This document shows, piece after piece, positions 1-64,000 of a stretch of DNA of 64,000 bases. This stretch comes from a bacterium (lineage in GTDB: Bacteria > JAAXHH01): assembly GCA_963665755.1 (NCBI GenBank), contig OY762445.1, positions 3,686,590 through 3,750,589 of the forward strand. The letters run 5' to 3'. A model generated the notes under the pieces. The model saw only the letters and a list, made by a program, of their open reading frames with translations, did no database searches and was not told the origin of the DNA. The position numbers were made by a program, and so were the translations under genes. How positions within the stretch are numbered: the first letter of the stretch is position 1; every line of letters starts with the position of its first letter.

Positions 1-911
1 TGCCAGACCGGGGGCGTGGGGTCGCCCTTTTTGGATTCCCAGGCCAGGTTGGTCTGCGTCCTGCCCGCCACGAGTCCCCAGTTGTACCAACCGATCCGGT
101 TTTCCGCGAATACGGGCAGCATTTCCGCGAACGTGTTGCCGTGGTGCCGCCGCAGCCATTCCGTGCAGATCACGGGCCGGTCATAGGCATTGCACCTGGC
201 AAGGCTGGGCCCGATTTTGTCCGCCGCTTCGTAGTAGTGAAACGAAATGATGTCGGACAACTCGAACAGCAGCGCGGAAAGGTCGTCTTCGAAGGCGTTC
301 CATGTCCACGGCCCCGTAGTAAGCGGCTGCATGGGACCAACGGAACGCGCCCAGGCGAAGGCGTCCTCGACGAGCGGCTGGCTTCTCAGGTCGTCGTCCG
401 GTTCGTTGTACAGGTCCCATATCAGGACGCGCGGATCCGATCCGAAGCTGCCGACGATGTCCTTTACGTAGCGTTCGAGTTGCGGCCAGGCGTCCCGGTC
501 GGCAAGGCGTTCGAACCCCGGACTCGGCACCCACTGGCTGTTGTGCACGCCGGGCACCGGATCGTCCTGCGGTCCCAGATAGGGGTCGCGGCCCCCGAAG
601 AAGCAGTCGCAGAAGAGAATGACCATGGCGCTGATGCCGTGCCGCGACGCAATGGCCAGGAACCGGTCGAGCCGGTGCTTCAAACCCTCCGGATCGTCTT
701 CCCAGACCAGATACTGCACGAAGATCCGCACGCTGTTGTAACCCGCTCCGGCGGCCCATCCCAGCTCCTGGTCGATGGTTGCCGGGTCGAATGTGGGCGC
801 CTGCCACATCTCGGTCATGTTCACGGCCGTGCGCGGGAGGTAGTTGCAGCCACGGATGATGCCGGTTTCCCGGTACCATGCGTGGGCTCTTTCGGGGGTC
901 CATGTGTTCAT
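1..911 (-). CDS. Glycoside hydrolase, TIM-barrel (GH clan A/cellulase-like). Partial: the 3' end runs off the window start.
   Basis: Manual minus-strand translation from the ATG at 909-911 gives MNTWTPERAHAWYRETGIIRGCNYLPRTAVNMTEMWQAPTFDPATIDQELGWAAGAGYNSVRIFVQYLVWEDDPEGLKHRLDRFLAIASRHGISAMVILFCDCFFGGRDP. This resembles GH5-type barrels (motifs of the GxxRGxN and GYNxVRI kind). The frame has no stop inside the window, so it is absent from the ORF track. The listed ORFs 141..1010(+) and 181..903(-) are its frame shadows. Confidence 0.55.
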   Translation of the reverse strand, partial: MNTWTPERAHAWYRETGIIRGCNYLPRTAVNMTEMWQAPTFDPATIDQELGWAAGAGYNSVRIFVQYLVWEDDPEGLKHRLDRFLAIASRHGISAMVILFCDCFFGGRDPYLGPQDDPVPGVHNSQWVPSPGFERLADRDAWPQLERYVKDIVGSFGSDPRVLIWDLYNEPDDDLRSQPLVEDAFAWARSVGPMQPLTTGPWTWNAFEDDLSALLFELSDIISFHYYEAADKIGPSLARCNAYDRPVICTEWLRRHHGNTFAEMLPVFAENRIGWYNWGLVAGRTQTNLAWESKKGDPTPPVW

Positions 912-943
912 GCCATTCCTCTTCGTTTCAGCCCGGAATCGTT

Positions 944-1540
944 TCAGCCCGGTATATCCTTTAACGCGCCCAGAGTTTCCGCGATCCGCCGTAGCGCCAT
1001 GGCCCGGTGACTGATCCGGTTTTTCGTACTGGCGTCCAGTTCGGCGAACGTGCTATCATAGCCCGCGGGAACGAACAGTGGATCGTAGCCGAATCCGGAC
1101 TCGCCCCGGGGTTCCCGAAGTATCCGGCCCTCGCATACGCCGTCCGAGGTCCAGGTCCGTCCGTCCGGCGCCACGACCGCCATGACGCACCGGAACCGGG
1201 CGGTGCGGTCGGCGTCTGAGACGTCGGCGAGGGCGTCGAGCAAACGGCGCATGTTGTCCCCGTCGCTGGCTGTCGCCCCGGCGTACCGGGCCGAGTGCAC
1301 ACCAGGCGCCCCGCCCAGGGCGTCCACCTCCAGGCCCGAGTCGTCCGCCAGCGCGGTTTTACCCGTGAATCCCGCGACGGCACGCGCTTTGATGAGGGCG
1401 TTCTCCTCGAAGGTACGGCCCGATTCCTCCGGTTCGGGACAGCCGGGGAAAGACGCGGCAGTCGCGACCCGCACACCGGTCAGCAGCGCTTCGATTTCGG
1501 AGATCTTGCCCGGGTTGCGCGTGGCCAGGACGATGGTCAT
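944..1540 (-). CDS. rdgB: dITP/XTP pyrophosphatase (Ham1/RdgB family)
   Basis: 198 aa. N-terminal ATRNPGK motif and an FGYDPLF motif typical of the Ham1 family. Directly downstream of rph, the usual operon arrangement. Confidence 0.9.
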   Translation of the reverse strand: MTIVLATRNPGKISEIEALLTGVRVATAASFPGCPEPEESGRTFEENALIKARAVAGFTGKTALADDSGLEVDALGGAPGVHSARYAGATASDGDNMRRLLDALADVSDADRTARFRCVMAVVAPDGRTWTSDGVCEGRILREPRGESGFGYDPLFVPAGYDSTFAELDASTKNRISHRAMALRRIAETLGALKDIPG

Positions 1541-1549
1541 GGTCGTGCC

Positions 1550-2281
1550 CTAGCCCTGACCCAGCGCCTGTTTCTGCAGATCGATCAACTGGTTTACACC
1601 CTGTTTGCCGAGGTCGAGCATGGCCGACAGTTGTTCCGTGGAAAAGGGGTGGTGCTCGGCGGTGCCCTGGATTTCCACCAGGTCGCCTCCGCCCGTCATG
1701 ACGAGATTCATGTCGACGTCCGCCGTGGAGTCCTCGTCGTAGCAGAGATCGAGCATGGGGACGCCTCCGACGATGCCCACGCTGATGGCAGCAACCGCGT
1801 CCCGGATGGGGTCGCGGTCGATCAATCCACGCTCGGACAGCCAGGACACCGCGTCGCAAAGCGCCACGAAACTGCCAGTGATCGATGCGGTACGGGTTCC
1901 CCCATCGGCTTCGATAACGTCGCAATCAATGAGGATGGACCGTTCCCCCAGGCTGTTCAGTTCGCAAACAGCACGAAGAGACCGCCCGATAAGCCGTTGG
2001 ATTTCCTGCGTGCGGCCGGAGACGCCGCCGCGGCGGCCGTCCCGGGATACGCGCGTGTTCGTGCTTCGCGGCAGCATGCCGTATTCCGCGGTGACCCAGC
2101 CTTTGCCGCTCCCTTTCAAAAAGGGCGGTACGCTCTCGTCCACGCTCGCTGAACAGAGCACGGACGTGCCGCCCATGACGATCAGGGCGGAGCCTTCCGC
2201 GTGCCGGAGGTAATTGCGACGGATTTCGACAGGACGCAACCGGTCGGTCTCCCGGCCATCGATCCTTGACACAGGTGCCAC
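1550..2281 (-). CDS. rph: Ribonuclease PH
   Basis: 243 aa with DGRxxDxLR and [11 protein letters not shown] motifs; full-length RNase PH. Confidence 0.92.
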
Positions 2282-2338
2282 TGCTACATCCTTTGCTTTC
2301 GTGTGGGCGTGCGGACGGTAGAGGGAACGGAGAACGCG

Positions 2339-2800
2339 CTACATGCTCTCTTCCTCTTCCGCGATGAGTGCAAGGGCGTCGCGGGGATTTTCCGTTGCGA
2401 TCAGCCGTTTACGAAGGTTATCGTGCCTGAGCAGGCGGGAAATGTGGGCGAGCGCCCGGATATGGGGGCCGGACACGTTCAGGGGCGATACGAGCAGGAA
2501 GAAGAGGTAGACAGGCTGCTCGTCGAGGGACTGGAAATCCACGCCCTCCTTCTTGATCCCGAGCACCCCGACCAGCTTGTCGACGGCCTTGCATTTGCCG
2601 TGGGGGATGGCGACCCCCTTGCCGATCCCGGTGCTCATGATCTTCTCCCGTTCCAGGACGGCCTGGAGCACCTCCCGGTTGTCGCTGATCCTGCCGGACG
2701 CGGTCAGCGCCGCGGCCAGTTCCTCGATCACTTCCTGCTTCTGCGTGGCCTTAAGGTCTACCAGGATAGCGTTTTCATCCAACAATTCCGTCAAGCTCAT
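2339..2800 (-). CDS. ptsN: PTS EIIA-type nitrogen regulatory protein (PtsN/EIIA-Ntr-like)
   Basis: Fructose/mannitol-type EIIA domain with an AIPHGK phosphohistidine motif. Start chosen at the internal Met (MSLTELLDEN...), giving about 153 aa. Confidence 0.75.
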   Translation of the reverse strand: MSLTELLDENAILVDLKATQKQEVIEELAAALTASGRISDNREVLQAVLEREKIMSTGIGKGVAIPHGKCKAVDKLVGVLGIKKEGVDFQSLDEQPVYLFFLLVSPLNVSGPHIRALAHISRLLRHDNLRKRLIATENPRDALALIAEEEESM

Positions 2801-2999
2801 GCCATGCTCCTGTTTCCCCATCCTGCCTGAAAACGTATTCGCTTCAAAAACCTGTGTGATTCTATGTACCCGTCCTGGAATTGTCAACAACGATTTGGAT
2901 GGCCTCCCGGTCCGCCGGCCGGAGGTAAATGAAAAAGCCGCCTGACCAAGTCGTCAGACGGCTTCATGAATCCTGGCAGCCTTCAGCGGTAGCGTCCGA

Positions 3000-3542
3000 T
3001 CAGCCGCCGGCGCGTTCTGCGAAACTGTCTGCCGTCATGTGGGCGGATTCGAGCTGCATTTTAAGATCGTACCACTTCTCGTTCGCCTTCAGGTCATTGA
3101 GTTGCATGGTAAGAGAGTCGGCGAATGCCGAAGCTTCCTGGGCAAGCGTACGGGCTGCCCTTCCACGGCCCTGCTCGATGCTGCCCGAAATCTCACTCCA
3201 GCGTTCGAGGAAAGCCGGCAGGGCTTCGTCGACCTCACGTTTCGTCAACTCCTTCTGAACTACGGATTCCTGGCTGGCGGACTCCACGAGCGCCATGGTA
3301 TTTTCGGCAGCGGTTTTCGCGTCGCCGTACTCTTCGGCAGCCATGTGTGCCCTGGCCTTTTCGAGCTCGGCGGCCGCCATTTCGTATTCAGCCGGCGCGT
3401 ACTTGTCGACTTCGGCTTCCATCGCGTCGGATATGGCCAGTTCCGCTGCGTCCATGGCCTCGGTGGGTGGTCCCGCGCACGCAGCGGCCACGAACAGGCA
3501 TGCGACGGCGCTCAGACAGGTCAGAAAGGCCTGCTTGGACAT
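3000..3542 (-). CDS. Lipoprotein with a DUF4398-like alanine/glutamate-rich periplasmic domain
   Basis: Signal peptide with a lipobox (LFVAAAC), followed by a coiled, low-complexity Ala/Glu-rich region. Confidence 0.55.
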   Translation of the reverse strand: MSKQAFLTCLSAVACLFVAAACAGPPTEAMDAAELAISDAMEAEVDKYAPAEYEMAAAELEKARAHMAAEEYGDAKTAAENTMALVESASQESVVQKELTKREVDEALPAFLERWSEISGSIEQGRGRAARTLAQEASAFADSLTMQLNDLKANEKWYDLKMQLESAHMTADSFAERAGG

Positions 3543-3781
3543 GATTGAACCTCCTGTTCAAACCAGAAACGACGAATGTAAGATCGCATTATTCGATGCC
3601 GAATCGACCGGGAAAGACATTATCTCGACAGCATAACACAAATATAATAGACCGGTTCAAAGGGGTGTCCAGTAAAAAACGTGTCAGGCGCAAAAAACAT
3701 GGCCCGCGGCGGCGGTGCGACCGGAGCGGAAACGGCGCATGACCGCCCCGCACGGCCAGGTGTTCGGAGTGGTGATTCCCC

Positions 3782-3810
3782 TTGACATGCTGGTCTGTAA
3801 ACCTTAATGT
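3782..3810 (+). promoter_or_regulatory. Sigma70-like promoter for purC: TTGACA, 17-nt spacer, TAATGT
   Basis: Consensus -35 TTGACA at 3782-3787, 17-nt spacer, -10 TAATGT at 3805-3810. It lies about 85 nt upstream of the purC start inside a 350-bp AT-richer intergenic region. Confidence 0.5.
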
Positions 3811-3893
3811 GATGGGCTGAGCCGGGAGCGGTTTCGACTTTGTGACCGACCGATGCGCAGCCGTCCATTCACCGAAAGGACCATCGCGAAGCA

Positions 3894-4853
3894 ATGGTGT
3901 CTGAAGACGTCCTCAGGAGGCAGTTGGAATACGTTCTGCACGGTACCAGCTTCGACCTGGGCAGCAAATTCGAGGGCAAGGTCAGGGACAACTACAGTCT
4001 GGAAGGGAAGCGGATCATCGTGACCACCGATCGAATTTCCGCCTTCGACAGGGTGTTGTGCGCCCTTCCCTTCAAGGGCCAGGTCATCAACCAGACTGCG
4101 GCCTTCTGGTTCGAGCGGACCCGCCAGATAATCGAGAACCACCTGATCGACGTGCCGGATCCGAATGTACTTGTGGCCAGGGAGTGCCGGCTGATTCCCG
4201 TCGAGATGGTCGTCCGCGGCTACCTGACCGGCGTGACTACCACATCGGCGTGGTACCACTATAAACATGGGAATCGCAGTTTCTGCGGACACGCCCTGCC
4301 GGAGGGCATGAAGAAGAACCAGGCCTTCGACCAACCCATCATAACCCCTTCCACCAAGCCGGTACAGGGCGGCCATGACGAGTCCATCTCGGGGGAGGAG
4401 GTGCTTCGAAGAGGTCTCGTGGAAGAACCGGTGTATCGTGAAATGGAGCGAGCGGCCCTGGAACTGTTCGCATTCGGTACGGAAAAGGCCGCCGCCAATA
4501 ATCTCATCCTGGTGGATACCAAGTATGAGTTCGGTCTTTTTGAGGACCGGGTCATGCTGATCGACGAGATCCACACGCCAGACTCTTCCCGGTTCTGGGT
4601 AAAGAACACCTATCAGGATCTTTTCGAACGGGGCGAGGAGCCGGAAAAACTGGACAAGGAATTCGTCCGTGGATGGCTCGCGGACCGCGGTTTTCGTGGT
4701 GACGGTTCCATACCCCCTATCCCGGACGAGGTCAAAATTGAAGCTGCCCGCCGTTACATTAAGGCCTACGAGATGATAACCGCCAGAACCTTCGAAGCCC
4801 GAAACGAGGACGTGTTGCAGCGGATCACCCACCGGCTGCGGAACCCGAACTAG
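3894..4853 (+). CDS. purC: Phosphoribosylaminoimidazole-succinocarboxamide synthase (SAICAR synthetase), long form
   Basis: 319 aa, full-length similarity to PurC (SAICAR synthetase fold). Confidence 0.9.
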   Translation: MVSEDVLRRQLEYVLHGTSFDLGSKFEGKVRDNYSLEGKRIIVTTDRISAFDRVLCALPFKGQVINQTAAFWFERTRQIIENHLIDVPDPNVLVARECRLIPVEMVVRGYLTGVTTTSAWYHYKHGNRSFCGHALPEGMKKNQAFDQPIITPSTKPVQGGHDESISGEEVLRRGLVEEPVYREMERAALELFAFGTEKAAANNLILVDTKYEFGLFEDRVMLIDEIHTPDSSRFWVKNTYQDLFERGEEPEKLDKEFVRGWLADRGFRGDGSIPPIPDEVKIEAARRYIKAYEMITARTFEARNEDVLQRITHRLRNPN

Positions 4854-5066
4854 CAGACCACAGGACACGCTCGGAACGGATGCCATCGTCCGGGATCGTC
4901 CACCGGCTTTGGAACCCGAACTAGCTGACCACAGGATACGCTCGGAACGGATGCCATCGTCCGGGATCGTCCACCGGCTTTGGAACCCGAACTAGCTGAC
5001 CACAGGATACGCTCGGAACGGATGCCATCGTCCGGGATCGTCCACCGGCTTTGGAACCCGAACTAG
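4854..5066. repeat. Tandem direct repeat, 3 x 71 bp, copying the purC 3' end and its downstream sequence
   Basis: Units at 4854-4924, 4925-4995 and 4996-5066. Units 2 and 3 are identical; unit 1 differs at 2 positions. Each unit ends in CCACCGGCTTTGGAACCCGAACTAG, nearly identical to the last 25 nt of purC (CCACCGGCTGCGGAACCCGAACTAG). Confidence 0.9.
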
Positions 5067-5080
5067 CTGATCCCTCTCGT

Positions 5081-8000
5081 ATGCGCCTGTCAACCCTTCT
5101 TGAAATCTCGGAAAAGTCCCCCGTCGTAAAGCGTTACCTCGCGTTGGCCGCCGATACCGCCTGCTCCGCGCGGGTATCGGGGCTGGCGGGCTCTTCGCGC
5201 TCCCTTCTGCTCGCGCACGCGCATAACAAACGAAACGGTGCGACGCTGGTCATCGTGGAGGACACGGCCTCCGCCGAGGAGATGTTCGAGGATGTCTCCA
5301 GTCTACTGGATCCGGGGGACGTGGCGCTGTTCCCCCCCTGGGAGGTGCTGCCCTACGACCAGGTCTCTCCGCCGGGCGACCTGTCGGGACGGCGTCTCGG
5401 CGCGCTGCACGAACTGATGAAGAACAGGCCGCTGTTCGTCGTCGCCACGGTCAGGGCCGTCATGCAGCGCACCATGCCGCCGGCCGTGCTTGCCGGCTCC
5501 ATCCTTCACGTCGCCGCGGGCGCTACAATCTCGTTGAGCGATCTTACTGCGCGGTGCAACCGGCTCGGCTACGAGCGGACGGACATGGTCCAGGCGCCTG
5601 GCCACTTCAGCGTGCGGGGCGGTATCGTGGATGTTTTCCCTCACGGGATGGAACAGCCGTGCAGAATCGAGTTCTTCGGTGACGAAGTGGAATCGATTCG
5701 GCTGTTTGACATCTACACGCAGCGGTCGTCTCGGAACATCCCGGAACTGACGGTGCTCCCGAACAGGGAATTGATCGACGAGCCTGAAACGCGTGCCGAT
5801 GTGGTCAGACGGGTCAGGCAGGCGGCCGAATCGTTTTCGACCGACGCGTCCGAACTGGTCTCTCACATCGAGGACGGAGGTCTGTTCGAAGGCAGCGAAC
5901 GCTACCTTCCCTATTTTCATCCCTCCTCCGCCACCATCATGAATTACCTGCCGGACCACACGCTGATCGTCCGGTGCGAACCCGATGAATTGGAGCGCGA
6001 AGCGGAATCATTCGCGGAGGAATACGAAAACACCCACCATCGTCGAACAGAGGCGGGTGACCTGGTTCCCGTGCCGGAAGAAGCGATCCTGGGCTGGCAT
6101 GACATAAAGGAGGACTCGGCCTACTACGGCACGATGGAAATGGTGCGCGGCGCGCGCGCGTCCAAGGGCTGGCTCGCCGTCGGTACCGAGGCATCGGGCG
6201 TGTACCACGGGGCGATGGACGTCCTGAAGTCCCGGCTGGAGGAATGGAGTACGGACAACGCCCGGGTCGTGGTGGTTTGCGACAACGAAGGACAGGCGGA
6301 AAGACTGCGGGAGATCCTGGGTCCGGACGCCCCGGAGATCGAAATGGCCGTCGGACCGATGCACGCCGGGTTTGTACTTCCCGACTTGCCTCTCGTGGTA
6401 CTGACCGACGCGGAGATCTTCAATCGGTACCGCAGACGCCGTCGCAAGGTCTTCAAGGAAGGCGTGGTGATCGAGGATTTCACCAGCCTCAAAGAAGGGG
6501 ACTTCGTCGTCCACATCGACCACGGCATCGGCCGGTACGTAGGGTTGAAGCGAATCTCCGTGGACGACCGGGAACGGGACTGCCTGACCCTGATCTACGC
6601 CGCAGACGACCGGGTTTTCATCCCCATCGAGCAGTTGCACCGGGTTCAGAAGTACATCGGTTCAGATGGCGAGGTGCCCGCGTTGTCGAAACTGGGTGGG
6701 CGAGCCTGGGAACAGGCCAAGTCGCGCACCCGAAAGGCGGTCAGGGATATCGCCGAAGACCTGGTCAAGCTCTACGCGGCCCGGCAGGCCAGCCCGGGAC
6801 ACGCCTTCTCGGCCGACACTCCCTGGCAGACGGAAATGGAAGACTCCTTCATCTACGAGGATACCCCCGACCAGGAGTTGGCGACATCGGACGTGAAGTC
6901 GGACATGGAGAAATCGGTGCCCATGGACCGATTGATCTGCGGGGACGTGGGGTACGGGAAGACGGAAGTGGCGATTCGCGCCGCATTCAAGGCGGTGCTG
7001 GACGGGAAACAGGTCGCCGTGCTGGCCCCGACCACCATCCTGGCCCAGCAGCACCTGACCACCTTCTCCGAGCGGCTCGCGGACTACCCGGTAAACATAC
7101 GCATGCTGAGCCGCTTCGTTCCGGCGCAGGAACAGAAAACCGTTCTGTCCGGGCTCAGGAACGGCGACGTGGATGTCGTCATCGGCACGCACCGCCTCAT
7201 TTCCGCCGACATGGAATTTCATGACATGGGCCTGCTCGTCGTCGACGAAGAACAGCGGTTCGGCGTAGCCCACAAGGAGCGGCTCAAGCAGTTGAAGACC
7301 ACCGTGGACGTCATGACCATGACCGCCACGCCCATACCGCGGACGCTGCACATGTCGCTGGTTTCCGCCCGCGACATGTCTCTCATCACCACCCCGCCGA
7401 GGGACCGGTTGCCGGTGCACACCGAGGTGGTGCGTTTCAACGAGGATGTGATCTGCGAGGCGATCATGCGGGAGGTGGACCGGGGCGGCCAGGTCTTTTT
7501 CGTTCACAACCGGGTACAATCCATTGAGGCGGTCGCGGAATTCCTGCGTCGCCTCCTGCCCCAGGTATCTTTCGTCGTGGGCCATGGGCAGATGCAGGAG
7601 CGGGAACTGGAACAGGTGATGATCGACTTTCTGGATCAAAAGTACGATTGCCTCGTGTCCACGATGATCATCGAATCCGGACTGGATATTCCCAATGTGA
7701 ACACCATCCTGGTCAATCGCGCGGACCGGTTCGGACTTGCCCAGTTGTACCAGCTCCGGGGCCGCGTGGGGAGGTCGAATCACCGGGCCTACGCGTACCT
7801 GATGATCCCCGCCGCCGGAACGGTCACGCCCGACGCCCGCAAGCGGCTGGCCGTGATCTCCGAGTACACCGCGCTCGGATCGGGATTTCATATCGCCATG
7901 AGGGACCTCGAGATCCGTGGCGCGGGCAACCTGCTGGGCACGGAGCAGCACGGGTTCATATCCTCGATCGGGTTCGATCTATACTGCCGTCTGTTGAAGG

Positions 8001-8482
8001 AGGCGATGCAGGACCTCAAGGGCGAGACGCGCGAAGAGACCCACGAGGCCGAAATCGAGCTGCAGGTGAGCGCCTTCATTCCCGATGACTATATCGCCGA
8101 TCGAAAGCTCAAGGTCGGCTTCTACCAACGGCTTTCCCGGGTAGAAGAGGAAGGGGACGTCGTCTCGCTGCGGGAGGAGATGCAGGACCGGTTCGGTCGG
8201 CTTCCCGATCCGGTTCGCGTCCTTTTCGACCTGGTATCCATCCGGCAGATTGCGGCCCGGATCGGCTTGAAGCAGCTCAGCGTACGCGGTAATGAAATGG
8301 CCCTGACCTACAGGAACGGTCTCTACCCTTCGAGGGACAGGATCGCGAACGTGACGGACGATCCCGCACTGGACATCGAATTTCCCCACGGTGACGGGTT
8401 CCGGATCAGGGCGGGACTGACCGGAAAATCGGAAGCTGAACGGGTCGAAACAGCTAAAAACCTGTTGCTTAAACTGCTGTGA
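5081..8482 (+). CDS. mfd: Transcription-repair coupling factor
   Basis: About 1133 aa. UvrB-homology N-terminus, helicase Walker A (GDVGYGKTEVA) and DEEQRFGV motifs, and the TRCF C-terminal domain. Start moved to the ATG at 5081; the ORF track used an upstream TTG inside the repeat. Confidence 0.93.
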   Translation: MRLSTLLEISEKSPVVKRYLALAADTACSARVSGLAGSSRSLLLAHAHNKRNGATLVIVEDTASAEEMFEDVSSLLDPGDVALFPPWEVLPYDQVSPPGDLSGRRLGALHELMKNRPLFVVATVRAVMQRTMPPAVLAGSILHVAAGATISLSDLTARCNRLGYERTDMVQAPGHFSVRGGIVDVFPHGMEQPCRIEFFGDEVESIRLFDIYTQRSSRNIPELTVLPNRELIDEPETRADVVRRVRQAAESFSTDASELVSHIEDGGLFEGSERYLPYFHPSSATIMNYLPDHTLIVRCEPDELEREAESFAEEYENTHHRRTEAGDLVPVPEEAILGWHDIKEDSAYYGTMEMVRGARASKGWLAVGTEASGVYHGAMDVLKSRLEEWSTDNARVVVVCDNEGQAERLREILGPDAPEIEMAVGPMHAGFVLPDLPLVVLTDAEIFNRYRRRRRKVFKEGVVIEDFTSLKEGDFVVHIDHGIGRYVGLKRISVDDRERDCLTLIYAADDRVFIPIEQLHRVQKYIGSDGEVPALSKLGGRAWEQAKSRTRKAVRDIAEDLVKLYAARQASPGHAFSADTPWQTEMEDSFIYEDTPDQELATSDVKSDMEKSVPMDRLICGDVGYGKTEVAIRAAFKAVLDGKQVAVLAPTTILAQQHLTTFSERLADYPVNIRMLSRFVPAQEQKTVLSGLRNGDVDVVIGTHRLISADMEFHDMGLLVVDEEQRFGVAHKERLKQLKTTVDVMTMTATPIPRTLHMSLVSARDMSLITTPPRDRLPVHTEVVRFNEDVICEAIMREVDRGGQVFFVHNRVQSIEAVAEFLRRLLPQVSFVVGHGQMQERELEQVMIDFLDQKYDCLVSTMIIESGLDIPNVNTILVNRADRFGLAQLYQLRGRVGRSNHRAYAYLMIPAAGTVTPDARKRLAVISEYTALGSGFHIAMRDLEIRGAGNLLGTEQHGFISSIGFDLYCRLLKEAMQDLKGETREETHEAEIELQVSAFIPDDYIADRKLKVGFYQRLSRVEEEGDVVSLREEMQDRFGRLPDPVRVLFDLVSIRQIAARIGLKQLSVRGNEMALTYRNGLYPSRDRIANVTDDPALDIEFPHGDGFRIRAGLTGKSEAERVETAKNLLLKLL

Positions 8483-8545
8483 TTTGTTAATGATACCTGC
8501 CCGGATACTGAAATCGGATCCGCCCGCTAGAGAAGGAAGATCAGC

Positions 8546-9412
8546 ATGAAACCCGCGTTTTTTTACGCCGTTCTTCTGAATGCGGCTCTTCTCTTCACGC
8601 AGTGCCAGTTCCTTACGATCGCCGAAGACCCCGACACGGTTGTCGTGCGGGTGAACCAGTCCACGCTGACGGTCGATGAACTGGAAGCCGAACTGGATGA
8701 CGCGGCGCTGCCTGCCGCCACCCTGCAAATGAGAAGGGACTGGGTATCGGACTGGATCCGGACCGAACTGCTCTACCAGGAAGCCCTGCGGCGGGATTTC
8801 GATGGCGACGGGAAGACGCTCCGGGAATTGGACCGGATGCGCAGAGATCACCTGGCCAATGTCGTGCTGGAACACGTCATCACAGATTCGTCGATGGTGG
8901 TTACCGATGAAGAGGTGGCGGATTATTTCGAGGCCAACCGGAAGGAGTTCGTTTACCACGAACCGGAACTCAGGCTCTCGGTTATCGTACTACCTGACGA
9001 GGCCACGGCCCGACAGGTCCGCGGCCAGTTGTCGCGCCGCAGCAGTACCTTCGAGGAACTGGCGCGAACGCGATCCATACACCACTCCTCGACCGATGGC
9101 GGAGATCTGGGATTCTTTAAAAGGGCGGATATCAGCGACATTTCCGTGCAGGAAATCGTGTTTTCCCTCAGCGTCGGCCAGGTTTCCCGGCCGGTCCTTT
9201 CAGAGTCCGGCTCGTTCATCTTCAGGGTCGCGGAACGTCGCGCGGCGGGCGCTCTGCCGCCGTTGGATGAAGTCCGGGACGAGATCGTCAACAGGATGCT
9301 GCGGGACCGGCGCCGCGAACTGGTCAGACGGTTCGTGGATTCGCTGAGGCAATCGTCCGACGTGGAAATCTTCAATGGGAACCTGATGCGGTCGGAACCC
9401 GACGCGCAATAG
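8546..9412 (+). CDS. Periplasmic peptidyl-prolyl cis-trans isomerase, single parvulin domain (SurA/PrsA-like)
   Basis: Signal peptide, a SurA-N-like chaperone region, and a parvulin motif GGDLGFF. Confidence 0.75.
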   Translation: MKPAFFYAVLLNAALLFTQCQFLTIAEDPDTVVVRVNQSTLTVDELEAELDDAALPAATLQMRRDWVSDWIRTELLYQEALRRDFDGDGKTLRELDRMRRDHLANVVLEHVITDSSMVVTDEEVADYFEANRKEFVYHEPELRLSVIVLPDEATARQVRGQLSRRSSTFEELARTRSIHHSSTDGGDLGFFKRADISDISVQEIVFSLSVGQVSRPVLSESGSFIFRVAERRAAGALPPLDEVRDEIVNRMLRDRRRELVRRFVDSLRQSSDVEIFNGNLMRSEPDAQ

Positions 9413-9429
9413 ACAGGTAACGGAGGAAC

Positions 9430-10746
9430 ATGAACGTGCGCTCGATTACCCGCCATTTCCCGCTGGTTCTGATCCTGGCCGTGGTCGTGGCAGGTCGTCC
9501 GGTTCTCGGACAGCAGTTGGTGGACTATGTCGTGGCCGTCGTGGACAATGAGATCATTCTCTATTCCGACGTGGTTGAAGCGGTAAAGATGTATAGAATG
9601 CAACAACCGGAGCAGGAACCCGAAGACCTCCCGGGTCATATGCTGGACGACATGATCGATACGCGCGTCGTGCTCGCCTATGCGCGCCGGGACAGTGTCA
9701 GGGTACCCGCCGAACAGATAAACGGCGCGGTCCGCCAGATCATCGACCAGTACACGGAACAACTCGGTTCCGATGAAGCGCTGGAACAACTGGTGACGAA
9801 TTCCGGAATGACCATGCGGGACTGGAACCGGCTGCTCAGGCGGCAGAAGGAGGAGGAACTTCTGCAGCGTAAGCTCGAGGAAGAACGTTTCGGCGAAGTC
9901 CGGGTAACCGGCCTGGAAGTCGCCCGGTACTATGAGACCCATTACGACAGCATTCCGTCGAATCCCGTCAAACTCGACTTGAGCCACATCATGATCTCCT
10001 CACGTCCGGACCCGGAAGTCGTGGCCGCGTTGAATGCACGGACCGAGGAGATCCGGCGCCGCATTACGGACGGGGAGGACTTCGGCGAAATGGCACGGCG
10101 GTATTCGGAAGATCTGAACAGCGCCACGAACGGCGGAGACCTGGGGTTCTTTACACGCGGCACGTTCATGGCCGAATTCGAAGAAGCGGCATTCGCCCTT
10201 GAAACGGGCGAAATCAGCCCCCCGGTGCGGACGGACGTGGGCCTGCATATCATCAAGCTGGAAGAAAGGAAGGAAGACCAGATCCGCGTGCGTCACATTC
10301 TGGTCCAGATTCCGAAGACTGATGAAGACGATCATCGTGCGCTGGAGACGATTTCCGTACTGCGTCAGCGGATCCTCGACGGCGACGAGTCCTTTTCCGA
10401 GGCCGCCACCAAGTACTCGGAAGACCTCGCCTCCGCTTCAGAAGGAGGCCATATCGGTGAGTTCATGCTCGATCAGTTGCTGCCCCAATACCAGGCCGCG
10501 CTGGACACCATATCCGTCAACGAGATGACCGAACCGATCGGGGTGGTGGACCAGGGTAACAGTTCATACCACATCATGATGCTGAACGACCGAACCGGCG
10601 GCGACAAGCTTACCCTGGACGAACATTTCCAGCAAATCACATATCTTGCCAAACAGGCCAAGTGGAATCGGGAAAGGGAACGCTGGCTCGGGGACCTCAG
10701 GCGCGAGTTGTATATCGATGAACGTGGTCTGGAAGCCCTGCCCTGA
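9430..10746 (+). CDS. surA: Chaperone SurA (two parvulin domains)
   Basis: Signal peptide and two parvulin domains (GGDLGFF and GGHIGEF). The architecture is typical of a Gram-negative outer-membrane-protein chaperone. Confidence 0.85.
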   Translation: MNVRSITRHFPLVLILAVVVAGRPVLGQQLVDYVVAVVDNEIILYSDVVEAVKMYRMQQPEQEPEDLPGHMLDDMIDTRVVLAYARRDSVRVPAEQINGAVRQIIDQYTEQLGSDEALEQLVTNSGMTMRDWNRLLRRQKEEELLQRKLEEERFGEVRVTGLEVARYYETHYDSIPSNPVKLDLSHIMISSRPDPEVVAALNARTEEIRRRITDGEDFGEMARRYSEDLNSATNGGDLGFFTRGTFMAEFEEAAFALETGEISPPVRTDVGLHIIKLEERKEDQIRVRHILVQIPKTDEDDHRALETISVLRQRILDGDESFSEAATKYSEDLASASEGGHIGEFMLDQLLPQYQAALDTISVNEMTEPIGVVDQGNSSYHIMMLNDRTGGDKLTLDEHFQQITYLAKQAKWNRERERWLGDLRRELYIDERGLEALP

Positions 10747-10779
10747 GCAGTGATCCCCGGCGCGCGCATACCTGATGAG

Positions 10780-11046
10780 ATGAGAATAGATCAGTTTCTG
10801 AAACGGTCCCGCATCGTCAAACAGCGGGATGCCGCCAAGAAGGCCTGCGACCGGGGCATGGTTACCATCTCCGGAAGATCCGCGAAACCCGGCCACCAGG
10901 TCGCGGCAAAGGACATCGTCGTCGTGGAGTGGCCCGACAGGCGGCTGGAGTTCAAAGTGTTGGACGTTCCGGAAGGGAACGTGTCGAAAGAAAAGGCACA
11001 GTCCCTTTATCACGTACTCAGCGATGAACGACTCAGCGTTGAATAA
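10780..11046 (+). CDS. S4-domain RNA-binding protein (Hsp15/YlmH-like)
   Basis: MRIDQFLKRSRIV... is a typical S4 domain. Start placed at the internal Met. Confidence 0.7.
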   Translation: MRIDQFLKRSRIVKQRDAAKKACDRGMVTISGRSAKPGHQVAAKDIVVVEWPDRRLEFKVLDVPEGNVSKEKAQSLYHVLSDERLSVE

Positions 11047-11130
11047 TCCAGCGATGCGCAATCCAGCGATGAACGACCTGGCGATGCCCAACCCAGCGAT
11101 GAACGACCTGGCGATCATTCTTCAGGGATC
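11040..11130. repeat. Imperfect tandem repeat (about 30 bp x 2.5) of CCAGCGATGAACGACCTGGCGATG
   Basis: Visible directly at 11040-11130, spanning the S4-gene stop and the downstream intergenic spacer. Confidence 0.7.
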
Positions 11131-11166
11131 GAAGCACGATATACGCGCGCCGGGGCGCAGAATCCG

Positions 11167-11949
11167 GTGAGCAAGCACCCGAGGAAAACCCTCCCGGCTG
11201 ATTTCGAGCTTCCCTACAGCGAGTTGGCACAGATATACGATCACGTGATGCGCCACGTGGACTATATCCGGTGGGCCGACTATATCCAATCGGTTTTCAC
11301 ACGGTTCGAGGCGACGCCGAAGGACGTACTCGAACTGGCCTGCGGGACCGGGGCCATGGCGTGTATTCTCGATGACCGCGGATACCGTATGACGGGCATA
11401 GACCGGTCGGAGAGCATGATCGCCGTCGCGAAGCGGAAATCTGTTGATGCGCGCCGGGCCATCCGCTTCCAGGTAGGCGACATGGTCCGCATGCCTGTAT
11501 CGGGATCCTTCGACGCGGCGCTATGCCTGTACGATAGCATCAACTACGTCGTGGACGAGGCGGACATCGCCGCGATGCTGAAGGGGTTGCGCCGTGTTTT
11601 GAGCGCCGGAGGTTTGTTCGTATTCGACGTATGTACGGAGATCAATTCGCGCAGGTACTTCCATAACCAGGTCGACCAGGAGAGCAAAGGGGATTTCTCC
11701 TACGTCCGGCGTTGCGAGTATGTCCCCGAGACGCGCATACAGGTCAACGAATTCCAGTTTACCTTCAACCGCGAAGGAAAACGGTATTCCACCCGGGAAC
11801 GCCACGAGCAACGGATATATCCAGTAGCCCGGCTCAAGGAAATCTGCCAGGAGTCAGATTACCGCGTACTCGGCGCTTTCGACGGATTCAGTTTCGAAGA
11901 AGCGTCGGAGAAATCCAACAGAGTCCATTACGTGGTCCGTCCCGTCTAA
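11167..11949 (+). CDS. Class I SAM-dependent methyltransferase
   Basis: LELACGTG is a glycine-rich SAM-binding motif I. GTG start. Confidence 0.8.
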   Translation: MSKHPRKTLPADFELPYSELAQIYDHVMRHVDYIRWADYIQSVFTRFEATPKDVLELACGTGAMACILDDRGYRMTGIDRSESMIAVAKRKSVDARRAIRFQVGDMVRMPVSGSFDAALCLYDSINYVVDEADIAAMLKGLRRVLSAGGLFVFDVCTEINSRRYFHNQVDQESKGDFSYVRRCEYVPETRIQVNEFQFTFNREGKRYSTRERHEQRIYPVARLKEICQESDYRVLGAFDGFSFEEASEKSNRVHYVVRPV

Positions 11950-11962
11950 CCGAACCTTCCAT

Positions 11963-13216
11963 ATGGCATTCGATCGCGTTGTAGGCCACGACAGACAGCG
12001 GCAGCGGCTCATGAATGCCGTAGCGCAGGACCGCCTGGCCCACGGGTACCTGTTCTGCGGACCGCCGGGCGTTGGCGCCGAAGCGCTGGCCATTGAACTC
12101 GCGTGCGCGGTCAACTGCGAAAGCGGACCCGGGGAACCTTGCGGGCAGTGCCGGCATTGCCGGCGGATTCGCGCGCTTCAGCATCCGGATTTACACCTGC
12201 TGGTGCCTTCCTCATCCGCACCGCCGCCGGACCGTCCATCCGGCCGCGGCGAAGGTACGTCCGGCCGTGGCGACGCCCGGCAGGATCGCAGGATGGGCCT
12301 GGCTTTCCAGTTGGCGGACGACCCCTACGCCGCCCTGCCGTTCGGGCCTAACGACATCCTTTCTGTGGAGGACGTCCGGTCGCTACGTAAAGACGCGTCC
12401 GCCAAGGCCTTCGAAGGACGGAGGAAGGTCGCGGTTATCGTGGCCGCGGACCGGATGAACACCGCGGCTTCGAACGCGCTGCTCAAGACGCTGGAAGAGC
12501 CACCGGGAAGCCTGATGCTCATACTGACCGCATCCCGCTCCCAGCGGCTGCCGCCGACCATCGTGTCACGCTGCCAACCCGTTTTTCTGGCGCGCCTGCG
12601 GGAAGCCGAAGTAAAGGCGGCGCTTGTCGAGCGGTATGACATTGATCCCGAGGAGGCCGGAGATCTCGCCCGCAGGTCTGAAGGCCGCCTTTCCGAGGCA
12701 CTTACGGCGAGATCCGAGCGGGGGGCGGGACTCAGGGAGGAAGCCTTCATTCTGCTTGAATGCATATACGACGCAACACCGCTGCGATTGTTCGAACAGG
12801 TGGAATCGCTTGCCGCCTCGCATCGGGACGAACCGGTCATGGACAGGATCCTGGACCATCTGCTGGCGTTGTACCGCGATCTGTTTATCCTTATCACCAC
12901 AGGCGGTTCCTCCACGCTCTCGTACACCGAACGCGTTGACGCCTTGCGTGCGCTGGTTGCCGGGATGGACCTCGAAGATATCGAGAACGGCATTGCCGTC
13001 ATCGAGGAGGCCAGGCGGGACATCGCGCGTAACGCCCACGTGCAGTTGGCCCTCCTCGTACTTGTCCTCAGACTCAGACTGAAACGGGGATCTGAAGCCT
13101 CGCGCCAGTCGCCTTCGCACCAGTCGCCTTCGCACCAGACGCCTTCGCACCAGACGCCGCCGCGCCGGACGCCTTCCGATGAAACACCACCCCATGGTTT
13201 GTCCGCCTCGGATTGA
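11963..13216 (+). CDS. holB: DNA polymerase III delta-prime subunit, with a C-terminal SPSHQ-type repeat tail
   Basis: AAA+ GPPGVG motif and zinc module CxxC...CxxC (CGQCRHCRR). The C-terminus is encoded by 15-bp tandem repeats (CAGTCGCCTTCGCAC x4 at about 13095-13160) that translate to SPSHQSPSHQTPSHQTP. Confidence 0.85.
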   Translation: MAFDRVVGHDRQRQRLMNAVAQDRLAHGYLFCGPPGVGAEALAIELACAVNCESGPGEPCGQCRHCRRIRALQHPDLHLLVPSSSAPPPDRPSGRGEGTSGRGDARQDRRMGLAFQLADDPYAALPFGPNDILSVEDVRSLRKDASAKAFEGRRKVAVIVAADRMNTAASNALLKTLEEPPGSLMLILTASRSQRLPPTIVSRCQPVFLARLREAEVKAALVERYDIDPEEAGDLARRSEGRLSEALTARSERGAGLREEAFILLECIYDATPLRLFEQVESLAASHRDEPVMDRILDHLLALYRDLFILITTGGSSTLSYTERVDALRALVAGMDLEDIENGIAVIEEARRDIARNAHVQLALLVLVLRLRLKRGSEASRQSPSHQSPSHQTPSHQTPPRRTPSDETPPHGLSASD

Positions 13217-13307
13217 TCCGTTGACAAACCGCCCTCAACACGCTATCCTGATGCTGGAAATCAACAGGGTTCGTCTGGCATAGATCGACTACGCCTGTGA
13301 GGGAGTC

Positions 13308-15371
13308 TTGGCAGAGAAAATACTCGTAACCGACGCGTTGCCCTACGCGAACGGCAAGCTGCACATCGGCCATATCGCCGGCGTTCATCTACCCGGAAAT
13401 ATCTACGTGCGCTACCAACGGCTGAAAGGCCGGGATGTCGTACACGTCAGCGGATCGGACGATCATGGCGTGGCCATCACCCTGGCGGCGGAGAAGGAAG
13501 GCATCACGCCCAAGGAACTCGTCGACAAGTATTATTCGGTCATCAAGGGGGCCCTCGAAGGCTTCGGCATCGTCTACGACAATTTCTCCCAGACTTCCCG
13601 GCCCATCCATCACGAAACGGCCCGGGCCTTCTTCAGCCAGCTGGAAGGAAAAGGCTGTTTCGAAGTGCGGGACGTCGACCAGATCTACTGCCCGGCGAGC
13701 GATCGTTATTTACCCGATCGTTACGTGGAGGGTACGTGCCCCCACTGCGGTTCGGACCGCGCCAGGGGAGATCAGTGCGAAGCCTGCGGCACCATTATCG
13801 ACGCTACGCAATTGATCGATCCCCACAGCGATTACTGCGACGGCCCCCTCGAGGTGCGGCCGGAGAACCACTGGTATTTCAAACTCGCCCGCATGTCTTC
13901 CCGCCTGGAGGAATGGATCGGCACCAAGCAGCACTGGAAAGCCAACGTGCGCAACTACTGCCAGGGCTGGTTCAACGAGGGATTGTCCGATCGGCCCATT
14001 TCCCGCGACCTGGACTGGGGCGTGGCGCTGCCGACGGAGGAAGCGGTGGGCAAGGTCATGTACGTCTGGTTCGAAAACACCCTGGGTTACATATCTTCAA
14101 CCCGGGAATGGGCGGCGGAGCGGGGCGAACCCGACAGGTGGAAGGACTACTGGCTGAATCCGGACTGCAAGCTCGTCAATTTTCTCGGCAAGGACAACAT
14201 CGTCTTTCACGCGATCCTGTGGCCGGCCATGATCATGGAACACGGTGATTTCGTCCTGCCATCGGAGATTCCGGCCAACGAGTTCCTCAACATCGAGGGG
14301 CAGAAACTGTCCACGAGCCGGAACTGGGCGGTCTGGCTCGACGAGTACCTGGCGGTCTTCCCGCCCGATCCCATGCGGTACTGCCTGGCGTCGATTTTGC
14401 CCGAGACGAAGGACGCCGATTTCACCTGGAAGGACTTCCAGGCGCGCAACAACAACGAACTGGCCGATATATTCGGGAATTTCGTGAACCGCACGCTGAC
14501 TTTCATCAACCGGTATTTCGACGGCGTGATCCCGGAGCCGGGAACCTTTTCGCCGGATGACCGGGAGATGCTGTCGACCGTTTCCGGTGCTTCCGACCGG
14601 ATAGGCGAGTGCTTCGAAAATTTCCAGGTAAGGCGGGCCGTCCGTGAACTGATCGCCCTCGGCAATCGTTCCAACCGGTACTTCAACGACCAGGCACCCT
14701 GGAATACCCGGAAGACCGACCGGGCCCGTTGCGCCGCCACGCTCCACGTGTGCGTGCAGGCGGTCAGGGTCCTCGCGCTGGTCATGTCGCCCATCCTGCC
14801 GTTCAGCGCCGAAAGACTGTGGAAGATGGCGGGCCTGGAAGGCCGCGCCGATGAGCAGAATTGGGATGAAATAGATATCGATGCGTCGCTGTCCGGCCGG
14901 ACTATTGGCAAGGTCGAAATCCTGTTCCCCAAGATCGAGGACGATGAGATCGACGCGCAGATCGCGAAACTGGGTAAGTCCGACGCCCGGGGTGACGGGG
15001 AAACGGAATCCGAGGGGCCGGAATCCGCCGGAACGGACATTAACGAGTTCATATCATTCGACGCGTTCCGCCAGATCGATTTACGCATCGCGGAAGTCGT
15101 GGCGGCCGAGCCGGTTCCCGGTACGGACCGCCTGCTCAGGCTGCAACTGCGCATCGGAGAGGACGAGAGGCAGATCGTGGCCGGCATCGCCCCGAAATAT
15201 ACGCCGGAGGCGCTGGTCGGGCGCCAGATCGTGGTGGTGGCGAACCTGGAGCCCGCGAACATCCGGGGCGTGGAATCCAGGGGCATGCTGCTCGCGGCCG
15301 AAGACGACGACGGCGCGCCCATACTCCTCGGTCCGGATGTCCGCGTTCAATCCGGCTCGCAGGTAAGCTGA
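13308..15371 (+). CDS. metG: Methionine--tRNA ligase with a C-terminal tRNA-binding (EMAP-like) domain
   Basis: HIGH motif (LHIGHIAG), KMSKS-type motif (GQKLSTSRN), a zinc knuckle (CPHCGS...CEACG), and a C-terminal OB-fold tRNA-binding domain. TTG start preceded by an SD-like GGGAG. Confidence 0.93.
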   Translation: MAEKILVTDALPYANGKLHIGHIAGVHLPGNIYVRYQRLKGRDVVHVSGSDDHGVAITLAAEKEGITPKELVDKYYSVIKGALEGFGIVYDNFSQTSRPIHHETARAFFSQLEGKGCFEVRDVDQIYCPASDRYLPDRYVEGTCPHCGSDRARGDQCEACGTIIDATQLIDPHSDYCDGPLEVRPENHWYFKLARMSSRLEEWIGTKQHWKANVRNYCQGWFNEGLSDRPISRDLDWGVALPTEEAVGKVMYVWFENTLGYISSTREWAAERGEPDRWKDYWLNPDCKLVNFLGKDNIVFHAILWPAMIMEHGDFVLPSEIPANEFLNIEGQKLSTSRNWAVWLDEYLAVFPPDPMRYCLASILPETKDADFTWKDFQARNNNELADIFGNFVNRTLTFINRYFDGVIPEPGTFSPDDREMLSTVSGASDRIGECFENFQVRRAVRELIALGNRSNRYFNDQAPWNTRKTDRARCAATLHVCVQAVRVLALVMSPILPFSAERLWKMAGLEGRADEQNWDEIDIDASLSGRTIGKVEILFPKIEDDEIDAQIAKLGKSDARGDGETESEGPESAGTDINEFISFDAFRQIDLRIAEVVAAEPVPGTDRLLRLQLRIGEDERQIVAGIAPKYTPEALVGRQIVVVANLEPANIRGVESRGMLLAAEDDDGAPILLGPDVRVQSGSQVS

Positions 15372-15443
15372 GGCCCGGCACGCCGGTCCCGGCCGACCGC
15401 CCGGAACGGATATCACACGGTAAACCCGCAACCAAACGCTGCC

Positions 15444-16208
15444 TTGCTGTTCGATACCCATACCCATCTCACGGCTGAAGCATTCGACCATGACCGCGAT
15501 GACGTGATCCAACGTGCGCTCGACGCGGGCGTGGATGGCATGATCGCCGTAGGGTACGATCTGGACAGCAGCAGGGCCGCCGTGGCCCTCGCCGAGCGAT
15601 GCGATTCCGTGTACGCCGCCGCGGGCATTCATCCCTGCCACGTCCACGAGGCGCACGAAGCGGACTACCGGGAAATCGAGAAACTGCTGGAACATCCTTC
15701 TGTCGTCGGCGTGGGCGAAACCGGCATCGACCTGTATCACGACCGGTCCACGGGGCCACGGCAGCGGGCGTCGTTCAGAAGGCACATGGAATGGGGCCGG
15801 AGCACCGGCCTGCCGGTCATCATACACGACCGGGACGCCCATGCCGAAGTCATGGGCGTGCTGGAAGAGTTCCCCGGCGACGAAACGACCGCGATCCTGC
15901 ACTGCTTCACCGGGGACGCCGCCATGGCCGAAAAGGCCGTTTCCATGGGGTGTTTCCTGGGATTCGGCGGGATCGCCACGTTCAAGAATTCGACGGTCGG
16001 CGAGGTGGCCTCCGGGTTGCCGAAGGATTGCATCCTGATCGAAACGGACGCGCCTTACCTTGCGCCCGTGCCCCACCGTGGACGCCGGAACGAACCGTCC
16101 TACCTCGTAAACACGGCCGAAGCGGTTGCCCGTCACCGCGCCGTGACCAAGGATGAACTGGCGCGGACTACAACCCATAACGCGAAAAAGGTGTTTCGAA
16201 TCCATTGA
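15444..16208 (+). CDS. tatD: TatD-family metal-dependent DNase/hydrolase
   Basis: DTHTHL start motif with conserved His/Asp ligands across the sequence. Sits in the conserved metG-tatD-rsmA arrangement. Confidence 0.88.
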   Translation: MLFDTHTHLTAEAFDHDRDDVIQRALDAGVDGMIAVGYDLDSSRAAVALAERCDSVYAAAGIHPCHVHEAHEADYREIEKLLEHPSVVGVGETGIDLYHDRSTGPRQRASFRRHMEWGRSTGLPVIIHDRDAHAEVMGVLEEFPGDETTAILHCFTGDAAMAEKAVSMGCFLGFGGIATFKNSTVGEVASGLPKDCILIETDAPYLAPVPHRGRRNEPSYLVNTAEAVARHRAVTKDELARTTTHNAKKVFRIH

Positions 16209-17077
16209 GCACGGTACTCGATCCTCCCGATGATCTGCTGGCCAGCCTGCGCAGATCGGGTTTCCGCCCATCACGGTCGAGGGGCCAGCACTTCCTGAAC
16301 GATTCGTCCATCGCCCGCCGGATCGTCGAGGCGGCGGGAGTCACGCGGCACACGCCCGTCCTTGAAATAGGACCGGGGGCCGGTGCGTTGACGCGGCACC
16401 TCGTCAACCGGGCCCGCGGAGTAACCGCCGTGGAAATCGATGCCGAACTGGCACGGGTCCTTCAGACGGCCTATGGAGGCTACGACCACCTGACCATCAT
16501 GAACCGGGACGTGCTCGATCTGGACCTGTCCGAACTGATGAATGCGTACGGCGAACCCGGGTTCGTGCTCGTGGCCAATCTGCCCTACGGAATCACGGGA
16601 CCCGTCCTTGAACGGCTGATCGACCATCGAGACAAGATCAGGCGCGCGGTGCTCATGGTTCAGCACGAAGTAGGTGGTCGACTGGCGGCGCATCCGGGTA
16701 CGAAAGCCTATGGCGCGGTAACCGCCATCATGGCATACCATTACGGGGTGGAATCGCTGTTCCGCGTGGGCGGCGATCGATTCGTTCCCCGCCCGTCCGT
16801 GGATTCGGTCGTCCTCCGGTTGACGCCTCACGAACGCCCTCCCGTCTCGGTCAGGGACGCCGGCTTGTTGATTGCCGTGATCAAGGCGGCCTTTCAACAT
16901 CGACGCAAGATGCTGCACCACGCAATGAATCGACTGGTTCCCGGTTCCGCCGGCTATCTAACGGATCATACCGGGATAAACCTGAAACGACGCGGGGAAA
17001 CCCTGGACCTGAACGAGTTCGCGGCGCTCGCCAATGCGCTCTGTGAATACAGGAATAACCGCGAAGACGAAACCTGA
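16205..17077 (+). CDS. rsmA: 16S rRNA (adenine1518/1519-N6)-dimethyltransferase
   Basis: GQHFL and NLPY motifs. The 4-nt overlap with the tatD stop indicates translational coupling. Confidence 0.9.
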   Translation: MSTVLDPPDDLLASLRRSGFRPSRSRGQHFLNDSSIARRIVEAAGVTRHTPVLEIGPGAGALTRHLVNRARGVTAVEIDAELARVLQTAYGGYDHLTIMNRDVLDLDLSELMNAYGEPGFVLVANLPYGITGPVLERLIDHRDKIRRAVLMVQHEVGGRLAAHPGTKAYGAVTAIMAYHYGVESLFRVGGDRFVPRPSVDSVVLRLTPHERPPVSVRDAGLLIAVIKAAFQHRRKMLHHAMNRLVPGSAGYLTDHTGINLKRRGETLDLNEFAALANALCEYRNNREDET

Positions 17078-17087
17078 CGGACTCACC

Positions 17088-18314
17088 ATGCGTTTCCGCT
17101 ATTCACGTACTGCCAGAACGCGGTTGATGGACAGGAAGAAGCAACGGCGGGCCTACCTCCTGTACGCCGTGCTGGGGTCGACCGCATTCGTCCTCCTGGC
17201 CTTCGCCACGTTGATCGCGCTGTATCAAGAGCGGGCGAGGTCGATCGTGGACTGGCTGCTGGACCGGCCCATCGCGGTTGCCTCGTCCGAATACGAACGC
17301 ACGGCCGCCTGGAAATCCGGCCAACAGGCTTACCAGACTTTGGATACGGCCCTCTACGGTGCGTTCCTGAACCTGCAGGTCGCGCCGGGCAGGACACGGG
17401 AAACGAAACCGCGCGCTCCGTTGGGCGGCGGCCGTTGGACGCCCGTAGAGCGCAGAATCACCGTTTCGGGCGCCTATTCGCTTACGGAGTGCAATCTCGA
17501 GATCGCCAGTGCGGTCACACGGGTGGGCGGTACGGTCATTCGCGCGGAGGAACGGTCAAGGTCCGGGGAATTGTCGCTCGAGATCGGCCACGGCGGCATG
17601 GTTACGCATCGCCTGCACGTCACCCGCGACCCGAACCTCCAGCAAAAAACGGGCCGTATGGCGGTCGTAATCGCCTATTCGGATGGCAATCACCGGGAAG
17701 TGGTCGAGAAACTGTCGGAGTTCACCCGTCCCATCACCTTCGCCCTGCTGCCCTGGGCGGACGGAGTGGACGATATCGCCTCCGAGATCACGGGCGGCGA
17801 TCACGAGGTGATTGCGCTACTGCCCATTCAACCGAAGTCTTTCACCCGGAATATCCCGCGGCGGAGATCTGTGCTGTCAGCTCATTCGGAACCGGCCAAC
17901 CGCCGCATCGTGAAAGACGCCCTCGCATCCCTTCCCAAGGCCCGGGGTGCGCTGCGGTACCCTGTCGGCCGCGTAGACCTGGATGCCGAGGTGCTGGCCC
18001 CCGTGCTGGACGAACTGGGCGAGCGGGACTGGTATTTTCTGGACAACCCGGGTACCGCGGACGCTTCGGGCGGGCCGGATGATCGGAACGGCCGCGGCCG
18101 GCTTCGGGTCTGGGGCGTAATCGATTCCGTCTACAACCCCGCAGTCATTTCAATGAACCTTGACCACGCGTCCCTTTCCGCGCTGGACAACACGCGCGCC
18201 ATCGTCATTGCCGATGCCAGGCCCCATGCCCTCCAGGTGCTGGAAAATCGGATGGCGCATCTTGAATTCAGAGGTATAGAGTTCGTAACGGTTTCCGACC
18301 TCGTGGACAACTGA
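17088..18314 (+). CDS. Divergent polysaccharide deacetylase family protein (YibQ-like) with an N-terminal transmembrane anchor
   Basis: N-terminal transmembrane helix followed by a YibQ-like domain. Start placed at the second Met to avoid overlapping rsmA. Confidence 0.55.
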   Translation: MRFRYSRTARTRLMDRKKQRRAYLLYAVLGSTAFVLLAFATLIALYQERARSIVDWLLDRPIAVASSEYERTAAWKSGQQAYQTLDTALYGAFLNLQVAPGRTRETKPRAPLGGGRWTPVERRITVSGAYSLTECNLEIASAVTRVGGTVIRAEERSRSGELSLEIGHGGMVTHRLHVTRDPNLQQKTGRMAVVIAYSDGNHREVVEKLSEFTRPITFALLPWADGVDDIASEITGGDHEVIALLPIQPKSFTRNIPRRRSVLSAHSEPANRRIVKDALASLPKARGALRYPVGRVDLDAEVLAPVLDELGERDWYFLDNPGTADASGGPDDRNGRGRLRVWGVIDSVYNPAVISMNLDHASLSALDNTRAIVIADARPHALQVLENRMAHLEFRGIEFVTVSDLVDN

Positions 18315-18329
18315 CACCGGAGTTTCCCC

Positions 18330-19088
18330 ATGGTAAAACTGAGTATATGCGTAGACCAGGTCGCCGCCTTGCGGAACATCGCGAACCGGGGAGAACCCGA
18401 TCCCATGACCGCGGTCATGATGTCCCAGGTGAGTGGGGCGGACGCCGTAACGATCTCGTGGCCGTCCGACGCATCGCTCTACCAGCGCGGGGAGTACGAC
18501 ATCGTCAGGCAACTCGTGCACACGCACCTGAACGTGATCGCGCCGCCGGACCTGGAACTCCTGCAGAGTATCTTGACGATTTCTCCCGATATGGTTACCC
18601 TTGTTCCCGAGGGTTACGGGCATGCCGGTCTGAACAACGACTGGTTCGACTCGTCCTGGCCCGAAGCCGATACCCTGGAACGGCCGATGGAACGCATGAC
18701 AAAGGCCCTGCAGGATAACCGGATCCTGACGAATATACTGATCAGGCCCACCGCGACGCACGTCCGGCAATGCGCCGAAATCAAGGCGGACTACGTACAT
18801 ATCGACGCAAGCGGTTACATTCAGGCCGCCGATCCCGAAGAGCGGGGCCGCATTTACCAGGAAATGGCTGGCGTGGCCAAAACCGCGGCGCGGTTGAACA
18901 TGGGCGTATCCGTCGGACGCGGTGTCGAATACCGGACGGCGGCGGAACTGGCGGGCATCGCGGAGGTGGAGGAAATGGTGGTGGGCTATGCCGTTGCCGT
19001 GCGGGCGATGACCGTGGGATACGAGCGGGCAGTCCGCGACCTGGTCGACATCATCCGCCATGCGCCAGGATCCCAGGGGGACTGGTAG
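18330..19088 (+). CDS. pdxJ: Pyridoxine 5'-phosphate synthase
   Basis: 252 aa, PdxJ TIM-barrel family; N-terminal xLxIxVDxVAxLRN motif. Confidence 0.82.
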   Translation: MVKLSICVDQVAALRNIANRGEPDPMTAVMMSQVSGADAVTISWPSDASLYQRGEYDIVRQLVHTHLNVIAPPDLELLQSILTISPDMVTLVPEGYGHAGLNNDWFDSSWPEADTLERPMERMTKALQDNRILTNILIRPTATHVRQCAEIKADYVHIDASGYIQAADPEERGRIYQEMAGVAKTAARLNMGVSVGRGVEYRTAAELAGIAEVEEMVVGYAVAVRAMTVGYERAVRDLVDIIRHAPGSQGDW

Positions 19089-20787
19089 ACATTCCGACAA
19101 GCGTTACACTCACCGCGGTACCGAAAGGAACAGCACTATCCACAAACGTATCTCATTCCTGGTCTTACTCGCCGTTACCCTGCTCGGCGCAGTCCTTGTC
19201 TCCCCTACCATCAGGCTGTGGTTTTCTTCTCCCGAATCCATCGAAAGGCTTACGCCCGACGAAAGGAAAGCGCTTTACGGCCAGTCCACGGTACCCGGCA
19301 TCGACCTGGCGGGCGGATATCGGCTGACCGCCGGTCTGGATGTATCCCGTTTCACGGAAAGAGGCAGGATGAGGGCGGTGGAGAGCCTGGTCGAAAACTG
19401 GCGCCGGCGCCTCAACGCCTTCGGGATTTCGGAACCGGTCATCACCGCGCGGGGAAACGACGCTTTCGATATCGTCGTACCCGTCAGTGTGGATACCGGA
19501 CTCGCAGCAAGAATGATTCAGGAATCCGGCGCGACCACGCTGCATCTGTTCAAGGACGGCGCGGAAGTGCAGGCCTTGAGGCAGCGTATAGACGATGCCG
19601 TTCGTGAAAGGGACCGGGACGCAACATCCGGGACCGACGCGCAGGAGCCGGCCGGAACGGGTGGATCGGCATCGGACGGAACCGGTGGACTCAGCGCGTT
19701 GCTTGCACGTATCACGGTGGAGGACGGGATCGGGGACATCGCGGTCAGGGAGGACAACCTGGATGCCGTAAAGGCCATGTTGGCCGATTCCACGGTACAG
19801 GCCAGCATACGGGCCTTCAACCTGGCAAATCCTCCCGCCGGCGCCTTCGTGTGGGCGTCAGAACCGGTGGAACGCGGCGGCAGCGTGTACCATCCGCTCT
19901 ATTTCATCAACCAGGACGTGGACCTGAACGCCCAGCCCCTCGCGTCGGCCGTGGTCAGCGACGCTTCCGTAACGGCGGACCGGGGCGCTTACGCGGTACG
20001 CCTTTTCCTGCAGGACGAGGGCAGGGAGAGTCTGGCCAACCTCTCCAGCGCCAACGCGGGAAACCGCCTGGCCATCAAGATGAATGGACAGGTGTACGTG
20101 ACGCTGAGCATTCAGGGCAGAATACCCGACGGACGGATAGAGGTTCCGGGCGGCGATACCCTTGAAGAGGCCCGCGCCCTGGCAGCCATCCTGGAATCCG
20201 AGGCGCCTCCCGTGGCCGTCGCGCTTCTGGATCAGGCGGGAGTGGATATGCCCTCACCGCATGGAGACGGGATCGTGGACAGCGCATTCGGCGCCGCCGT
20301 GATCAGCATTGGCTTACTCGGCGCCTTGTTCGTGATCCGGTACCGGGCAGCCGGCATGCTTTTCATCGTGGGGATTCCGCACTTTCTGATCATGACCGGA
20401 GCGATGCTGAGGCTGTGGAACATCGCCGGAATAGCGCCATACTTCACGCTCGCCGGCGTGGTAGGATTACTCGCCGCGTTGCTTGTTTTCACCACCGTGC
20501 ATCTCTGGATATTCGAATACCTGCGGGCGGAAATCGGGACGGAGACTAAGGTCCGCCAGGACGTCATGACTTCGCTCGAGAAGATCACGCCTGTCCTGGT
20601 CTGGACCCATGTCATGCTGCTGCTCGTCTCCGTGTGCCTGGTCGTAGTCGGCACCGACGGTGTCGTCAATTTCGGTCTCGTGTTGTTTTCCGGCGCGGCC
20701 GGCAGCCTGCTGACCTCGATCCTCTGGACGAAAATGCTTCTGTCCTCCCTGGTGGCGGACTGGCAGATCAGAAAGTTGAGTATATGA
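19060..20787 (+). CDS. secD: SecD-like protein-export membrane protein (SecDF/RND family)
   Basis: N-terminal transmembrane helix, a large periplasmic domain with IDLAGG (compare the SecD GIDLxGG motif), a C-terminal transmembrane bundle, and FEYLRAEIG (compare FERIREEL). The only available start is the ATG at 19060, which overlaps the pdxJ end by 29 nt. Confidence 0.65.
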   Translation: MRQDPRGTGRHSDKRYTHRGTERNSTIHKRISFLVLLAVTLLGAVLVSPTIRLWFSSPESIERLTPDERKALYGQSTVPGIDLAGGYRLTAGLDVSRFTERGRMRAVESLVENWRRRLNAFGISEPVITARGNDAFDIVVPVSVDTGLAARMIQESGATTLHLFKDGAEVQALRQRIDDAVRERDRDATSGTDAQEPAGTGGSASDGTGGLSALLARITVEDGIGDIAVREDNLDAVKAMLADSTVQASIRAFNLANPPAGAFVWASEPVERGGSVYHPLYFINQDVDLNAQPLASAVVSDASVTADRGAYAVRLFLQDEGRESLANLSSANAGNRLAIKMNGQVYVTLSIQGRIPDGRIEVPGGDTLEEARALAAILESEAPPVAVALLDQAGVDMPSPHGDGIVDSAFGAAVISIGLLGALFVIRYRAAGMLFIVGIPHFLIMTGAMLRLWNIAGIAPYFTLAGVVGLLAALLVFTTVHLWIFEYLRAEIGTETKVRQDVMTSLEKITPVLVWTHVMLLLVSVCLVVVGTDGVVNFGLVLFSGAAGSLLTSILWTKMLLSSLVADWQIRKLSI

Positions 20788-21635
20788 TGGAAAACGGCCT
20801 CACCGCACTATACGGAAAACTGATCGACCGCTCCGGGGTTGCCTACGCAATCGTCGTCATACTGGCCGTGATGGGAATCGCCGCAACAGCTTTGAAGAAG
20901 GAACACGCAGTCGACGAGGGTGTGGTGAGCTTGCTGCTGTCCGGCGACCTGCTCTACGGCCTGTTCGTGACCATGCTGATCGTGCTGGTCATCGTGGGCG
21001 CCCGGATAGACGACCGGCCGGGTAAGAGCATCGCGGTGGCCCTGGGCGTATTGGCGGCGGGAAGCATCGTGCGTTTACTGCTCCCGTTAGCCCGGTCGAT
21101 CGACTGGCTGGGAGAATGGAACGGGGTCATGCTCGGCATCATGATCATCACCCTCTACCTGGCGTTTCGCATAGGCGCCCGATTCGCCGTGACGGCGATG
21201 GGTTGCGCACTATACGTCATGTTCGTCACGGCGGGAATCACCTTTGGACTGGTAGATAGGATTACGGTTTCGGGCATACTGGCGCTGATGGCCGTCGGGA
21301 CGCTGGCGGTGGTGATGACCTTCCTGGGCTACAGCCAGGTCAGAAGCCAGATAGAAACCGCTCGGCGTGACCCGGCCGGCCTTTCCGTGCGTACCGGCAT
21401 GTCGCGGGCCCTGCTCTTTCTGGTCCTGGCCGGCCTGGCTGTCCTGGTGGTCGCCGCCCCGCTGGCCATCGCCGCCGACGGTCCCCCGCGTGATTTCGGC
21501 CTCCTGCTGATGATCGGCGGTCCGGTAGGCGCCTGTGCGGCCCTGATGTCGGCGGTGCCGCTCGTATCCATGATGCAGAACGTACGGTTCGAGGTCGGGA
21601 CGCCCGCTCGGCGCGGTGGACGCCGTCAGCGATAA
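20784..21635 (+). CDS. Polytopic membrane protein (about 8 transmembrane helices) at the position where SecF is expected, but without SecF motifs
   Basis: ATGATG start overlapping the secD stop. Hydrophobic throughout, with no GIDFTGG-like SecF motif. Confidence 0.5.
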   Translation: MMENGLTALYGKLIDRSGVAYAIVVILAVMGIAATALKKEHAVDEGVVSLLLSGDLLYGLFVTMLIVLVIVGARIDDRPGKSIAVALGVLAAGSIVRLLLPLARSIDWLGEWNGVMLGIMIITLYLAFRIGARFAVTAMGCALYVMFVTAGITFGLVDRITVSGILALMAVGTLAVVMTFLGYSQVRSQIETARRDPAGLSVRTGMSRALLFLVLAGLAVLVVAAPLAIAADGPPRDFGLLLMIGGPVGACAALMSAVPLVSMMQNVRFEVGTPARRGGRRQR

Positions 21636-21757
21636 GCGCCTGCCCAGCAGTGGTAAGTGCCCGCCGTCAGCGATAAGCGCCCGCCGTCAGCGGCAGTCTC
21701 CAGCCGGCAACGGTAAGTGCCCACCGCGGAACCATGGCGCAGGCAGCCTGGAGTACC

Positions 21758-23269
21758 ATGGCCGATCAACCCAACATACTCCTTATCCTGTCCGACCAGA
21801 TGGTGGCCGCGCTGACCGGAACCTATGGACATCCCGTCGTCCGGACCCCTAACCTGGACAGACTGGCGGCAAACGGCGTGCGCTACGATGCCGCCTACAC
21901 CGCTTTTCCGCTCTGCGCGCCCGGCAGGGCCTGCCTGATGACGGGAAGGCATGCTTCGGAAATCGGCGCCTGGGACAACGGCGCACTGCTGCCTGCGGAC
22001 GAACCTACCTTTGCCCACTACCTGGCCCGTGCGGGTTACGATACCGTGCTGTCGGGAAAGATGCATTTCATCGGCCCGGACCAACTGCATGGATTCAGAA
22101 AGCGGCTGACCACCGACATATATTCCTCCGATTTCGATTGGGTAAAGCCGGAATGGATCCACCTGAAAGAATCCAGGGGTACGGATTTCGAGCAGGTCAT
22201 GAGCAACCGTCCGGCCTATAACGCGGCGGGGTACACGGGCGACGGCGTGCGGACCGGCGCCTGGCACGACGCCTTGAGTTACGACGAGGAAACCCATTTC
22301 CGCGCTATTGAATACCTGCGGGCCAGAAACTCCGGCGGGGAGGATGGCCCCTTTCTGCTCTGCGCGTCCTATCACCATCCGCACGAACCGTTCTGGCCGC
22401 CCGATGCCTATTGGAAACAGTATGAAGACGCGGACATCGACCTGCCCGTCTTTCCCGCCGGCCTGGACGATCACCATTCCATGATGGATCTGAACCTCAA
22501 CGCCTATCATGGTACCGGGCGTTACGATTTGCGGAACGAAGAGGGCCTTTACCGGCTTCGCCGCGCCTATTACGCCCTGGTGAGCTACATGGACGACAAG
22601 GTCGGTGGCCTGCTGGACGCGCTTGACGAAACCGGACTGGCTGAAAATACGGTGGTGGTCTTCGCCAGCGACCACGGCGATATGCTGTGCGAGCGGGGCA
22701 TGGTTCAGAAACGCTGTTTCTACGAATGGTCCTGCCGGGTGCCCCTCATCGTTCGCTTTCCAGATGGATGGAGGGCGGGTACGACCTTTTCCGATCCCGT
22801 GTCGCTGATCGATCTTCTGCCTACGTTCTGTGATCTCGCGGGCGTTGAAGACCGGCTTCCCCACGACGGCCAAAGTCTCGTGTCGGCGGCCGCGGACGAC
22901 GCGGACCGCGTGGTGTTCGCCCAGGCGCACGAGGCCGTGGGCATGCCCTGCATCATGGCGAGGCAGGGCCGGTACAAGTACCATTACATTCACGGTTTCG
23001 CCCCTCGGCTTTTTGATCTGGACAACGATCCGGGCGAATGGCATAATCTCTCCGGCGAGCACGCCGAGGACGCACACCGCCAGGTGGAAGCGCGTCTGCT
23101 CGCCCGGATCCTCGACCGGTTCGACCCGGATGTCATAGCGGAGGAAAACCTGGACAGCCTTTACCGGCGGCGCCTGATCCGGGATACCATGTCGCGGCAC
23201 GGACACACGTGGAGTCATGAGCCCGGTTTCGACCACCGGAAGGGCGCCATGAAACAGTATTTGAGCTAG
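21758..23269 (+). CDS. Sulfatase (formylglycine-dependent; choline/aryl-sulfatase-like)
   Basis: CAPGRACLMTGR contains the CxPxR formylglycine motif. Full-length sulfatase fold with the motifs GKMHFIG and VVFASDHGDM. Confidence 0.88.
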   Translation: MADQPNILLILSDQMVAALTGTYGHPVVRTPNLDRLAANGVRYDAAYTAFPLCAPGRACLMTGRHASEIGAWDNGALLPADEPTFAHYLARAGYDTVLSGKMHFIGPDQLHGFRKRLTTDIYSSDFDWVKPEWIHLKESRGTDFEQVMSNRPAYNAAGYTGDGVRTGAWHDALSYDEETHFRAIEYLRARNSGGEDGPFLLCASYHHPHEPFWPPDAYWKQYEDADIDLPVFPAGLDDHHSMMDLNLNAYHGTGRYDLRNEEGLYRLRRAYYALVSYMDDKVGGLLDALDETGLAENTVVVFASDHGDMLCERGMVQKRCFYEWSCRVPLIVRFPDGWRAGTTFSDPVSLIDLLPTFCDLAGVEDRLPHDGQSLVSAAADDADRVVFAQAHEAVGMPCIMARQGRYKYHYIHGFAPRLFDLDNDPGEWHNLSGEHAEDAHRQVEARLLARILDRFDPDVIAEENLDSLYRRRLIRDTMSRHGHTWSHEPGFDHRKGAMKQYLS

Positions 23270-23358
23270 ACGGGCGGGTCGGAACGGTCAGACTTTTCGA
23301 TTCGCGCTTACGAATACCCGCCTGAGAAGGCGGGCAGGCATCCAACAGGGGGTTGTTC

Positions 23359-24312
23359 ATGTTGCGCGCAGGGTTCATCGGCGCCGGGGGCCGTTCCCAG
23401 AGCGCCCACTACCCGGCGGTCGAGCGGTTGCCGGACGTCGAAATGACCGCCGTGTGCGAACTGGACGAGACGCGCCTGGCGCAGGTAACCGGACGCTACG
23501 ACTTTCCGCACGTATACACGGACCATCGCGCCATGCTCTCGGAAGTGGAGCTGGACGTGATCTACTGCGTCATGCATGAAAAATGGCTGCTCCAGCCCGC
23601 CCTCGACTGCCTTCGCGCGGGCAAGCATGTTTTCATGGAAAAACCTCCCGGCGCGAACAGCGGGGAGACGAGGCAGTTGATGGACGCCGCCGTGGAACAC
23701 GACGTGTACGCCATGGTGGGATATCAGCGTCGTTTTACCACGGTCGTCCGTGAAGCCATGCGGCGCGTACGCGAAAGAGGTCCCATCTCCCATGCCGTGA
23801 CCACCTTCAACAAGAAACTGCTGTATGACAAGCAACCGTACTCGACGACCCTGTGGGACGACGTGACCCACGTGGTGGACCTGCTGCGGTACATGGTGGG
23901 CAGCGAACCCGTTGAAGTGACCCGTTACCGGGACAAGTTTGAATCGGTCGCCTGGAATCACTACACGGCGCTGGTCCGTTTCGCCAGCGGCGCCACGGGC
24001 GTGGTATTCGGAAACCGCGCCTCCGGCGGCCGGGTGCTGAGCGCCGAACTGCACGGCGTGGGCATCGGCTGCTACATGAAGCTGCCCGAGGAAATCGACA
24101 TCCGCGAGGACGATCGCCAAACAGTCCTGCAGGGCTGGGAGATTAGCGGCGATGACGCGGAAGATTCGCCCCGTTACGAGGGAGCGCTCGCCATGCACGA
24201 GCACTTCGTGGATTCCGTACGCAACCAGACCATCCCCGTCAGCGATCTTCGGGACGTCATACATACCATCCGCCTCGTAGACTGGATCGAATCGGGGCAT
24301 CGTCCCGATTAG
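23359..24312 (+). CDS. Gfo/Idh/MocA family oxidoreductase
   Basis: N-terminal Rossmann motif GFIGAGG; MocA-type dehydrogenase fold. Confidence 0.82.
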   Translation: MLRAGFIGAGGRSQSAHYPAVERLPDVEMTAVCELDETRLAQVTGRYDFPHVYTDHRAMLSEVELDVIYCVMHEKWLLQPALDCLRAGKHVFMEKPPGANSGETRQLMDAAVEHDVYAMVGYQRRFTTVVREAMRRVRERGPISHAVTTFNKKLLYDKQPYSTTLWDDVTHVVDLLRYMVGSEPVEVTRYRDKFESVAWNHYTALVRFASGATGVVFGNRASGGRVLSAELHGVGIGCYMKLPEEIDIREDDRQTVLQGWEISGDDAEDSPRYEGALAMHEHFVDSVRNQTIPVSDLRDVIHTIRLVDWIESGHRPD

Positions 24313-24415
24313 GGCGGCGTAAGGTAGCGCGGCCAGCCCGCATCGCGCCGCCGTAAATGGCCGCGGCAGCGCACCGTAAATGGCCGCGGCGCCCGGTCAC
24401 CAGACCCCTCGCATC

Positions 24416-24874
24416 ATGCAACGGCTCAATTTTCCGGAATACGCATTCGAAATCGAATCGGACGACGCGGGCCGCAGCGTCATTTTCGACGGGGTCCGGC
24501 GCAGGTTCGTTCGCCTGACACCCGAAGAATGGGTCAGGCAGCACCTGGTGCGCTACCTGGTCGAGGACCGGGGCTTCCCGGCAGGCTGGGCGGCCGTGGA
24601 AAAAGGCTTCCAGTACGCCGGCACAGCCGTTCGCGCCGATGTGATCATGCATGATCGGAACGGCCGGCCGGTCCTGATGGGTGAATGCAAAGCGCCGGAG
24701 GTTCGCATGACCGAAGCCGTATTCGAGCAACTGGCCCGGTACAATTCGGTCATCAACGCCCGGTACCTGGTGGCTACCAACGGCAAGACGCACTACTGTT
24801 GCGAACACAAGGCCGGCGGCGGTTACCGCTTTCTTTCGGAACTGCCCCGCTTCGAGGGTGCCCGAGGAGTCTGA
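24416..24874 (+). CDS. Type I restriction enzyme HsdR N-terminal (PD-(D/E)xK-like) domain protein, standalone
   Basis: About 150 aa, resembling HSDR_N-type small proteins (ADVIMHDRNGRPVLMGECKAPE core). Confidence 0.5.
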   Translation: MQRLNFPEYAFEIESDDAGRSVIFDGVRRRFVRLTPEEWVRQHLVRYLVEDRGFPAGWAAVEKGFQYAGTAVRADVIMHDRNGRPVLMGECKAPEVRMTEAVFEQLARYNSVINARYLVATNGKTHYCCEHKAGGGYRFLSELPRFEGARGV

Positions 24875-24876
24875 TC

Positions 24877-25680
24877 GTGGCGGAAGGACTGATACTCGCG
24901 GCCCGGGAATCATTGGAACAGCGGGTCGAAGCCCTGGAGCAGGAGGGTTATGTCTTCTTCCCCGGTGCACTCTCCGGAGAAGAGGTCGCCGTATTGCGAA
25001 AAGCCATGGACCGGCTTGAAGCCCGGCCCGAGGAATACGACCGGCATACGGACCCCGAGACCCACGGGTTCCTGAACAAGTCCATCAACAATGTATTCAA
25101 TCGCGACCCCGTATTCCTGTCCTTTCTGGACCGTCCGGACGTCATCGACGTGGTCGAAGCCGCCCATGGACCGGACTGTCACGTCATCGGCATGACGGCG
25201 TGGATGACGGGCCCCGGCCGGCCGGACCAGGGCATCCACGTGGACTGGCAGCCGCTGGAACTGCCCGAAGACGTCATGGACGATCCGCGGGTCGAGGTGC
25301 CCGTTTACATCTCCACGGTCCACTATTATCTGGACGATCTCTACGAGGCCCTGGGCCCCACGCAGTTCATTCCAGGCAGCCACCGGGCCGGCCGCGTACC
25401 CGCCGCCGGGGAATCCGCCTGGCGCGGAGTCGAACCCCGCAGCATCCTCTGCGCGGCTGGAGACGCCGTCCTGTTTCGCTACGAGGTCTGGCACCGCGGG
25501 ACGGCGAACACGAGCGACCGGGTGCGCTACCTGCTCCAGGTCCACTACGCCCGGCGCATGATCACGCAGAAGTTCCCGCCCTACCTGAACCGGTTCCGGT
25601 TCGACCCGGCCATCCTGTCCCGCGCCACGGACCGCCAGCGCCGGTTGTTGGGCGAGCATGTGCAGGGCAATTACGACTGA
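24877..25680 (+). CDS. Phytanoyl-CoA dioxygenase (PhyH) family protein
   Basis: GTG start. PhyH-like double-stranded beta-helix with His/Asp...His iron ligands. Confidence 0.75.
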   Translation: MAEGLILAARESLEQRVEALEQEGYVFFPGALSGEEVAVLRKAMDRLEARPEEYDRHTDPETHGFLNKSINNVFNRDPVFLSFLDRPDVIDVVEAAHGPDCHVIGMTAWMTGPGRPDQGIHVDWQPLELPEDVMDDPRVEVPVYISTVHYYLDDLYEALGPTQFIPGSHRAGRVPAAGESAWRGVEPRSILCAAGDAVLFRYEVWHRGTANTSDRVRYLLQVHYARRMITQKFPPYLNRFRFDPAILSRATDRQRRLLGEHVQGNYD

Positions 25681-25794
25681 TTTTCCAAGGATCTATCGCG
25701 CGTCGAGGCGAGTATTTACTCGAGAATGTGTTGACGAGTAGCGACTGAAGATTGATAACACATCTTTAGCTTTCGAGTATCTTGGGAGATAGTC

Positions 25795-26010
25795 ATGAAC
25801 GAAGACAGTCGCTACGCTCGTAATGACGATGAAGTTGACACGCCTGCATTGTCTGCTCAAGTAAACGAGGAGTTCGAGAAGCTGCAGAAGAGGTTGGCGG
25901 AGTTGCGCCGCCAGGGTATACTGATTGGCGGCTATGGCCCGAGCAAGCCCTTTCGCCCGGTTGCCCGCGTTCCCGGAGGGTTAGCCCGATTTCTCGCCGA
26001 ACGGGAGTAG
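25795..26010 (+). CDS. Small antitoxin-like protein, putative partner of the adjacent truncated vapC
   Basis: 71 aa, lying 6 nt upstream of a PIN-domain N-terminus. SD-like GGGAGA precedes the start. Confidence 0.45.
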   Translation: MNEDSRYARNDDEVDTPALSAQVNEEFEKLQKRLAELRRQGILIGGYGPSKPFRPVARVPGGLARFLAERE

Positions 26011-26016
26011 GATTGC

Positions 26017-26165
26017 ATGGTTAAAACGCCTGCGATTTCCTCGATGGCGTACGTGGACACTTCTGCTATATTATCCATAGTCTTCGAAGAGCCGGATTGG
26101 GAGTTAACTGCGCACAGGCTGGCCGAGTTTCCCGTGCTGTTGTCGTCGAACTTGCTGGAAGCGGA
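26017..26165 (+). pseudogene. vapC: vapC (PIN-domain toxin), 3'-truncated remnant
   Basis: MAYVDTSAILSIVFEEP...LLEAEMRSA is the N-terminal ~45 aa of a PIN domain. The frame then loses similarity and overlaps the mod reading frame. Confidence 0.55.
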
Positions 26166-26633
26166 AATGCGTTCCGCGACCCACCCTATAACACAGGCAA
26201 CGAGGATTGGATCTACAACGATAGAGTAAACAGTCCGCTGATGAAGGCGTGGTTCGCGGAGCAAAGCCCGGTGGACGGCGAGGATCTGGAGGGACATGAC
26301 AAGTGGCTATGCATGATGTGGCCAAGACTTCACCTGCTCAAGGAACTGCTAGCAGACGATGGTGTCATTTTCGTGTCCATCGATGACAACGAGCAGCACC
26401 ACCTCCGGATGTTGATGGATGAGGTTTTTGGTGAAGATCGTTTTCTAGGGGAGTTTGTTTGGAAGAGCCGACAAAACAGAGATAACCGTAATGTGACTGG
26501 CGCATCAATCGATCACGAATATGTCCTTTGCTACGGAGCATCTATAAGAGGCGACGAAAGAAAGACCGATCAGTATTCGAATCCAGACAACGACCCAAGA
26601 GGAGACTGGGCTAGCGGTAACATGGTTGGGCTA

Positions 26634-27812
26634 GTGTCACGTCCCAGAAATAGCCTTACATAATCGTTCGATTTTGTGCAGGATCGATGTCGTGGTGGCG
26701 GTCCATACGAAAGGTTTTGACGTCTGGTTGTAGTTGTCGGTGAAGGTATGGATGCTTTCGATGAGTTCTTTCACGGATCTGAAGGAGCCCCGCCTGATGG
26801 CCTTCTGTGTGATGATATTGAACCAGATTTCGACCTGGTTGAGCCAGGATGCGTAAGTGGGGGTAAAGTGGATGTGGTATCTGGGTCGTTTCGCCAGCCA
26901 TCGCTTTACCCTGGTGTGCTTGTGTGTAGAGTAATTGTCGACGATCAAGTGCACATCGAGTGCTTTCGGGACGTTATCATCGATGTGGTTGAGAAACTGC
27001 AGGAACTCCTGGTGGCGGTGCCTGCGCTTGCATTGCGCCATAATCTCGCCGGAGGCGATGTCCAGGGCGGCAAACAACGTCGTGGTGCCGTGCCGGAGGT
27101 AATTGTGGGTTACGCCTTCCACGTATCCCAGCCCCATGGGCAAAAGCGGTTGGGTACGTTCCAGAGCCTGCGTCTGGCTCTTCTCGTCGACACAAAGCAC
27201 TATCGCCGCATCCGGCGGGTTCAGATACAGTCCGACAATGTCGTGCACTTTCTCGGTGAAGAAGGGATCGTTGGACAGCTTGAAGTGCTTCTGCCGGTGG
27301 GGCGCAATGCCCAGGGTGGACCAGATGCGCTGCACTTCGGATTTGGATATCTTCGTTTCGGCAGCGATGGACCGGCACGTCCAATGGGTGCTGCCATCGG
27401 GTGGTTTCGTGGTGAGCGTCTTGCGTATCAAGGCGGTGATGTCTTCGGCGACAACGCTGCGCGGTCTGCCCGGCCGGCGTTCATCGTAGAGCCCCATCAA
27501 CCCTTGCCGGAGAAAACGGTTGCGCCAGGTGCCCACGCTCTGCGCACTCAGCCCCACCTGCTGTGCAATCGCCCGGTTGCTGAGGCCGTCGGCGCTCAGC
27601 AAAATGATATGGGCGCGTCGCACGAGTCCGTGCGACAACGTACGCGACCGGGACAGTGACATCAGTTCCTCCCGGACCTGCGGAGACAACACAATCGGTT
27701 TCCTCGGACGACCGCGTCCCATGATTCTCTCCTTTGTCAAAGGTGTATCAAGCGTATGGAGTGAATATAGGACATCTGCAATATAAATCAAGTTATTTTA
27801 GGGACATGACAC
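26634..27812 (-). mobile_element. IS630-family insertion sequence, 1179 bp, inserted at CTAG with a TA target duplication
   Basis: Imperfect terminal inverted repeats: GTGTCACGTCCCAGAAATAGCC on the left, against the reverse complement of GGGACATGACAC... on the right. Flanking TA at 26632-26633 and 27813-27814 within a reconstructed CTAG target. Confidence 0.85.
26637..27722 (-). CDS. IS630-family DDE transposase
   Basis: 362 aa starting at MGRGRPRKP (HTH), with a DDE-type domain (CVDEKS ... VDNYSTHK). Looks intact. Confidence 0.88.
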
Positions 27813-28781
27813 TAGCAACTGAAGAATCTCGTCCAAATTTACATTTTGATCTAATTGATCCAGAAACGGGTACCAATTATGGCTGCCCTCCTAGAGGTTG
27901 GCGATATGACCTTGAACGCATGTATGAACTGATTTCGGAAGGAAGAATACTTTGGCCTGAAAACCCTAAAGGAAGGCCAAGGGTCAAAGTCTTTCTGAAG
28001 GAACTGAGAAATACCTTTACAGGATTTTCGTCCCTAATTGGCGAAGGGGTTTTCACAAGAAATGGGACTCTAGAAATAGAAGACATTTTTTCCTCAAGAG
28101 TTATTGAGTTTCCCAAGCCGTCTGAACTTGTGCGTCAGTTGATTCTTCAGGGATGTCCTGATGTGGGTATAGTTCTAGACTCCTTCGCCGGCAGCGGAAC
28201 AACTGCCCATGCTGTACTCGCCCTCAACAAAGAAGACGGCGGCAATCGCAAGTTCATTCTCGTAGAGTGTGAGGACTATGCTGACACCATTACAGCCGAG
28301 CGCGTGCGCCTGGTGAGTAAGGGCATTCCCAACTCGCAAGATGAGTCCTTGCAAGTAGGGCTCGGGGGTTCCTTTACCTACTGCACGCTGGGTGACCCAA
28401 TAGACGTCGAAGGGATGTTGACCGGCGAAGCGCTTCCAGATTTTTCGACTTTGGCAGCCTATTTGTTGCACACATCAGCAGGACTCTCTACCGGAGTCGA
28501 TTTACTGCAACCAGAGAACGAAGACGGGCTTTTTTACAGCAGTGACACTACCAACTACTACCTCATGTATAAACCTGACGTGGGTTATCTGAGCAGTAAC
28601 GAGGCGATGCTGAATGGGGAGCGGGCGCGGCGCATCAGTACATCAAGCCAAGAAGCTGGGGTGAAAGCCATTGTTTTCGGGCCTGGCAAATACATTGGCC
28701 AGCGCAATCTGACATCCATGGGTATCACCTTCTGCCAACTACCCTACGAGATACATAGAGCCGGGCAATAGGGAGTTCGTT

Positions 28782-31322
28782 GTGGAACTGAAGGAATACC
28801 AGGCCAATACGATTGAGGTGTTTGCTACCTGGCTGGACGCCGTCACTACGGCTCGACTACAGTCCCAGACTGCCATAGACGCTTTGAAGCAAGCGGGGAC
28901 CGCCATCACGATTCCCGGTGATCTTAATGACTATCCAAAGACGGCATGGCGCCAGTTAAAGAACTCCGGCCTTGTTGCGAATACCGCCGGCGAATACGTC
29001 AGTCGAACCGATGATGCGGACCGACCCATTCCCCACGTCTGCTTCAAAGTACCTACGGGAGGAGGTAAGACGCTACTTGCCGCCGCCGCGTTGCAGCGAC
29101 TCCGCCGGCAAACGGGACTGACACTGTGGGTCATGCCAACGCGTGCTATTTACGAACAAACCAAAGCGGCGTTGAAGATCCGGGAGCACCCATACCGGCA
29201 AATGTTGGAAATCGCCAGCGCAGGGCGGGTCAAGCTTCTGGAAAAGGATGACCTGTTTACCAGGTCGGATATAGACAATTACCTTTGCATCATGCTCCTC
29301 ATGCTACCTGCCGCCAACCGGCAGCGAGGTCGCGACTTCTTGCGGATGTTCCGTGATTCCGGGCGGTATCCCACGCTTTTTCCGGATAGCGACGATTTGT
29401 TTGGCGATGCCAGACTACTAAACGACTACCCTGACCTGGAGCGGGTTTCAAAACATGGTCCTGTGAAACACAGTCTTTTCAATGTGTTTAAAATGTTACG
29501 TCCGGTTGTGATACTGGACGAAGCACACAAGGCTTATGGCGCACGCAATTTAGAAGCCAATGAGGAGTTCGCGCGGTCAGTCAGCCGTCTCGACCCCAGC
29601 CTGGTGATCGAACTCTCCGCAACGCCGAACCGTGGGATAAGCAACCTACTGGTAGACATTACCGGTGTCGAACTTAAAAACGAGGAGATGATTAAGCTTC
29701 CGGTGCAAGTGACTTCGTTCACCAATGCCGATTGGCACTATACCCTGGCTCAGGCACACGACGAACTGGAGCGCCTTGACTCGGAAGCGAGATCATTGCA
29801 GATGAGCGACGGCAGTTACATCCGGCCGATTGCGGTGGTTCGCGTAGAGCGCACGGGAAGAGACCAACGGGACGGCGAGCGCGTGCACGCGGAGGACGTG
29901 AGAGAATACCTGATACAGAATCTTGGGGTTCATGAAGATGCCATTGCCGTCAAGTCGTCCGAATTGGATGAACTGGCGGATGCAGACTTACTTTCGGGAT
30001 ACTCCCCAATACGCTGGGTGATAACCAGGGCAGCTTTGATGGAGGGTTGGGACTGCCCATTCGCCTATCTGCTTGTCATGCTCGACAACACGAGTGCCCA
30101 GCGCGCCATCACGCAACTGGTCGGCCGGGTGATGCGACAACCTTACGCGCGTCGAACCGGTCGTGAGTCGTTGGATCAGTGCTATGTCTATTGTTGGAAT
30201 ACAAGAGTGGGCGAAGCGGTCGCACAGGTAAAGCGGGGATTGGAAGCGGAAGGGTTGACTGGCCTGGCGGACGCGGTGACCAGCAACTCGACAGACTTTC
30301 GACGGATCACCATACAAAGACGAGAAGGCCTGGAAGATAAAACCATATTCCTTCCATTGGTTTTGCATCAGGACGGTGATGGGTGGTGCGAGTTGGATTA
30401 CCAAACCCATATCCTTCCCAAAATCAATTGGAATGCGATTGAGGCGCCAGATCCGCAGAGGAGTCTTCCCGATCGCGCCGTCCGGCAATCCGCAAGCGTC
30501 GATGTTGGCGAAGTCCCTCCCGTTTTCTATTCCGAAACCGAGTTGAATATTGACAAGGCAGTTCAGGTAAATTGGATCGCCCGGCGACTGACGGACGTAC
30601 TCCCGAATCCGTGGCAGGCGGCTCGGGTGGCGCAGCAGTTTGTACAAAAGCTCTTGGCTGCAGGCGACTCTGAAAATGAGATTTACGATCGGCGTTCATA
30701 CTTGGCATTCGCTTTGCGGGACCACGCTTTGATACAGTTGCAACAGCAAGCTGAGAAGGTTTTTCGGTGTAAGCTGCGTAATGGTCAGATTCGATTCGAC
30801 TTGGAAGCAGGCCAACCGAATTTCCGAATGGTAGAGCGTTACGAGATACCTATTTCAAGCGATATGTCGCTACTGACCGGAAACGATGGGCGACAGGTAC
30901 AACTCAGCCTGTTCGAACCCATATATTCGCAACAGTTCGATTCGGCGTTGGAAGTGAGTTTCGCACGATACCTCGATGAACAAAAGGCATTGAAATGGTG
31001 GCACCGGGTGGCGGTCCGGCAACGTGGCGATTACTATCTCCGGGGCTGGAAACAGGAGCGCATCTGGCCGGATTTCGTTGCCATGGGTGGCGAGACGAAC
31101 GGGAAGCCCCATGTCCTGGTTTTCGAGACCAAGGGAGAGCACCTTCGTGGTAGTCCGGATACCGATTACAAGCAGCAAGTGCTTGAATCGTTGCAAAATG
31201 CCTTCAATTGCGGAACGATGACCGTCCATGACGGTCCGGCTACGGGTACGTTTCGTCTTGTGTTCAATGAAGCCGAGTTTCCAACGACCTTGACCAAGCT
31301 TGAACAGGCTTACCAAGCATGA
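28782..31322 (+). CDS. res: Type III restriction enzyme Res subunit (SF2 helicase plus endonuclease)
   Basis: Walker A VPTGGGKT, DEAH box ILDEAHK, and a C-terminal PD-(D/E)xK-like region. Immediately downstream of mod. Confidence 0.88.
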   Translation: MELKEYQANTIEVFATWLDAVTTARLQSQTAIDALKQAGTAITIPGDLNDYPKTAWRQLKNSGLVANTAGEYVSRTDDADRPIPHVCFKVPTGGGKTLLAAAALQRLRRQTGLTLWVMPTRAIYEQTKAALKIREHPYRQMLEIASAGRVKLLEKDDLFTRSDIDNYLCIMLLMLPAANRQRGRDFLRMFRDSGRYPTLFPDSDDLFGDARLLNDYPDLERVSKHGPVKHSLFNVFKMLRPVVILDEAHKAYGARNLEANEEFARSVSRLDPSLVIELSATPNRGISNLLVDITGVELKNEEMIKLPVQVTSFTNADWHYTLAQAHDELERLDSEARSLQMSDGSYIRPIAVVRVERTGRDQRDGERVHAEDVREYLIQNLGVHEDAIAVKSSELDELADADLLSGYSPIRWVITRAALMEGWDCPFAYLLVMLDNTSAQRAITQLVGRVMRQPYARRTGRESLDQCYVYCWNTRVGEAVAQVKRGLEAEGLTGLADAVTSNSTDFRRITIQRREGLEDKTIFLPLVLHQDGDGWCELDYQTHILPKINWNAIEAPDPQRSLPDRAVRQSASVDVGEVPPVFYSETELNIDKAVQVNWIARRLTDVLPNPWQAARVAQQFVQKLLAAGDSENEIYDRRSYLAFALRDHALIQLQQQAEKVFRCKLRNGQIRFDLEAGQPNFRMVERYEIPISSDMSLLTGNDGRQVQLSLFEPIYSQQFDSALEVSFARYLDEQKALKWWHRVAVRQRGDYYLRGWKQERIWPDFVAMGGETNGKPHVLVFETKGEHLRGSPDTDYKQQVLESLQNAFNCGTMTVHDGPATGTFRLVFNEAEFPTTLTKLEQAYQA

Positions 31323-31556
31323 TTTGGAGAGTAGTAGCACATTACGATAAGCCCCCATTAAGGCTGAGATACTGAAGTTCAAGTACTATCCATCGTTTTC
31401 CCAACGTTCAGCGGTACCTAGACAATCATGAATCGCATTGAGCGTATCTTACGATATCGCCTCTTGTGGAATCGAGCCTCATACTGTGCGCCTTGGCGCG
31501 GCTGTTGTCGTCCTATAATATTGAAGCCCTTACGTCTCTATTGAGGAGGAAACAAA

Positions 31557-32543
31557 ATGAAGGTCGCTAGTTTCATATTCGTTCTCGCCTTCTGTATCTC
31601 GTTCGTTCTCCAGGCCGCCGCGCAGACGCGCGAGCAGGGACCTTGGTGGCCCCATCCCATCTGGGGCAAGGACGACCAGTCGGGCGGCTCCAACTGGATC
31701 ACGCCCGAAAAGGTGCTGAAGGCCCTGACCCTGGTCAAGACGGGGCAGATCTACGAAATCGGCCAGGTGTACAGCGCGGACATGCCTCTCTTCGGCGAGC
31801 GGACCTATTCCATGGTACTGCCGGGATCACCCACGGGCGAACCCATGGGCGACAACAACCTGGTCTATTACGACGAGTTCCTGGTGGCCGAGATAGGCCA
31901 GGTCGGCACGCAGTTCGATGGACCGGGCCACATCGGCGAGCGGATCACGATGGCGGACGGCACGGAAAAGGACGTATTCTACAACGGATTCACCAATGAG
32001 GAGATCAAGGGACCCTACGGACTCGTAAAGCTGGGCATCGAGCACATCGGACCCTTCATCACCCGGGGCATCCTGGTCGATGTGGCCGCGTTCAAGGGCG
32101 TGGAATCCCTCGACCACGGCTACGAGGTCACGGTGGTGGACGTCGAAGGCGCGCTACAGCGCCAGGGCATTGCGATGGAAAGTCTGGAGCCGGGAGACGC
32201 CTATTTCTTCCGTTACGGCTGGGCGCGGCACTGGAACGACCACGACAAGTACAACACCGATCCCCCGGGCATCGGAATGGAAGTCGCCCGGTGGGTGGTC
32301 GAGAAGCAGGCTTCGATGATCGGTTCGGATCAGTGGACGACCGAGGTGGTGCCCAATCCGGATGCCGGCCAGGCCTTTCCGGTCCACCAGGAACTCATCA
32401 CCCGGAACGGCGTATGGAATCTTGAGAACATGAACCTGGACGAACTTTCGGGCGACGGCGTCTACGAGTTCCTCTTCATTCACACGCCCATTCGATTCAA
32501 GGGTGCGACGGGTTCGCCCGCCCGCCCGATCGCCATCAGGTAA
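31557..32543 (+). CDS. Secreted cyclase-family protein (kynurenine formamidase-like, putative cyclase fold)
   Basis: Signal peptide. HxGTHxDxPxH-type motif region (GTQFDGPGHIGE). Confidence 0.7.
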   Translation: MKVASFIFVLAFCISFVLQAAAQTREQGPWWPHPIWGKDDQSGGSNWITPEKVLKALTLVKTGQIYEIGQVYSADMPLFGERTYSMVLPGSPTGEPMGDNNLVYYDEFLVAEIGQVGTQFDGPGHIGERITMADGTEKDVFYNGFTNEEIKGPYGLVKLGIEHIGPFITRGILVDVAAFKGVESLDHGYEVTVVDVEGALQRQGIAMESLEPGDAYFFRYGWARHWNDHDKYNTDPPGIGMEVARWVVEKQASMIGSDQWTTEVVPNPDAGQAFPVHQELITRNGVWNLENMNLDELSGDGVYEFLFIHTPIRFKGATGSPARPIAIR

Positions 32544-32777
32544 TTCGAGACGACTCCCAAATCCCGGCGTGCTTACTTGTAACGTAGGCTTGGAACGCCG
32601 AGTACACGGACGAGTTCGGGAAATGGTGAGCCGGTTTTGCCATCCGAAAACAGAATTATATTGGCAACGGCTGTCGAATTGCTGATGACGTACAGACCAT
32701 GACTCACGGACCGGGCAGAGGTGGAAGGTTGTCCAACCTTACAAATGGTTGACCTGTTTCGGCGGCCCACCTAGCCT

Positions 32778-33610
32778 TCATGGCGAGTACATTCGCGAAG
32801 TCGAGCCGACGTAACAGTATTTCATGGAAATCCCGTCCATACAGATGACGCTCTTGCCCCTCCCGAAGGCGGTGAGCCCGTCAGGGGAGAACCCGGTGTA
32901 GCTCAACAGTAGACCGCGAGACCAACTCGCCTTGTCCTGTACCTTGGCGTTAAAGGAACGAAGCGTCGTAGCATCGACCAAGTCGTTAGTCCATCCAGCT
33001 TCGAGCAGATAGATATCGCCCCCCGACACGAAACTGCCGTCAATCTGCTCGCCCACCAGGCGAAAGGAAGGTCGTGCAGACAGCCCGTAGGCATCAAACA
33101 TATCCTTCAGGAACTTTTCGAATGCATAGCCGCGAGGTTGCGGCTCCAGTTTGGACAATTGCAACAAGCGATGCGCAAGATCCGAAGCGACTGTTGCATC
33201 CATTTGTGGTATTTCTGACTGTGCCGAATCGCTATAGGACCTCTGACGTGTTTGGCGACGTGCCCCCCCAGTCGTTCAATGATTCTAAAGAAGGCAACTC
33301 GTACCTTATCATCCAGTTCCGGATAGTCGTGAGTCACGCTGCTGACTTCACGGTATTCCCAAAGTGCGTTCAGCGTATCAAGAACCGTTTTTCGGTTCGC
33401 GTGTCGTAAGAAATAGCGCAGGCGCTTCGCCTTGCTCTCGCCGTCAACTGCCCAACGGGGATGGTAGACATCGACTCGTAGTTCTTCTTGGAAGAACTCG
33501 GCGAAGGTCCGATTCGAGAAATCTAGTACGTAGCCGTCTTCCATACCGAAAACCTTGTCGAGGATCGGGATGTCCACCGTTCGGATCTTCGGATTCGATG
33601 TTCCGTTCAT
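32778..33610 (-). pseudogene. Restriction-endonuclease-like (Mrr-cat/PD-(D/E)xK) domain protein with an apparent frameshift
   Basis: Two overlapping minus-strand ORFs, 33107-33610 and 32778-33203, lie in different frames. The downstream ORF carries an Mrr_cat-like core (GYAFEKFLKDMF...IDGSFVSGGDIYLLEAGW). Confidence 0.5.
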
Positions 33611-33612
33611 AA

Positions 33613-34479
33613 CTACCTCAAGCTAAGTCTTTTTAGCCAAGCGTCAACCTGCCCGAAGGCGTCCTGCTGCCACTGATCCGCTGTGCGATCGTCAAGTAGG
33701 TGGGAACCTTCCACGAACCTCCTGACGCTCGTCGGTCCGAAGTCTTCGATGTCCCGGAACTTCCCGGAGATCAATTGGTAGCCTTTTCGGGCTGATGCTA
33801 CGTCGAGGAGTGGCCGGGTTGCTTCGACGAGCGCGTCGATCCCATTGGGGTAATTTCGGATTGAATAGTAGATGTCGTAGGCGTCTTTGGGTTTATGACG
33901 CTGGTCTATGGCATAGCCTTTCATGGCCAGGAGGGCCGGAATCGACGCAACGGCAATACGAACGAGATTCCTTCCCCCACCGGGCATGTCTCCGTCGATG
34001 GCGACCGTCTGATTGTACATGAGCGCGAGCTCAGCCCCGTCGGCACGCTGGACGGCAAATTCGCTGAGAAGCGGTGGCCTGTTCTTTGCGGTCTGCGCGT
34101 CGCGTGGCATCAGGAAGTCTACTACGACATCTATGTCGGGTCCGCCATCCCTGGCAGGTACAGTACGCACGAGTTGAAAGCGCGACATATTCTCCTGTTG
34201 ATGGTAACCATGTACTTGGAGGGCTTCGACAAGTCGGACATATTCGCCATCGCCCAAAGCGGACGGATCGAGATCAAGATCCACGTCTCCTGTGCCGATA
34301 TGGGGCATGTCGGATTCGCTCAGCAACAGCCAGGGAACGGCGCCGCCGATTATCGCAAACTTGCCTTCGAAGCTGGCGAGGACCTGGCCGATCTCGATTA
34401 TCACCGATCTGACTGCTTGTGTCGTCCGGTCATCGTAGTCGACGGCGGATTGAGGTTCTCTCATAACCATGGAAAGCAC
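33613..34479 (-). CDS. Nucleotidyltransferase, AbiEii/AbiGii toxin-family-like
   Basis: IIGGAVPWLL ... GTGDVDLDLD matches the GGxA...DxDxD signature of a nucleotidyltransferase fold. Its 19-nt overlap with the upstream gene indicates operon coupling. Confidence 0.55.
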   Translation of the reverse strand: MLSMVMREPQSAVDYDDRTTQAVRSVIIEIGQVLASFEGKFAIIGGAVPWLLLSESDMPHIGTGDVDLDLDPSALGDGEYVRLVEALQVHGYHQQENMSRFQLVRTVPARDGGPDIDVVVDFLMPRDAQTAKNRPPLLSEFAVQRADGAELALMYNQTVAIDGDMPGGGRNLVRIAVASIPALLAMKGYAIDQRHKPKDAYDIYYSIRNYPNGIDALVEATRPLLDVASARKGYQLISGKFRDIEDFGPTSVRRFVEGSHLLDDRTADQWQQDAFGQVDAWLKRLSLR

Positions 34480-35612
34480 TTCGAGGCCAGATGGTTGGCG
34501 GCCTCACGGTCCCGATCGTTGCCTTTCCAAAGATCGAGGTATGTGATAATCGGGCTGGTGCAGAAAACGCCCGGCACCGGCTGAACGGCATCTTCGAATA
34601 GACTCTCATCTTTTGGGATGTACAGGATGACATTTGCTCCCTTTGCAGCATGAGTCAGTTCCAATGTCTCCTCCAGCATATGAGCGCCAGGTTCGTCGGT
34701 GTACAAGCTGTGTGTGCCACCCCGGGAGAAGGGAGCAAACCATTGAGCGGCCGAATTTGACGCGAGAATTGCACGCGGATGCTGTGGTTCCGGATTCAGC
34801 TTACCCGACAACTGTTTGATGAGTTGTTCACCGTGAAAAAGCGTGTATCTGCTGATGCGGTGATCGGTCAGCTGCCGGTAGTTCTCTCGCCATGTCCTTA
34901 ATAGCGCATCCGGCTGGACAAGGTTGATGCCGTTGTCCCGTTTTTTAATCCATTCCCGTTCGAGCAGGGCTTTGCGAACGTTGCTCGCATGGCCGAGGCT
35001 CACATTGGCCGCTACCGCCAGGTCGGTCACGCGCCACACCCGATTGGGATCGCGAAGGAGAGCACGCAGGATTGCTGCAGCCTTCGGAGTGAAGATCGAC
35101 CGCAGTGCGCGGGTTTCGGATTTGGGCCTGTCTGCGACCTCTCGATCGATATAGACATTGCTGAAGGCAAGGTGAGCGTTCCCGAACAGATCCAGGTAAG
35201 CGATATCATGATCTGAACAGATCGACCGAGACTCGGGAGACAGATAGGAACTCACAAGCATGGGGATCATACGTCGATCGGGATCCCCTTGACTGTACTG
35301 ATGAGCATGCGCCAAGTAGCCCTTGAGTTGATAGACTGCAGACCGAACAAAAAGGGGAGCACCGTTCGACTTTACTTCGATGATAAGTGCATAGGTGTCA
35401 TCGCCGTGCTCGAACTCGATCCATCCGTCGATGATGTGGTCGCTTCCGAGTCGCCGATCATTGCGAACCGAACTGACCACCAAGCTTGGCACTTGGTCTA
35501 GCAGGGTGCGGACCGCGTTCACGGCCTCGGTTTCCAGATTGTTTACTGATAAAGGACTTTTCATCATATGTTGAAAATAACTATTATAGCGAAATAAGTC
35601 AAGCAATTTCAC
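34461..35612 (-). CDS. AbiEi-like partner protein: N-terminal PD-(D/E)xK-like nuclease domain plus central winged HTH
   Basis: IIDGWIEFEHGDDTYALIIEVKSNG looks like a nuclease core. VWRVTDLAVAANVSLGHASNVRKALLEREWI is a winged HTH. It lies upstream of the nucleotidyltransferase gene and overlaps it. Confidence 0.45.
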   Translation of the reverse strand: MKLLDLFRYNSYFQHMMKSPLSVNNLETEAVNAVRTLLDQVPSLVVSSVRNDRRLGSDHIIDGWIEFEHGDDTYALIIEVKSNGAPLFVRSAVYQLKGYLAHAHQYSQGDPDRRMIPMLVSSYLSPESRSICSDHDIAYLDLFGNAHLAFSNVYIDREVADRPKSETRALRSIFTPKAAAILRALLRDPNRVWRVTDLAVAANVSLGHASNVRKALLEREWIKKRDNGINLVQPDALLRTWRENYRQLTDHRISRYTLFHGEQLIKQLSGKLNPEPQHPRAILASNSAAQWFAPFSRGGTHSLYTDEPGAHMLEETLELTHAAKGANVILYIPKDESLFEDAVQPVPGVFCTSPIITYLDLWKGNDRDREAANHLASKCFPWL

Positions 35613-36186
35613 TTATACGATGTTTTCATCGGAAACTGATGACGCCTTTAATAGTGAAAAATGCCGATAGGCTATCCCAAACCGCCGTCTTTCATGACAT
35701 GATGACCCCGGTCTTGTATAGGATGATTACGATTTGGCCAGTACTTGATCGTTCAAGTCTCTACGGCTACCATACAAAAACTCGATTCAGCTTCAGCCAG
35801 CGGGTCGCCGCCCGAACGCGCTTGCTTTCGATTTACCAGTGTCCGCTTTCGGGCCTTGTCCAACGAGACCAAGGCAACGTTACCGAGTTCGATCTAACGC
35901 TTGGTGCCTCCAAAGGCACGCTGTTAAATCCAGCTTGGGATTCCGGTAGGTTGGACAACAGGTACGAGCCGTTGCTGGCGGCATACCCTCTGGGCGGGAC
36001 CGAGCGGGCCTAGTCGAGATGGTGGCCTTTGGGCTTGGTTTTCCGGGAGATGAGAGGTAGATTCTTGCCACAAACCTTTACAAGTTTTATAGGGTATGGT
36101 AGTGAATTACAGGGTATGTTGTAATCTGCTTAAGGTATTTGGAAATACCAATTCAGTTATGATTCTTGTACTTACAGGAGGTTGTG

Positions 36187-36975
36187 ATGAGTGAAAATCC
36201 AGTAGGATTTAAAGGAAAAGTGGTCATCGTAACCGGGGGCGCGAAAGGCATCGGCGGGGGGATCGTCCGCGCCTTCGCCGGTGAGGGCGCCCGCGTGCTC
36301 TGCGCCGACATCGACGACGATGCGGGTGCGGAGATCGCCTCGTCCAGCGACCGGATCCGCTACGTCCACGCCGACGTGACCACGAGCGAGGTGTGCCGTT
36401 CTCTCGTGGAGACCGCGACGGAATCCTGGGGCGGGGTGGACGTCCTCTGTAACAACGTGGGAATACAGCCGACTACGAGTTATGTGCCCGCCCACGAGAT
36501 GTCCGAGGAGCAATGGGACCGGATCATCGACGTGAACCTCAAGAGCCGTTTCCTTATGGTCAAGTACTGCGTTCCCGTGATGAAGCGTCGCGGAGGAGGG
36601 GTGATCATCAACACGGCCAGCGTGCAAGGACTCCAGTCGGCTAAAGGGATCTCTGCCTACGCGGCGAGCAAGGGTGGCGACCTGTCGCTGGTGCGTCAAC
36701 TGGCGCTGGATTACGCCGAAGACAATATCCGTGTGGTGGCGGTCAACCCCGGCACCATCGAAACGCCGCTTCTGCAGGAGGCCATCGATTCGATCGGTGG
36801 CGACGAGGATGAAATACGGACGGACATGGCCTCCCGGCACGCCCTGAACCGCCTCGGTAGTCCGGAGGATATCGCCAACGCGGTGCTCTTTCTCGCGAGC
36901 GACCGGGCTTCCTTCATCACGGGTGAATTCGTGAACGTGGACGGGGGATTGATGGCTCGGGGGGCGTGGGCCTAG
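36187..36975 (+). CDS. SDR-family oxidoreductase
   Basis: TGGAKGIG Rossmann motif and a YxxxK catalytic dyad. RBS AGGAGG precedes the start. Confidence 0.85.
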   Translation: MSENPVGFKGKVVIVTGGAKGIGGGIVRAFAGEGARVLCADIDDDAGAEIASSSDRIRYVHADVTTSEVCRSLVETATESWGGVDVLCNNVGIQPTTSYVPAHEMSEEQWDRIIDVNLKSRFLMVKYCVPVMKRRGGGVIINTASVQGLQSAKGISAYAASKGGDLSLVRQLALDYAEDNIRVVAVNPGTIETPLLQEAIDSIGGDEDEIRTDMASRHALNRLGSPEDIANAVLFLASDRASFITGEFVNVDGGLMARGAWA

Positions 36976-37733
36976 GCTGGCTCGTCGCTGTCCTTCGACT
37001 TGAAGATGCGCAGGAGCCGGTTGAGGGGGTCGTAGAACTCGCCAACGACCCTTTCCTTCAGGGGAATGATGGCGTTGTCCGTGATCGTGATCTCTTCGGG
37101 ACAGACGTTGGTGCAGCACTTGGTGATGTTGCAGTAGCCGATGCCCTGGTCGTCCTTGAGGTCGCCGAGTCGGTTCCCGGTGTCGAGGGGATGCATCTCC
37201 AGAGCGGCGTTGTGAACCATTAAGCGCGGACCGATGAACTCCTCGTGCAGGTCATGCTCCCGCAGGACGTGGCAGACGTCCTGGCAGAGAAAGCACTCGA
37301 TGCACTTGCGGAACTCCTGCACGCGCTCGATATCTTCCTGAGCCATGCGCCAGGTGCCGTCCTCTGCATCGGGCTTGCGGGGCTTGAAGGGCTTGATCTT
37401 TTCCTTCGCGCGGTAATTCCAGGACACGTCGGTGACCAGGTCCCGTATCGTCTTGAAGGCCTTCATCGGCTCGATCGTGATGGCCTCGTCCTCGGGCAGG
37501 TCGCTCATCCGCGTCATGCACATCAGCTTCGGGTTGCCGTTGACCTCGGCGGAACAGGAGCCGCACTTGCCGGCCTTGCAATTCCAGCGGACCGCGAGGT
37601 CCGGGGCCGATTCCGCCTGGATCTGGTGCACCGCGTCCAGCACTACCATGCCTTCGTCGATCTCGGTGGAGTAGTTTTCGAAATCGCCGGTCTCGCCATC
37701 GCCCCGCCAGATTCGGAAGTTGGCCGTCGCCAT
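36972..37733 (-). CDS. sdhB: Succinate dehydrogenase/fumarate reductase iron-sulfur subunit
   Basis: Cysteine motifs for a 2Fe-2S cluster (CKAGKCGSC), a 4Fe-4S cluster (CIECFLCQDVC) and a 3Fe-4S cluster (CCTNVCP). Confidence 0.92.
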   Translation of the reverse strand: MATANFRIWRGDGETGDFENYSTEIDEGMVVLDAVHQIQAESAPDLAVRWNCKAGKCGSCSAEVNGNPKLMCMTRMSDLPEDEAITIEPMKAFKTIRDLVTDVSWNYRAKEKIKPFKPRKPDAEDGTWRMAQEDIERVQEFRKCIECFLCQDVCHVLREHDLHEEFIGPRLMVHNAALEMHPLDTGNRLGDLKDDQGIGYCNITKCCTNVCPEEITITDNAIIPLKERVVGEFYDPLNRLLRIFKSKDSDEPA

Positions 37734-39547
37734 TATCTGTTCTCCTCGATGATCGCTGCCAGGTCCTCCCTGATGGACTGGACCGGAACGCGGTTGATCA
37801 CCATTTCGCCTTCTTCATTCCTGTGCTGGGTAATGTTGATGCTTCCGAATTCCTCGTCCTTGTCCTCGTAGTCCTCGCGGAAGTGGGCGCCCCGGCTCTC
37901 CTTCCTTTCCAGCGCGGCGCGTGCCACCGCCTCCGACACGATCATCAGGAACTTGAGATCCAGCGCGGTATGCCAGCCGGGATTGTATTCCCGGTTTCCG
38001 ATGACAGAGACTTTCTGCGCCCGCTGCCTGAGTTCGTCGATCACTTCCAGCGCCTTCTGCATGTCCCCTTCGTTTCGAACGATGCCGACGAGCTCCTGCA
38101 TCCGGTCCTGCAGCTCGTACTGGATGTCGAAGGGATTCTCGCCGCTGTTCTCCCGGTCGAAGGGCGCCAGGGTCTCACCGACGGCCGCTTCGACCTGGCC
38201 GTCGTCGATGGTCCCGTTCCCGTTCTCACGGGCGAACTCCGCCGCGTACCGGCCGGCGCGCTGTCCGAACACCAGCAGGTCGGAAAGGGAATTGCCACCC
38301 AGCCGATTGGCGCCGTGCAGGCCCGCGGCGCATTCCCCGGCGGCGAATAGACCGGGCACGGTAGACATCTGCGTGTCGGCGTCCACGAGCACGCCGCCCA
38401 TCACGTAATGGGTGGTGGGGCCTACTTCCATGGCCTCCTTCGTGATGTCGATGTCGGCCAGTTGCTTGAACTGGTGATACATGCTGGGCAGCTTGCGCTT
38501 GATGTGTTCTTCGGCGTTCGGGAGTTTTTCCTTGATCCAGGCGATGTCGAGGTATACGCCGTCGTGGGGCGACCCGCGGCCTTCCCGGATCTCCCGGACG
38601 ATGCACCGCGCCACGTGGTCACGCGTCAGCAGTTCCGGCGGACGACGGGCCTCCTTGTCTCCCTGGGTGTATATCCAGCCCTCTTCGGGACTGTCCGCAG
38701 TCTGGTTCTTGTACAGGTCCGGGATATCGTCGAACATGAACCGATTGCCTTCGCTGTTCGTCAGGATGCCGCCCTCGCCGCGGACGCCTTCCGTGACCAG
38801 GATGCCCCGCACGCTCGGCGGCCAGACCATGCCCGTCGGGTGGAACTGGACGAATTCCATGTCCAGCAGCTCGGCCCCGGCTTCGTAGGCCAGTCCGTGG
38901 CCGTCTCCCGTGTATTCCCAGCTGTTGCTCGTGATCTTGAAGGCCCGGCCGATGCCGCCCGTTGCCAGGACGACCGCCTTGGCGCGAAAGACCCGAAAAC
39001 GTCCCCGTTCCCGGTCGTACCCGAAAGCGCCGACGACCCGGTCTCCGTCCTTCAGCAGGGCCACGATGGCGTGTTCCATGTACACTTCCATACCCTGGTG
39101 GATCCCATAATCCTGCAGGGTCCGTATCATCTCCAGCCCGGTCCGGTCGCCCACGTGGGCCAGCCGGGGATACTTGTGCCCCCCGAAGTTGCGCTGCAGT
39201 ATGCGGCCGTCGTCCGTTCGGTCGAACAGGGCGCCCCAGGCTTCCAGCTCCCGCACGCGGTCCGGCGCTTCCCTGGCGTGCAGCTCGGCCATGCGCCAGT
39301 TGCTCAGGTACTGGCCACCCCGCATCGTGTCGGCGAAATGCACGCTCCAGCCGTCCCGGTCGTCCACGTTGGCCAGCGCCGCCGCGACCCCGCCTTCGGC
39401 CATGACCGTATGGGCTTTGCCCAGCAGGGATTTGCACACCAGACCTACCGAAACTCCGGCCGACGAGGCCTCGATCGCCGCCCGGAGCCCTGCCCCGCCG
39501 GCGCCGATCACCAGTACGTCGTGTTCATGATGCTGGTATTCCGCCAT
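37733..39547 (-). CDS. sdhA: Succinate dehydrogenase flavoprotein subunit
   Basis: FAD-binding GAGGAG, HTVMAEGG and HYVMGG motifs. Start at MAEYQHH. The listed 851-aa ORF is an in-frame upstream extension that overlaps sdhC in a different frame. Confidence 0.92.
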   Translation of the reverse strand: MAEYQHHEHDVLVIGAGGAGLRAAIEASSAGVSVGLVCKSLLGKAHTVMAEGGVAAALANVDDRDGWSVHFADTMRGGQYLSNWRMAELHAREAPDRVRELEAWGALFDRTDDGRILQRNFGGHKYPRLAHVGDRTGLEMIRTLQDYGIHQGMEVYMEHAIVALLKDGDRVVGAFGYDRERGRFRVFRAKAVVLATGGIGRAFKITSNSWEYTGDGHGLAYEAGAELLDMEFVQFHPTGMVWPPSVRGILVTEGVRGEGGILTNSEGNRFMFDDIPDLYKNQTADSPEEGWIYTQGDKEARRPPELLTRDHVARCIVREIREGRGSPHDGVYLDIAWIKEKLPNAEEHIKRKLPSMYHQFKQLADIDITKEAMEVGPTTHYVMGGVLVDADTQMSTVPGLFAAGECAAGLHGANRLGGNSLSDLLVFGQRAGRYAAEFARENGNGTIDDGQVEAAVGETLAPFDRENSGENPFDIQYELQDRMQELVGIVRNEGDMQKALEVIDELRQRAQKVSVIGNREYNPGWHTALDLKFLMIVSEAVARAALERKESRGAHFREDYEDKDEEFGSINITQHRNEEGEMVINRVPVQSIREDLAAIIEENR

Positions 39548-40350
39548 TAAAGAATTCTCCAATCCGTCCACACGCCCATGGCCACGAGGCGTACGTATAT
39601 ATCCGAGAAACCGACCCATACCAGGCTGAGCCAGGCCCAGGTCATGTGTCCCCGGTTCAAGCACGAGACGCAGTTGTAACCCGCATGCCGGACGGGCGCT
39701 TTGGACAGATGATCCAGGTACCCGCCGATCAGGTGCCGCAGTGAGTGGCAGCCGAATTGGTAGCCGCCCAGCAGGACGACGTTCAAGGTCAACACAATGG
39801 TTCCGACGCCTATGCCGAATGTAGCCTCGCCCGTCGCCGCATCCGTGAACCACAAGGCCTTCCATGCGTCCTGGACCAGGAAGATCCAGATGATGAACAC
39901 CAGGTAAAGGAAGTATCGGTGAATGTTCTGCATGATCAACGGGAAGGATTGCTCCCCGCGGTACTTCTTCCTCGGTTCGGAAACGCTGCAGGACGGAGGA
40001 TCGGCCCAGAAAGCCTTGTAGTAGGCGCCCCGGTAGTAATAGCAGGTAATCCGGAATCCAGCCGGCGCCCACAGGATCAGGAAGGCAGGTGAAAACGGTA
40101 GCAAGGCTGGCCACCATGCGGGTTTGGGACCGAACAGGGCATGGGACGAACTGCCGAAAATCTCGGGAGAATAAAAGGGCGACAGGTAAGGGCCCCAGGC
40201 GTAGAACTCGCCCTGGAAGGCCGCCCAGGTTGAGTAGACGACAAAGGCGGAGAATACGCCGAAGGTCAGTAATTGCTGCGCCCACCATGCGTCTCTGCGT
40301 TGCGTCTGACCAAAACCGCTCGTCTTCAGCGAAACACCGGTTGTCGACAT
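39547..40350 (-). CDS. sdhC: Succinate dehydrogenase cytochrome b subunit (five transmembrane helices, b558-like)
   Basis: 267 aa membrane protein with conserved His residues, directly upstream of sdhA with a TAATG stop/start overlap. Confidence 0.75.
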   Translation of the reverse strand: MSTTGVSLKTSGFGQTQRRDAWWAQQLLTFGVFSAFVVYSTWAAFQGEFYAWGPYLSPFYSPEIFGSSSHALFGPKPAWWPALLPFSPAFLILWAPAGFRITCYYYRGAYYKAFWADPPSCSVSEPRKKYRGEQSFPLIMQNIHRYFLYLVFIIWIFLVQDAWKALWFTDAATGEATFGIGVGTIVLTLNVVLLGGYQFGCHSLRHLIGGYLDHLSKAPVRHAGYNCVSCLNRGHMTWAWLSLVWVGFSDIYVRLVAMGVWTDWRIL

Positions 40351-40584
40351 AGGCTATCCTCTTGAATCCAGCGCACCGAACAACTGAATTTCACGGACAA
40401 AACACATTAGCGCAAAATAGACCGGCGAAGGCCGCAATGCAATAGAAAAATGATCTCGCTTCCGCCATGGTTTCGGCATGCTGCCCATCCGCAACAACGG
40501 GATAAAACAATGGCCGGATCGGCCCGTCGGGCGATATATTGAAACCCTGTTTCGTTACCCGACGCCGGAACGCCCGGTTCTGTC

Positions 40585-42576
40585 ATGCCGGGCAGACAAG
40601 GAAGCCGATCTCACCCGATGCCAGCCGACTCGTCACAGGACGCACGCTCCCCGCGCAACCCGACCGGCATCACGCCCCGTGTACTGATCCTGGGGGGCGT
40701 TCTGGCCGTATTCATCGCTATCTGGACGCCCCACACCAATTACGTGATGCATGGCCCGAGGCTCACCCTGAGCCATATCTCTATCGCGGCCCTGGTTTCC
40801 TTTCTCATGGTGATCTTCTGTATGCAGATCCCCCTTCGCAGGTGGCGGCCCGCCCAGGCGTTCTCCGCTAGCGAACTGGCCGTGCTGTTCGTCTTCTGTC
40901 TCGTCTCGTCGACGATTCCGGGCAAAGCCTTCGTGGACTACTTTATCGGAATCCTCGCCTCTCCTTACTATTACGTTACGCCGGAGAACCGGTGGGCGGA
41001 TACCTTCTTTCCCCATCTGCCCGGATGGCTGGTCGTCCGGGACGACCTGGGAGCCGCGACGGGGTTCTACGAAGGCGCCGGCCAGAGCATCATCCTGTGG
41101 GTCGAATGGATCGTTCCCCTGTTCTGGTGGATGTGCATGCTGGCGGCGCTGTTCGTGGTCATGGCCTGCATTTCGGTGATCTTTCGCAAGCAGTGGGTCG
41201 AGCACGAGCGGTTGTCCTTTCCCGCGGTCCAGATACCCTCGATGCTCATCAGGGAGACGACCCGGGGCGGACTGGTACCGGGATTAGTGACGAACCGGTA
41301 CTTCCAGGTGGGATTCGGGGTCACCTTCGCCCTGCTGGCGTGGAACTGCCTCGCCTATTTCGGCATATTCCCCGCCATTCCCGTTGGCGCCGCTTTTCGG
41401 ACGGAGATTCAACTGGCGCCTTCCGTTCCCCCGACCCAGGTGCAGTTCAACCTCTTCATGATGTGCTTCGCCTATTTCGCCGACTTGAAGGTGTTGTTCA
41501 GCATCTGGTTTTTCCACCTGCTCGCCCTGCTGGAGATCGGTCTGCTCAATCAATTGGGCGTATCGGCGTCCGGCGTGGCGGGCGGCTCGCAGTTCATCGT
41601 AAAGACGGAGCACTTCGGCGGGTTCTGGGTATTCGTCCTGTGGGGCATATGGATCGGCAGAAACCACCTGAAGGCGGTCTGGCGCAAGGCCCTGGGAGGC
41701 GCGCCGGAGGTCGACGACTCCATGGAACTGCTGTCCTATCGCACGGCCGCGGGGGGACTGGCCGCCGGCCTGTGCTATTTGCTTTTCTGGCTTAACAGCA
41801 TGGGCATGTCGGTCGACGTGGCCGTCCTCTTCCTCCTGATCACGCTTGCGCTCTACGTCGGCGTCACCCGCATCGTCGCCGAGACGGGGCTCGTTTTCCT
41901 CGATCTGCCGGTCAACTCGAACGAAATGACGGTGGCCGTCATCGGTTCGAGCAACCTGTCGCCTTCGAATCTCACGTCCCTCGGACTGACCCACGCCATC
42001 TCCCACAACCACCGGGGCATCGGCCTGTCTTCGCTGATTCACGGCGTGAAGGCCTCCGAAGGCTTCGCCCGGTCGAGGAAAGGACTGTTCGCCGCGGTGT
42101 GCGTTCTGCTTGCGCTCACGTTCATCGTCACGAACGGCTACACCATATACGCCGGGGCGACCGGCACCGGGGCCCATGATTTCGCGCCGCTTCGAGCCGA
42201 TAACTTCTACGACCAGCTGGCCACCTGGTTCAACAATCCCTACACCCTGTCCTACGAGGAAATCTATTTCCTGCTCCTGGGCGCGGTCATTACCTGCGGT
42301 CTCCTGTTCATGCAGTACCATTTCGCCGGCTGGCCCTTCCATCCCATCGGCTACATCGTGGCCTACGCCGACATCATCAACTTCGAAATCACGTCGATCT
42401 TCATGATCTGGCTGATCAAGGGGCTGCTGCTGAGGCTGGGCGGGTTCGACATGTACCGGAGGATGCAGCCTGCCGTGATCGGCGTGCTGCTGGGCTACGC
42501 GGCGGGCGTGACCCTGTCTCTTGCCGTCGATGTCATCTGGTTTCCCGGCCAGGGGCACAACGTGCACAACTGGTAG
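40585..42576 (+). CDS. Uncharacterized polytopic membrane protein, about 650 aa (paralog A)
   Basis: At least 12 hydrophobic helices. Shared motifs with the paralog at 42752-44683: SPENxW, LFWWM, FRKQWVEHERLSFP and LEIGLLN. The start may be at the MPADSS Met (40618). Confidence 0.6.
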   Translation: MPGRQGSRSHPMPADSSQDARSPRNPTGITPRVLILGGVLAVFIAIWTPHTNYVMHGPRLTLSHISIAALVSFLMVIFCMQIPLRRWRPAQAFSASELAVLFVFCLVSSTIPGKAFVDYFIGILASPYYYVTPENRWADTFFPHLPGWLVVRDDLGAATGFYEGAGQSIILWVEWIVPLFWWMCMLAALFVVMACISVIFRKQWVEHERLSFPAVQIPSMLIRETTRGGLVPGLVTNRYFQVGFGVTFALLAWNCLAYFGIFPAIPVGAAFRTEIQLAPSVPPTQVQFNLFMMCFAYFADLKVLFSIWFFHLLALLEIGLLNQLGVSASGVAGGSQFIVKTEHFGGFWVFVLWGIWIGRNHLKAVWRKALGGAPEVDDSMELLSYRTAAGGLAAGLCYLLFWLNSMGMSVDVAVLFLLITLALYVGVTRIVAETGLVFLDLPVNSNEMTVAVIGSSNLSPSNLTSLGLTHAISHNHRGIGLSSLIHGVKASEGFARSRKGLFAAVCVLLALTFIVTNGYTIYAGATGTGAHDFAPLRADNFYDQLATWFNNPYTLSYEEIYFLLLGAVITCGLLFMQYHFAGWPFHPIGYIVAYADIINFEITSIFMIWLIKGLLLRLGGFDMYRRMQPAVIGVLLGYAAGVTLSLAVDVIWFPGQGHNVHNW

Positions 42577-42672
42577 CTTGCCCGGGTGTCGGCGCCCGCC
42601 GGAATATCCCGGTGAAGCGCGGGGTTGTCTGTCGAAGCTACGGCGATCACCCGGGATCAAAGAGGGAACCGC

Positions 42673-42726
42673 GGCCAGGGCGATCGGGGCGGCCAGGGCG
42701 ATCGGGGCGGCCAGGGCGATCGGGGC
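42673..42726. repeat. Perfect tandem repeat, 3 x 18 bp (GGCCAGGGCGATCGGGGC)
   Basis: Lies in the 175-bp spacer between the convergent paralogous membrane-protein genes. Confidence 0.9.
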
Positions 42727-42751
42727 GGACTGGTGTACAGGGCGGTCCCGG

Positions 42752-44683
42752 CTAGAAAATCTCGGCGATATGGGGGGTGTCGGGGAAATACACTGTATCG
42801 ACGACGTAGGCGGCCAGGACCCCGACGGCATAACCCACGAGAATCCCCAGGAACAGGGGCTGGGCCTTCCGGTACAACCCGACGCCGCCGACACGGAGGA
42901 GGATGACCTGCACGATCCATGCGACGAAGAGGGTGAAGACGACCCCCCTGATGGGTCCCGATGCGCCGATGGCGAATCCGATGGGATTGAGCGGCCACCA
43001 GTAAAAGAGGTACCTGCCCAGGGCCAGCAGCGTGCTGATGGCCATACCCGCCGCGAGGAACAGGATTTCGAGGGTGGAGATCTGCGTGGCGTTCTTCATC
43101 CACTTCACCACCAGGTCGAAGAACAGGTTCCCCGTGTTGCGCAGGTTGATGTGGAGGTTGTCCGCCCCTTCCGCGTAACCGGAGTAGACGACGTATCCCG
43201 TCGAGATCGCCGTCCCGGCAATAAAAGCGAGACATACCAGCAGGAAGAACCGTCCCCGGTTTTCCCCGAGATAGTCGCGCCACCAGGCGACGTGGGAAAG
43301 ACCGACCATGGTGAAGGTGCGCCAGTTCCGCGCGAAGGCGTTGGTCAGTCCGAGACCGGTCAGCGTCGACCCCGAAAGGCTGGCCGACCCCACCATCCCC
43401 ACCGTGAAGGCGTGGGCGTTGATGGGCAGGTCGAGGTTGATCAGGCCCGCTTCGGCGAGGACGCGGGCAATACCGAAATAGAATACCAGGAGGAAGAAAA
43501 GAAAGAGCAGCGCGACGGGGATGGAGAAACCGATGGCGCTGAGCCAGGCGGTCATGAAGAGCACGCCCAGGACCAGGCCGACGACCGCCGTGCGGTAGGA
43601 GAACAGTTCATCTTCGTCCCGCAGGTCGCTCTCCCTCCCGAGGGACTTCCGCAGGACGTTGCGGATGTGTTTCCGGGCCATCCAGCCGCCGATCAGGGCA
43701 AACATGATCAGTCCGCCGCAGAATTGGATGGATACCAGCCCGCCGGGAACGATCGTCTCGGCGGGTGATACCACGCCGATGCGGTTCAGCAGGCCGATTT
43801 CAAGGATGCCCAGGACCTGGAACAACCAGACGCTGAAGAGGATCTCGACGTTGACGAAAAAGGCGAAGCACAGGACGTAGGGCACGAGGCGTATGGCGAT
43901 GGGCGGGAAGGCCGGGTCGATGACCACGTTGAATACCGGGCCGGGCAGGGGGATGTGGGGCAGCACGCCCCAGAATCCGATGATGTTCCAGGTCATGATG
44001 GCCAGGCTGGCCGCGAAACCGACCTGGAAAAGCCGGTTTCCGAAGAGGGACGGCCATCTCCCGGGCGTGTTCCCGTCGGTTTCGACCAGGCGCAGGATGA
44101 CCTCGCCCATGGGGAAACGGAGCCGCTCGTGTTCCACCCACTGTTTCCGGAAGATCACGACCAGGCAGGCGCCGATGAAGAGCAGCGTGCCCAGGGCCGA
44201 CATCCACCAGAAGAGCGGTATGACCCAGTCCTGCCACGGAATTGGCAGTCCGGAAGGCCGCCCCTCGAAGAAATCCGAGACTTGCCCCTTGTCGTTGGGG
44301 ATGACCGCCCATTCCGGCAAGTACGCGAAAAAGTGGGCCTCCCACTGGTTCTCCGGACTCGCGAAGTAATGGGGCGCGGTGATTACGCTGATGAGATATC
44401 GGACCATGCCCCAGTCCGGCACCATGGCCGCGATCAGTCCCATGGCGAAAATGACCAGGAGTTCCGGCCTCGTCAGTGCGGCGTCCCGGTATATTAAACG
44501 GATCAGTGTGTTCGGCAGCAGGACCAGGAAAAGGAAGGGAATGACCAGACTAAGCGGCATCTGGGGGAAGGTCAGATAGTTGTAGTTCAGCTGTGCTGAG
44601 GCGTATTGTCCCCAGAAAGCGACGCAGCACGCGAAGGCCAGGCCCAGGACGGCCGTTTTGAGGGATATGGGTTTCACGGTCAT
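42752..44683 (-). CDS. Uncharacterized polytopic membrane protein, about 640 aa (paralog B)
   Basis: Same motif set as paralog A (FRKQWVEHERLRFP, LFWWM, SPENQW, LEIGLLNR). Start placed at the MTVKP Met to avoid overlapping the upstream SDR gene. Confidence 0.6.
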   Translation of the reverse strand: MTVKPISLKTAVLGLAFACCVAFWGQYASAQLNYNYLTFPQMPLSLVIPFLFLVLLPNTLIRLIYRDAALTRPELLVIFAMGLIAAMVPDWGMVRYLISVITAPHYFASPENQWEAHFFAYLPEWAVIPNDKGQVSDFFEGRPSGLPIPWQDWVIPLFWWMSALGTLLFIGACLVVIFRKQWVEHERLRFPMGEVILRLVETDGNTPGRWPSLFGNRLFQVGFAASLAIMTWNIIGFWGVLPHIPLPGPVFNVVIDPAFPPIAIRLVPYVLCFAFFVNVEILFSVWLFQVLGILEIGLLNRIGVVSPAETIVPGGLVSIQFCGGLIMFALIGGWMARKHIRNVLRKSLGRESDLRDEDELFSYRTAVVGLVLGVLFMTAWLSAIGFSIPVALLFLFFLLVFYFGIARVLAEAGLINLDLPINAHAFTVGMVGSASLSGSTLTGLGLTNAFARNWRTFTMVGLSHVAWWRDYLGENRGRFFLLVCLAFIAGTAISTGYVVYSGYAEGADNLHINLRNTGNLFFDLVVKWMKNATQISTLEILFLAAGMAISTLLALGRYLFYWWPLNPIGFAIGASGPIRGVVFTLFVAWIVQVILLRVGGVGLYRKAQPLFLGILVGYAVGVLAAYVVDTVYFPDTPHIAEIF

Positions 44684-44711
44684 GCCTGGTCTAGCCCGGT
44701 CAAACCGGAAG

Positions 44712-45491
44712 TCATTCCTGGATGGAGGCTGTGCCGCGCTTGAGCCAGAAGCCCCCGTCGACACGCAGGACTTCCCCGGTGATGTAGTCCGCCGCGTCGG
44801 AACACAGGAAGGTGGCCGCCTTGCCCAGGTCCTCGATCGTGCCCATCCGGCCCCAGGGCAGCCGCCTGCCGCCTTCCTCCAGTTCCTGCTCCGTCGAGTA
44901 CTGGCGTTCGCCCGGCGTGTCGGTCCATCCCGGTTCGATCACGTTCACGCGGATGCGGTGCTCCAGCAGTTCCAGGGCGATGATTGCGGCCATGTGGTTC
45001 ATGCCGGCCTTGGCGGACGAATAGGACAGGGAGGTGGGGAAGGGGAGAAAGGACATGACCGAGCTGATGAAGAGGATACTGCCGCCCTTCTTCGCGTCCA
45101 CCATCTTCCGGGCGCCCGACTGCGCGACATGGAAAGCGCCGAAGAGGCTGACTTCGTAAGTTTTCTTCATTTCGTCCACGTCCATTACGAGAAAAGGCTC
45201 CCTCGTGGAATAGTAGGCGTTGGCCACCACGATATCGGGTCCGCCGAGTTCCTTCGCCGTCTGATCCACCATGGCGTCCACGGCGGACCGGTCGGAGGCG
45301 TCCGTGCCGACCAGGATCGCCCGCCGGCCCATCGCCCTGATTTCCTCGGCGACGGCCTCGCCGTCGTCCCGGTGGCGGAAGTAGTTGACGGTGACGTCCG
45401 CCCCGGCCCGGGCCATTTGCAGGGCGATGCCTTTGCCGATGCCCCGGGACGAACCGCTGATCAGCGCTGTCTTGCCCTTCAAGTCGATCAT
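44712..45491 (-). CDS. SDR-family oxidoreductase (3-oxoacyl-ACP reductase-like)
   Basis: SGSSRGIG Rossmann motif and a YSSAK catalytic motif. Confidence 0.85.
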   Translation of the reverse strand: MIDLKGKTALISGSSRGIGKGIALQMARAGADVTVNYFRHRDDGEAVAEEIRAMGRRAILVGTDASDRSAVDAMVDQTAKELGGPDIVVANAYYSTREPFLVMDVDEMKKTYEVSLFGAFHVAQSGARKMVDAKKGGSILFISSVMSFLPFPTSLSYSSAKAGMNHMAAIIALELLEHRIRVNVIEPGWTDTPGERQYSTEQELEEGGRRLPWGRMGTIEDLGKAATFLCSDAADYITGEVLRVDGGFWLKRGTASIQE

Positions 45492-45666
45492 GGTTCCCTC
45501 GAATCATAATACGTGGTGACCGGTGCGAATGACCCGAGCGCCCGCGCGATCGGGGGTGCCTGCGAGATCGAGATCGGCCGCACGATCGGGAGCGGTTGAA
45601 CCTTCAAGCGTGCCCGCGCGATCAAGCGTGACAGCGCGATCGGGATCGACTACTCTGGGATCGGTT

Positions 45667-46428
45667 TCAAAGCCCCATGGCATTCATGTTGCGGTAGCTG
45701 ACGGCGATACTGTCGAAGGGGTCGCCGGCGCAGGTGTCCTGTTCGACGACGTACCACTGGGACCCCGCGGCCTCGCAGGCAGCGACGATGCCGGACCAGT
45801 TCATGTTGCCCTCGCCGATCTCGGCCATCACCTGTTCCCGTCCCGATACGCCCAGGTCCTTGAAATGGATGACCGGGCACCGGTCCCGTACCCGGCCGAT
45901 CCAGTGTATGGGGTCGCCGCCGCCGTACTGGATCCAGTAGGTGTCGATTTCAAAGCACAGGGCGGGGTCGCTCTCTTCCACGAGGATGGCCAGCCCGGTT
46001 CGATCGCCCACCCGCACGAGTTCGGTGTGGTGGTTGTGGTAGCTGAAGGACATGCCCGCTTCCTTCAACCCGAGGGCCACGGCAGACGCGTCCACCGCGA
46101 ACCGCGAGAAACCGTCCGGATCGTCCCAGTAGGATCTCGGCATGGACCCGACGGCGATATGCTCACATCCCCAGAGGCGGTGTTCGGCGGCGACTTCATC
46201 CGGTTTTTCCTGCAGCCGTTCGAAGGGTACGTGCGTGGCGCAGACTTGCAGGCCGGCGTCCCGGATCATGGCGCCGAGTTCCGCGGGATCGACGGGACCC
46301 AGGGCCGATAACTGTATGTGGTCGTAGCCGATGGACTTGACTCTCTTCAGAGTGTCCGCGATATCGGCCGGCGTCTGCACGAAGTCGCGTAAAGTATAGA
46401 GTGTGACGGCGATCTTGCTGTCTGGCAT
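45667..46428 (-). CDS. Sugar phosphate isomerase/epimerase (xylose isomerase-like TIM barrel)
   Basis: AP-endonuclease-2/xylose-isomerase-like fold. Start placed at the internal Met with an upstream GGAGAG. Confidence 0.75.
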   Translation of the reverse strand: MPDSKIAVTLYTLRDFVQTPADIADTLKRVKSIGYDHIQLSALGPVDPAELGAMIRDAGLQVCATHVPFERLQEKPDEVAAEHRLWGCEHIAVGSMPRSYWDDPDGFSRFAVDASAVALGLKEAGMSFSYHNHHTELVRVGDRTGLAILVEESDPALCFEIDTYWIQYGGGDPIHWIGRVRDRCPVIHFKDLGVSGREQVMAEIGEGNMNWSGIVAACEAAGSQWYVVEQDTCAGDPFDSIAVSYRNMNAMGL

Positions 46429-46439
46429 CCATCTCTCCT

Positions 46440-47837
46440 TCATTTTTCCAGAGGTTCAAAAGCAGGCGAATCATCCTCCCATGCGCCGCCGACCGGACGA
46501 AGTTGTCCGAGTCCTGTAACGGGCCGCAGCCGCCCGTCACGTTCCGGATCGACGTATCGTTCGAACCAGCCTTCCAATTCGCCACGGAGCGATCTGCATC
46601 GGCCGGCATATCCGGCATCGTCCGCGAGGTTGGCCCGTTCGTCCGGGTCATTCTCCAGGTCGTACAGTTCGTTCGGGCCCTCGGGATACCGGTGCACGTA
46701 CTTCCACGATTCGGTGCGGATCATGCGCGTGCCGCCGTATTCGTCGAAAATCACCACATGGTCCCGGCCGGCATCGTCCCGGCCCGTCCAGGCGTCCAGG
46801 GTGTTCCGCCCCGGCAGGTTGCGGTCCCAGGGTACGGGCAGGTCCAGGTACGACAGCAACGTGGGCATGAAGTCGTAAGCGCTGATCATGGCCCCTTGCA
46901 CGAATCCTTCGGGCAGGCGTCCTGGCTGGCTGACCAGGGCGGGTACCCGGATGGAGTTCTCGTACATGTTCAACGGGTTCGTCCCGTTTCCCTTCCCCCA
47001 GAATCCGTGGTGTCCCAGGCTGAAACCGTTGTCGCTCAGGAAGATAACCAGGGTGTTTTCGCGGATGCCGTGCCGGTCGAGCCGGTCAAGCAGGCGGCCT
47101 ACGTCGAGGTCCATGGCCGTGACGGCCGCGAAGTAGCCCTTCAGGCTTTCGCGGTCGCCCATGCATTCGCGGGTCAGGCCGCCGGCCCAGGGGTGGATGG
47201 GTTCCTGCGGACAGGATGCGAAGGGGCAGTCGTCGTAGGAGTCGACGATGTCCTGCGGATGGCCCGTCCACGGGCTGTGCGGTGCGGTGTAATGGACACC
47301 GAGGTAGAACGGTTCTTCCTGGTTGGCGTGGCGGTCGATAAAGGCGAGGGCGTCGTCGGTAATGACGTTCGTGACGTATCCCGGTTCGTTGACCGGGACG
47401 CCGTCGCGCACCATGGGGGCGTTGTTGTAGGGCCCGCCGCCGAACTGGTGGGCGAACCAGTGGGAAAACCCATGCTGGGACAGGGTGCTGTTGCCCAGGT
47501 GCCACTTGCCGCTGAGGCCGCATCGCCACCCGTGGGCCGCGAGCACATCGGTGTACGCCGTTTCTCCTTCGAGGTATGAAGCCGCGTCCTCCCCGACGTT
47601 GCCACCCCGGATCCAGTCGTGCACGCCGTGCTGGGAGGCGATTCGGCCGGTCAGCAGCGTCGCGCGGCTGGGCGAGCAGACGGGCGTGGCCACGAAGAAC
47701 CGGTCGAAGCGCACCCCGGTCTGCGCGATCCGGTCGATGTTCGGCGTGCGTATTTCGGAATTGCCGTAGCAGCCCGCCGCCCAGACGCCCTGGTCGTCGG
47801 TAAGGATGCAAAGCACGTTCGGTCGGTATGAAGCCAT
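46440..47837 (-). CDS. Sulfatase (formylglycine-dependent arylsulfatase-like)
   Basis: CSPSRATLLTGR contains CxPxR; GKWHLG; IFLSDNG. Confidence 0.88.
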   Translation of the reverse strand: MASYRPNVLCILTDDQGVWAAGCYGNSEIRTPNIDRIAQTGVRFDRFFVATPVCSPSRATLLTGRIASQHGVHDWIRGGNVGEDAASYLEGETAYTDVLAAHGWRCGLSGKWHLGNSTLSQHGFSHWFAHQFGGGPYNNAPMVRDGVPVNEPGYVTNVITDDALAFIDRHANQEEPFYLGVHYTAPHSPWTGHPQDIVDSYDDCPFASCPQEPIHPWAGGLTRECMGDRESLKGYFAAVTAMDLDVGRLLDRLDRHGIRENTLVIFLSDNGFSLGHHGFWGKGNGTNPLNMYENSIRVPALVSQPGRLPEGFVQGAMISAYDFMPTLLSYLDLPVPWDRNLPGRNTLDAWTGRDDAGRDHVVIFDEYGGTRMIRTESWKYVHRYPEGPNELYDLENDPDERANLADDAGYAGRCRSLRGELEGWFERYVDPERDGRLRPVTGLGQLRPVGGAWEDDSPAFEPLEK

Positions 47838-48129
47838 GGCCTGTCCTCGGGTCGAGAGGTTGTCCTGCGGGCGTTTCATCAAGTATGGGAAAGCGTCGAA
47901 CGAATTGTCAAATTAGCGTCCCACAAGCGGATTGTCACGCAGATTCTACCCGCCCTCCCGGTCCAATTGGCGTTGCCATGCGTCCGGCCCATCCCGTATA
48001 TTGTCAACCGCGACACCGGTGGTACGGCTGGTGTGACGCGGCCCTGTGCATCGGGACGAGTGAGTCTGACCCGTTAAGAACAGAATGGTATACGGACCCG
48101 TGTCGGCGGGCACGGAGGGGATTGGCGTT

Positions 48130-49161
48130 ATGATACGAACAGGTATCGTGGGCTACGGACTGGCGGGTCGTTCATTCCATGCCTACCTGGTATCGCGGAC
48201 CGATGGGTTGAAACTGACGGCCGTCGCCAGCCGGGACCCGGAACGGAGGGCACAGGCGGAACGGGACTGGTCCGTGGATACCTATGAGACCTTGACCGGT
48301 CTCCTGTCGGATGACGATATCCAGCTCGTCATCCTGGCAACGCCCCACCACACCCACGCATCCCTGGCCATCGAAGCCATGGAGGCGGGAAGACACGTGG
48401 TCGTCGACAAGGTCATGTGCATGTCGGCCGCCGAAGCCGAGGGAATGATCGCGGTCAGCCAGCGTCGCGGGGTTGTGCTGAGCGTCTTCCACAACCGTCG
48501 CTGGGACTGGGGTTATCTGACCGTGCGCAAGGCGGTGGAAGACGGCCTGCTGGGCGATCCCTTCCTGATCGAACGGTCCGTGCATCGGTTCCGGGCTTCC
48601 CGGGGCTGGCGGACAAACCGGGCGGAGAGCGGCGGCCTGCTCTACGATTGGGGCGCCCACCTCATCGACCAGGGGTTGCAGCTGCTGGCCGCCCTTCCCG
48701 TCGCGGTCCATTGCAAGGGGCACAAGTACCGGTGGGAAGGAGACATCGAGGATCACGTCACCTGTACCCTGTATTTCGAGAACGGCGCCGAGTATCGCAT
48801 TGAAATCAGCAATTTGTCCCGTATAGCCAAACCGCACTGGTACGTACTGGGCACACGGGGCTCCCTCGTCAAGACAGGCCTCGACCCCCAGGAAGACCGG
48901 ATGAAGAAGGGCGAGATCGAGGCAGCGGAGGAGGCCCCCGAAGACCGCGTCAGGGTTGCCACGGAACGGGACGGCGAGGCCCTGGAAATGACCCTCGACC
49001 CGGTAAGGGGCAGTTGGGTGGATTACTACCGGAATATCGCGGCTGTATTGGACCGTAGCGCGGAACTCGCCGTAAAGCCCGGTGAGATGCTGGATCTGAT
49101 GAGGGTGCTGGACGCCGCCACGGAATCCCTGGAAACCGGGCGGGTGGTATCGACGAAATGA
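48130..49161 (+). CDS. Gfo/Idh/MocA family oxidoreductase
   Basis: GIVGYGLAG Rossmann motif; MocA C-terminal domain. Confidence 0.82.
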   Translation: MIRTGIVGYGLAGRSFHAYLVSRTDGLKLTAVASRDPERRAQAERDWSVDTYETLTGLLSDDDIQLVILATPHHTHASLAIEAMEAGRHVVVDKVMCMSAAEAEGMIAVSQRRGVVLSVFHNRRWDWGYLTVRKAVEDGLLGDPFLIERSVHRFRASRGWRTNRAESGGLLYDWGAHLIDQGLQLLAALPVAVHCKGHKYRWEGDIEDHVTCTLYFENGAEYRIEISNLSRIAKPHWYVLGTRGSLVKTGLDPQEDRMKKGEIEAAEEAPEDRVRVATERDGEALEMTLDPVRGSWVDYYRNIAAVLDRSAELAVKPGEMLDLMRVLDAATESLETGRVVSTK

Positions 49162-50228
49162 GGATCGAACGGAACATGGAACCCAGGCGAATGGTCATTC
49201 TCACGGAGGGGATGCTGGGCACGTTCTCATCCAAGACCGCCGCGTCGCTGATTCGCTACAAGCCCGATGAAACCGTGGCGGTGCTCGACAGCGTGCACGC
49301 AGGCAGGAAAGTGGAAGACCTGCTCGAGGTCGGACAGGGCATCCCGGTCGTGTCGACATTGAAGGAAGCGCTGGCGTTCGGACCGACCTCGCTGGTCATC
49401 GGCATCGCCACGCCGGGCGGCGTACTTCCCGCAGCGTGGCGGGCGGTCATCCGCGAAGCGATCGAGCATGGGCTAGAGGTGGTGAACGGGCTTCATACCT
49501 TTCTCGGCGAGGACGAGGAATTCGCCCGCCGCGCCGAACAGAAGGGCGTTCGGCTGTGGGACGTGCGAAAGCCGCCGGACGATCTGGATGTGGGGCGTCA
49601 CGCGGTCCACGGCCTCCCGAATCTTCGCGTGCTGACCGTAGGCGCCGATTCGAGCATCGGCAAGAAGATCGCCGCGATCGAGATCGGCCGTGCGGCCTGC
49701 GAGGCAGGATGGGATGCCGAGTTCGTAGCTACAGGGCAGACCGGTATCATGATCGCGGGATCGGGCATCGCGGTGGACACCGTGGCGGCGGACTACATAT
49801 CGGGTGCCGTGGAACGGCTCGTCCTGGAACGAAAGGGCCGGGAACTGCTGGTCATCGAAGGCCAGGGCACGATCCTGCATCCATCCTATTCCGGCGTATC
49901 GCTCGGCCTGTTGCACGGCGCGGCGCCGCAGGCCCTGGTGCTTTGCCACCAGCCCGGCCGGGACGTGATGCGCAATCTGCCCGTGGCCGTGCCGTCCTAC
50001 AAAGAGATGATTCACGTCCACGAGACGATCGCCCGGCCGCTGTTTCCCTGCCGGATCGCTGCGGTTTCGCTCAACTGCTTCGGTATGTCCATGGACGAGG
50101 CCAGGCGGGAAGTGGACCGGGTCGCGCGGGAGACCGGACTTCCGACGACGGACTGTGTGAAATTCGGATGCGCTCCGATTCTGGAAGCCCTTGAGCCCCT
50201 GAAGGTTCCGTCGACGAAACCTGACTGA
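49158..50228 (+). CDS. DUF1611-domain protein
   Basis: DUF1611-like N-terminal Rossmann-type region. ATGA overlap with the upstream gene. Confidence 0.55.
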   Translation: MRIERNMEPRRMVILTEGMLGTFSSKTAASLIRYKPDETVAVLDSVHAGRKVEDLLEVGQGIPVVSTLKEALAFGPTSLVIGIATPGGVLPAAWRAVIREAIEHGLEVVNGLHTFLGEDEEFARRAEQKGVRLWDVRKPPDDLDVGRHAVHGLPNLRVLTVGADSSIGKKIAAIEIGRAACEAGWDAEFVATGQTGIMIAGSGIAVDTVAADYISGAVERLVLERKGRELLVIEGQGTILHPSYSGVSLGLLHGAAPQALVLCHQPGRDVMRNLPVAVPSYKEMIHVHETIARPLFPCRIAAVSLNCFGMSMDEARREVDRVARETGLPTTDCVKFGCAPILEALEPLKVPSTKPD

Positions 50229-50247
50229 TGAAGCCGGAGTGCGTAAG

Positions 50248-51591
50248 ATGAACATCCGAATATTGACCGCCGAAGAGGCCGTGACGGGCATCCTGAAGCG
50301 GCGGCCGCTGAACGACGGGACGTCGGCTGCGGGAATCGAAGAACGGAACAGGGAACTGTTCGGCAAGGCCCTGACGGCGGAACAGGCCGTAGCGCAAATA
50401 ATCGACGATGTTCGAAAGAGCGGGGACGATTCGGTAAGGCACTATGCCCGGTTGCTGGATGGGCAAGCCCCGTGTGCCTTCGAAGTTCCTCGGAGCGAGA
50501 TCGACGAGGCGGCGGCATCGCTGCCTTCCGGTTTGCGTGATGCACTGGAAACGGCGGCCGAGCGCATCCGGTCGTTCCACGAAAAGCAACCGTTCGAGTC
50601 CTGGACGCACTGGGACGAAGAGGGCGGTACCGGGCAGATCGTGCGGCCGCTGGACCGGGTCGGCGTCTACGTACCCGGTGGCGGGGCCGCCTATCCATCC
50701 TCACTGCTGATGGCCGTGATTCCCGCCCGCGCGGCCGGAGTCCGGGAGGTCGTCGTGGCCACGCCGCCCGGAAGGGACGGAGCGGTGCCGCCCGCGGTTC
50801 TGGCCGCTGCTTCCGTGGCGGGTGCCGACGCGGTTTACCGTATCGGCGGCCCACAGGCGATTGCGGCAATGGCCTATGGTACCGGGACCATTTCGCCCGT
50901 CGACAAGATCGTGGGTCCGGGTAATGTCTTCGTGACCCTGGCCAAGCGCCAGGTATACGGGATCGTGGACATCGACCAGTTGGCCGGTCCCACCGAAACC
51001 CTGCTGATCGCCGACGAAACGGCCAGTGCGGAACTTGCGGCGGCCGATCTGCTGGCGCAGGCCGAACACGATATCATGGCGAGCGCCATACTGATCACGC
51101 CGTCGTCCGGGCTGGCCCTGGCGGTGCAAAACGCCTTGGGTGAACAGCTGGCCGAACTGGACCGGGCGGACACAATCCGATCCTCCCTGCAACATAACGG
51201 GGGGATCGTGCTGGTCTCGAGCCTCGAAGAAGCGGTAGAACTGGCAAACGCCTACGCACCGGAGCACCTGTGCCTGCTCGTCGCGGATCCATGGACGCTT
51301 GTGGACAGCATCCGGCACGCCGGAGGGATCTTCGTGGGAGAACACGCATCGGAGGCCCTGGGCGACTACGTCACCGGCCCCAGCCATATCATGCCCACCG
51401 GGGGCAGCGCCCGGTTCCATTCTCCCTTGAGCGTGCGCGATTTCCTGAAGATCACCAGCCTTTTCGCGGTCAACGAATTGGCGGAGAAACGGTTGGGACC
51501 TACCGCAATCAGGCTGGCGGAAGCAGAAGGCCTTTCGGCCCACGCCATGGCCATTCGAAGAAGGCTCTCAAGCGACCGGGACGGGGACTGA
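50248..51591 (+). CDS. hisD: Histidinol dehydrogenase
   Basis: Full-length HisD-like sequence, with motifs GPGNVFV and AEHD. Confidence 0.9.
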   Translation: MNIRILTAEEAVTGILKRRPLNDGTSAAGIEERNRELFGKALTAEQAVAQIIDDVRKSGDDSVRHYARLLDGQAPCAFEVPRSEIDEAAASLPSGLRDALETAAERIRSFHEKQPFESWTHWDEEGGTGQIVRPLDRVGVYVPGGGAAYPSSLLMAVIPARAAGVREVVVATPPGRDGAVPPAVLAAASVAGADAVYRIGGPQAIAAMAYGTGTISPVDKIVGPGNVFVTLAKRQVYGIVDIDQLAGPTETLLIADETASAELAAADLLAQAEHDIMASAILITPSSGLALAVQNALGEQLAELDRADTIRSSLQHNGGIVLVSSLEEAVELANAYAPEHLCLLVADPWTLVDSIRHAGGIFVGEHASEALGDYVTGPSHIMPTGGSARFHSPLSVRDFLKITSLFAVNELAEKRLGPTAIRLAEAEGLSAHAMAIRRRLSSDRDGD

Positions 51592-51715
51592 CGCTTTCCC
51601 GTACCGGCCAGGTCCGGCAGGCCGATCGATACGGACCGACGTGTTCGGATATGACCTGATCTCGTCGGCACCGGCCGGGGACGGCCCCACACCGCCCGGT
51701 TCGCCCTCCTGCCCG

Positions 51716-52471
51716 CTACCTTCCGACTTCGGCGAGGGCCGCCTGTGCCGCCTGGGCCAGGAAACCCATGTCGCCACCAAGCGTGATCCACTGGAATCCC
51801 TCCGCGATGCGCTTCCTGTTGATGTCCATCGTGGTGGAAGCGTAACCACCGGGCACGCCGAGTTCCTTTGCCCGGTCCATGATCCTCTTGACCACCTTTT
51901 CCATGTCGGGGTGCGTCGGCTCACCCACGTAGCCGTGTGACGCCGCGAGATCGTTCGGTCCGACCAGGAACGCGTCGACGCCAGGGGTGGTAAGTATCTC
52001 ATCCAGGTTCTCGACGGCCTCGACGGTTTCGATCTGGACCATGATAAACGTTTCCTCGTTGGCGGTACGTAGGTATTCTGCCAGGTCCTGACCCGAGATG
52101 TTGAGGAAACGGGCGCCCATGCCGCGAATGCCCATGGGCGGATACTTGGCCGCGCGGACCGCATATTCCGCCTGCTCCCGGTTGTTGACCCAGGGGATGA
52201 TCAGGCCCTCCGCACCGATGTCCAGCGCCTTCTTGATGTGCACCATGTCGTTCCAGGGCACGCGGACGAGAGGTGTGACGTCCCGGCCCCGGGTCGTCTG
52301 GATCATGGGATGGAGCATTTCCGTGTTCGTGGGACCGTGTTCGGCGTCGAACCAGATCCAGTCGAAGGGAAGGTTCGCAACCAGTTCCACGATGTCGGTA
52401 CAGGGTGTTCCGACGGATACGCCATAGGTCACTTCGCCATTGCGCAGCTTTTCCTTAAGCCGGTTCTTCAT
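51716..52471 (-). CDS. HpcH/HpaI-family 2-keto-3-deoxy-acid aldolase
   Basis: HpcH/HpaI TIM-barrel with a DAEHGP motif. Confidence 0.82.
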   Translation of the reverse strand: MKNRLKEKLRNGEVTYGVSVGTPCTDIVELVANLPFDWIWFDAEHGPTNTEMLHPMIQTTRGRDVTPLVRVPWNDMVHIKKALDIGAEGLIIPWVNNREQAEYAVRAAKYPPMGIRGMGARFLNISGQDLAEYLRTANEETFIMVQIETVEAVENLDEILTTPGVDAFLVGPNDLAASHGYVGEPTHPDMEKVVKRIMDRAKELGVPGGYASTTMDINRKRIAEGFQWITLGGDMGFLAQAAQAALAEVGR

Positions 52472-52659
52472 GCGGTCTCCTGGATAGGGGGTCGGTCGCG
52501 GCAGACAGCGGATACTGCAGCGGATTTCGCGATTGATTCACACACAGGCCGTAAGTATATTGCAAGCCGTTTTGGATGGAAACCTCAAAATGGAAAGGAA
52601 CGTCTATCATCGGCGGTTTCAGCACGGCCTGTTACCGTCAGTGAGAGGAGTGCCGGCTC

Positions 52660-53514
52660 ATGGCAAAAAACACGCTCATTCCTTCGCTGAAGGCCATCAT
52701 CCTGGCGGTGTCGGCGATCATCTTCGCCGCCACCGCGCTGTCAGTCCATGCGCAGCAGATACCCTACGCACCGACGTCCGAAGGCCAGATTCCGGAAGCC
52801 ATACTCGGCAAGGCCGGCGCGCCGCGCGGCAGCGGCCTGGCTTATTTCGATGAAGATCCGGCTACAATGGGTTACCTCGCCGGACCGGATGGACCGGGTC
52901 CACGGGGCGCCGTCATTTTAATCCATGAGTGGAACGGATTGGTGGACCGCGTGAGACAGGTGGCCGACGCCCTGGCGGCGGAGGGCTACGTCGCCCTGGC
53001 GGCGGATCTGTATTCCGGGCGCACGGGGAGCAACCGCGACGAGAACATGGCGCTCGTTCGGGAAACGCTGGGAGATCTGGACAAGATCATCCGTAACCTG
53101 GACGCGGCGGCGGCCTATCTGAGAGGAAGACCGGATGTAAACGGCAAAATCGGAGCCATGGGCTGGTGCTACGGCGGAGGGGTTGCCCTGAGCTATGCCC
53201 TGGGCGGCGAGAACCACGATGCCACCGCCATTTTCTACGGACGACTGCTCGACGATCCTGAAAGACTCAGTGCCATACACCATGAAATCTATGGCACCTT
53301 CGCCGGACTCGACCGTGGTCCTTCGCCCGAACAGGTGGAACGGTTCGTCGCCGCGCTTCGCGAAGCCGGCGTGGAGAACGACGTGCACATCTACGACGAC
53401 GTCAACCACGGGTTCTGGCTGTACGTCGACCGCGACCCGAAGAACGAGGAACCTGCGCTGGACGCCTGGGAGCGGCTGAAGGACTATCTCAAAAGGACCA
53501 TAGGTAGCGATTGA
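52660..53514 (+). CDS. Secreted dienelactone hydrolase-family protein
   Basis: Signal peptide and an alpha/beta hydrolase fold with a GWCYGG nucleophile elbow. Confidence 0.78.
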   Translation: MAKNTLIPSLKAIILAVSAIIFAATALSVHAQQIPYAPTSEGQIPEAILGKAGAPRGSGLAYFDEDPATMGYLAGPDGPGPRGAVILIHEWNGLVDRVRQVADALAAEGYVALAADLYSGRTGSNRDENMALVRETLGDLDKIIRNLDAAAAYLRGRPDVNGKIGAMGWCYGGGVALSYALGGENHDATAIFYGRLLDDPERLSAIHHEIYGTFAGLDRGPSPEQVERFVAALREAGVENDVHIYDDVNHGFWLYVDRDPKNEEPALDAWERLKDYLKRTIGSD

Positions 53515-54260
53515 TGGATGCTTTCGACCAGGCCATTGCCGAAATCGAGACCTTCGGGTTTACGCTGTTGCCCGACGTATTGACGGCGAATCAGGCAGGA
53601 GCATTGCGCGGAGCGTTGATCCGCGTCGCGGAGGAAAACGGCGAGGCCGGTTACGAGAACCGGGGGGGTACGTCGCTGCTGGTTCGGAACCTGCCCACCC
53701 TGGATCCCGTGTTCCTTCAGATCGTCGACCACCCGGTCGTCCTGCCCATCCTGGAGCGGGTGCTCGACAAGTCCCTGGTGCTGGGCAGCCTGAGTTCCCG
53801 GATCGTCCGGCCCGGAGACGGTTACCAGGACCTCCACAGCGACATTCCGCGTCACATGCTGAACACCGTCTCCCCGGTCATGATGAACACCGTCTGGATG
53901 CTGGATGATTTCAACGCGGAGATCGGCGGCACGCGCATCGTTCCGGGTTCGCACAAGAGCGGATGGGCGGGACCGCCTGATGGCATGGAGGTGCCGCACG
54001 TGTACCAGCCCGAGGCCTCCGCGGGCAGCGTGCTGATTTTCAACGGCCAGTGCTGGCACGGCGGCGGCGCAAATACTTCCGACCGCAGTCGCCACGCTCT
54101 TTTCGGGCACTACCGCAAGTCCATGCTCCTCTTCCAGCTCGACCCGCACGACGGTTTTCGGGACGAGTGGTTCGAAGGACTGTCTTCCCGCCAGAAGCAG
54201 CTCATGCGCATGCAGAAGGGGGTCGGCGCGCGTCATGCGGCGGATGATCACCTGCTGTAG
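53511..54260 (+). CDS. Phytanoyl-CoA dioxygenase family protein
   Basis: PhyH-like fold with HSD ... H iron ligands. Confidence 0.72.
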   Translation: MMDAFDQAIAEIETFGFTLLPDVLTANQAGALRGALIRVAEENGEAGYENRGGTSLLVRNLPTLDPVFLQIVDHPVVLPILERVLDKSLVLGSLSSRIVRPGDGYQDLHSDIPRHMLNTVSPVMMNTVWMLDDFNAEIGGTRIVPGSHKSGWAGPPDGMEVPHVYQPEASAGSVLIFNGQCWHGGGANTSDRSRHALFGHYRKSMLLFQLDPHDGFRDEWFEGLSSRQKQLMRMQKGVGARHAADDHLL

Positions 54261-54349
54261 CCGATCAATGATCCACCTGGTTTGGCCCCAGGCTTCCCCG
54301 TCGCTAAAAACCAATAAGGATGTAGATACCTCGTATATACGGAGTAGTC

Positions 54350-54772
54350 ATGGCGAATTCATCACTATCAGATCAACTGGAAGAGGGAACGCAAGAGGTC
54401 CTGGATTTCTCAAAACTCCGGCAGATTGCCGGCATCGAAGAAGAGGTCCTGCCGGTCGTCGTCCAGGATTCGGCAACGAGGGAAGTACTGATTGTGGCCT
54501 ATGCCAACCGCCTGGCCCTGGAAGAATCCCTGAAGACCCGTATCGCTACCTTCTGGAGCACTTCGCGGAACGAACTGTGGATCAAGGGCGCCACATCGGG
54601 AAACGCCCTGCGGATCGATGAAATCCGCGTCAACTGCGAACAGAACTCCGTGCTATTCCTCGTAACGCCCCAGGGTTCCGGGGCATGTCACACGAAGGAC
54701 AGTGACGGCCGTTACCGCACCGGCTGCTATTACCGCCGTATGAGGTCATCCGGGGAACTGGAATTCGTCTGA
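54350..54772 (+). CDS. hisI: Phosphoribosyl-AMP cyclohydrolase
   Basis: HisI-like, with a WSTSRNELWIKGATSGN core. Confidence 0.8.
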   Translation: MANSSLSDQLEEGTQEVLDFSKLRQIAGIEEEVLPVVVQDSATREVLIVAYANRLALEESLKTRIATFWSTSRNELWIKGATSGNALRIDEIRVNCEQNSVLFLVTPQGSGACHTKDSDGRYRTGCYYRRMRSSGELEFV

Positions 54773-54928
54773 ACGCTTATTCCGAACTCAACGACGCAGA
54801 CCCATTCTGAGATAGGTTTGCGTTACTATTTCGAACACGCCTCCAAAATACCCTGCTTTTTCGGAATATCGTCCAAAATAGTACGAAGGCGACGCCGATT
54901 TTCGAGTACCAGCAGGGACAGTCCCCGC

Positions 54929-55669
54929 CTACCCCCCGAAAGCCTCCATGTAAAGCCTGGTGCGCTCGTTCAGGACGCCGTAGAAGCCGCGGGTCTCCGG
55001 GTCTTCGCTGTCCCGCCAGAAGGTGGCGGGAATCCCGGAATCGTTGGCCAGGGGACCCCGGTCCCGGTGACCGTAGTAGATCTGCGCGGTCTTTCGGACG
55101 GCCCGCGTGGGACGGGTGGTCGCCGTGTGGAGGACCGATACGTTGAAGAGGGCGCAGGTGCCCGCCGGTCCGTGGAGGTCGTAGACGCCCCGCTCCAGTT
55201 GCGCGCTGTTCTCCTTCAGTACGGGCTGCTCGATCCCTTCGGGCGATAGGGAAAAACAGTGGGTGCGCTCATCCACGTCGGTGAAATAGACGATGAGCTG
55301 GATGTAGTCCATGCGCAGGGGATGGTCGAACCAGTGGGCTTTGTCGCGGTGCCACCGCTGGTGGAGCGCGCCCTTGTATGGCCCCATGGACCGCAGCCCG
55401 ATTTCCCCGAAACAGAGCGGACCGCCCATCAATTCCTCTATGGTCCCGTAGATGGCGGGATGGCGGACCAGTCCGTCGAAGGCCGGCGTGGTAACGAGCG
55501 CGTCGTAGTTGGCCTCCTGGTGATGGCCGTAAGGATGCCAGAAATAGGGGAACCGGCGGCGGTCTTCATCGAAGAGATCGCGAAAATGATCCACTTCCTC
55601 GTCCGAGAGGACCTTGCCCAGGTTGATGAATCCGTTCTGACGAAAGAACGCCAGGTCAGTCTGCTTCAT
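54929..55669 (-). CDS. Phytanoyl-CoA dioxygenase family protein
   Basis: PhyH-like 2OG-Fe(II) oxygenase fold. Confidence 0.7.
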   Translation of the reverse strand: MKQTDLAFFRQNGFINLGKVLSDEEVDHFRDLFDEDRRRFPYFWHPYGHHQEANYDALVTTPAFDGLVRHPAIYGTIEELMGGPLCFGEIGLRSMGPYKGALHQRWHRDKAHWFDHPLRMDYIQLIVYFTDVDERTHCFSLSPEGIEQPVLKENSAQLERGVYDLHGPAGTCALFNVSVLHTATTRPTRAVRKTAQIYYGHRDRGPLANDSGIPATFWRDSEDPETRGFYGVLNERTRLYMEAFGG

Positions 55670-55845
55670 GAGAACCTTTCAGGTGAGTATTTGTGCTCCG
55701 AATCCCTTTTCTTCCGAATCCCAATTCTACCACCTGTCCCTGGTTCCTATGAATCCGGTTCTTCCAACTGCCTCTGGTTCTTACGATTGCCCCGGGCATT
55801 TCCAACTTCTTCCGGTGTTTCCATTGGTATCGGATGTCCCATCGC

Positions 55846-56550
55846 TCACACCGACCGCGTTATGCCCCCGTCGACCCGCAGGTTCTGGCCCGTGATATAA
55901 CCCGAACCGGGTGACAGCAGGAATGCGGCCGTTTCCGCGATCTCCTCCACCGTGCCGTAGCGTCCCATTGGAATGCGCGACCTGAATGCTTCCGATTCGG
56001 GGAGACTGTCGATGAATCCCGGCAGGAGATTGTTCATCCGGATGTTGTCGCCGGCGTGGTTGTCGGCGTAGATCTTCGAAAAACTCGCCAGGGCCGCCCT
56101 GAAAGGCGTCGAAACCGGGAAGTAATGCTCCGGTTCGAAGGCGGCGAAGGTGGATATGTTGACGATCGAACCGCCGCCCTGTTCCACCATGATCGGGGTG
56201 ACCAGGCGCGCCATGCGCACCACATTGAGAAACACGATATCCAGTCCCTCGTGCCAGTCTTCGTCCGGTATATCCAGCAGGCTGCCCTTGGGCGGATGGC
56301 CGGTGCTGTTGACGACGCCATCTATCCGGCCGTGGGCTTCCATGGCCAGGTCCACCAGCTTCCGCAGGTCGGCTTCGTCCGTGACGGAGCCCGTCACGCC
56401 GATGCCTCCCAGTTCACCTGCGAGTGATTCCGCCGCTCCGGAGGGAGACAGCAACGCGACGGCCCACCCCTGTCCGGCCAGGTTGCGCGCGATGGCCGCT
56501 CCCATGCCCCTTCCCGCTCCCGTGATGACCGCTACTTGTTGCGAACTCAT
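55846..56550 (-). CDS. SDR-family oxidoreductase
   Basis: TGAGRGMG Rossmann motif. Confidence 0.82.
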   Translation of the reverse strand: MSSQQVAVITGAGRGMGAAIARNLAGQGWAVALLSPSGAAESLAGELGGIGVTGSVTDEADLRKLVDLAMEAHGRIDGVVNSTGHPPKGSLLDIPDEDWHEGLDIVFLNVVRMARLVTPIMVEQGGGSIVNISTFAAFEPEHYFPVSTPFRAALASFSKIYADNHAGDNIRMNNLLPGFIDSLPESEAFRSRIPMGRYGTVEEIAETAAFLLSPGSGYITGQNLRVDGGITRSV

Positions 56551-56780
56551 ACCTCTCCCTTCGGCGTATTGACTGTTTTAAGCCATGCAAGATGTCGCTG
56601 GAACGATTTCGGCTCATCTCCATGCAGATTCGGGATTTGTTGATGAAGACTCACGCTTCGAACATGGTGGTATATAAACAAATGCATTCGGGAATAGTAG
56701 TTTTGTACTTTAATTGTTGACGGTTCACCCCTGCCGTGTTATCTTGGCGTCTCCATTCACTATACCCCAGGAGACGCACC

Positions 56781-58061
56781 ATGACAACCAATTTTGCAAA
56801 CCGCACCTTGTACCACGGCGACAATCTTGCTTTCATGCGGGCCATGAACAGCGAATCCGTGGACCTGATCGCCACGGATCCGCCGTTCAACAAGGGGCGC
56901 GATTTTCACGCCACGCCCGACAGCCTGGCCGCCGGCGCGAAGTTTCAAGATCGATGGTCATGGGAGCGCGATGTACATGAAGAATGGGTGGATCAGATCG
57001 CCGACGATTACCCCCACGTCCTGAACGTCATCCAGGGTTCGCGGTCCAGTTACGGCGATGACATGGGCGCGTTCCTGTGCTTCATGGCCGTGCGACTGAT
57101 TGCCATGCGGCGGCTTTTGAAGCCCACAGGCTCCATTTACCTCCACTGTGACCCTACGGCCTCACACTACTTGAAGGAACTCATGGACGCGGTGTTCGGA
57201 CGCAGGATGTTCAGGAATGAAATTGTGTGGTGCTATGGTTCCGGCGGAGCAAGCAAACAGCACTTTTCGAGAAAACACGACCTTATCCTGTGGTATTCGC
57301 GGGGGGGGGGGGGGGGCTGGACCTTCAACGTCGATGAAATCCGCGAACCCTATTCGTCTCCACACAAATCAATGACGCCCAAGATAATAGGGAACAAGTC
57401 ATATCAAAAGATGCACCCGCTGGGACGGATTCCTTTCGACTGGTGGCAGGTCCCCATAATGACCAACAGTGATAAGAATCGCACGGGCTGGCCGACACAA
57501 AAGCCCCTGCCGTTGTACGCCCGGATCATTAAGGCGTCCAGCAACCCTGGCGACGTGGTCCTGGATCCTTTCGCCGGATGCGCGACGACGCTTGTTGCCG
57601 CCGAGAAACTGGGGCGGCAATGGGTCGGGATCGACATATGGGAAAAGGCGGCCGACGTGGTCCGCGCCAGGCTGGAAAACGAGGTGGGGCTGTTCGGAGA
57701 CGTGACGTTTACCGACCGGCCCCCGGAGCGGACCGACGACGGAGACACGGCCGCCCCGTTCCTGCGGGTCAAAGAACGGGTGGCCGAACCCGACGGCCCC
57801 AGGTGGAGCAGGGCGAAGATGTACGAGTATTTGTTGACGCAGCACGGCCCCCGGTGCCAGGGATGCGACCGGACGTTTGACGATCCCCGTTACCTGGAAT
57901 TGGACCACAACACGCCGCGGGCCGATGGCGGCATAAACCACGTTAGCAACCGCATCCTGCTTTGCGGTCCGTGCAACCGCCTGAAATCCAACACGTACAC
58001 GTTATCGGGGCTTAGACGGGAGAACAAGCGGCGGGGGTTCATGAAGGGAGGGACAGCATGA
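56781..58061 (+). CDS. DNA methyltransferase (beta-class N6/N4, DPPF motif) fused to a C-terminal HNH endonuclease domain
   Basis: TDPPFN (motif IV), LDPFAGCATT (motif I), and a C-terminal HNH motif (LELDHNTPRADGG...NRILLCGPCNRLKSN). RBS AGGAGA lies before the ATG at 56781. Confidence 0.8.
   Translation: MTTNFANRTLYHGDNLAFMRAMNSESVDLIATDPPFNKGRDFHATPDSLAAGAKFQDRWSWERDVHEEWVDQIADDYPHVLNVIQGSRSSYGDDMGAFLCFMAVRLIAMRRLLKPTGSIYLHCDPTASHYLKELMDAVFGRRMFRNEIVWCYGSGGASKQHFSRKHDLILWYSRGGGGGWTFNVDEIREPYSSPHKSMTPKIIGNKSYQKMHPLGRIPFDWWQVPIMTNSDKNRTGWPTQKPLPLYARIIKASSNPGDVVLDPFAGCATTLVAAEKLGRQWVGIDIWEKAADVVRARLENEVGLFGDVTFTDRPPERTDDGDTAAPFLRVKERVAEPDGPRWSRAKMYEYLLTQHGPRCQGCDRTFDDPRYLELDHNTPRADGGINHVSNRILLCGPCNRLKSNTYTLSGLRRENKRRGFMKGGTA
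57301..57316 (+). repeat. Homopolymeric G16 tract inside the methyltransferase-HNH coding sequence (encodes GGGGG)
   Basis: Sixteen consecutive G at 57301-57316. The current length keeps the frame (YSRGGGGGWTF); adding or removing one G would truncate the protein. Confidence 0.9.
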
Positions 58062-58123
58062 ACGATCGCATCGAACGAAAACGCGACGGTGACGATTTCC
58101 AGATATTCCCGGATGATGACGAA

Positions 58124-58522
58124 TCAGAAGACGTTGAAGAAAGCGAAGACGACCAGACAGATCAGACCGAGGAAGAAAGCCAGTAACGCGAGGCGGTTAA
58201 CCCACGTCGTGAAACCTGTTGCCCATCCATCCTTCTTGACGTTGTTCCGGACGTTGGCCGTGGTCTTCTTGTAGCCCATTTCGCTGAACACGTACGATGA
58301 GACTGTCGCGGCCAGGGTAATGACCCAGCAGAATGCAAACCACGTAAACAGGTTTTCGTACTGTGGTTCAGGGTTCATGGGGATATGGATTTTGACATAG
58401 AGCGTAATCGGTACTCCCAGGGCACAGATTTTCAGCAGGGCCTGATCCAGACTGGATCGTTGCTTTTCAGTTTTCTCACGGAGGATCGTTAAGACTTCAT
58501 TTTTTTCAACAGCGTTCATCAT
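58124..58522 (-). CDS. Small membrane protein with two transmembrane helices (hypothetical)
   Basis: Two strongly hydrophobic C-terminal helices. No recognizable family. Confidence 0.4.
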   Translation of the reverse strand: MMNAVEKNEVLTILREKTEKQRSSLDQALLKICALGVPITLYVKIHIPMNPEPQYENLFTWFAFCWVITLAATVSSYVFSEMGYKKTTANVRNNVKKDGWATGFTTWVNRLALLAFFLGLICLVVFAFFNVF

Positions 58523-58530
58523 GGTACCTC

Positions 58531-59193
58531 CTACGCGAACAGTGCATCCATGAAGGAATCCCACGGCCTGGCAACGGAGTCGTCGGTATTGACCGCACTC
58601 CTAATAAAACCCAGGATACCCTTGCCTGTCAAGTCTTCCGCGACCTGGGCGACCACGTTGCCGTCACGCTCCACCGCCCCGATGATCGGGGTCTTGTCGG
58701 TACCACGGCCACGCTTAGAGGTGTTGCCGCCTTCCGGCTCATCGTCCCGCTTGTTGCGTTTGCGGGGCTTGCCGCCGACATACGTTTCATCGGCTTCGAT
58801 AATCCCGGCCAGCATGGGGGCCTGGTCGGATGCCATACCAGCACGGATACGCTGGAGCATGAACCACGCCGTTTTCTGATTCAGGTCCAGGTCGCGGGCC
58901 AGTTGCGGACTGGATATGGACTTCTTGGCATTCACCACCAGGGCAATCGCCGCAAACCACTTCGGCAGGGGGATGTGGGTACCCTGCATGATCGTGCCGG
59001 ACAGGACGTTGAATGAGGACTTGCAATCGTGGCAGTTCCAACGCCCGACACGGCTCTTGAGGTTCGACCGGCGGGCCTTTTCCGTACTGCCGCACAGGGG
59101 ACAGTAGGCGCCGTTTGCAAAGCGGATCGCTTCCAAGTGGTCGATACAGGCTTCTTGTGTCGGGAAGCGGCGGATGGTTTCAAAGAGGTTCAT
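58531..59193 (-). pseudogene. IS1595-family transposase, N-terminal zinc-ribbon/HTH part only (DDE domain missing)
   Basis: MNLFETIRRFPTQEACIDHLEAIRFANGAYCPLCGS...CHDCKSSF is the characteristic IS1595 N-terminus. The ORF stops at about 220 aa, against about 320 aa for an intact transposase. Confidence 0.7.
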
Positions 59194-59472
59194 CGTGTAA
59201 CTCCGTAGAGGGTAAGGGGTTGTTGTCCTTATCTACCCTCAATATACCTCATACGGGACACAATGTCAAGTACAAAACTACTTATTCCGAATGCATTGCA
59301 GTAATCAATGGGAGAATATAGCGTTAATCCGGATAGCACCGATCAGGTTCAGTAGGAGCGAATCCCGGCGATTCATCGGTTCGCGGGTCGGTTTCGAGTC
59401 GCAGACCGCATTGGGCCCCGCGTCGTTATGAACGTTTTCGACCGCAGAAAAACACATACCGCAGGTAAGCAC

Positions 59473-60567
59473 ATGAAGATAACCGGACTGAAAACCTGCT
59501 CCGTCCACGTGAATCACCGGGGAGACTGGACGTTCCTGGCAGTGCATACGGATGAAGGAATAACCGGTTTCGGCGAGGTGAATCCCGGAGGCGCCCGGTC
59601 CGGGAGCGTGGACTTCCTGCAACAAGTCGAACCGGTTCTCGCCGGTCGCGACCCCGGCAGCATCGAACGCATCCTGGCCGAACTCCTGCCTTCACCCGCC
59701 GACCGGTCGAAAGTGATGGCCCTGAGCGCCCTCGACCAGGCCCTGTGGGACATCAAGGGCAAGGCCCTGGGCGTGCCCGTGGCGGACATCATCGGGGGAC
59801 GATGCCATGATGAGATACCCCTCTATGCCAACATCAACCGGGCCACGACCGACCGGACGCCCGCGGGGTTCGCACGGAACGCGGCCGCCGCGGTTTCGGA
59901 TGGATTCGACGCCGTAAAACTGGCCCCTTTCGACGGGATGCCGGGCGGCATCGACCGGGCCTCCGACGCTCGCGAAGGCATTGCCTGCATGGAAGCGGTG
60001 CGTGAATCGATCGGTCCGGACGTCTCCCTGTTGATCGACTGCCACAGCCACTTCACCGCCCGGGGCGGATGCGAGGTATACGATGCCCTCAGGGACCTGG
60101 ACCTTTACTGGTACGAGGAACCCGTGCCCGACGAAGACCACGAGGGCTACCGGGCCATCCGGGATCATATCGACGTGCCGCTGGCCGGAGGCGAAAGCCT
60201 GATGTACCGGGAGGGGTTCTGGCCCGTGGTGGACCGGGGTCTGATGGACGTCATCATGCCGGACGTGACGATCGTGGGCGGACTGTGGGAACTGAAGAAG
60301 GTCGCCGCCATGGCCGAAGGCAGGGGGATTCCCACCGCGCCGCACGGACCCTTCGGTCCCTTGACCATCGCGGCAGGCGTTCAGGCCATGGCCGCCCATC
60401 CCCGCTTTCAGATCCTGGAATACGCCTGGGGGGAGGTGCCGTGGCGGCACGAATTGATCGTACCGCCGGAGCGGATCGAGGACGGCAGGATCCGGGTATC
60501 CGACCGGCCCGGTCTCGGTGTCGAACTGAACATGAAAGCCATCGATGCGTACCGGGTAGTCCGGTAG
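59473..60567 (+). CDS. Enolase-superfamily enzyme (mandelate racemase/muconate-lactonizing enzyme family; dehydratase or dipeptide epimerase)
   Basis: Conserved metal ligands: KLAPFD ... DCHSH ... EEP. Confidence 0.75.
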   Translation: MKITGLKTCSVHVNHRGDWTFLAVHTDEGITGFGEVNPGGARSGSVDFLQQVEPVLAGRDPGSIERILAELLPSPADRSKVMALSALDQALWDIKGKALGVPVADIIGGRCHDEIPLYANINRATTDRTPAGFARNAAAAVSDGFDAVKLAPFDGMPGGIDRASDAREGIACMEAVRESIGPDVSLLIDCHSHFTARGGCEVYDALRDLDLYWYEEPVPDEDHEGYRAIRDHIDVPLAGGESLMYREGFWPVVDRGLMDVIMPDVTIVGGLWELKKVAAMAEGRGIPTAPHGPFGPLTIAAGVQAMAAHPRFQILEYAWGEVPWRHELIVPPERIEDGRIRVSDRPGLGVELNMKAIDAYRVVR

Positions 60568-60589
60568 CCGGCGCGGAAAGGCGTGCCGC

Positions 60590-61315
60590 CTACTTCCCGG
60601 CGATGGCCGCCTTGATCGCTTCCTCGAATTCGGCTTTCGTCTGGTTGTTCACGAATCGTTTCGTGACCTTGCCGTCCCGACCGACCACGAACGTATGGGG
60701 TATGGTCAGCACGTTGCCATAGGCCTGGTAGGTCTTGCGGTCCGATTCCACGATGGGATAGGTAATGTTGAGCTTCTCGACGAAGGGTTCCGTGATGGAA
60801 AGCCCTTCTTCGTCGAGTGAGAGTCCCAGCACCTCGACCCCCTGGTCCCGGTAAGTCCTGAAGAGTTCGTCCAGCACCGGCATTTCCACCAGGCAGGGCG
60901 GGCACCAGGTTGCCCAGAAGTTCACCACGACCACTTTCCCTTTCAATGCGGACAGACTGGCCTCGCCGCCGCCGAGCACCGGCAGGTTGAAATCCGGCGC
61001 GGCGCTTCCCTCTTTCAGCATGAGCCGGGCTTCGATCGCCTTCAACTCGGCCACGACGGCCGCTCGGATGCGGGGAACCATGTCGGGCGTCACCTGGATC
61101 CCCAGTTCCTGGTATACGGCCATGGCCGTTTCCCGACCGAAATTCGGCTTGCCGGCCTTGGATTCGGAGACCTGCTCCATGATGTAGGCGACGATCTTCT
61201 CTTCGTCCCCGGTCAGGGCCTGTTCATCCTGATCCGTGGCCTGCGCCTGCAAGGGAGACAGGATGGCAGCCGCGGCGAAGATGGTGCACAACAGTGTCGT
61301 TGAAATCCTGCTCAC
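60590..61315 (-). CDS. TlpA-family periplasmic thiol:disulfide oxidoreductase
   Basis: Signal peptide; thioredoxin-fold WATWCPPC active site. Confidence 0.85.
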   Translation of the reverse strand: MSRISTTLLCTIFAAAAILSPLQAQATDQDEQALTGDEEKIVAYIMEQVSESKAGKPNFGRETAMAVYQELGIQVTPDMVPRIRAAVVAELKAIEARLMLKEGSAAPDFNLPVLGGGEASLSALKGKVVVVNFWATWCPPCLVEMPVLDELFRTYRDQGVEVLGLSLDEEGLSITEPFVEKLNITYPIVESDRKTYQAYGNVLTIPHTFVVGRDGKVTKRFVNNQTKAEFEEAIKAAIAGK

Positions 61316-61409
61316 GCTATCCTCCAGTACGATGGGTTGTTCTATGTGTTTTCAAGCAAACCGCGTTTGCGCCTTGGATTGCCGTAACGCAGTACCGCGG
61401 ACTCGAAAC

Positions 61410-61763
61410 TCAGGTCTTGCTGCTTGCCTGCTCGGTCTTTTCCGCCTTTTTCAGCAGTTCGTTGAAGTTCATCTCGAAGTTCGCCAGGTCGCTTCGGTCC
61501 ACGATCGTGGCGGCCGCCACGCCCACGGCGATGGCCACTGCTTCCCGGATTTCCGCGCCGTCGGCGCCGTACTTCATGGCTTTCTTCAGATGGCCTTCCA
61601 GGCAGTTGTGACATCCCGCGCTCAGTGATGCGGCTATGGCGATCAGCTCCTTGGTCTTGTTGTCGAGCGCGGTACCCTGGCGGTACGTTTCCCGGTAGAA
61701 ATCGAAGTAGATATCCTTCATGCGTTCTTCCAGCAACTCGTATGACCTCAGAACCTTACCCAC
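61410..61763 (-). CDS. Carboxymuconolactone decarboxylase/AhpD-like family protein
   Basis: AhpD-core CxxC-type motif (SAGCHNCLEGH). Confidence 0.75.
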   Translation of the reverse strand: MGKVLRSYELLEERMKDIYFDFYRETYRQGTALDNKTKELIAIAASLSAGCHNCLEGHLKKAMKYGADGAEIREAVAIAVGVAAATIVDRSDLANFEMNFNELLKKAEKTEQASSKT

Positions 61764-62041
61764 GTATCTTTCCTCCGTAATCCCGTCCGAAGCGGGATGT
61801 CGCCTTCGGTTTCGTTTCCCCTGACCGCAAATACCATGCCGTGTATGACCGGACGCGAACCTGCGAAATCGTATCTAGTTGAGTATTCAATATCCAGCCG
61901 CGAATATTCAAACTTATGCCCGCGGAACTACATGCATACTAAGGCGCGTACCGGTCCTGCGCAATGTGATTCTATGTATCCACCGGCCGGCGACGTGGTT
62001 CTGCCGGGCGGTACCCGGTCACCCAGGCAGGTGATTCGAGC

Positions 62042-63871
62042 CTATTCCGGATGGAAATACCGGTAGACTTTCCGTGCCGCGTCTTTGCCGACGCCCTTGA
62101 CCGCGGTGAGTTCCTCTTCGGTGCACTTTCTGATCTCTTCCACGGACCCGATCGCCATGATCAAATGTTGTTTCCGCTTGGGCCCCACGCCGGGTATGTT
62201 GTCCAATTCGGAGCGGATCATCCGGTTTCCCCGTCGTTGCCGGTGAAATGTGACGGCGAACCGGTGGGCCTCGTCCCTGGCCTGCATGAGCATTTTCAGG
62301 GCGGGGGACGACCTTGGAATGACGATTGGTTCGGATTGGCCAGGACGGAATACTTCCTCCAGCCGCTTCGCAAGGCCGATGACGGGCAGATCGACCAGGC
62401 CGAGTTCGTTCAGGACCTGCCGGACGCTGGAGAGCTGTCCCTTTCCGCCGTCGATGAGCACGAGGTCGGGTAGAGGCTTGCTTTCGTCGATCAACCGCCG
62501 GTAACGCCGGCCGACGACTTCCTGCATCATGGCGAAGTCATTGGGACCGATCACGTCCCTGACCTTGAATTTCCGGTAGTCGGACTTGCGGGGGCGGCCG
62601 TCCACGAAACAGACCATGGAGGCCACCGGGTCCGATCCCTGGATGTTGGAGATGTCGAAAGTCTCGATGCGCCTCGGCGGGACGTCGGTTCCCAGGATCT
62701 CCTGCAGCGCCCCTACCGCGACCGGGATACTGCGGCGGACCCGGGCTTCGGCCCGTTTCAGCGCGTGGGTATTCAACTGCAGTTCGGCGTTCTGTACGGC
62801 CAGCCGGACCATGGCGGCCTTATCGCCGCGTCGGGGTACGGCGATTTCGACTTTGGATCCCCGCTGCCGGGCCGTCCATTCCCGGAACGCCTCGATACCT
62901 TCCGGTTCGCCGGCCAGCAGAATCTCGTCGGGCCAAAGTTGGGCTGCGAGGTAGTACTGGGTCAGAAAGGCGCCCAACGTTTCCGGCTCCGCGGACTCCT
63001 CGGGCGCTGTCAGGAAGAAGTGCTCCTTGCCAATCAGCCTGCCCTCCCTTACCTGCAACACCGCCCCGCAGACGTCGGTTCCGTTCCGCGCGAGCCCGAT
63101 AATGTCCCGGTCCACTTCCCGGTTCGAGAAAGCCCGTTGCCGAATAGTCGTTTTCTCGATGGCGACGATCTGGTCGCGGATGCGACCCGCCAGTTCGAAC
63201 TGCAGTTGCTCCGACGCCCGCGCCATGCGTTCCTTCAGTTGTTTCAGCAGATCCTTCGTCCTGCCGGAGAGAAACCGGCAGACCTGGTCGATGATCTCGC
63301 CGTATCCTTCCTCGCCGATGTGGCCCTTGCACGGTCCGGGACAGCGGTCGATGTAGTAGTCGAGGCAGGGCCGGTCCATGGACGGCCACGCGTTCGCGCT
63401 CGGGCAGGTGCGCAGAGGAAAGACTTTCCGGACCAGGTCGATGGTCCTGCGCATGGCCTTCACGTTGGTGTAGGGTCCGAAGTACCTGGCCCCGTCCTGC
63501 CGGACGTTGCGCGTGACCACGACCCTGGGGTAGGTCTCGTTGGTCAGCATGATGAAGGGAAAGGACTTGTCGTCGCGCAGCATCACATTGTATCGCGGCC
63601 TGTGCTCCTTGATGAGGTGGTCTTCGAGCAGCAGTGCGTCGGCTTCCGATTCGGTCACAACGTAGTCGAAATCATGAATCCGGCTGGCCAGGGCGACCGA
63701 TTTCGGCGCTGTGTGGCGGTTTTTCTGGAAGTACGAGCGGATCCGCTGGCGCAGCGCGCGCGTTTTGCCCACGTAGATGATGCGCGAACGGGTGTCTTTC
63801 ATCAAGTACACGCCCGGCTCGCCGGGCAGCGACTTGAGTTTTTCTTCAATTTCCGTCGGTTTCGCAGCCAT
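62042..63871 (-). CDS. uvrC: Excinuclease ABC subunit C
   Basis: GIY-YIG N-terminus (GVYLMKD...IIYVGK), a UvrBC-interaction region, and RNase H-like and HhH C-terminal domains. Start placed at MAAKPTEIEE. Confidence 0.92.
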   Translation of the reverse strand: MAAKPTEIEEKLKSLPGEPGVYLMKDTRSRIIYVGKTRALRQRIRSYFQKNRHTAPKSVALASRIHDFDYVVTESEADALLLEDHLIKEHRPRYNVMLRDDKSFPFIMLTNETYPRVVVTRNVRQDGARYFGPYTNVKAMRRTIDLVRKVFPLRTCPSANAWPSMDRPCLDYYIDRCPGPCKGHIGEEGYGEIIDQVCRFLSGRTKDLLKQLKERMARASEQLQFELAGRIRDQIVAIEKTTIRQRAFSNREVDRDIIGLARNGTDVCGAVLQVREGRLIGKEHFFLTAPEESAEPETLGAFLTQYYLAAQLWPDEILLAGEPEGIEAFREWTARQRGSKVEIAVPRRGDKAAMVRLAVQNAELQLNTHALKRAEARVRRSIPVAVGALQEILGTDVPPRRIETFDISNIQGSDPVASMVCFVDGRPRKSDYRKFKVRDVIGPNDFAMMQEVVGRRYRRLIDESKPLPDLVLIDGGKGQLSSVRQVLNELGLVDLPVIGLAKRLEEVFRPGQSEPIVIPRSSPALKMLMQARDEAHRFAVTFHRQRRGNRMIRSELDNIPGVGPKRKQHLIMAIGSVEEIRKCTEEELTAVKGVGKDAARKVYRYFHPE

Positions 63872-64000
63872 AGGATGGTTTTCCGTACGCCGATAGCCGG
63901 TTTTTCGAATCGCCCGATCATGCCGGATGGTCAATTTAACCTTGACTTCCGGCATTCTCACGGGTAATTTGACGTTTGTTTCGAGCGAACCGTACAACAG

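Follow-up and report, generated by a model that had tools for sequence, protein, structure and literature searches.

The window is the whole stretch of DNA that we analyzed, 64,000 nucleotides of contig OY762445.1. The host is an uncultured Gemmatimonadota lineage, going by the NCBI names of the cluster members. Between a PhyH dioxygenase gene and an SDR gene the window carries two inserts with defense genes, one on each side of a cyclase-family gene (all positions count from the first letter of the window):

24877..25680, + strand: PhyH dioxygenase gene (Pfam PF05721; GC3 0.82); core, left border of slot 1
25681..31556, + strand: slot 1 insert, about 5.9 kb including an IS; the cassette is putative antitoxin, vapC, mod and res
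31557..32543, + strand: cyclase-family gene (kynurenine-formamidase-like; Pfam PF04199); core, between the slots
32544..36186, - strand: slot 2 insert, about 3.6 kb; three-gene operon with its promoter region, plus a substituted 5' end of the SDR gene
36187..36975, + strand: SDR gene (identified with Pfam); core, right border of slot 2

The core cyclase gene in the middle of the segment was overlooked in a preliminary description of this DNA.

Composition and borders of the two slots

Our baseline was 52 core 1-kb windows with a mean GC of 0.614 (SD 0.025). Against it, slot 1 has a GC of 0.529 (z of -3.4) and slot 2 a GC of 0.534 (z of -3.3). In tetranucleotide distance to the core, slot 1 exceeds 84 of 84 size-matched core chunks and slot 2 exceeds 94 of 94, and the GC3 of the island genes is 0.49–0.71 versus 0.75–0.88 for core genes. 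These values agree with the preliminary description, which had seen low-GC foreign DNA with defense cargo here. Its gene calls are real as well (an antitoxin-like ORF, a cut vapC, an IS-split mod with res, an Mrr-like gene, and AbiEii with a partner), and all three modules do carry lesions.

The cyclase gene is core-like, with a GC of 0.611, a GC3 of 0.82 and a tetranucleotide rank of 58 out of 104. It lies between PhyH and SDR in relatives L086, L087, L165 and L171–L179, within a conserved gene run of GFO-HSDR_N_2-PhyH-cyclase-SDR / sdhBA. Because the gene is host-like in both composition and synteny, we describe two insertion slots and not the single 10-kb island that had been proposed.

PhyH is found in most relatives, and homology with the empty-site locus L086 stops exactly at its stop codon. 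On the other side, the SDR protein begins MSENPVGFK in the window versus MSEFEGKVV in L086 and L087, so that the first ~9 codons differ. The L086/L087 start is probably the ancestral form, with the slot 2 insert having replaced the first SDR codons. There is no integrase, tRNA gene, att site or mobile-element backbone at the locus.

The slot 1 cassette

Slot 1 contains the following features:

25795..26010, + strand: 71-aa ORF, putative antitoxin by its position; intact frame, now an orphan
26017..26177, + strand: 5' remnant of vapC (PIN), codons 1–54 of 135; the frame runs on into mod, with a stop at 26229
26177..26178, no strand: deletion junction; about 520 bp gone (vapC codons 55–135, a 72-bp spacer, and mod codons 1 to ~67)
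26178..26633, + strand: first piece of Type III mod, starting at motif IV (DPPY); PADLOC MTase_III, Pfam N6_N4_Mtase
26634..27812, - strand: IS630-family IS, 1179 bp, with imperfect terminal inverted repeats; splits mod
27813..28771, + strand: second piece of Type III mod (C-terminal half); PADLOC MTase_III 6e-80
28782..31322, + strand: Type III res, 846 aa, intact frame; PADLOC REase_III

Pfam, NCBIfam, PADLOC, PHROGs and PDB gave nothing for the 71-aa ORF. In L084, L178 and L179 a gap of 6–7 bp separates it from the PIN gene that follows. The order in these three relatives of a small ORF, 6 bp and a 135-aa PIN protein is like type II VapBC; unlike VapBC, the upstream protein fits no known antitoxin family, and in the window 54 PIN codons are left. 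This remnant matches codons 1–54 of L084 at 100% identity and continues into mod in the wrong frame. Its PIN match (12–54) is below threshold, whereas the full PIN gene of L084 is above it.

The preliminary description had mod overwriting the 3' end of vapC. L084 and L178 carry an intact vapC followed by an intact mod, and the junction is a plain deletion: in the window, L084 position 1318 is followed directly by 1840, and L178 position 8057 by 8577. We saw no microhomology at the junction.

The first piece of mod matches PADLOC MTase_III at 1.5e-51 over model positions 69–198, and the second is 94% identical to L084 Mod residues 247–565. The IS630 copy is missing in L084 and L178. Its target was a CTAG site in mod, with the TA duplicated at 26632-3 and 27813-4, and taking out the IS and one TA reopens the mod frame. 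The transposase is intact (384 aa, 26637–27791; 270 bits for NCBIfam IS630 versus a cut-off of 100; DDE_3 at full length). Res matches REase_III at 3e-188 over model positions 1–871 of 883 and has the same length in L084, L178 and L179. Its dN/dS against L084 is 0.13, versus 0.075 for core PhyH and 0.13 for the cyclase gene.

With mod followed by res, and MTase_III and REase_III as best PADLOC matches, this is like an EcoP15I-like Type III restriction-modification system, except that the relatives have the small-ORF/PIN pair ahead of mod, perhaps co-transcribed. The system in the window strain is predicted to be null, as ~67 codons are gone from the start of mod and the IS splits the rest. It is established that a Type III Res subunit cannot cut unless Mod is there, and Res is not known to act on its own.

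The slot 2 operon

The slot 2 features all lie on the minus strand:

32704..33610 (about), - strand: Mrr-like nuclease pseudogene; N-terminal ~115-aa helical domain, Mrr_cat, conserved tail
33613..34464, - strand: AbiEii-like nucleotidyltransferase, 283 aa, intact; Pfam PF08843
34461..35567, - strand: AbiEi_2-like partner, 368 aa, intact; Pfam PF09952; 4 bp overlap with abiEii
35575..35625, - strand: putative promoter (TTGACt / TATAAT); a GTGAAA...TTTCAC inverted repeat lies across it

Both Pfam matches of the AbiE-type pair are just over threshold (25.1 bits versus 22.5 for PF08843, and 23.3 bits versus 21 for PF09952). The AbiEii translation shows the nucleotidyltransferase motifs GG...GDVDLD, and its length is equal in L165, L166, L167, L178 and L179. 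The partner has an N-terminal PD-(D/E)xK-like domain, a wHTH and a C-terminal AbiEi_2 domain. In an AF2 model that is poor past residue 220, the N-terminal domain and wHTH match EndoMS/NucS, XisH and ArsR/MarR. NCBI gives a 78% homolog the name AbiEi family antitoxin. The inverted repeat is conserved upstream of the AbiEi-like gene in nine cassettes, some of them in unrelated contexts, and is a candidate AbiEi operator.

AbiE, according to Dy et al. 2014 as cited in PMC13064643, is a type IV toxin-antitoxin/abortive-infection system of AbiEi and AbiEii. The pair here is alike in having an upstream wHTH/AbiEi-domain protein, a 4-bp overlap, a DNA-polymerase-beta-type AbiEii nucleotidyltransferase, and an inverted repeat over the promoter. 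It is unlike AbiE in the extra N-terminal domain of the partner, where the D/E/K residues are mostly conserved (D47/E64/K66, ~90%), and in having a third co-oriented gene (N-terminal domain plus Mrr_cat) in a conserved operon. In addition, the PADLOC AbiEi models miss the partner, and the AbiEii models match weakly.

The third gene had been described as a frameshifted Mrr-like nuclease. Its frame is indeed broken, by three indels and not one: compared with L178, there is a 4-nt deletion at 32831/2, a +1 at 33251, and a +1 at 33263 that turns G6 into G7 in the run 33262–33268. Homologs of ~299 aa align over all three frames of the pseudogene. All 60 of 60 homologs keep D187/E200/(K or R)202, and the window copy has Gly at the K/R position. 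Like Mrr/Type IV restriction enzymes, the family has a C-terminal Mrr_cat PD-(D/E)xK domain (D...ExK in intact homologs), and Foldseek gives a restriction-endonuclease fold. Unlike them, its N-terminal domain is not Mrr_N, and the window copy is a pseudogene. No model of Pfam, PADLOC, PHROGs or NCBIfam fits that domain, and proteins elsewhere combine it with a SIR2, cyclase or hydrolase domain.

The AbiEi-like, AbiEii and Mrr-like genes form one conserved operon unit, not the separate modules of the preliminary description. The same three genes occur in identical order with 0–4-bp gaps in the unrelated contexts of L166, L167 and L169, and two best-120 homolog lists share 14 entries, matched by longest contig. 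Rhizobial plasmids have a canonical PADLOC AbiEi and AbiEii, followed by a nuclease of the Mrr-like family. The Mrr-like gene is also found alone in Vibrio, R. etli and Aurantiacibacter, and behind VapBC in Novosphingobium, so coupling to AbiE is frequent but not obligatory.

The nuclease was inactivated independently in at least four to five ways among these genomes, whereas AbiEi/AbiEii are kept every time. The window copy has the three indels and the K/R to G change; L178 has an open frame with VAG instead of EA(K/R); L084 has lost the entire Mrr_cat domain in frame; and different deletions in L171 and L174 leave the first ~13–20 codons. L165 has an intact gene. L171, L174 and L179 keep AbiEi/AbiEii without the nuclease.

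Slot occupancy and history of the locus

The preliminary description had named an empty site in relatives as its own test, and there is one: L086 reads PhyH, 28 bp, cyclase, 27 bp, SDR, and L087 has matching gene order. The empty site may reflect either gain or loss; the insert of L165 has an 11-bp direct repeat on either side. Slot 1 holds an intact cassette in L084, L178 and L179 and ~60–90 bp in L165. It is empty, with slot 2 full, in L165 and L171–L177. Slot 2 holds an AbiE-type cassette in L165, L171, L174, L178 and L179 and a GmrSD_C gene in L170 and L173. Both slots are full in the window, L084 and L178. The relatives are metagenome assemblies, in which heterogeneity within a population does not show; at least one of them, L085, stems from MKWU, a marine-sponge metagenome of Aplysina aerophoba (PMC5649159, PMC5099237).

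The sister L178 is 98–99.5% identical to the window, with divergence across the island given as 0.3%, and in a 13-kb alignment of the two the indels all lie in slot 2. All reading frames of L178 are full-length. Because they are open at near identity, the lesions in the window are recent, and the "graveyard" of the preliminary description overstates their age; the dN/dS of res points the same way.

We considered other explanations. A single 10-kb island from one event, with modules competing and overwriting one another, would account for the similar GC of the two stretches and for their joint occupancy in three genomes. We find it very improbable, since the gene between the stretches is core, L165, L171 and L174 have slot 2 filled and slot 1 empty, L170 has other cargo in slot 2, and comparison with intact neighbors shows no more than a deletion at the vapC/mod junction. 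Phase variation, in which the Mrr-like gene and perhaps mod are switched off via a homopolymer and are not dead, fits the G6 to G7 change. It is hardly credible given that the other two indels are outside repeats, Gly stands where the catalytic residue is otherwise strictly conserved, the run of G is not continuous in L084, L164 and L165, and Mod is wrecked by the deletion and the IS. We give just as little credence to sequencing or assembly artefacts in an organism with intact cassettes. Homopolymer errors are common in metagenome-derived genomes, and the contigs of L001 and L002 are interrupted at the IS. However, these two independent assemblies from other samples carry the identical sequence, G7 run and mod/IS junction included, so the lesions are not assembly errors. 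The clean TA duplication at the CTAG site and the inverted repeats are also against artefacts, and the ~520 bp deletion and 4-nt loss are not homopolymer errors.

It is less far-fetched, though still unlikely, that the surviving genes were kept for new jobs: the orphan antitoxin as anti-addiction against an incoming vapBC, AbiEi/AbiEii as stand-alone abortive infection, and Res as a helicase. The antitoxin and vapC 5' end are 100% identical between the window and L084 over 383 bp (the flanks are 96%), AbiEi/AbiEii are retained without the nuclease in three relatives, and res has a low dN/dS. The low dN/dS mostly reflects the time spent intact, though, because the lesions are very recent. Also, res would have to be expressed without the mod promoter and start, and Res lacks a known role apart from Mod.

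We therefore think it very likely that two defense slots flank the core cyclase gene and that their cassettes were recently broken in the window strain. The short PhyH|cyclase and cyclase|SDR spacers would be separate hotspots for defense cargo. Slot 1 would have gained the putative antitoxin, the PIN toxin gene vapC and both Type III genes, all in one orientation, and slot 2, in the opposite orientation, an AbiEi-like regulator/antitoxin, AbiEii toxin and Mrr-type effector. The cassettes may have spread between related strains by homologous recombination via the conserved flanks, which we infer from a mosaic of divergence (dS between window and L084 is 0.60 for abiEii versus ~0.12 for the core, and segment identities are also mosaic).

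Both cassettes were then inactivated very recently, in what would be an order not lethal to the cell. The ~520 bp deletion took the 3' part of the toxin gene vapC together with the first codons of mod, and the antitoxin stayed; since Res needs Mod to cut, loss of mod should disarm the system with no self-restriction. The IS630 copy landed in mod, either after this deletion or before it. In the Mrr-like nuclease, the catalytic residue was probably lost first and the three indels came afterwards. AbiEi/AbiEii are intact, as might be expected for an addictive toxin-antitoxin pair.

As an island the locus is ordinary, and the comparative pattern is moderately interesting. It resembles known defense islands and hotspots in its low-GC cargo between conserved genes, in relatives with other cargo or none, in the clustering of toxin-antitoxin, restriction-modification and abortive-infection genes, and in the presence of an IS. 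It is unlike them in having two adjacent micro-slots in ~28 bp spacers flanking one core gene, within an apparent metabolic operon.

Two slots on either side of a core gene

The flanks have a GC content of about 0.61, and the stretch of the window between 25.7 and 36.2 kb has only 0.51–0.56. The preliminary description had read this stretch as a single contiguous defense island of roughly 10 kb (25690-35650), AT-richer than its surroundings and filled with half-decayed, competing modules. Its gene calls hold up against profile and family matches, and we list them here together with a cyclase-family gene that it did not mention.

24877-25680: PhyH gene, left border of slot 1
25795-26010: 71-aa open reading frame (putative antitoxin)
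26017 (start): PIN remnant, the 5' end of vapC
Slot 1, two pieces split by the IS630 element: Type III Mod
26634-27812: IS630-family element, 1179 bp
Slot 1, directly downstream of mod: Type III Res (SF2 helicase plus nuclease), full length (PADLOC REase_III 3e-188, model positions 1-871 of 883; Pfam ResIII)
31557-32543: cyclase-family gene, 328 aa
Slot 2: Mrr_cat-containing pseudogene
Slot 2: AbiEii nucleotidyltransferase (PF08843)
Slot 2: AbiEi_2-like protein (PF09952)
Right border of slot 2: SDR gene

The cyclase-family gene is core and splits the low-GC segment into slot 1 (25681-31556, GC 0.529) and slot 2 (32544-36186, GC 0.534). Against 52 core 1-kb windows (mean GC 0.614, SD 0.025) the slots have z-scores of -3.4 and -3.3, respectively. 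Both are further from the core in tetranucleotide distance than every size-matched core chunk (0/84 and 0/94 further), and GC3 separates island genes (0.49-0.71) cleanly from core genes (0.75-0.88). The composition of the cyclase-family gene is core-like (GC 0.611, GC3 0.82, tetranucleotide rank 58/104).

A metagenome scan with PhyH, combined with exact-protein look-ups, recovered relatives that form a graded series of slot states. A scan of the genome collection with SdhB had best matches of 77-78% identity in many phyla, none of them syntenic, and no empty site was found among them.

Table. Slot states in relatives of the window (relative; identity to the window; slot 1; slot 2)
L086; 89% DNA; empty, 28 bp; empty, 27 bp
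L087; 68-73% protein; without defense genes; a sulfatase
L165 (3.8-Mb contig); ~84% DNA; empty; intact three-gene operon
L171/L172 (GCA_028874685.1, named Gemmatimonadota) and L174-L177; 81-90% protein; empty; two AbiE-type genes only
L170; 87-96% protein; PhyH itself missing; GmrSD_C nuclease gene
L173; 84-94% protein; empty; truncated GmrSD_C gene
L084; 94-98% DNA; intact cassette; nuclease without catalytic domain
L179/L180; 77-89% DNA (L179); intact cassette; two genes only
L178 (closest sister genome, 3.85-Mb circular contig); 98-99.5% DNA; every reading frame open; every reading frame open

Because the relatives carry alternatives at the same sites, we regard the cyclase-family gene as core and the "island" as two independently occupied slots, not as one segment. 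The empty site that was to be sought by alignment exists at both slots in L086, where the empty state may reflect either primitive absence or precise excision. The picture of foreign, variable and damaged DNA is borne out by the composition, the slot states of the relatives and the lesions mapped in the sections below.

Scans of the window for tRNAs and Rfam families found no tRNA-linked integration site and no known RNA element at the slots, and no integrase marks either slot within the window. A search for direct and inverted repeats at the island borders yielded nothing of note except the IS630 ends, and in the window neither slot is bounded by att-like repeats. The flanks vary as well: PhyH is absent altogether in L170 (8807-9001), and the SDR gene is in two fragments in L173 (6819-7615). 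A lone HSDR_N_2 gene at 24380-24874 (Type I restriction R-subunit N-terminal domain) is defense-like in appearance. It is core: every relative, even the distant L087, has it at this place. The spacer between it and a GFO-family gene (24313-24390) holds a short tandem repeat of about 23 bp, whose copy number differs in L178 and in the metagenome locus L085.

Lesions of slot 1

The 5' region of mod had been thought to replace the 3' end of vapC, as an example of modules overwriting one another. Instead, a single deletion runs across two adjacent genes that are intact in relatives. Between 26177 and 26178 the window joins position 1318 of L084 to 1840, and 8057 of L178 to 8577. The lost stretch, about 520 bp, held vapC codons 55-135, a 72-bp spacer and roughly the first 67 codons of mod. 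The alignments to L084 and L178 show no microhomology at this junction. What remains of vapC is codons 1-54 only, with a PIN score of 18.4 bits that is below the cut-off of 23.6, while the full-length vapC of L084 has 30.1 bits. The window copy thus differs from VapBC type II toxin-antitoxin systems in having no complete PIN-domain toxin. The 71-aa reading frame before it had no match in any family library searched (Pfam, NCBIfam, PADLOC and PHROGs among them), and it is its conserved position that makes it a putative antitoxin.

The mod gene, intact in L084 and L178, has been hit twice in the window. With its first ~67 codons deleted and the IS630 element inserted, Mod has neither a complete catalytic core nor its own start. 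The element has the features of its family: an intact transposase of the DDE_3 type (NCBIfam IS630, 270 bits vs a cut-off of 100), 23-nt imperfect inverted repeats at the ends (87%) and a TA duplication within a CTAG site. Excising it with one TA restores ...NMVGL/ATEESRPN... in frame, and L084 and L178 do not have the element. Two metagenome contigs, L001 and L002, both terminate inside it, which suggests that other copies are present in the genome.

Res is complete and next to mod as in other Type III systems, but its Mod is not. The dN/dS of res against L084 is 0.13, equal to that of the cyclase gene and close to that of PhyH (0.075). The loss of mod is therefore recent.

A three-gene operon in slot 2 and the recurrent loss of its nuclease

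The preliminary description had treated the Mrr-like gene and the AbiEii pair as separate modules. They belong to one conserved three-gene operon, in the order AbiEi-like, AbiEii, Mrr-like, with gaps of 0-4 bp. The intact copy in L165 encodes products of 368, 285 and 301 aa with 4-bp overlaps. The same order occurs in the unrelated neighborhoods L166, L167/L168 and L169, with a partial copy in L164, and in each case homology among these cassettes stops at the reading frames. The third gene is kept in the operon in 5/5 close-subfamily contexts and in 3/7 sampled plasmids. On Aminobacter pAA03 (L183) and S. meliloti pMl1 (L184), a canonical AbiEi (DUF6088; PADLOC 1e-66) and AbiEii (1e-107) are followed by a nuclease homolog and then Hachiman; these homologs are full-length and 44-46% identical. 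On Mesorhizobium pM0123d (L188) the homolog has DUF6088 on one side and Hachiman on the other, and the gap of about 1.1 kb contains no listed AbiEii. In Novosphingobium (L185) the nuclease gene overlaps vapC by 4 bp, and in Vibrio, R. etli and Aurantiacibacter the homolog stands alone. Its link to toxin-antitoxin pairs is thus common without being obligatory.

AbiE type IV toxin-antitoxin systems have two genes, and the slot-2 operon differs from them by its conserved third gene. We found no paper linking AbiEii with an Mrr-type third gene in a limited literature search, which is no proof of novelty. The AbiEii-like protein is above its family cut-off (PF08843, 25.1 bits vs 22.5) with visible nucleotidyltransferase GG and DxD motifs, and its PADLOC match is weak. 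Its partner (368 aa) barely exceeds the threshold for a C-terminal AbiEi_2 domain (PF09952, 23.3 bits vs 21). We used an AF2 model of the partner, of which only the first ~220 residues were usable. In this model a winged helix at about residues 161-216 matches ArsR/MarR proteins by Foldseek, and for the N-terminal alpha-beta domain the matches are EndoMS/NucS and XisH (E 2e-4 to 2e-3). Residues D47, E64 and K66 are kept in ~90% of homologs. The earlier reading of a nuclease-plus-HTH partner is thus supported at the level of predicted folds. The winged helix and C-terminal antitoxin domain are as in AbiEi, while the extra nuclease-like domain at the N-terminus is atypical. Upstream of the partner gene, a GTGAAA...TTTCAC inverted repeat overlaps a TTGACx/TATAAT promoter and is conserved in nine cassettes. 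This arrangement agrees with the AbiEi-type autoregulation reported for two-gene AbiE (PMC13064643).

The Mrr-like protein has a C-terminal domain with a predicted restriction-endonuclease fold (Foldseek matches to the Rpb5 N-terminal domain, AF1548 and BamHI). It shares the Mrr_cat domain with Mrr and Type IV restriction enzymes, but the window copy has no intact catalytic motif. Its N-terminal helical domain of ~115 aa (33266-33610, minus strand) has no Pfam, PADLOC, PHROG or NCBIfam model. We found 1519 cluster representatives of this domain; among the best 150 listed matches, almost all have it at the N-terminus. It is also fused to a ThsA-like SIR2, a Pycsar-like cyclase and an alpha/beta hydrolase (proteins P0342, P0374, P0423). 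We considered the SIR2 fusion as a member of an AbiE operon and rejected it, as it stands alone in Myxococcus fulvus. PADLOC matched no model to the Mrr-like and AbiEi-like proteins, the third gene was not recognized by PADLOC v2, Pfam, NCBIfam or PHROGs, and a PHROGs search of the cassette proteins gave no phage-family match for any of them.

The Mrr-like gene had been called frameshifted, and its frame is indeed broken, by exactly three indels relative to L178 and not by a single frameshift. With L178, L084 and L165 as references, we mapped a 4-nt deletion at 32831/2, a +1 at 33251 and a +1 at 33263 (G6 to G7). A single frameshift in the G run and simple phase variation are both ruled out by the three indels, as aligned to L165 and L178. 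The lesions are not assembly errors, since L001 and L002 come from other samples and share them. In a 13-kb alignment of the window and L178, all indels lie within slot 2. The reconstructed protein aligns end to end with homologs of ~299 aa, at up to 82% identity. The catalytic motif D187...E200-A-(K/R)202 is kept in 60/60 aligned homologs, and intact homologs keep D...(E/Q)xK. The window copy has EAG and L178 has VAG at this position, and because both are altered we believe that the nuclease was probably already dead in their common ancestor.

Among members of this Gemmatimonadota lineage, L165 has an intact nuclease and L178 one with a point mutation, and the window copy is both point-mutated and triply frameshifted. 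In L084 an in-frame deletion has removed the catalytic domain, and in L171 and L174 two different deletions have left only the first ~13-20 codons. The AbiEi-like and AbiEii genes are full-length in every cassette of the lineage that we compared. Repeated independent loss of the nuclease beside a persistent toxin-antitoxin pair is direct comparative evidence that the parts of a cassette differ in cost and "stickiness".

The AbiE-type pair travelling with a third gene is a lead that can be tested, and it may reveal a new family of effectors or an AbiE variant with three genes. One possible reading, which we put forward tentatively and would not yet favor, is that the third gene belongs to an uncatalogued family of anti-phage effectors. 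Its members would combine the ~115-aa helical N-terminal domain with one of several exchangeable killing domains (an Mrr nuclease, a ThsA-like SIR2, a Pycsar-like cyclase or a hydrolase). Their preferred place would be immediately after toxin-antitoxin pairs (AbiEi/AbiEii in several phyla, VapBC in Novosphingobium) that would stabilize or control the effector. If this is true, four to five independent inactivations in one lineage, with the pair always surviving, would show that the effector comes at a cost and that the pair is addictive. The novel part of the locus is the AbiE-type pair with an extra nuclease-like domain, a third gene built as "N-terminal domain plus effector", and its recurrent loss.

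Probable cassette exchange and a proposed route of disarmament

Identity is mosaic across core and cassette genes. Between the window and L084, core genes are 96% identical and abiEii 82% (dS 0.60 vs ~0.12 for the core, dN/dS 0.18), and the antitoxin with the 5' end of vapC is 100% identical over 383 bp. Between the window and L165, the core is 84% identical and the abiEi-like gene 91%. From this mosaic we infer that cassette alleles have been exchanged by recombination through the conserved flanks. Divergence from L178 is ~0.3% over 28-35 kb and 4-6% over 35.0-37.5 kb, a jump that is consistent with a recombination tract. The more divergent stretch (35000-37500) covers the 5' half of the abiEi-like gene, the spacer, SDR and the 3' end of sdhB.

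The SDR border keeps traces of an insertion. The slot-2 insert of L165 lies between two copies of an 11-bp direct repeat, TTCGAAGGGAA (reverse complement positions 5758 and 9331). On the cyclase side is a relic of the SDR start, with ribosome-binding site, ATG and five codons. The SDR N-terminus has been replaced in all cassette-bearing genomes (window 36187-36215), and L086 and L087 have the short form MSEF(E/Q)GKVV. The insert therefore went in among the first few SDR codons and gave the gene a new start.

The most likely account is that two hotspot slots received defense cassettes and that the window strain later disarmed both along non-lethal routes. In slot 1 the PIN toxin would have been lost with the antitoxin kept, which is the safe order. 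Loss of Mod would also have been safe, because a Type III Res requires Mod to bind and cut DNA. In slot 2 the nuclease would have been lost, and the hard-to-lose toxin-antitoxin pair persists.

A decayed defense island is in itself routine and of a well-known kind. Here, the relatives give a near-complete series of states (both slots empty, one full, both full and intact, both full and broken), and a sister genome at ~0.3% divergence (L178) dates the lesions. On the account of non-lethal disarmament, the locus would be a natural example of cassette death that avoids self-killing, in which toxin and methylase go first and the antitoxin and Mod-dependent nuclease remain. The lineage is probably sponge-associated. 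L085 comes from MKWU, an Aplysina aerophoba metagenome, and two papers on this data set report that sponge symbionts are enriched in restriction-modification and toxin-antitoxin genes (PMC5649159, PMC5099237).

A third variable spot is the junction of SDR and sdhB. The two genes overlap by 4 bp in the window, and relatives have a spacer of 200-800 bp (L165 2024-2570; L170 12357-12551; L171 13325-13543) with one or two small reading frames (64-72 aa) that had no family match. Relative to the window, L001 has a 44-bp insertion within sdhA (8438-8483, window ~39260), where the gene call is split. The window also holds a second PhyH (54929-55669, minus strand) and SDR (55846-56550, minus strand) pair, paralogous to the slot-flanking genes. 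Beyond it is a second, small low-GC stretch (56736-59193, GC 0.54-0.56) with a fusion of an N6_N4 DNA methyltransferase and a C-terminal HNH nuclease (56736-58061, plus strand) and adjoining pieces of an IS1595-type transposase (58124-59193, minus strand).

What the first reader, a model, noticed from the sequence alone, without database searches (positions are those of the whole stretch)
26097..31322. Type III R-M operon whose mod gene is cleanly split by an IS630 element at a CTAG site
The mod reading frame stops at 26633 and resumes at 27815. Between these sits a 1179-bp element with imperfect terminal inverted repeats. It is flanked by TA duplications inside a reconstructed CTAG target, which is the canonical IS630 target. 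The element encodes an intact IS630 transposase. Removing it rejoins DPPYNTG...GNMVGL|ATEESRP...DSFAGSGTT in frame, so the insertion is probably recent. The downstream res gene, with helicase motifs VPTGGGKT and ILDEAHK, looks intact. Type III Res needs Mod to recognise the target, so the system is presumably silent. This is a natural knockout caught before further decay.
Basis: partly seen in the sequence, partly recalled or inferred. Interest (0 to 1): 0.6.

Follow-up and report, generated by a model that had tools for sequence, protein, structure and literature searches.

The report
Doubly broken Type III restriction-modification operon
A bacterial DNA-defence operon (Type III restriction-modification) has lost its methylase gene twice over, once to a jumping gene inserted at a CTAG site and once to a 518-base deletion that also destroyed the neighbouring toxin gene. 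This is ordinary gene decay, not the clean, reversible knockout first proposed.

Summary
The sequence-level observation holds. A 1179-bp IS630-family element (26634-27812) sits in a Type III mod gene. It has imperfect inverted repeats, a TA duplication inside a CTAG target, and an intact transposase. Removing it rejoins the frame without a gap against 537-aa homologues. The res gene (846 aa) is full length with all its motifs.

Four syntenic relatives carry vapB(71 aa)-vapC(135 aa)-mod(537 aa)-res(846 aa). The window lacks 518 bp of that layout, with the junction at 26177/26178 and a 2-bp CG microhomology. This deletion removes vapC codons 55-135, the 72-bp spacer, and mod's ribosome-binding region, start codon and first 67 codons. 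The lost codons include a segment conserved with solved Type III Mod structures. Removing the insertion sequence (IS) would therefore not restore Mod.

Both lesions occur together in at least seven independent metagenome assemblies, and no IS-free allele was found. Substitution rates (dN/dS) on the window's branch are not raised for mod or res, so the loss is recent on that scale.

CTAG is about 8-fold depleted in the window but concentrated in mod, which makes mod a likely target. A nearby Mrr-like gene is frameshifted too. This is an ordinary, well-documented case of defence-locus decay.

The parts
25795..26010 (+). vapB-like antitoxin gene (71 aa), intact
   Evidence: Same length and position as the 71-aa gene upstream of the PIN gene in L004, L091, L092 and L093. 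No Pfam hit. The antitoxin role is inferred from its position next to the PIN gene.
26017..26229 (+). Truncated vapC (PIN-domain toxin) remnant. Codons 1-54 (26017-26178) are homologous; the frame then runs 16 more codons into mod sequence before a stop.
   Evidence: Pfam PIN matches profile positions 2-44 of 120 only. The L004 orthologue is 135 aa, and DNA homology ends at window 26178.
26177..26178 (.). Junction of a 518-bp deletion (relative to L004 7683-8200), with 2-bp CG microhomology
   Evidence: blastn segments L004 3215-7682 = window 21703-26178 and L004 8201-8658 = window 26177-26634. Base-by-base view. The same junction, encoding an identical 70-aa product, is on 7 contigs.
26178..26633 (+). 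mod 5' fragment (codons 68-219 of a 537-codon gene). It starts at DPPY and has no native start codon or RBS.
   Evidence: Alignment A1; tblastn of P0001; blastn against L004.
26632..26633 (.). Left copy of the TA target-site duplication (within CTA|G)
   Evidence: The empty site in L004 reads GGGGCTAGCAAC.
26634..27812 (-). IS630-family insertion sequence, 1179 bp. Imperfect terminal inverted repeats lie at about 26634-26657 and 27789-27812.
   Evidence: for the inverted repeats. Absent from L004. Relatives at 84-90% DNA identity over the full 1179 bp have the same ends and CTA|IS|TAG flanks.
26637..27722 (-). IS630-family DDE transposase gene, 361 aa from the ATG (the open frame extends to a TTG at 27791)
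   Evidence: NCBIfam NF033545 at 270.5 bits, profile 1-299 of 299. Pfam DDE_3 2-146 of 146 plus HTH domains. 578 relatives in genome contigs; all but four of the 80 kept align to query residues 1-361.
27813..27814 (.). Right copy of the TA target-site duplication
27815..28771 (+). mod 3' fragment (codons 220-537 plus stop), containing DSFAGSGTT (motif I)
   Evidence: Gene callers report a 283-aa product (P0088) from this fragment in three other assemblies.
28782..31322 (+). res gene, 846 aa, apparently intact. It has a GTG start 10 nt after the mod stop, preceded by GGGAG.
   Evidence: PADLOC REase_III PDLC03653, E 3.1e-188, residues 1-829. Pfam ResIII. Walker A at residue 91, DEAH at 246, PD at 763 and ETK at 782, all conserved; gap-free alignment to four 846-aa orthologues.

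Best explanation
The locus is a chromosomal vapBC toxin-antitoxin pair followed directly by a two-gene Type III restriction-modification operon (mod then res). Related genomes keep this arrangement intact. In the window's lineage two independent mutations disabled it.

(1) A 518-bp illegitimate deletion, joined at a 2-bp CG microhomology, removed the last 81 codons of vapC, the 72-bp vapC-mod spacer, and the first 67 codons of mod. The spacer loss took mod's translation-start region with it. The two remnants were fused out of frame.

(2) An IS630-family element was inserted by its DDE transposase at the TA of a CTAG between mod codons 219 and 220, duplicating the TA.

Either lesion alone abolishes Mod. 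In Type III systems Mod recognises the DNA, and restriction requires both subunits. The intact res ORF is therefore inert, and losing Mod is not suicidal. In the same way, losing the toxin while keeping the antitoxin is a safe way to lose a TA module.

Shown here: both lesions, their exact boundaries, their presence in several assemblies, family memberships, and the absence of a raised dN/dS.

Inferred: loss of function, harmlessness of the orphan Res, and independence of the two events. Their order is unknown.

mod was a likely target because it holds 7 of the window's 26 native CTAG sites in a genome otherwise depleted of CTAG.
For: Synteny and deletion:
- L004, L091, L092 and L093 all carry vapB71-vapC135-mod537-res846 between PhyH and a cyclase gene.
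- blastn shows the window lacks L004 7683-8200. The junction is seen base by base.

Conserved part of Mod that was lost:
- Alignment A1 shows residues 1-67 missing.
- That segment (nliihGDNLhaLKallprYvgKvKcIYI) aligns to the solved Mod structures 6k0w_B and 4zcf_A.

IS:
- Boundaries, TA duplication and CTAG target.
- Five related IS copies all show CTA|IS|TAG.
- IS630 family score.
- IS630 has a 2-bp duplication and a CTAG target motif (PMC2577343, Table 1).

Type III membership:
-.

Reality of both lesions:
- Seven contigs encode the exact junction-spanning 70-aa product. Five of the six shown also have the 140-aa mod fragment that ends in the IS; the sixth contig ends before it.
- Three further contigs start inside the IS and continue into mod' and res at 99.9-100% identity.

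Recency:
- Pairwise omega for the window against relatives is 0.07-0.10 for mod and 0.06-0.08 for res, the same as between relatives.
- Window-specific changes are 13 synonymous to 5 nonsynonymous in mod and 40 to 9 in res.

Target bias:
- The window has 27 CTAG against about 229 expected.
- 7 of 26 native sites lie in mod's 1.4 kb, binomial p about 1e-6.
Against: - No expression or methylation data exist, so 'silent' is an inference.
- The order of the two lesions is unresolved. No allele carrying only one of them was found.
- The dN/dS test has little power to detect a short period of relaxed selection on a long branch (dS to the nearest relative is about 0.65).
- The CTAG-availability argument explains opportunity, not cause.
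- The vapB and vapC roles rest on a weak PIN match (18 bits, below the Pfam cut-off, for the truncated copy; 'faint' to unmarked in relatives) and on gene order.
Confidence: 0.9

Rival explanations
1. A single, clean, recent IS630 insertion is the only lesion, so precise excision or in-silico removal restores a functional Mod and hence the whole system.
For: The frame is continuous across the junction, and the junction aligns without a gap to homologues. There are no other stops or frameshifts in the retained mod codons, and res is intact.
Against: The restored ORF lacks the first 67 of 537 codons, the native start and the upstream spacer. All of these are present in four syntenic relatives. 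The missing part is conserved in EcoP15I and H. pylori Mod.
Confidence: 0.03
2. The 518-bp gap and/or the IS insertion are assembly or binning artefacts (chimeric joins at repeats), not real features of the genome.
For: Contigs of this lineage in other assemblies break inside the IS, which shows the IS is a repeat that troubles assemblers.
Against: The deletion junction is reproduced exactly on 7 contigs from different samples and assemblers (MEGAHIT-style k119, SPAdes NODE, Logan, scaffolds). The left IS junction is on L005-L008 and L010, and the right junction on L001-L003. L007 spans from vapB across the left junction and through nearly the whole IS (to window 27777). The deletion is in unique sequence, not at a repeat.
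Confidence: 0.02
3. The orphan Res is retained by selection because it has a Mod-independent role or pairs with another methyltransferase, rather than merely not having decayed yet.
For: The res ORF is full length with all catalytic motifs and omega about 0.06-0.08. It keeps a GGGAG and GTG start. A second beta-class methyltransferase gene exists at 56736-58061.
Against: The same low omega is expected if inactivation is simply recent. The second methyltransferase is only 28% identical over 145 aligned positions, best matches Type II models, and is fused to an HNH domain. In Type III enzymes Mod provides recognition and stabilises Res (PMC3874151; PMC8259958). res now lies downstream of an IS transcribed in the opposite direction, with no demonstrated promoter.
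Confidence: 0.05

Closest known systems
IS630 (the E. coli/Shigella prototype) and the bacterial IS630 family
   Same: A single DDE transposase with N-terminal HTH domains, short imperfect terminal inverted repeats, a size of about 1.1-1.2 kb, and insertion at the TA of CTAG with TA duplication (PMC2577343).
   Different: It is a distinct, apparently unnamed member. The closest copies in one-genome-per-species representatives are 90% and 88% identical at the protein level, in uncultured MAGs (an unclassified 'bacterium' and Latescibacterota). ISfinder could not be consulted.
EcoP15I / EcoP1I and H. pylori-type Type III R-M systems
   Same: mod-then-res operon. The beta-class Mod has DPPY before the target-recognition region and FxGxG after it. 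Res has SF2 helicase motifs and a C-terminal PD-(D/E)xK. Mod matches 4zcf_A at E 1.6e-50 and 6k0w_B at E 1e-66.
   Different: Mod is shorter (537 aa against 618-644 aa). Res is only distantly related to EcoP15I Res by sequence (E 0.0015), although it matches a PADLOC Type III Res model end to end. Here the system is non-functional.
R-M genes inactivated by IS insertion or deletion, and defence-island decay in general
   Same: Loss of a defence system through the subunit whose loss is tolerated. Neighbouring defence or toxin genes (vapC, an Mrr-like gene) are also degraded.
   Different: There is nothing mechanistically new. The specific feature is one deletion disabling two adjacent modules (TA toxin and Mod) plus a second hit by an IS.

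Membership tests
IS630 family insertion sequence | DDE transposase of the IS630/Tc1/mariner type | tested here: met
   NCBIfam NF033545 at 270.5 bits (cut-off 100), profile 1-299 of 299. Pfam DDE_3 at 4.1e-22, profile 2-146 of 146.
IS630 family insertion sequence | Terminal inverted repeats bounding the element | tested here: met
   11 of the first 12 and 18 of the first 24 bases are complementary. The ends coincide with the edges of the sequence absent from L004 and with the ends of 84-90% identical copies.
IS630 family insertion sequence | 2-bp TA target duplication, with preference for CTAG | tested here: met
   TA at 26632-33 and 27813-14. The empty site in L004 is CTAG. Five related copies show CTA|IS|TAG. 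The family rule is from PMC2577343, Table 1.
IS630 family insertion sequence | Transposition activity or multiple copies in the genome | tested here: inconclusive
   Only one copy is in the window. Multicopy status is inferred because every other assembly breaks inside the IS and nearly all SNPs between assemblies lie inside it. The exact transposase was not found elsewhere.
Type III restriction-modification system | Beta-class N6/N4 methyltransferase (Mod), with DPPY before and FxGxG after the recognition domain, homologous to known Type III Mods | tested here: met
   For the family (intact orthologue P0001): PADLOC MTase_III PDLC03644, residues 1-534 against profile 1-541 of 542, E 5.7e-141; PDB 6k0w_B at 1e-66 and 4zcf_A at 1.6e-50. 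For the window copy: only codons 68-537 are present, split by the IS.
Type III restriction-modification system | Res with SF2 helicase/ATPase motifs and a C-terminal PD-(D/E)xK nuclease | tested here: met
   PADLOC REase_III PDLC03653, E 3.1e-188. Pfam ResIII. PTGGGKT at residue 91, DEAH at 246, PD at 763 and ETK at 782. The feature list is from PMC8259958.
Type III restriction-modification system | mod immediately upstream of res in one operon | tested here: met
   The mod stop is at 28771 and the res start at 28782. The spacing is the same in four relatives.
Type III restriction-modification system | Functional: hemimethylation of an asymmetric site and ATP-dependent cleavage needing two inverted sites | not testable with these tools
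   This needs methylome data or biochemistry. In the window copy it is predicted absent because Mod is destroyed.
VapBC (PIN-domain) type II toxin-antitoxin | PIN-domain toxin preceded by a small antitoxin gene | tested here: inconclusive
   The window remnant scores 18.4 bits against PIN, below the 23.6 cut-off. Precomputed PIN hits on the 135-aa orthologues range from faint to unmarked. NCBIfam and PADLOC give no hit. The gene order (a 71-aa gene 6-7 nt upstream) fits.

The most novel reading that the evidence does not exclude
In genomes strongly depleted of CTAG, CTAG-specific IS630-family elements may be channelled into the few CTAG-rich genes. Here that is a lower-GC mod gene holding 7 of 26 native sites. 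Foreign or defence genes would then be preferential IS sinks, and target-site scarcity would itself bias which genes are knocked out. A second, less likely reading is that the intact orphan Res is retained for a Mod-independent role.
Probability: 0.15. Interest if true: 0.4.

Novelty: new member of a known kind. Interest (0 to 1): 0.2.

Why it matters
The main value is as an annotation correction. The locus should be annotated as a mod pseudogene with two lesions, a vapC pseudogene, an unnamed IS630-family element and an orphan res. It should not be annotated as an IS-interrupted but otherwise restorable R-M system.

It is a tidy, fully resolved example of how defence and addiction modules are lost by routes that avoid self-killing: toxin before antitoxin, and Mod in a system where Res depends on Mod. 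It also shows how the CTAG specificity of IS630 elements, combined with genome-wide CTAG avoidance, can focus insertions on particular genes. None of this changes current understanding.

Tried and rejected
- I looked for IS-free or single-lesion alleles. The protein search with the restored Mod returned no hit above 90% identity other than the 283-aa 3' fragment.
- Exact-pattern scans of JGI metagenome contigs for the lineage-specific empty site and for the deletion junction both found nothing. The lineage is therefore absent from that collection, and the negative result on the empty site is uninformative.
- An exact look-up of the window's 361-aa transposase found no record. The copy on L007 differs at 4 residues.
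- The genome-contig scan with the transposase gave relatives at 90% identity or less, so neither the source species nor its IS copy number could be read off.
- The listing of cluster members gave no organism names.
- Rfam and tRNA scans of the window found nothing.
- I considered whether the deletion could be an IS-mediated adjacent deletion. I rejected this because its right end lies 456 bp from the IS and the junction shows only a CG microhomology, with no IS sequence.
- I considered reversible, phase-variable switching by precise IS excision. I rejected this because the 5' deletion makes the gene unrestorable.
- Truncated or frameshifted Mod homologues in other lineages might indicate recurrent loss. 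Several come from long-read MAGs or contig ends, so I did not rely on them.
Full report
**Observation**

- The mod frame ends ...GGT AAC ATG GTT GGG CTA at 26633 and resumes GCA ACT GAA GAA at 27815.
- The element between them is 26634-27812, exactly 1179 bp.
- Its ends, GTGTCACGTCCCAGAAATAGCC and (reverse-complemented) GTGTCATGTCCCTAAAATAAC, agree at 11 of the first 12 and 18 of the first 24 positions.
- TA is found on both sides (26632-33 and 27813-14). Removing the element plus one TA gives GGGCTAGCAAC.
- This is not just a plausible reconstruction. The syntenic relative L004 has GGGGCTAGCAAC, uninterrupted, at the same place.
- The minus-strand ORF (361 aa from the ATG at 27722) scores 270 bits against NCBIfam's IS630 transposase model over its whole length. 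It has a complete DDE_3 domain plus HTH domains.
- Five related IS copies from other genomes are all flanked CTA|IS|TAG. This matches the published IS630 rule of a 2-bp duplication within CTAG (PMC2577343, Table 1).

The 'restored' ORF was searched against the protein collection and aligned.
- It is colinear with a family of about 537-aa proteins and has no gap at the IS junction.
- Homology starts abruptly at DPPYNTG. The family's first 67 residues (MPTLDFKGKQH...NLIIHGDNLHALKALLPRYxGKVKCIYI) have no counterpart.
- The frame upstream of DPPY in the window is open only by chance. The TTG at 26097 is not a gene start.
- A different frame there encodes the first 54 residues of a PIN-domain protein (Pfam PIN, profile positions 2-44 of 120).

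**The intact form of the locus**

Looking up the closest intact Mod (P0001, 90% identical) returned a syntenic locus, L004 from GCA_022823465.1. P0002, P0003 and P0004 gave three more.
- All four show the same order: GFO/IDH/MocA oxidoreductase, HSDR_N_2 protein, PhyH dioxygenase, a 71-aa gene, a 135-aa PIN gene, mod (537 aa), res (846 aa), cyclase.
- blastn of L004 against the window gives three colinear blocks. They imply two differences: the window lacks L004 7683-8200 (518 bp), and it contains 26635-27811, which L004 lacks.
- The base-level view places the deletion junction at ...GAAATGCGTTCCG[CG]ACCCACCCTATAAC..., with CG shared by both sides.
- The deleted segment holds vapC codons 55-135 and its stop, the 72-bp spacer, and mod codons 1-67.
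- Because 518 is not a multiple of three, the remnants are fused out of frame.

**Importance of the lost part of Mod**

- phmmer against PDB sequences aligns P0001 residues 18-187 to EcoP15I Mod (4zcf_A, E 1.6e-50) and residues 35-373 to an H. pylori Mod (6k0w_B, E 1e-66).
- The stretch 'nliihGDNLhaLKallprYvgKvKcIYIDPPYNTG' is nearly identical in all three.
- It is the conserved segment leading into catalytic motif IV.
- I infer that a protein beginning at DPPY would not fold as a methyltransferase. This is an inference from conservation, not a test.

**Is it really Type III?**

- PADLOC models call the intact orthologue MTase_III end to end (PDLC03644, E 5.7e-141).
- They call the window's Res REase_III end to end (PDLC03653, E 3.1e-188).
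- Res has Walker A (PTGGGKT, residue 91), DEAH (246) and a C-terminal PD(763)...ETK(782). All are conserved in four orthologues of identical length. These are the features listed for Type III Res in PMC8259958.
- mod ends 10 nt before the res GTG, which is preceded by GGGAG.
- By sequence alone, Res is only remotely similar to EcoP15I Res.

**Are the lesions real, and how widespread are they?**

- The 70-aa product that spans the deletion junction is encoded exactly on seven contigs from several samples and assemblers. Five of the six shown also have the 140-aa mod fragment that terminates in the IS; the sixth (L009) ends before it.
- Three more contigs start inside the IS and run through mod' and res at 99.9-100% identity.
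- All these contigs break at different points inside the IS.
- Almost every SNP between assemblies lies inside the IS. L007's IS differs at 16 positions. This is the signature of a multicopy repeat collapsed by assemblers.
- No allele of this lineage without the IS appeared in the protein search.
- Two metagenome scans were uninformative because the lineage is absent from that collection.
- Both lesions therefore look fixed in the sampled populations. Their order cannot be determined.

**Timing**

I made codon alignments of the window with the four relatives and computed Nei-Gojobori dN/dS and lineage-specific changes.

| Gene | Omega, window vs relatives | Omega, relative vs relative | Window-specific syn : nonsyn |
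|---|---|---|---|
| mod (470 shared codons) | 0.074-0.101 | 0.056-0.106 | 13 : 5 |
| res | 0.062-0.077 | 0.060-0.076 | 40 : 9 |

- The syn:nonsyn ratios for the window are within the range of the other taxa and of the control genes.
- There are no further stops or frameshifts in the retained codons.
- The inactivation is thus recent relative to a branch with dS of a few tenths. The test could not detect a short period of neutrality.

**Mechanism and logic**

Established knowledge:
- Restriction by Type III enzymes needs both subunits.
- Mod provides sequence recognition (PMC8259958; PMC3874151).
- In P1/P15, Mod also stabilises Res.

Inference:
- With Mod gone, Res is harmless, so losing Mod first is a safe path.
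- Likewise, the deletion removed the toxin's C-terminal 60% while leaving the putative antitoxin intact.
- The deletion is an ordinary illegitimate-recombination event. It is not IS-mediated, because its nearer end is 456 bp from the IS and the junction contains no IS sequence.

**Why mod was hit**

- CTAG occurs 27 times in the 64-kb window against about 229 expected from base composition.
- Seven of the 26 native sites lie in the 1.4 kb of mod and none in res (binomial p about 1e-6).
- mod is also the lowest-GC part of the locus (0.50 against 0.60 for the window).
- Orthologous mod genes are CTAG-enriched as well, at 1.2-3.1 per kb against 0.4-1.2 per kb in their flanks.
- For a CTAG-specific element, mod is therefore one of the largest targets available locally.

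**Context**

- The neighbourhood is a small defence islet and is decaying in more than one place.
- An Mrr_cat-like gene (32704-33610, minus strand) is spread over three frames, with net +2 and -4 nt relative to the 302-aa L004 orthologue.
- One assembly (L006) lacks 236 bp covering the 3' end of the HSDR_N_2 gene.

**Verdict**

The interpretation of a clean, single, potentially reversible knockout is wrong in an important detail. The gene carries a second, larger lesion that also destroyed the adjacent toxin gene. The biology is ordinary (an IS insertion plus a deletion in a defence locus), so interest is low. The IS is a new member of a known family.

Noticed in passing
window 32704-33610 (-): An Mrr_cat-like restriction-endonuclease gene is spread over three reading frames. 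It has a net +2 nt near 33253-33269 and -4 nt near 32833 relative to the intact 302-aa orthologue in L004 (14943-15851). This is a second defence pseudogene within 2 kb of res. The same state is seen in L001-L003.
   Followed up: partly
window 1-64000; mod at 26178-28771: CTAG is about 8-fold under-represented (27 observed against about 229 expected). It is concentrated in mod (7 of 26 native sites, none in res). Orthologous mod genes in L004, L091, L092 and L093 are also CTAG-enriched relative to their flanks.
   Followed up: partly
window 4822-5070: A tandem repeat of a 71-bp unit, 3.5 copies at 96% identity, with each unit containing a CTAG. It lies just upstream of a 1143-aa ORF (5051-8482). 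It is not CRISPR-like, because the whole unit is repeated. Function unknown.
   Followed up: partly
window 56736-58061 (+): A 441-aa beta-class DNA methyltransferase (DPPFNKG ... DPFAGCATT) with a C-terminal HNH-like nuclease motif (LELDHNTPRADGG...NRILLCGPCNRLKSN). Its best PADLOC hits are Type II methyltransferases. It is 28% identical to the Type III Mod over 145 aligned positions.
   Followed up: partly
L006 (ERZ23492361 scaffold_2773), against window 24642-24877: This otherwise 100% identical contig lacks 236 bp covering the 3' part of the HSDR_N_2 gene up to the PhyH start. It is either a strain-level deletion or a scaffolding artefact.
   Followed up: no
window 32.5-37 kb, against L004 13.4-17.6 kb: Gene order downstream of the cyclase gene differs between relatives. 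In the window, the Mrr-like/AbiEii-like/368-aa block lies between the cyclase and the short-chain dehydrogenase. In L004 the dehydrogenase comes first. L092 lacks the Mrr-like gene, and L091 has a 152-aa Mrr_cat gene. This is a variable defence islet.
   Followed up: no
proteins P0077, P0079, P0083, P0087, P0089, P0101: Several Mod homologues from other lineages, some on Mb-scale contigs, are N- or C-terminally truncated or switch to unrelated sequence as after a frameshift. This could mean recurrent mod loss in this family, or indel errors in long-read MAGs.
   Followed up: no
window 27724-27791 (-), inside the right end of the IS: Two sigma-70-like promoter matches (TTGATT-16-TATATT and TTGATA-16-GAGAAT) lie just upstream of the transposase ATG. 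They are plausible transposase promoters but are consensus matches only.
   Followed up: no

Follow-up and report, generated by a model that had tools for sequence, protein, structure and literature searches.

The locus raises the question of what two membrane proteins of about 650 amino acids, encoded by neighbouring genes that face each other, do in their host. The genes lie in a stretch of 64,000 nucleotides (the window, from contig OY762445.1), and the host is a sponge-associated Gemmatimonadota bacterium with several DUF6785/DUF6784 paralogs. The initial annotation recognised no characterised transporter, glycosyltransferase or polymerase family in the two proteins, and took a conserved HER(L) motif as a sign of a catalytic or gating site. 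The genes, here called A and B, are arranged as follows.

40618 to 42576, forward strand: gene A, a DUF6785 plus DUF6784 protein of 652 amino acids and a predicted remote transporter of the OPT/YSL superfamily (from open reading frame, translation, Pfam and homolog lengths)
42577 to 42751, no strand: spacer of 175 bp separating the convergent stop codons of A and B
42752 to 44683, reverse strand: gene B, a paralog of A with 643 amino acids (from open reading frame, translation, BLASTP and Pfam)

Both open reading frames and the 175-bp spacer are as first described. The full open reading frame of A covers 40585 to 42576 (forward strand), with 663 amino acids counted from the first ATG at 40585, but homologs 97-98% identical to A are 652 amino acids long and A therefore most likely starts at the ATG at 40618. 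For B the open reading frame runs from 42752 to 44764 (reverse strand), giving 670 amino acids from a GTG at 44764, an alternative start that leads to a 53-nt overlap with the adjoining SDR gene, and 643 from the ATG at 44683; protein P0055 (643 amino acids) is 100% identical to B translated from that ATG. The only repeat in the spacer is an 8-nt inverted repeat with a 59-nt loop, no terminator-like site was found in its 175 bp, and a search of it against Rfam gave no match. The sdhC, sdhA and sdhB genes are upstream of A on the opposite strand. Thus sdh and SDR genes do adjoin the pair, as had been noted, but the sdh adjacency is lineage-specific synteny and is absent from other loci of the family.

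Both proteins pass the Pfam gathering scores for DUF6785 (PF20581, 25 bits) and DUF6784 (PF20580, 26.4 bits), in that order from N to C terminus. The values are E 4e-110 (369 bits) and 7e-19 (68 bits) for A, and 2e-97 (327 bits) and 5e-19 (69 bits) for B, and both are full-length members with no difference in sequence from the Pfam families. The family is large: clustering at 50% identity gives at least 7,500 clusters. Relatives carry the NCBI label ‘DUF6785 family protein’. No NCBIfam model matches A or B, and a search of one literature library for DUF6785/DUF6784 found no paper and no characterised member, in agreement with the earlier view that the proteins belong to a family with no experimentally studied member.

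The first indication of function comes from predicted structures. The AF2 models of A (pLDDT 89, pTM 0.89) and B (pLDDT 91.4, pTM 0.91) have about 14-16 membrane helices, which is consistent with the earlier estimate of at least 12. Foldseek searches of PDB, as the initial annotation had proposed, gave one significant fold for both, that of HvYS1 (barley Yellow Stripe 1, PDB 7WSR/7WST; YSL clade, PF03169), a protein of similar size and helix count. For A the matches are to 7wst_A (E 4e-8) and 7wsr_A (E 2e-7) with TM 0.60-0.70, and for B they have E 3e-8 and 4e-7 with TM 0.62-0.69; all have probability 1.00 and extend over about 690 columns at 10-13% identity. Matches after HvYS1 have E of 0.02 or above and TM below 0.2. 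The APC/LeuT, MFS, TRAP and other transporter folds were rejected at E of at least 0.02, probability of at most 0.23 and TM of at most 0.17. By these matches both predicted models have the YS1 fold, which is made up of core and scaffold domains. DSSP finds broken helices at 84-97/106-118 and 434-442/449-462, equivalent in the two halves of the models, in line with the inverted-repeat core, helical hairpins and discontinuous TM2 described for the YS fold (PMC9691689). Searches for an internal sequence repeat in A and B gave no signal.

With regard to sequence profiles, neither A nor B matches Pfam OPT (PF03169, gathering score 25.8 bits) even at E <= 1, and weak matches were found in 2 of 72 family members (best E 0.0024). 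However the synthetic consensus of one sub-clade of the family, c1, passes the OPT model with 28.4 bits (E 9e-7), its residues 229-612 aligning with profile positions 245-590. A bridge is also provided by an OPT-YSL-like family of Planctomycetota (Brocadiia), which we call A5 (seed L087:15592-17553) and whose members are annotated as ‘peptide transporter’ or ‘OPT/YSL family transporter’. In hhalign the DUF6785/DUF6784 family aligns with A5 at 86% probability over the N-terminal third, and with relaxed alignment settings at about 90-95% over the whole length of 560-583 columns, with E 6e-8 to 2e-6; for the clade of the window's own proteins, c6, the relaxed settings give 89.8% and E 1.7e-6. The A5 proteins are of about 650 amino acids, like A and B, and share with DUF6785/6784 the motifs ERLxFP, LPxW, E-L..I and a C-terminal G..lYr..P. 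A5 is a separate family: it is not matched by the DUF6785 model, the OPT gathering score is reached by part of its members only, and it too is experimentally uncharacterised.

The c1 consensus and the A5 alignments thus indicate co-linear homology to the OPT family at the profile level, and we conclude that DUF6785/DUF6784 is most likely a deep branch of the OPT/YSL superfamily in prokaryotes that had not been recognised before. What supports this placement are predicted structures, the consensus, which is synthetic, and scores of 86-95% between profiles, and not a direct high-confidence match. The view that there was no link to a characterised transporter family can therefore no longer be held. 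A confident profile match to such a family, which the initial annotation had named as evidence against its own view, has been found in spirit through HvYS1 and OPT, while A and B themselves fail the Pfam OPT model. The yeast protein Opt1p/Hgt1p, of the PT clade, falls in the same superfamily as A and B by transitive homology only; proteins of that eukaryotic clade are proton symporters for glutathione, oligopeptides and folates of a few hundred daltons (PMC13642987), and for Opt1p it is debated whether the mechanism is a rocker switch or an elevator. As the family is in all likelihood a remote OPT/YSL branch, A and B are most likely uptake transporters and not a new kind of enzyme.

The genomic behaviour of the family points the same way. 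There are at least 3-6 paralogs of the DUF6785/DUF6784 type per genome, tandem arrays of up to three copies, and varied, catabolic neighbourhoods. In locus L087 an A5-type gene, downstream of a giant FtsX-type protein, occupies the slot held in L065 and L077 by a DUF6785 gene. Such copy numbers, arrays, contexts and exchange of OPT-like and DUF6785 genes are typical of a transporter family.

The proposal of a catalytic or gating site came from the motif below.

41182 to 41223, forward strand: motif FRKQWVEHERLSFP in A (residues 189-202), the signature of the family, located at the end of a long helix (158-196)
44111 to 44152, reverse strand: motif FRKQWVEHERLRFP in B, residues 178-191, with the same invariant columns (R179, W182, E186, P191)

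The four motifs first quoted, FRKQWVEHERL(S/R)FP, LFWWM, (T/S)PENxW...FF..LP.W and LEIGLLN(Q/R), are all present in both proteins, with the correction that the third has the quoted serine in B only, A having TPEN. Among 72 family sequences R190, W193, E197 and P202 of the A motif are invariant and R198 is conserved in at least 90%. The invariant acidic residues of the same set are E197, E370 and D638, and E86, E123, D367 and E422 are conserved in at least 90%. In HvYS1 the proton sites are Asp446/490/494. If A and B were membrane-embedded enzymes, such as a glycosyltransferase or polymerase, with HER as the catalytic motif, the charged residues R190, E197 and R198 would fit, and the family is uncharacterised. 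However FRKQWVEHERLSFP aligns in hhalign with SDVERLPFP of the A5 family, and because ERLxFP is shared with this bacterial OPT branch, HER(L) is no evidence of catalysis. Foldseek found no GT-C, polymerase or other enzyme fold, all matches other than HvYS1 having TM below 0.2, and the window and related loci have catabolic enzymes as neighbours and no context of cell-envelope biosynthesis. We therefore regard an enzymatic function as extremely improbable. GT-C-like glycosyltransferases or polymerases also gave no match in Pfam or in a PDB sequence search. As judged from the alignments, (W)VE(H)ERLxFP is a structural signature common to OPT-like proteins and not a catalytic site, and it probably sits where core helix TM3 meets the ‘arm’ helix.

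A and B are full-length paralogs, with 36% identity and 56% positives in BLASTP (E 1e-142), a similarity far beyond chance. The identity is lower than the 40-50% first estimated, but the claim of an old duplication with both copies retained has held up: B is closer to proteins of Latescibacterota (45-48% identity) than to A, and the pair is kept in six orthologous loci of the lineage, with the A copy 70-98% identical to that of the window. A belongs to a subfamily other than that of B and stands alone. It could be proposed from the conserved convergent pairing that A and B work only together, as an obligate heterodimeric transporter, and HvYS1 does dimerise via its scaffold domains. The Cys250-Cys671 disulfide of HvYS1 and the stabilisation of its dimer by cholesterol are plant features. 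However convergent genes are not co-transcribed, and adjacent convergent pairs are confined to this lineage, the A-like and B-like subfamilies elsewhere being single or in tandem with closer paralogs. The loci sharing the pair are from close relatives, with B copies 89-90% identical, so that common descent may be enough to account for the synteny. An obligate heterodimer is thus unlikely, and we read the layout as synteny specific to the lineage and not as a demonstrated functional pair.

For the substrate we have to look at the genes beside B.

44712 to 45491, reverse strand: SDR oxidoreductase gene (Pfam adh_short_C2, E 2e-56), putative operon partner of B
45667 to 46443, reverse strand: gene for a xylose-isomerase-like TIM barrel (AP_endonuc_2, IolE-like; Pfam E 2e-9), in the same putative operon
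46440 to 47837, reverse strand: gene for a Cys-type sulfatase (MASYRPNVLCILTDDQG...CSPSR) with no signal peptide (Pfam Sulfatase, E 5e-48), first in the putative operon

A putative operon of sulfatase, TIM barrel, SDR and B appears to end with B. The SDR gene ends 28 nt before the ATG of B in the same direction, and the stop codon of the sulfatase gene overlaps the TIM-barrel gene by 4 nt. The gene order is kept in the orthologous loci L081, L006, L004 and L005, and in L081 the genes are separated by 11, 40 and 78 nt. There is a promoter-like TTGACA-18-CATACT at 47911-47882 (reverse strand), and such sites in the region are not above the number expected by chance. The best NCBIfam matches of the SDR are glucose-1-dehydrogenase-like and rhamnose-1-dehydrogenase-like, all below cutoffs, and the TIM-barrel protein has weak similarity to myo-inosose-2 dehydratase, also below cutoff. 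A GFO/IDH/MocA oxidoreductase gene is also found among the neighbours in the window.

From this putative operon B plausibly imports a sulfated organic compound, to be desulfated and oxidised inside the cell, and a sugar or glycoside is our leading guess; we offer this tentatively. There are about 19 sulfatases near family members, most of them CSPSR-type with no signal peptide, and a sulfatase directly adjoins DUF6785 genes of other subfamilies in loci L084, L023, L051 and L036. However with orthologous loci removed the sulfatase enrichment beside family genes is not significant (4.6% at rank 1, 2.6% at rank 3 or beyond, p 0.21), so the hint of a sulfated substrate is weak; nor is there significant enrichment for GFO, PhyH or MR_MLE genes. 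Conservation of the putative operon is limited to close relatives, in which B is 89-90% identical, and B-like genes at 63-65% identity adjoin MR_MLE and Zn-ADH genes instead.

Canonical OPT proteins import oligopeptides, glutathione or similar compounds, and A and B may do the same in place of sulfated carbohydrates. The homology to OPT and the NCBI name ‘peptide transporter’ for A5 fit such a substrate, as does the only significantly enriched neighbour of the family, a giant PA, M28-peptidase and FtsX membrane protein (5/109 against 1/389, OR 18.6, p 0.002) that in P0203 is fused to DUF6785. Same-strand partners include Peptidase_M32 (3), gamma-glutamyltranspeptidase (2) and Peptidase_M28 (2). 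But no such peptidase partner is near A or B, where the window has the sulfatase, the IolE-like TIM barrel, the SDR and the GFO/IDH/MocA oxidoreductase, and the peptidase-linked loci carry other subfamilies, 31-35% identical to A and B. The OPT substrate range is in any case already broad, with peptides, glutathione, folates and metal chelates (PMC13642987), and we consider peptide import by A and B rather doubtful. Import of metal-chelate (metallophore) complexes in the manner of YSL proteins is suggested by the only solved structural homolog, whose substrate is Fe(III) complexed with a phytosiderophore. The window and the annotated related loci showed no nicotianamine-synthase-like, opine-metallophore or siderophore genes, and several paralogs per genome in catabolic contexts are unlike metal uptake or homeostasis, making this highly unlikely. 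Sequence does not reveal the direction of transport, and 3 family genes adjoin Na+/H+ antiporter-family genes and several adjoin FtsX/MacB-type genes, as might be expected if A and B were efflux carriers that export, for instance, a metabolite or chelator. However those OPT/YSL proteins that have been characterised import their substrates by proton coupling (PMC9691689, PMC13642987), the contexts are catabolic and not biosynthetic, and cytoplasmic sulfatases require an imported substrate, so that export is quite improbable.

The best explanation overall, which we hold with good though not full confidence, is that A and B are anciently diverged secondary importers of the OPT/YSL branch, B tentatively for a sulfated compound. 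Each would be an inner-membrane protein in which, as in HvYS1, a scaffold domain cradles a substrate-binding ‘core’ built from helical hairpins and a pair of discontinuous helices. By analogy with characterised members they would work by alternating access, presumably as HvYS1 does, and are probably driven by proton symport, which is established for HvYS1 and yeast Opt1p (PMC9691689, PMC13642987), moving an organic solute of a few hundred daltons inward. Both the residue-level fold assignment and the energy coupling are inferred.

It is conceivable, as a speculation, that DUF6785/DUF6784 is a large prokaryote-specific OPT branch that has moved off peptide and metal-chelate substrates, and forms the missing uptake route for sulfated and other oxidised organics in sponge-associated and marine Gemmatimonadota, Latescibacterota and Poribacteria, which would feed their many cytoplasmic sulfatases (those with no signal peptide) and their sugar-type oxidoreductases, with A and B as two specificities or possibly a heterodimer.

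To our knowledge bacterial OPT-type transporters have barely been studied. The analysis turns an anonymous DUF family, with several copies per genome in uncultivated marine and sponge-symbiont phyla, into a testable transporter family with HvYS1 and OPT as mechanistic template. The practical gains are more modest: genomes of these phyla can be annotated better, and mutagenesis has a defined set of conserved residues to start from. If the branch does import sulfated or other non-peptide organics, this would account for the access of cytoplasmic sulfatases to their substrates in symbionts, and would extend the range of substrates known for the OPT superfamily.

The two genes under study, which we call A and B, face each other across a spacer of 175 bp.
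40585..42576, plus strand, ORF A
42752..44764, minus strand, ORF B
Homologs of A at 97-98% identity are 652 aa in length, so the start of A is placed at ATG 40618, and B, if it starts at ATG 44683, matches a 643-aa database protein exactly and begins 28 nt past the SDR stop codon. The initial annotation placed the pair next to the sdh operon and an SDR gene, and treated A and B as paralogs of about 40-50% identity. The neighbours are as described, with sdhC/A/B preceding A on the other strand, and the paralogy is real, as the two align end to end (BLASTP E 1e-142), but at 36% identity and 56% positives over the full length they are more diverged than was thought. All of the motifs then quoted, FRKQWVEHERL(S/R)FP, LFWWM, (T/S)PENxW..FF..LP.W and LEIGLLN(Q/R), are found in both proteins.

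The nearest relatives come from MAGs of sponge-associated Gemmatimonadota, for example APA_bin_41 (98% identity) and Ircinia- and Rhopaloeides-named bins. A has 40-44% identity to other proteins, and B is closer to two related loci, L019 and L022 (63-65%), than to a Latescibacterota clade (45-48%). A and B are thus not mutual nearest relatives: they are members of two old subfamilies lying side by side, and not a local duplication.

With regard to function, no characterised family had been recognised for these proteins from the sequence, and that view changes with structure comparison. AlphaFold2 models built with family alignments were confident for A (pLDDT 89.0, pTM 0.89) and B (pLDDT 91.4, pTM 0.91), and for each model Foldseek gave two significant PDB matches, both to the barley OPT-family transporter Yellow Stripe 1 (HvYS1): 7wst_A with E 4e-8 for A and 3e-8 for B, and 7wsr_A with E 2e-7 and 4e-7 respectively. 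These matches of predicted models have probability 1.00 and TM-scores of 0.60-0.70 over near-complete length, while no other match (pyrophosphatases, LeuT/APC, MFS and others) has an E below 0.02 or reaches a TM-score of 0.2. The DSSP strings of the A model include two broken helices (84-97/106-118 and 434-442/449-462) at equivalent positions of both halves, a pattern that in this predicted model is compatible with the discontinuous TM2 and inverted-repeat core of HvYS1. An hhalign comparison of the N- and C-terminal halves of the family gave no signal of an internal repeat (probability 2%). By positive-inside count the RKQWVEHERL segment would face the cytoplasm, and the PENxW loop would lie on the outer side.

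The link to OPT is also present at the sequence level, where three results establish it. A profile search of PDB sequences gave nothing meaningful (best E 0.75), A and B do not match the Pfam OPT model, and only 2/72 relatives do so, weakly. However the HMM consensus of c1, a divergent clade of the family, passes the OPT gathering score (28.4 vs 25.8 bits, E 9e-7), with its residues 229-612 aligned to OPT profile positions 245-590. In addition, a related locus, L087, has a 654-aa protein that scores 29 bits with the OPT model, enough to pass, with a c1 gene two genes upstream, and homologs of this protein carry the names "peptide transporter" or "OPT/YSL family transporter". The comparison with this protein was informative only once its homologs were aligned as a family: the DUF6785 family alignment against the single sequence gave 1.9% probability in hhalign, but against the alignment of homologs it gave 86% over the N-terminal third, and under relaxed settings with 245 family members 93.7% (E 1.8e-7), end to end over 573 columns. 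Under those settings clade c2 gave 94.7% and the clade of the window itself 89.8%. The motif (W)VE(H)ERLxFPL aligns with SDVERLPFPLAPIA of these homologs, as do further motifs (LPxW, E-L..I and a C-terminal G..lYr..P), and the "HER" segment, for which a catalytic or gating role had been suggested, is therefore a superfamily signature. We conclude with high confidence that A and B belong to the OPT superfamily as secondary transporters; by homology they would be proton-coupled importers.

In Pfam both proteins comprise DUF6785 (E 1e-110 for A, 1e-97 for B) and then DUF6784 (E about 1e-19), while neither gives an NCBIfam hit. With a 72-sequence profile, 7,531 of 1.84 billion representative proteins (clustered at 50% identity) match at E <= 1e-3, and 2,755 of them match at E <= 1e-30. 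A genome scan confirmed 593 or more loci, spread over Gemmatimonadota, Latescibacterota, Zixibacteria and Planctomycetota, and Poribacteria are present in a divergent clade. Lower bounds on copies per genome are 3-6 (80 retained loci), and in 40/87 loci a stretch of 22 kb contains two or three copies. Convergent adjacent pairs are found only in the lineage of the window (the window, L081, L006, L004, L005 and L001), and elsewhere copies are in tandem, with at most three in a row. The pairing and the adjacency to sdh are lineage-specific synteny. Because the latter is confined to this lineage, we reject the idea that the pair is functionally tied to the sdh genes. In a Latescibacterota genome three DUF6785 genes in direct tandem (L048:5928-11971), with 22-nt gaps and neighbouring copies 78% identical, indicate a recent local amplification. 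In some family members (P0171, P0210 and P0211; 824-874 aa) the DUF6785 and DUF6784 regions are separated by an insert of roughly 200 residues that has no Pfam match.

Genes in the related loci were called with a self-trained codon-usage caller, compared with the deposited gene calls of L081, and enrichment was assessed for rank-1 against rank >= 3 neighbours after removal of orthologous loci. A family-wide association with sulfatase, GFO, PhyH or MR_MLE genes was attractive in raw counts but fails this test, and is therefore given no weight at the family level: sulfatases are 4.6% of directly adjacent genes vs 2.6% at rank >= 3 (p 0.21), and the other three are not enriched beside family genes. 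All four are simply common in these genomes. The sole significant partner is a giant membrane protein with PA, M28-peptidase and FtsX domains (5/109 vs 1/389, p 0.002), which in the 2,120-aa P0203 is fused to DUF6785. Together with the M32 and GGT genes also found among family neighbours it points to peptides as substrates of other DUF6785 subfamilies; A and B have no such partner nearby. There is a recurrent module (L065:9959-18672, L077, L078, L079 and L087:8001-17556) of a DUF6785 gene, a giant protein gene (1,570-1,750 aa; PA/M28-peptidase/MacB_PCD/FtsX) and, in third place, either another DUF6785 gene or one for an OPT-like transporter; the module may be a peptide-harvesting uptake system.

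B is the last gene in a minus-strand series that begins with a sulfatase.
46440-47837, minus strand, sulfatase gene, first in order
45667-46443, minus strand, IolE-like TIM-barrel gene, with a 4-nt overlap at the sulfatase stop
44712-45491, minus strand, SDR gene, between the TIM-barrel gene and B
The corresponding gaps in L081 are 11, 40 and 78 nt, and B-like genes at 63-65% identity have neighbours that differ from those of B. The sulfatase (N-terminus MASYRPNVLCILTDDQG) has a CSPSR motif and no signal peptide, as have most of the approximately 19 sulfatases near family genes. A cytoplasmic sulfatase requires an imported sulfated substrate, and on this basis we tentatively propose a sulfated organic compound as a possible, though rather unlikely, substrate of B. 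Rfam gave no match at E <= 1 in 40000-48300, and hence no riboswitch to name the ligand, promoter and terminator counts were not above shuffled expectation, and no terminator was found in the A/B spacer. Most sulfatases at 21734-23269 (plus strand) of the window and at L023, L036, L051 and L084 also have no signal peptide, with the catalytic domain beginning 5-15 residues past the Met and a CxPxR motif present, and this implies that these bacteria have an unusually large cytoplasmic sulfatase set.

Several other features were observed. Divergent from the sulfatase operon is a putative operon, with gene order kept in L081, L082 and L083.
48085-51591, plus strand, GFO/IDH/MocA oxidoreductase, DUF1611 (DgcN-like, below cutoff) and histidinol-dehydrogenase paralog genes
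The last passes the hisD model and is outside any his operon. Upstream of sdhA, in the slot expected for the membrane anchor/cytochrome b, a 267-aa ORF (39547-40350, minus strand) has no Pfam or NCBIfam match here or in L081, and the "sdhA" ORF reaches 851 aa only as an artefact, through an in-frame ATG further upstream, because the FAD domain begins at about residue 256. GC content is 0.53-0.56 at 26000-36000 vs about 0.62, and this segment includes the following.
27734-28771, N6_N4_Mtase of a type III restriction-modification pair
28782-31322, ResIII helicase of the same pair
33613-35612, AbiEii/AbiEi toxin-antitoxin pair
They lie between PhyH, cyclase and SDR genes, which in the orthologous locus L081 follow one another without a break, and so look like inserted defence islands. 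PhyH-type (Fe/2-oxoglutarate dioxygenase) paralogs are numerous (window 24685-25680 and 53511-54260; L084 1287-8392, with five in one 8-kb stretch) and are accompanied by enolase-superfamily (MR_MLE) and luciferase-like genes, which suggests a paralog-rich repertoire for organic-matter catabolism.

The family itself was previously catalogued as a DUF, and a paper-library search on DUF6785, DUF6784 and their Pfam accessions found no paper. What is novel here is that DUF6785/DUF6784 is placed within the OPT superfamily and is expanded in these phyla.
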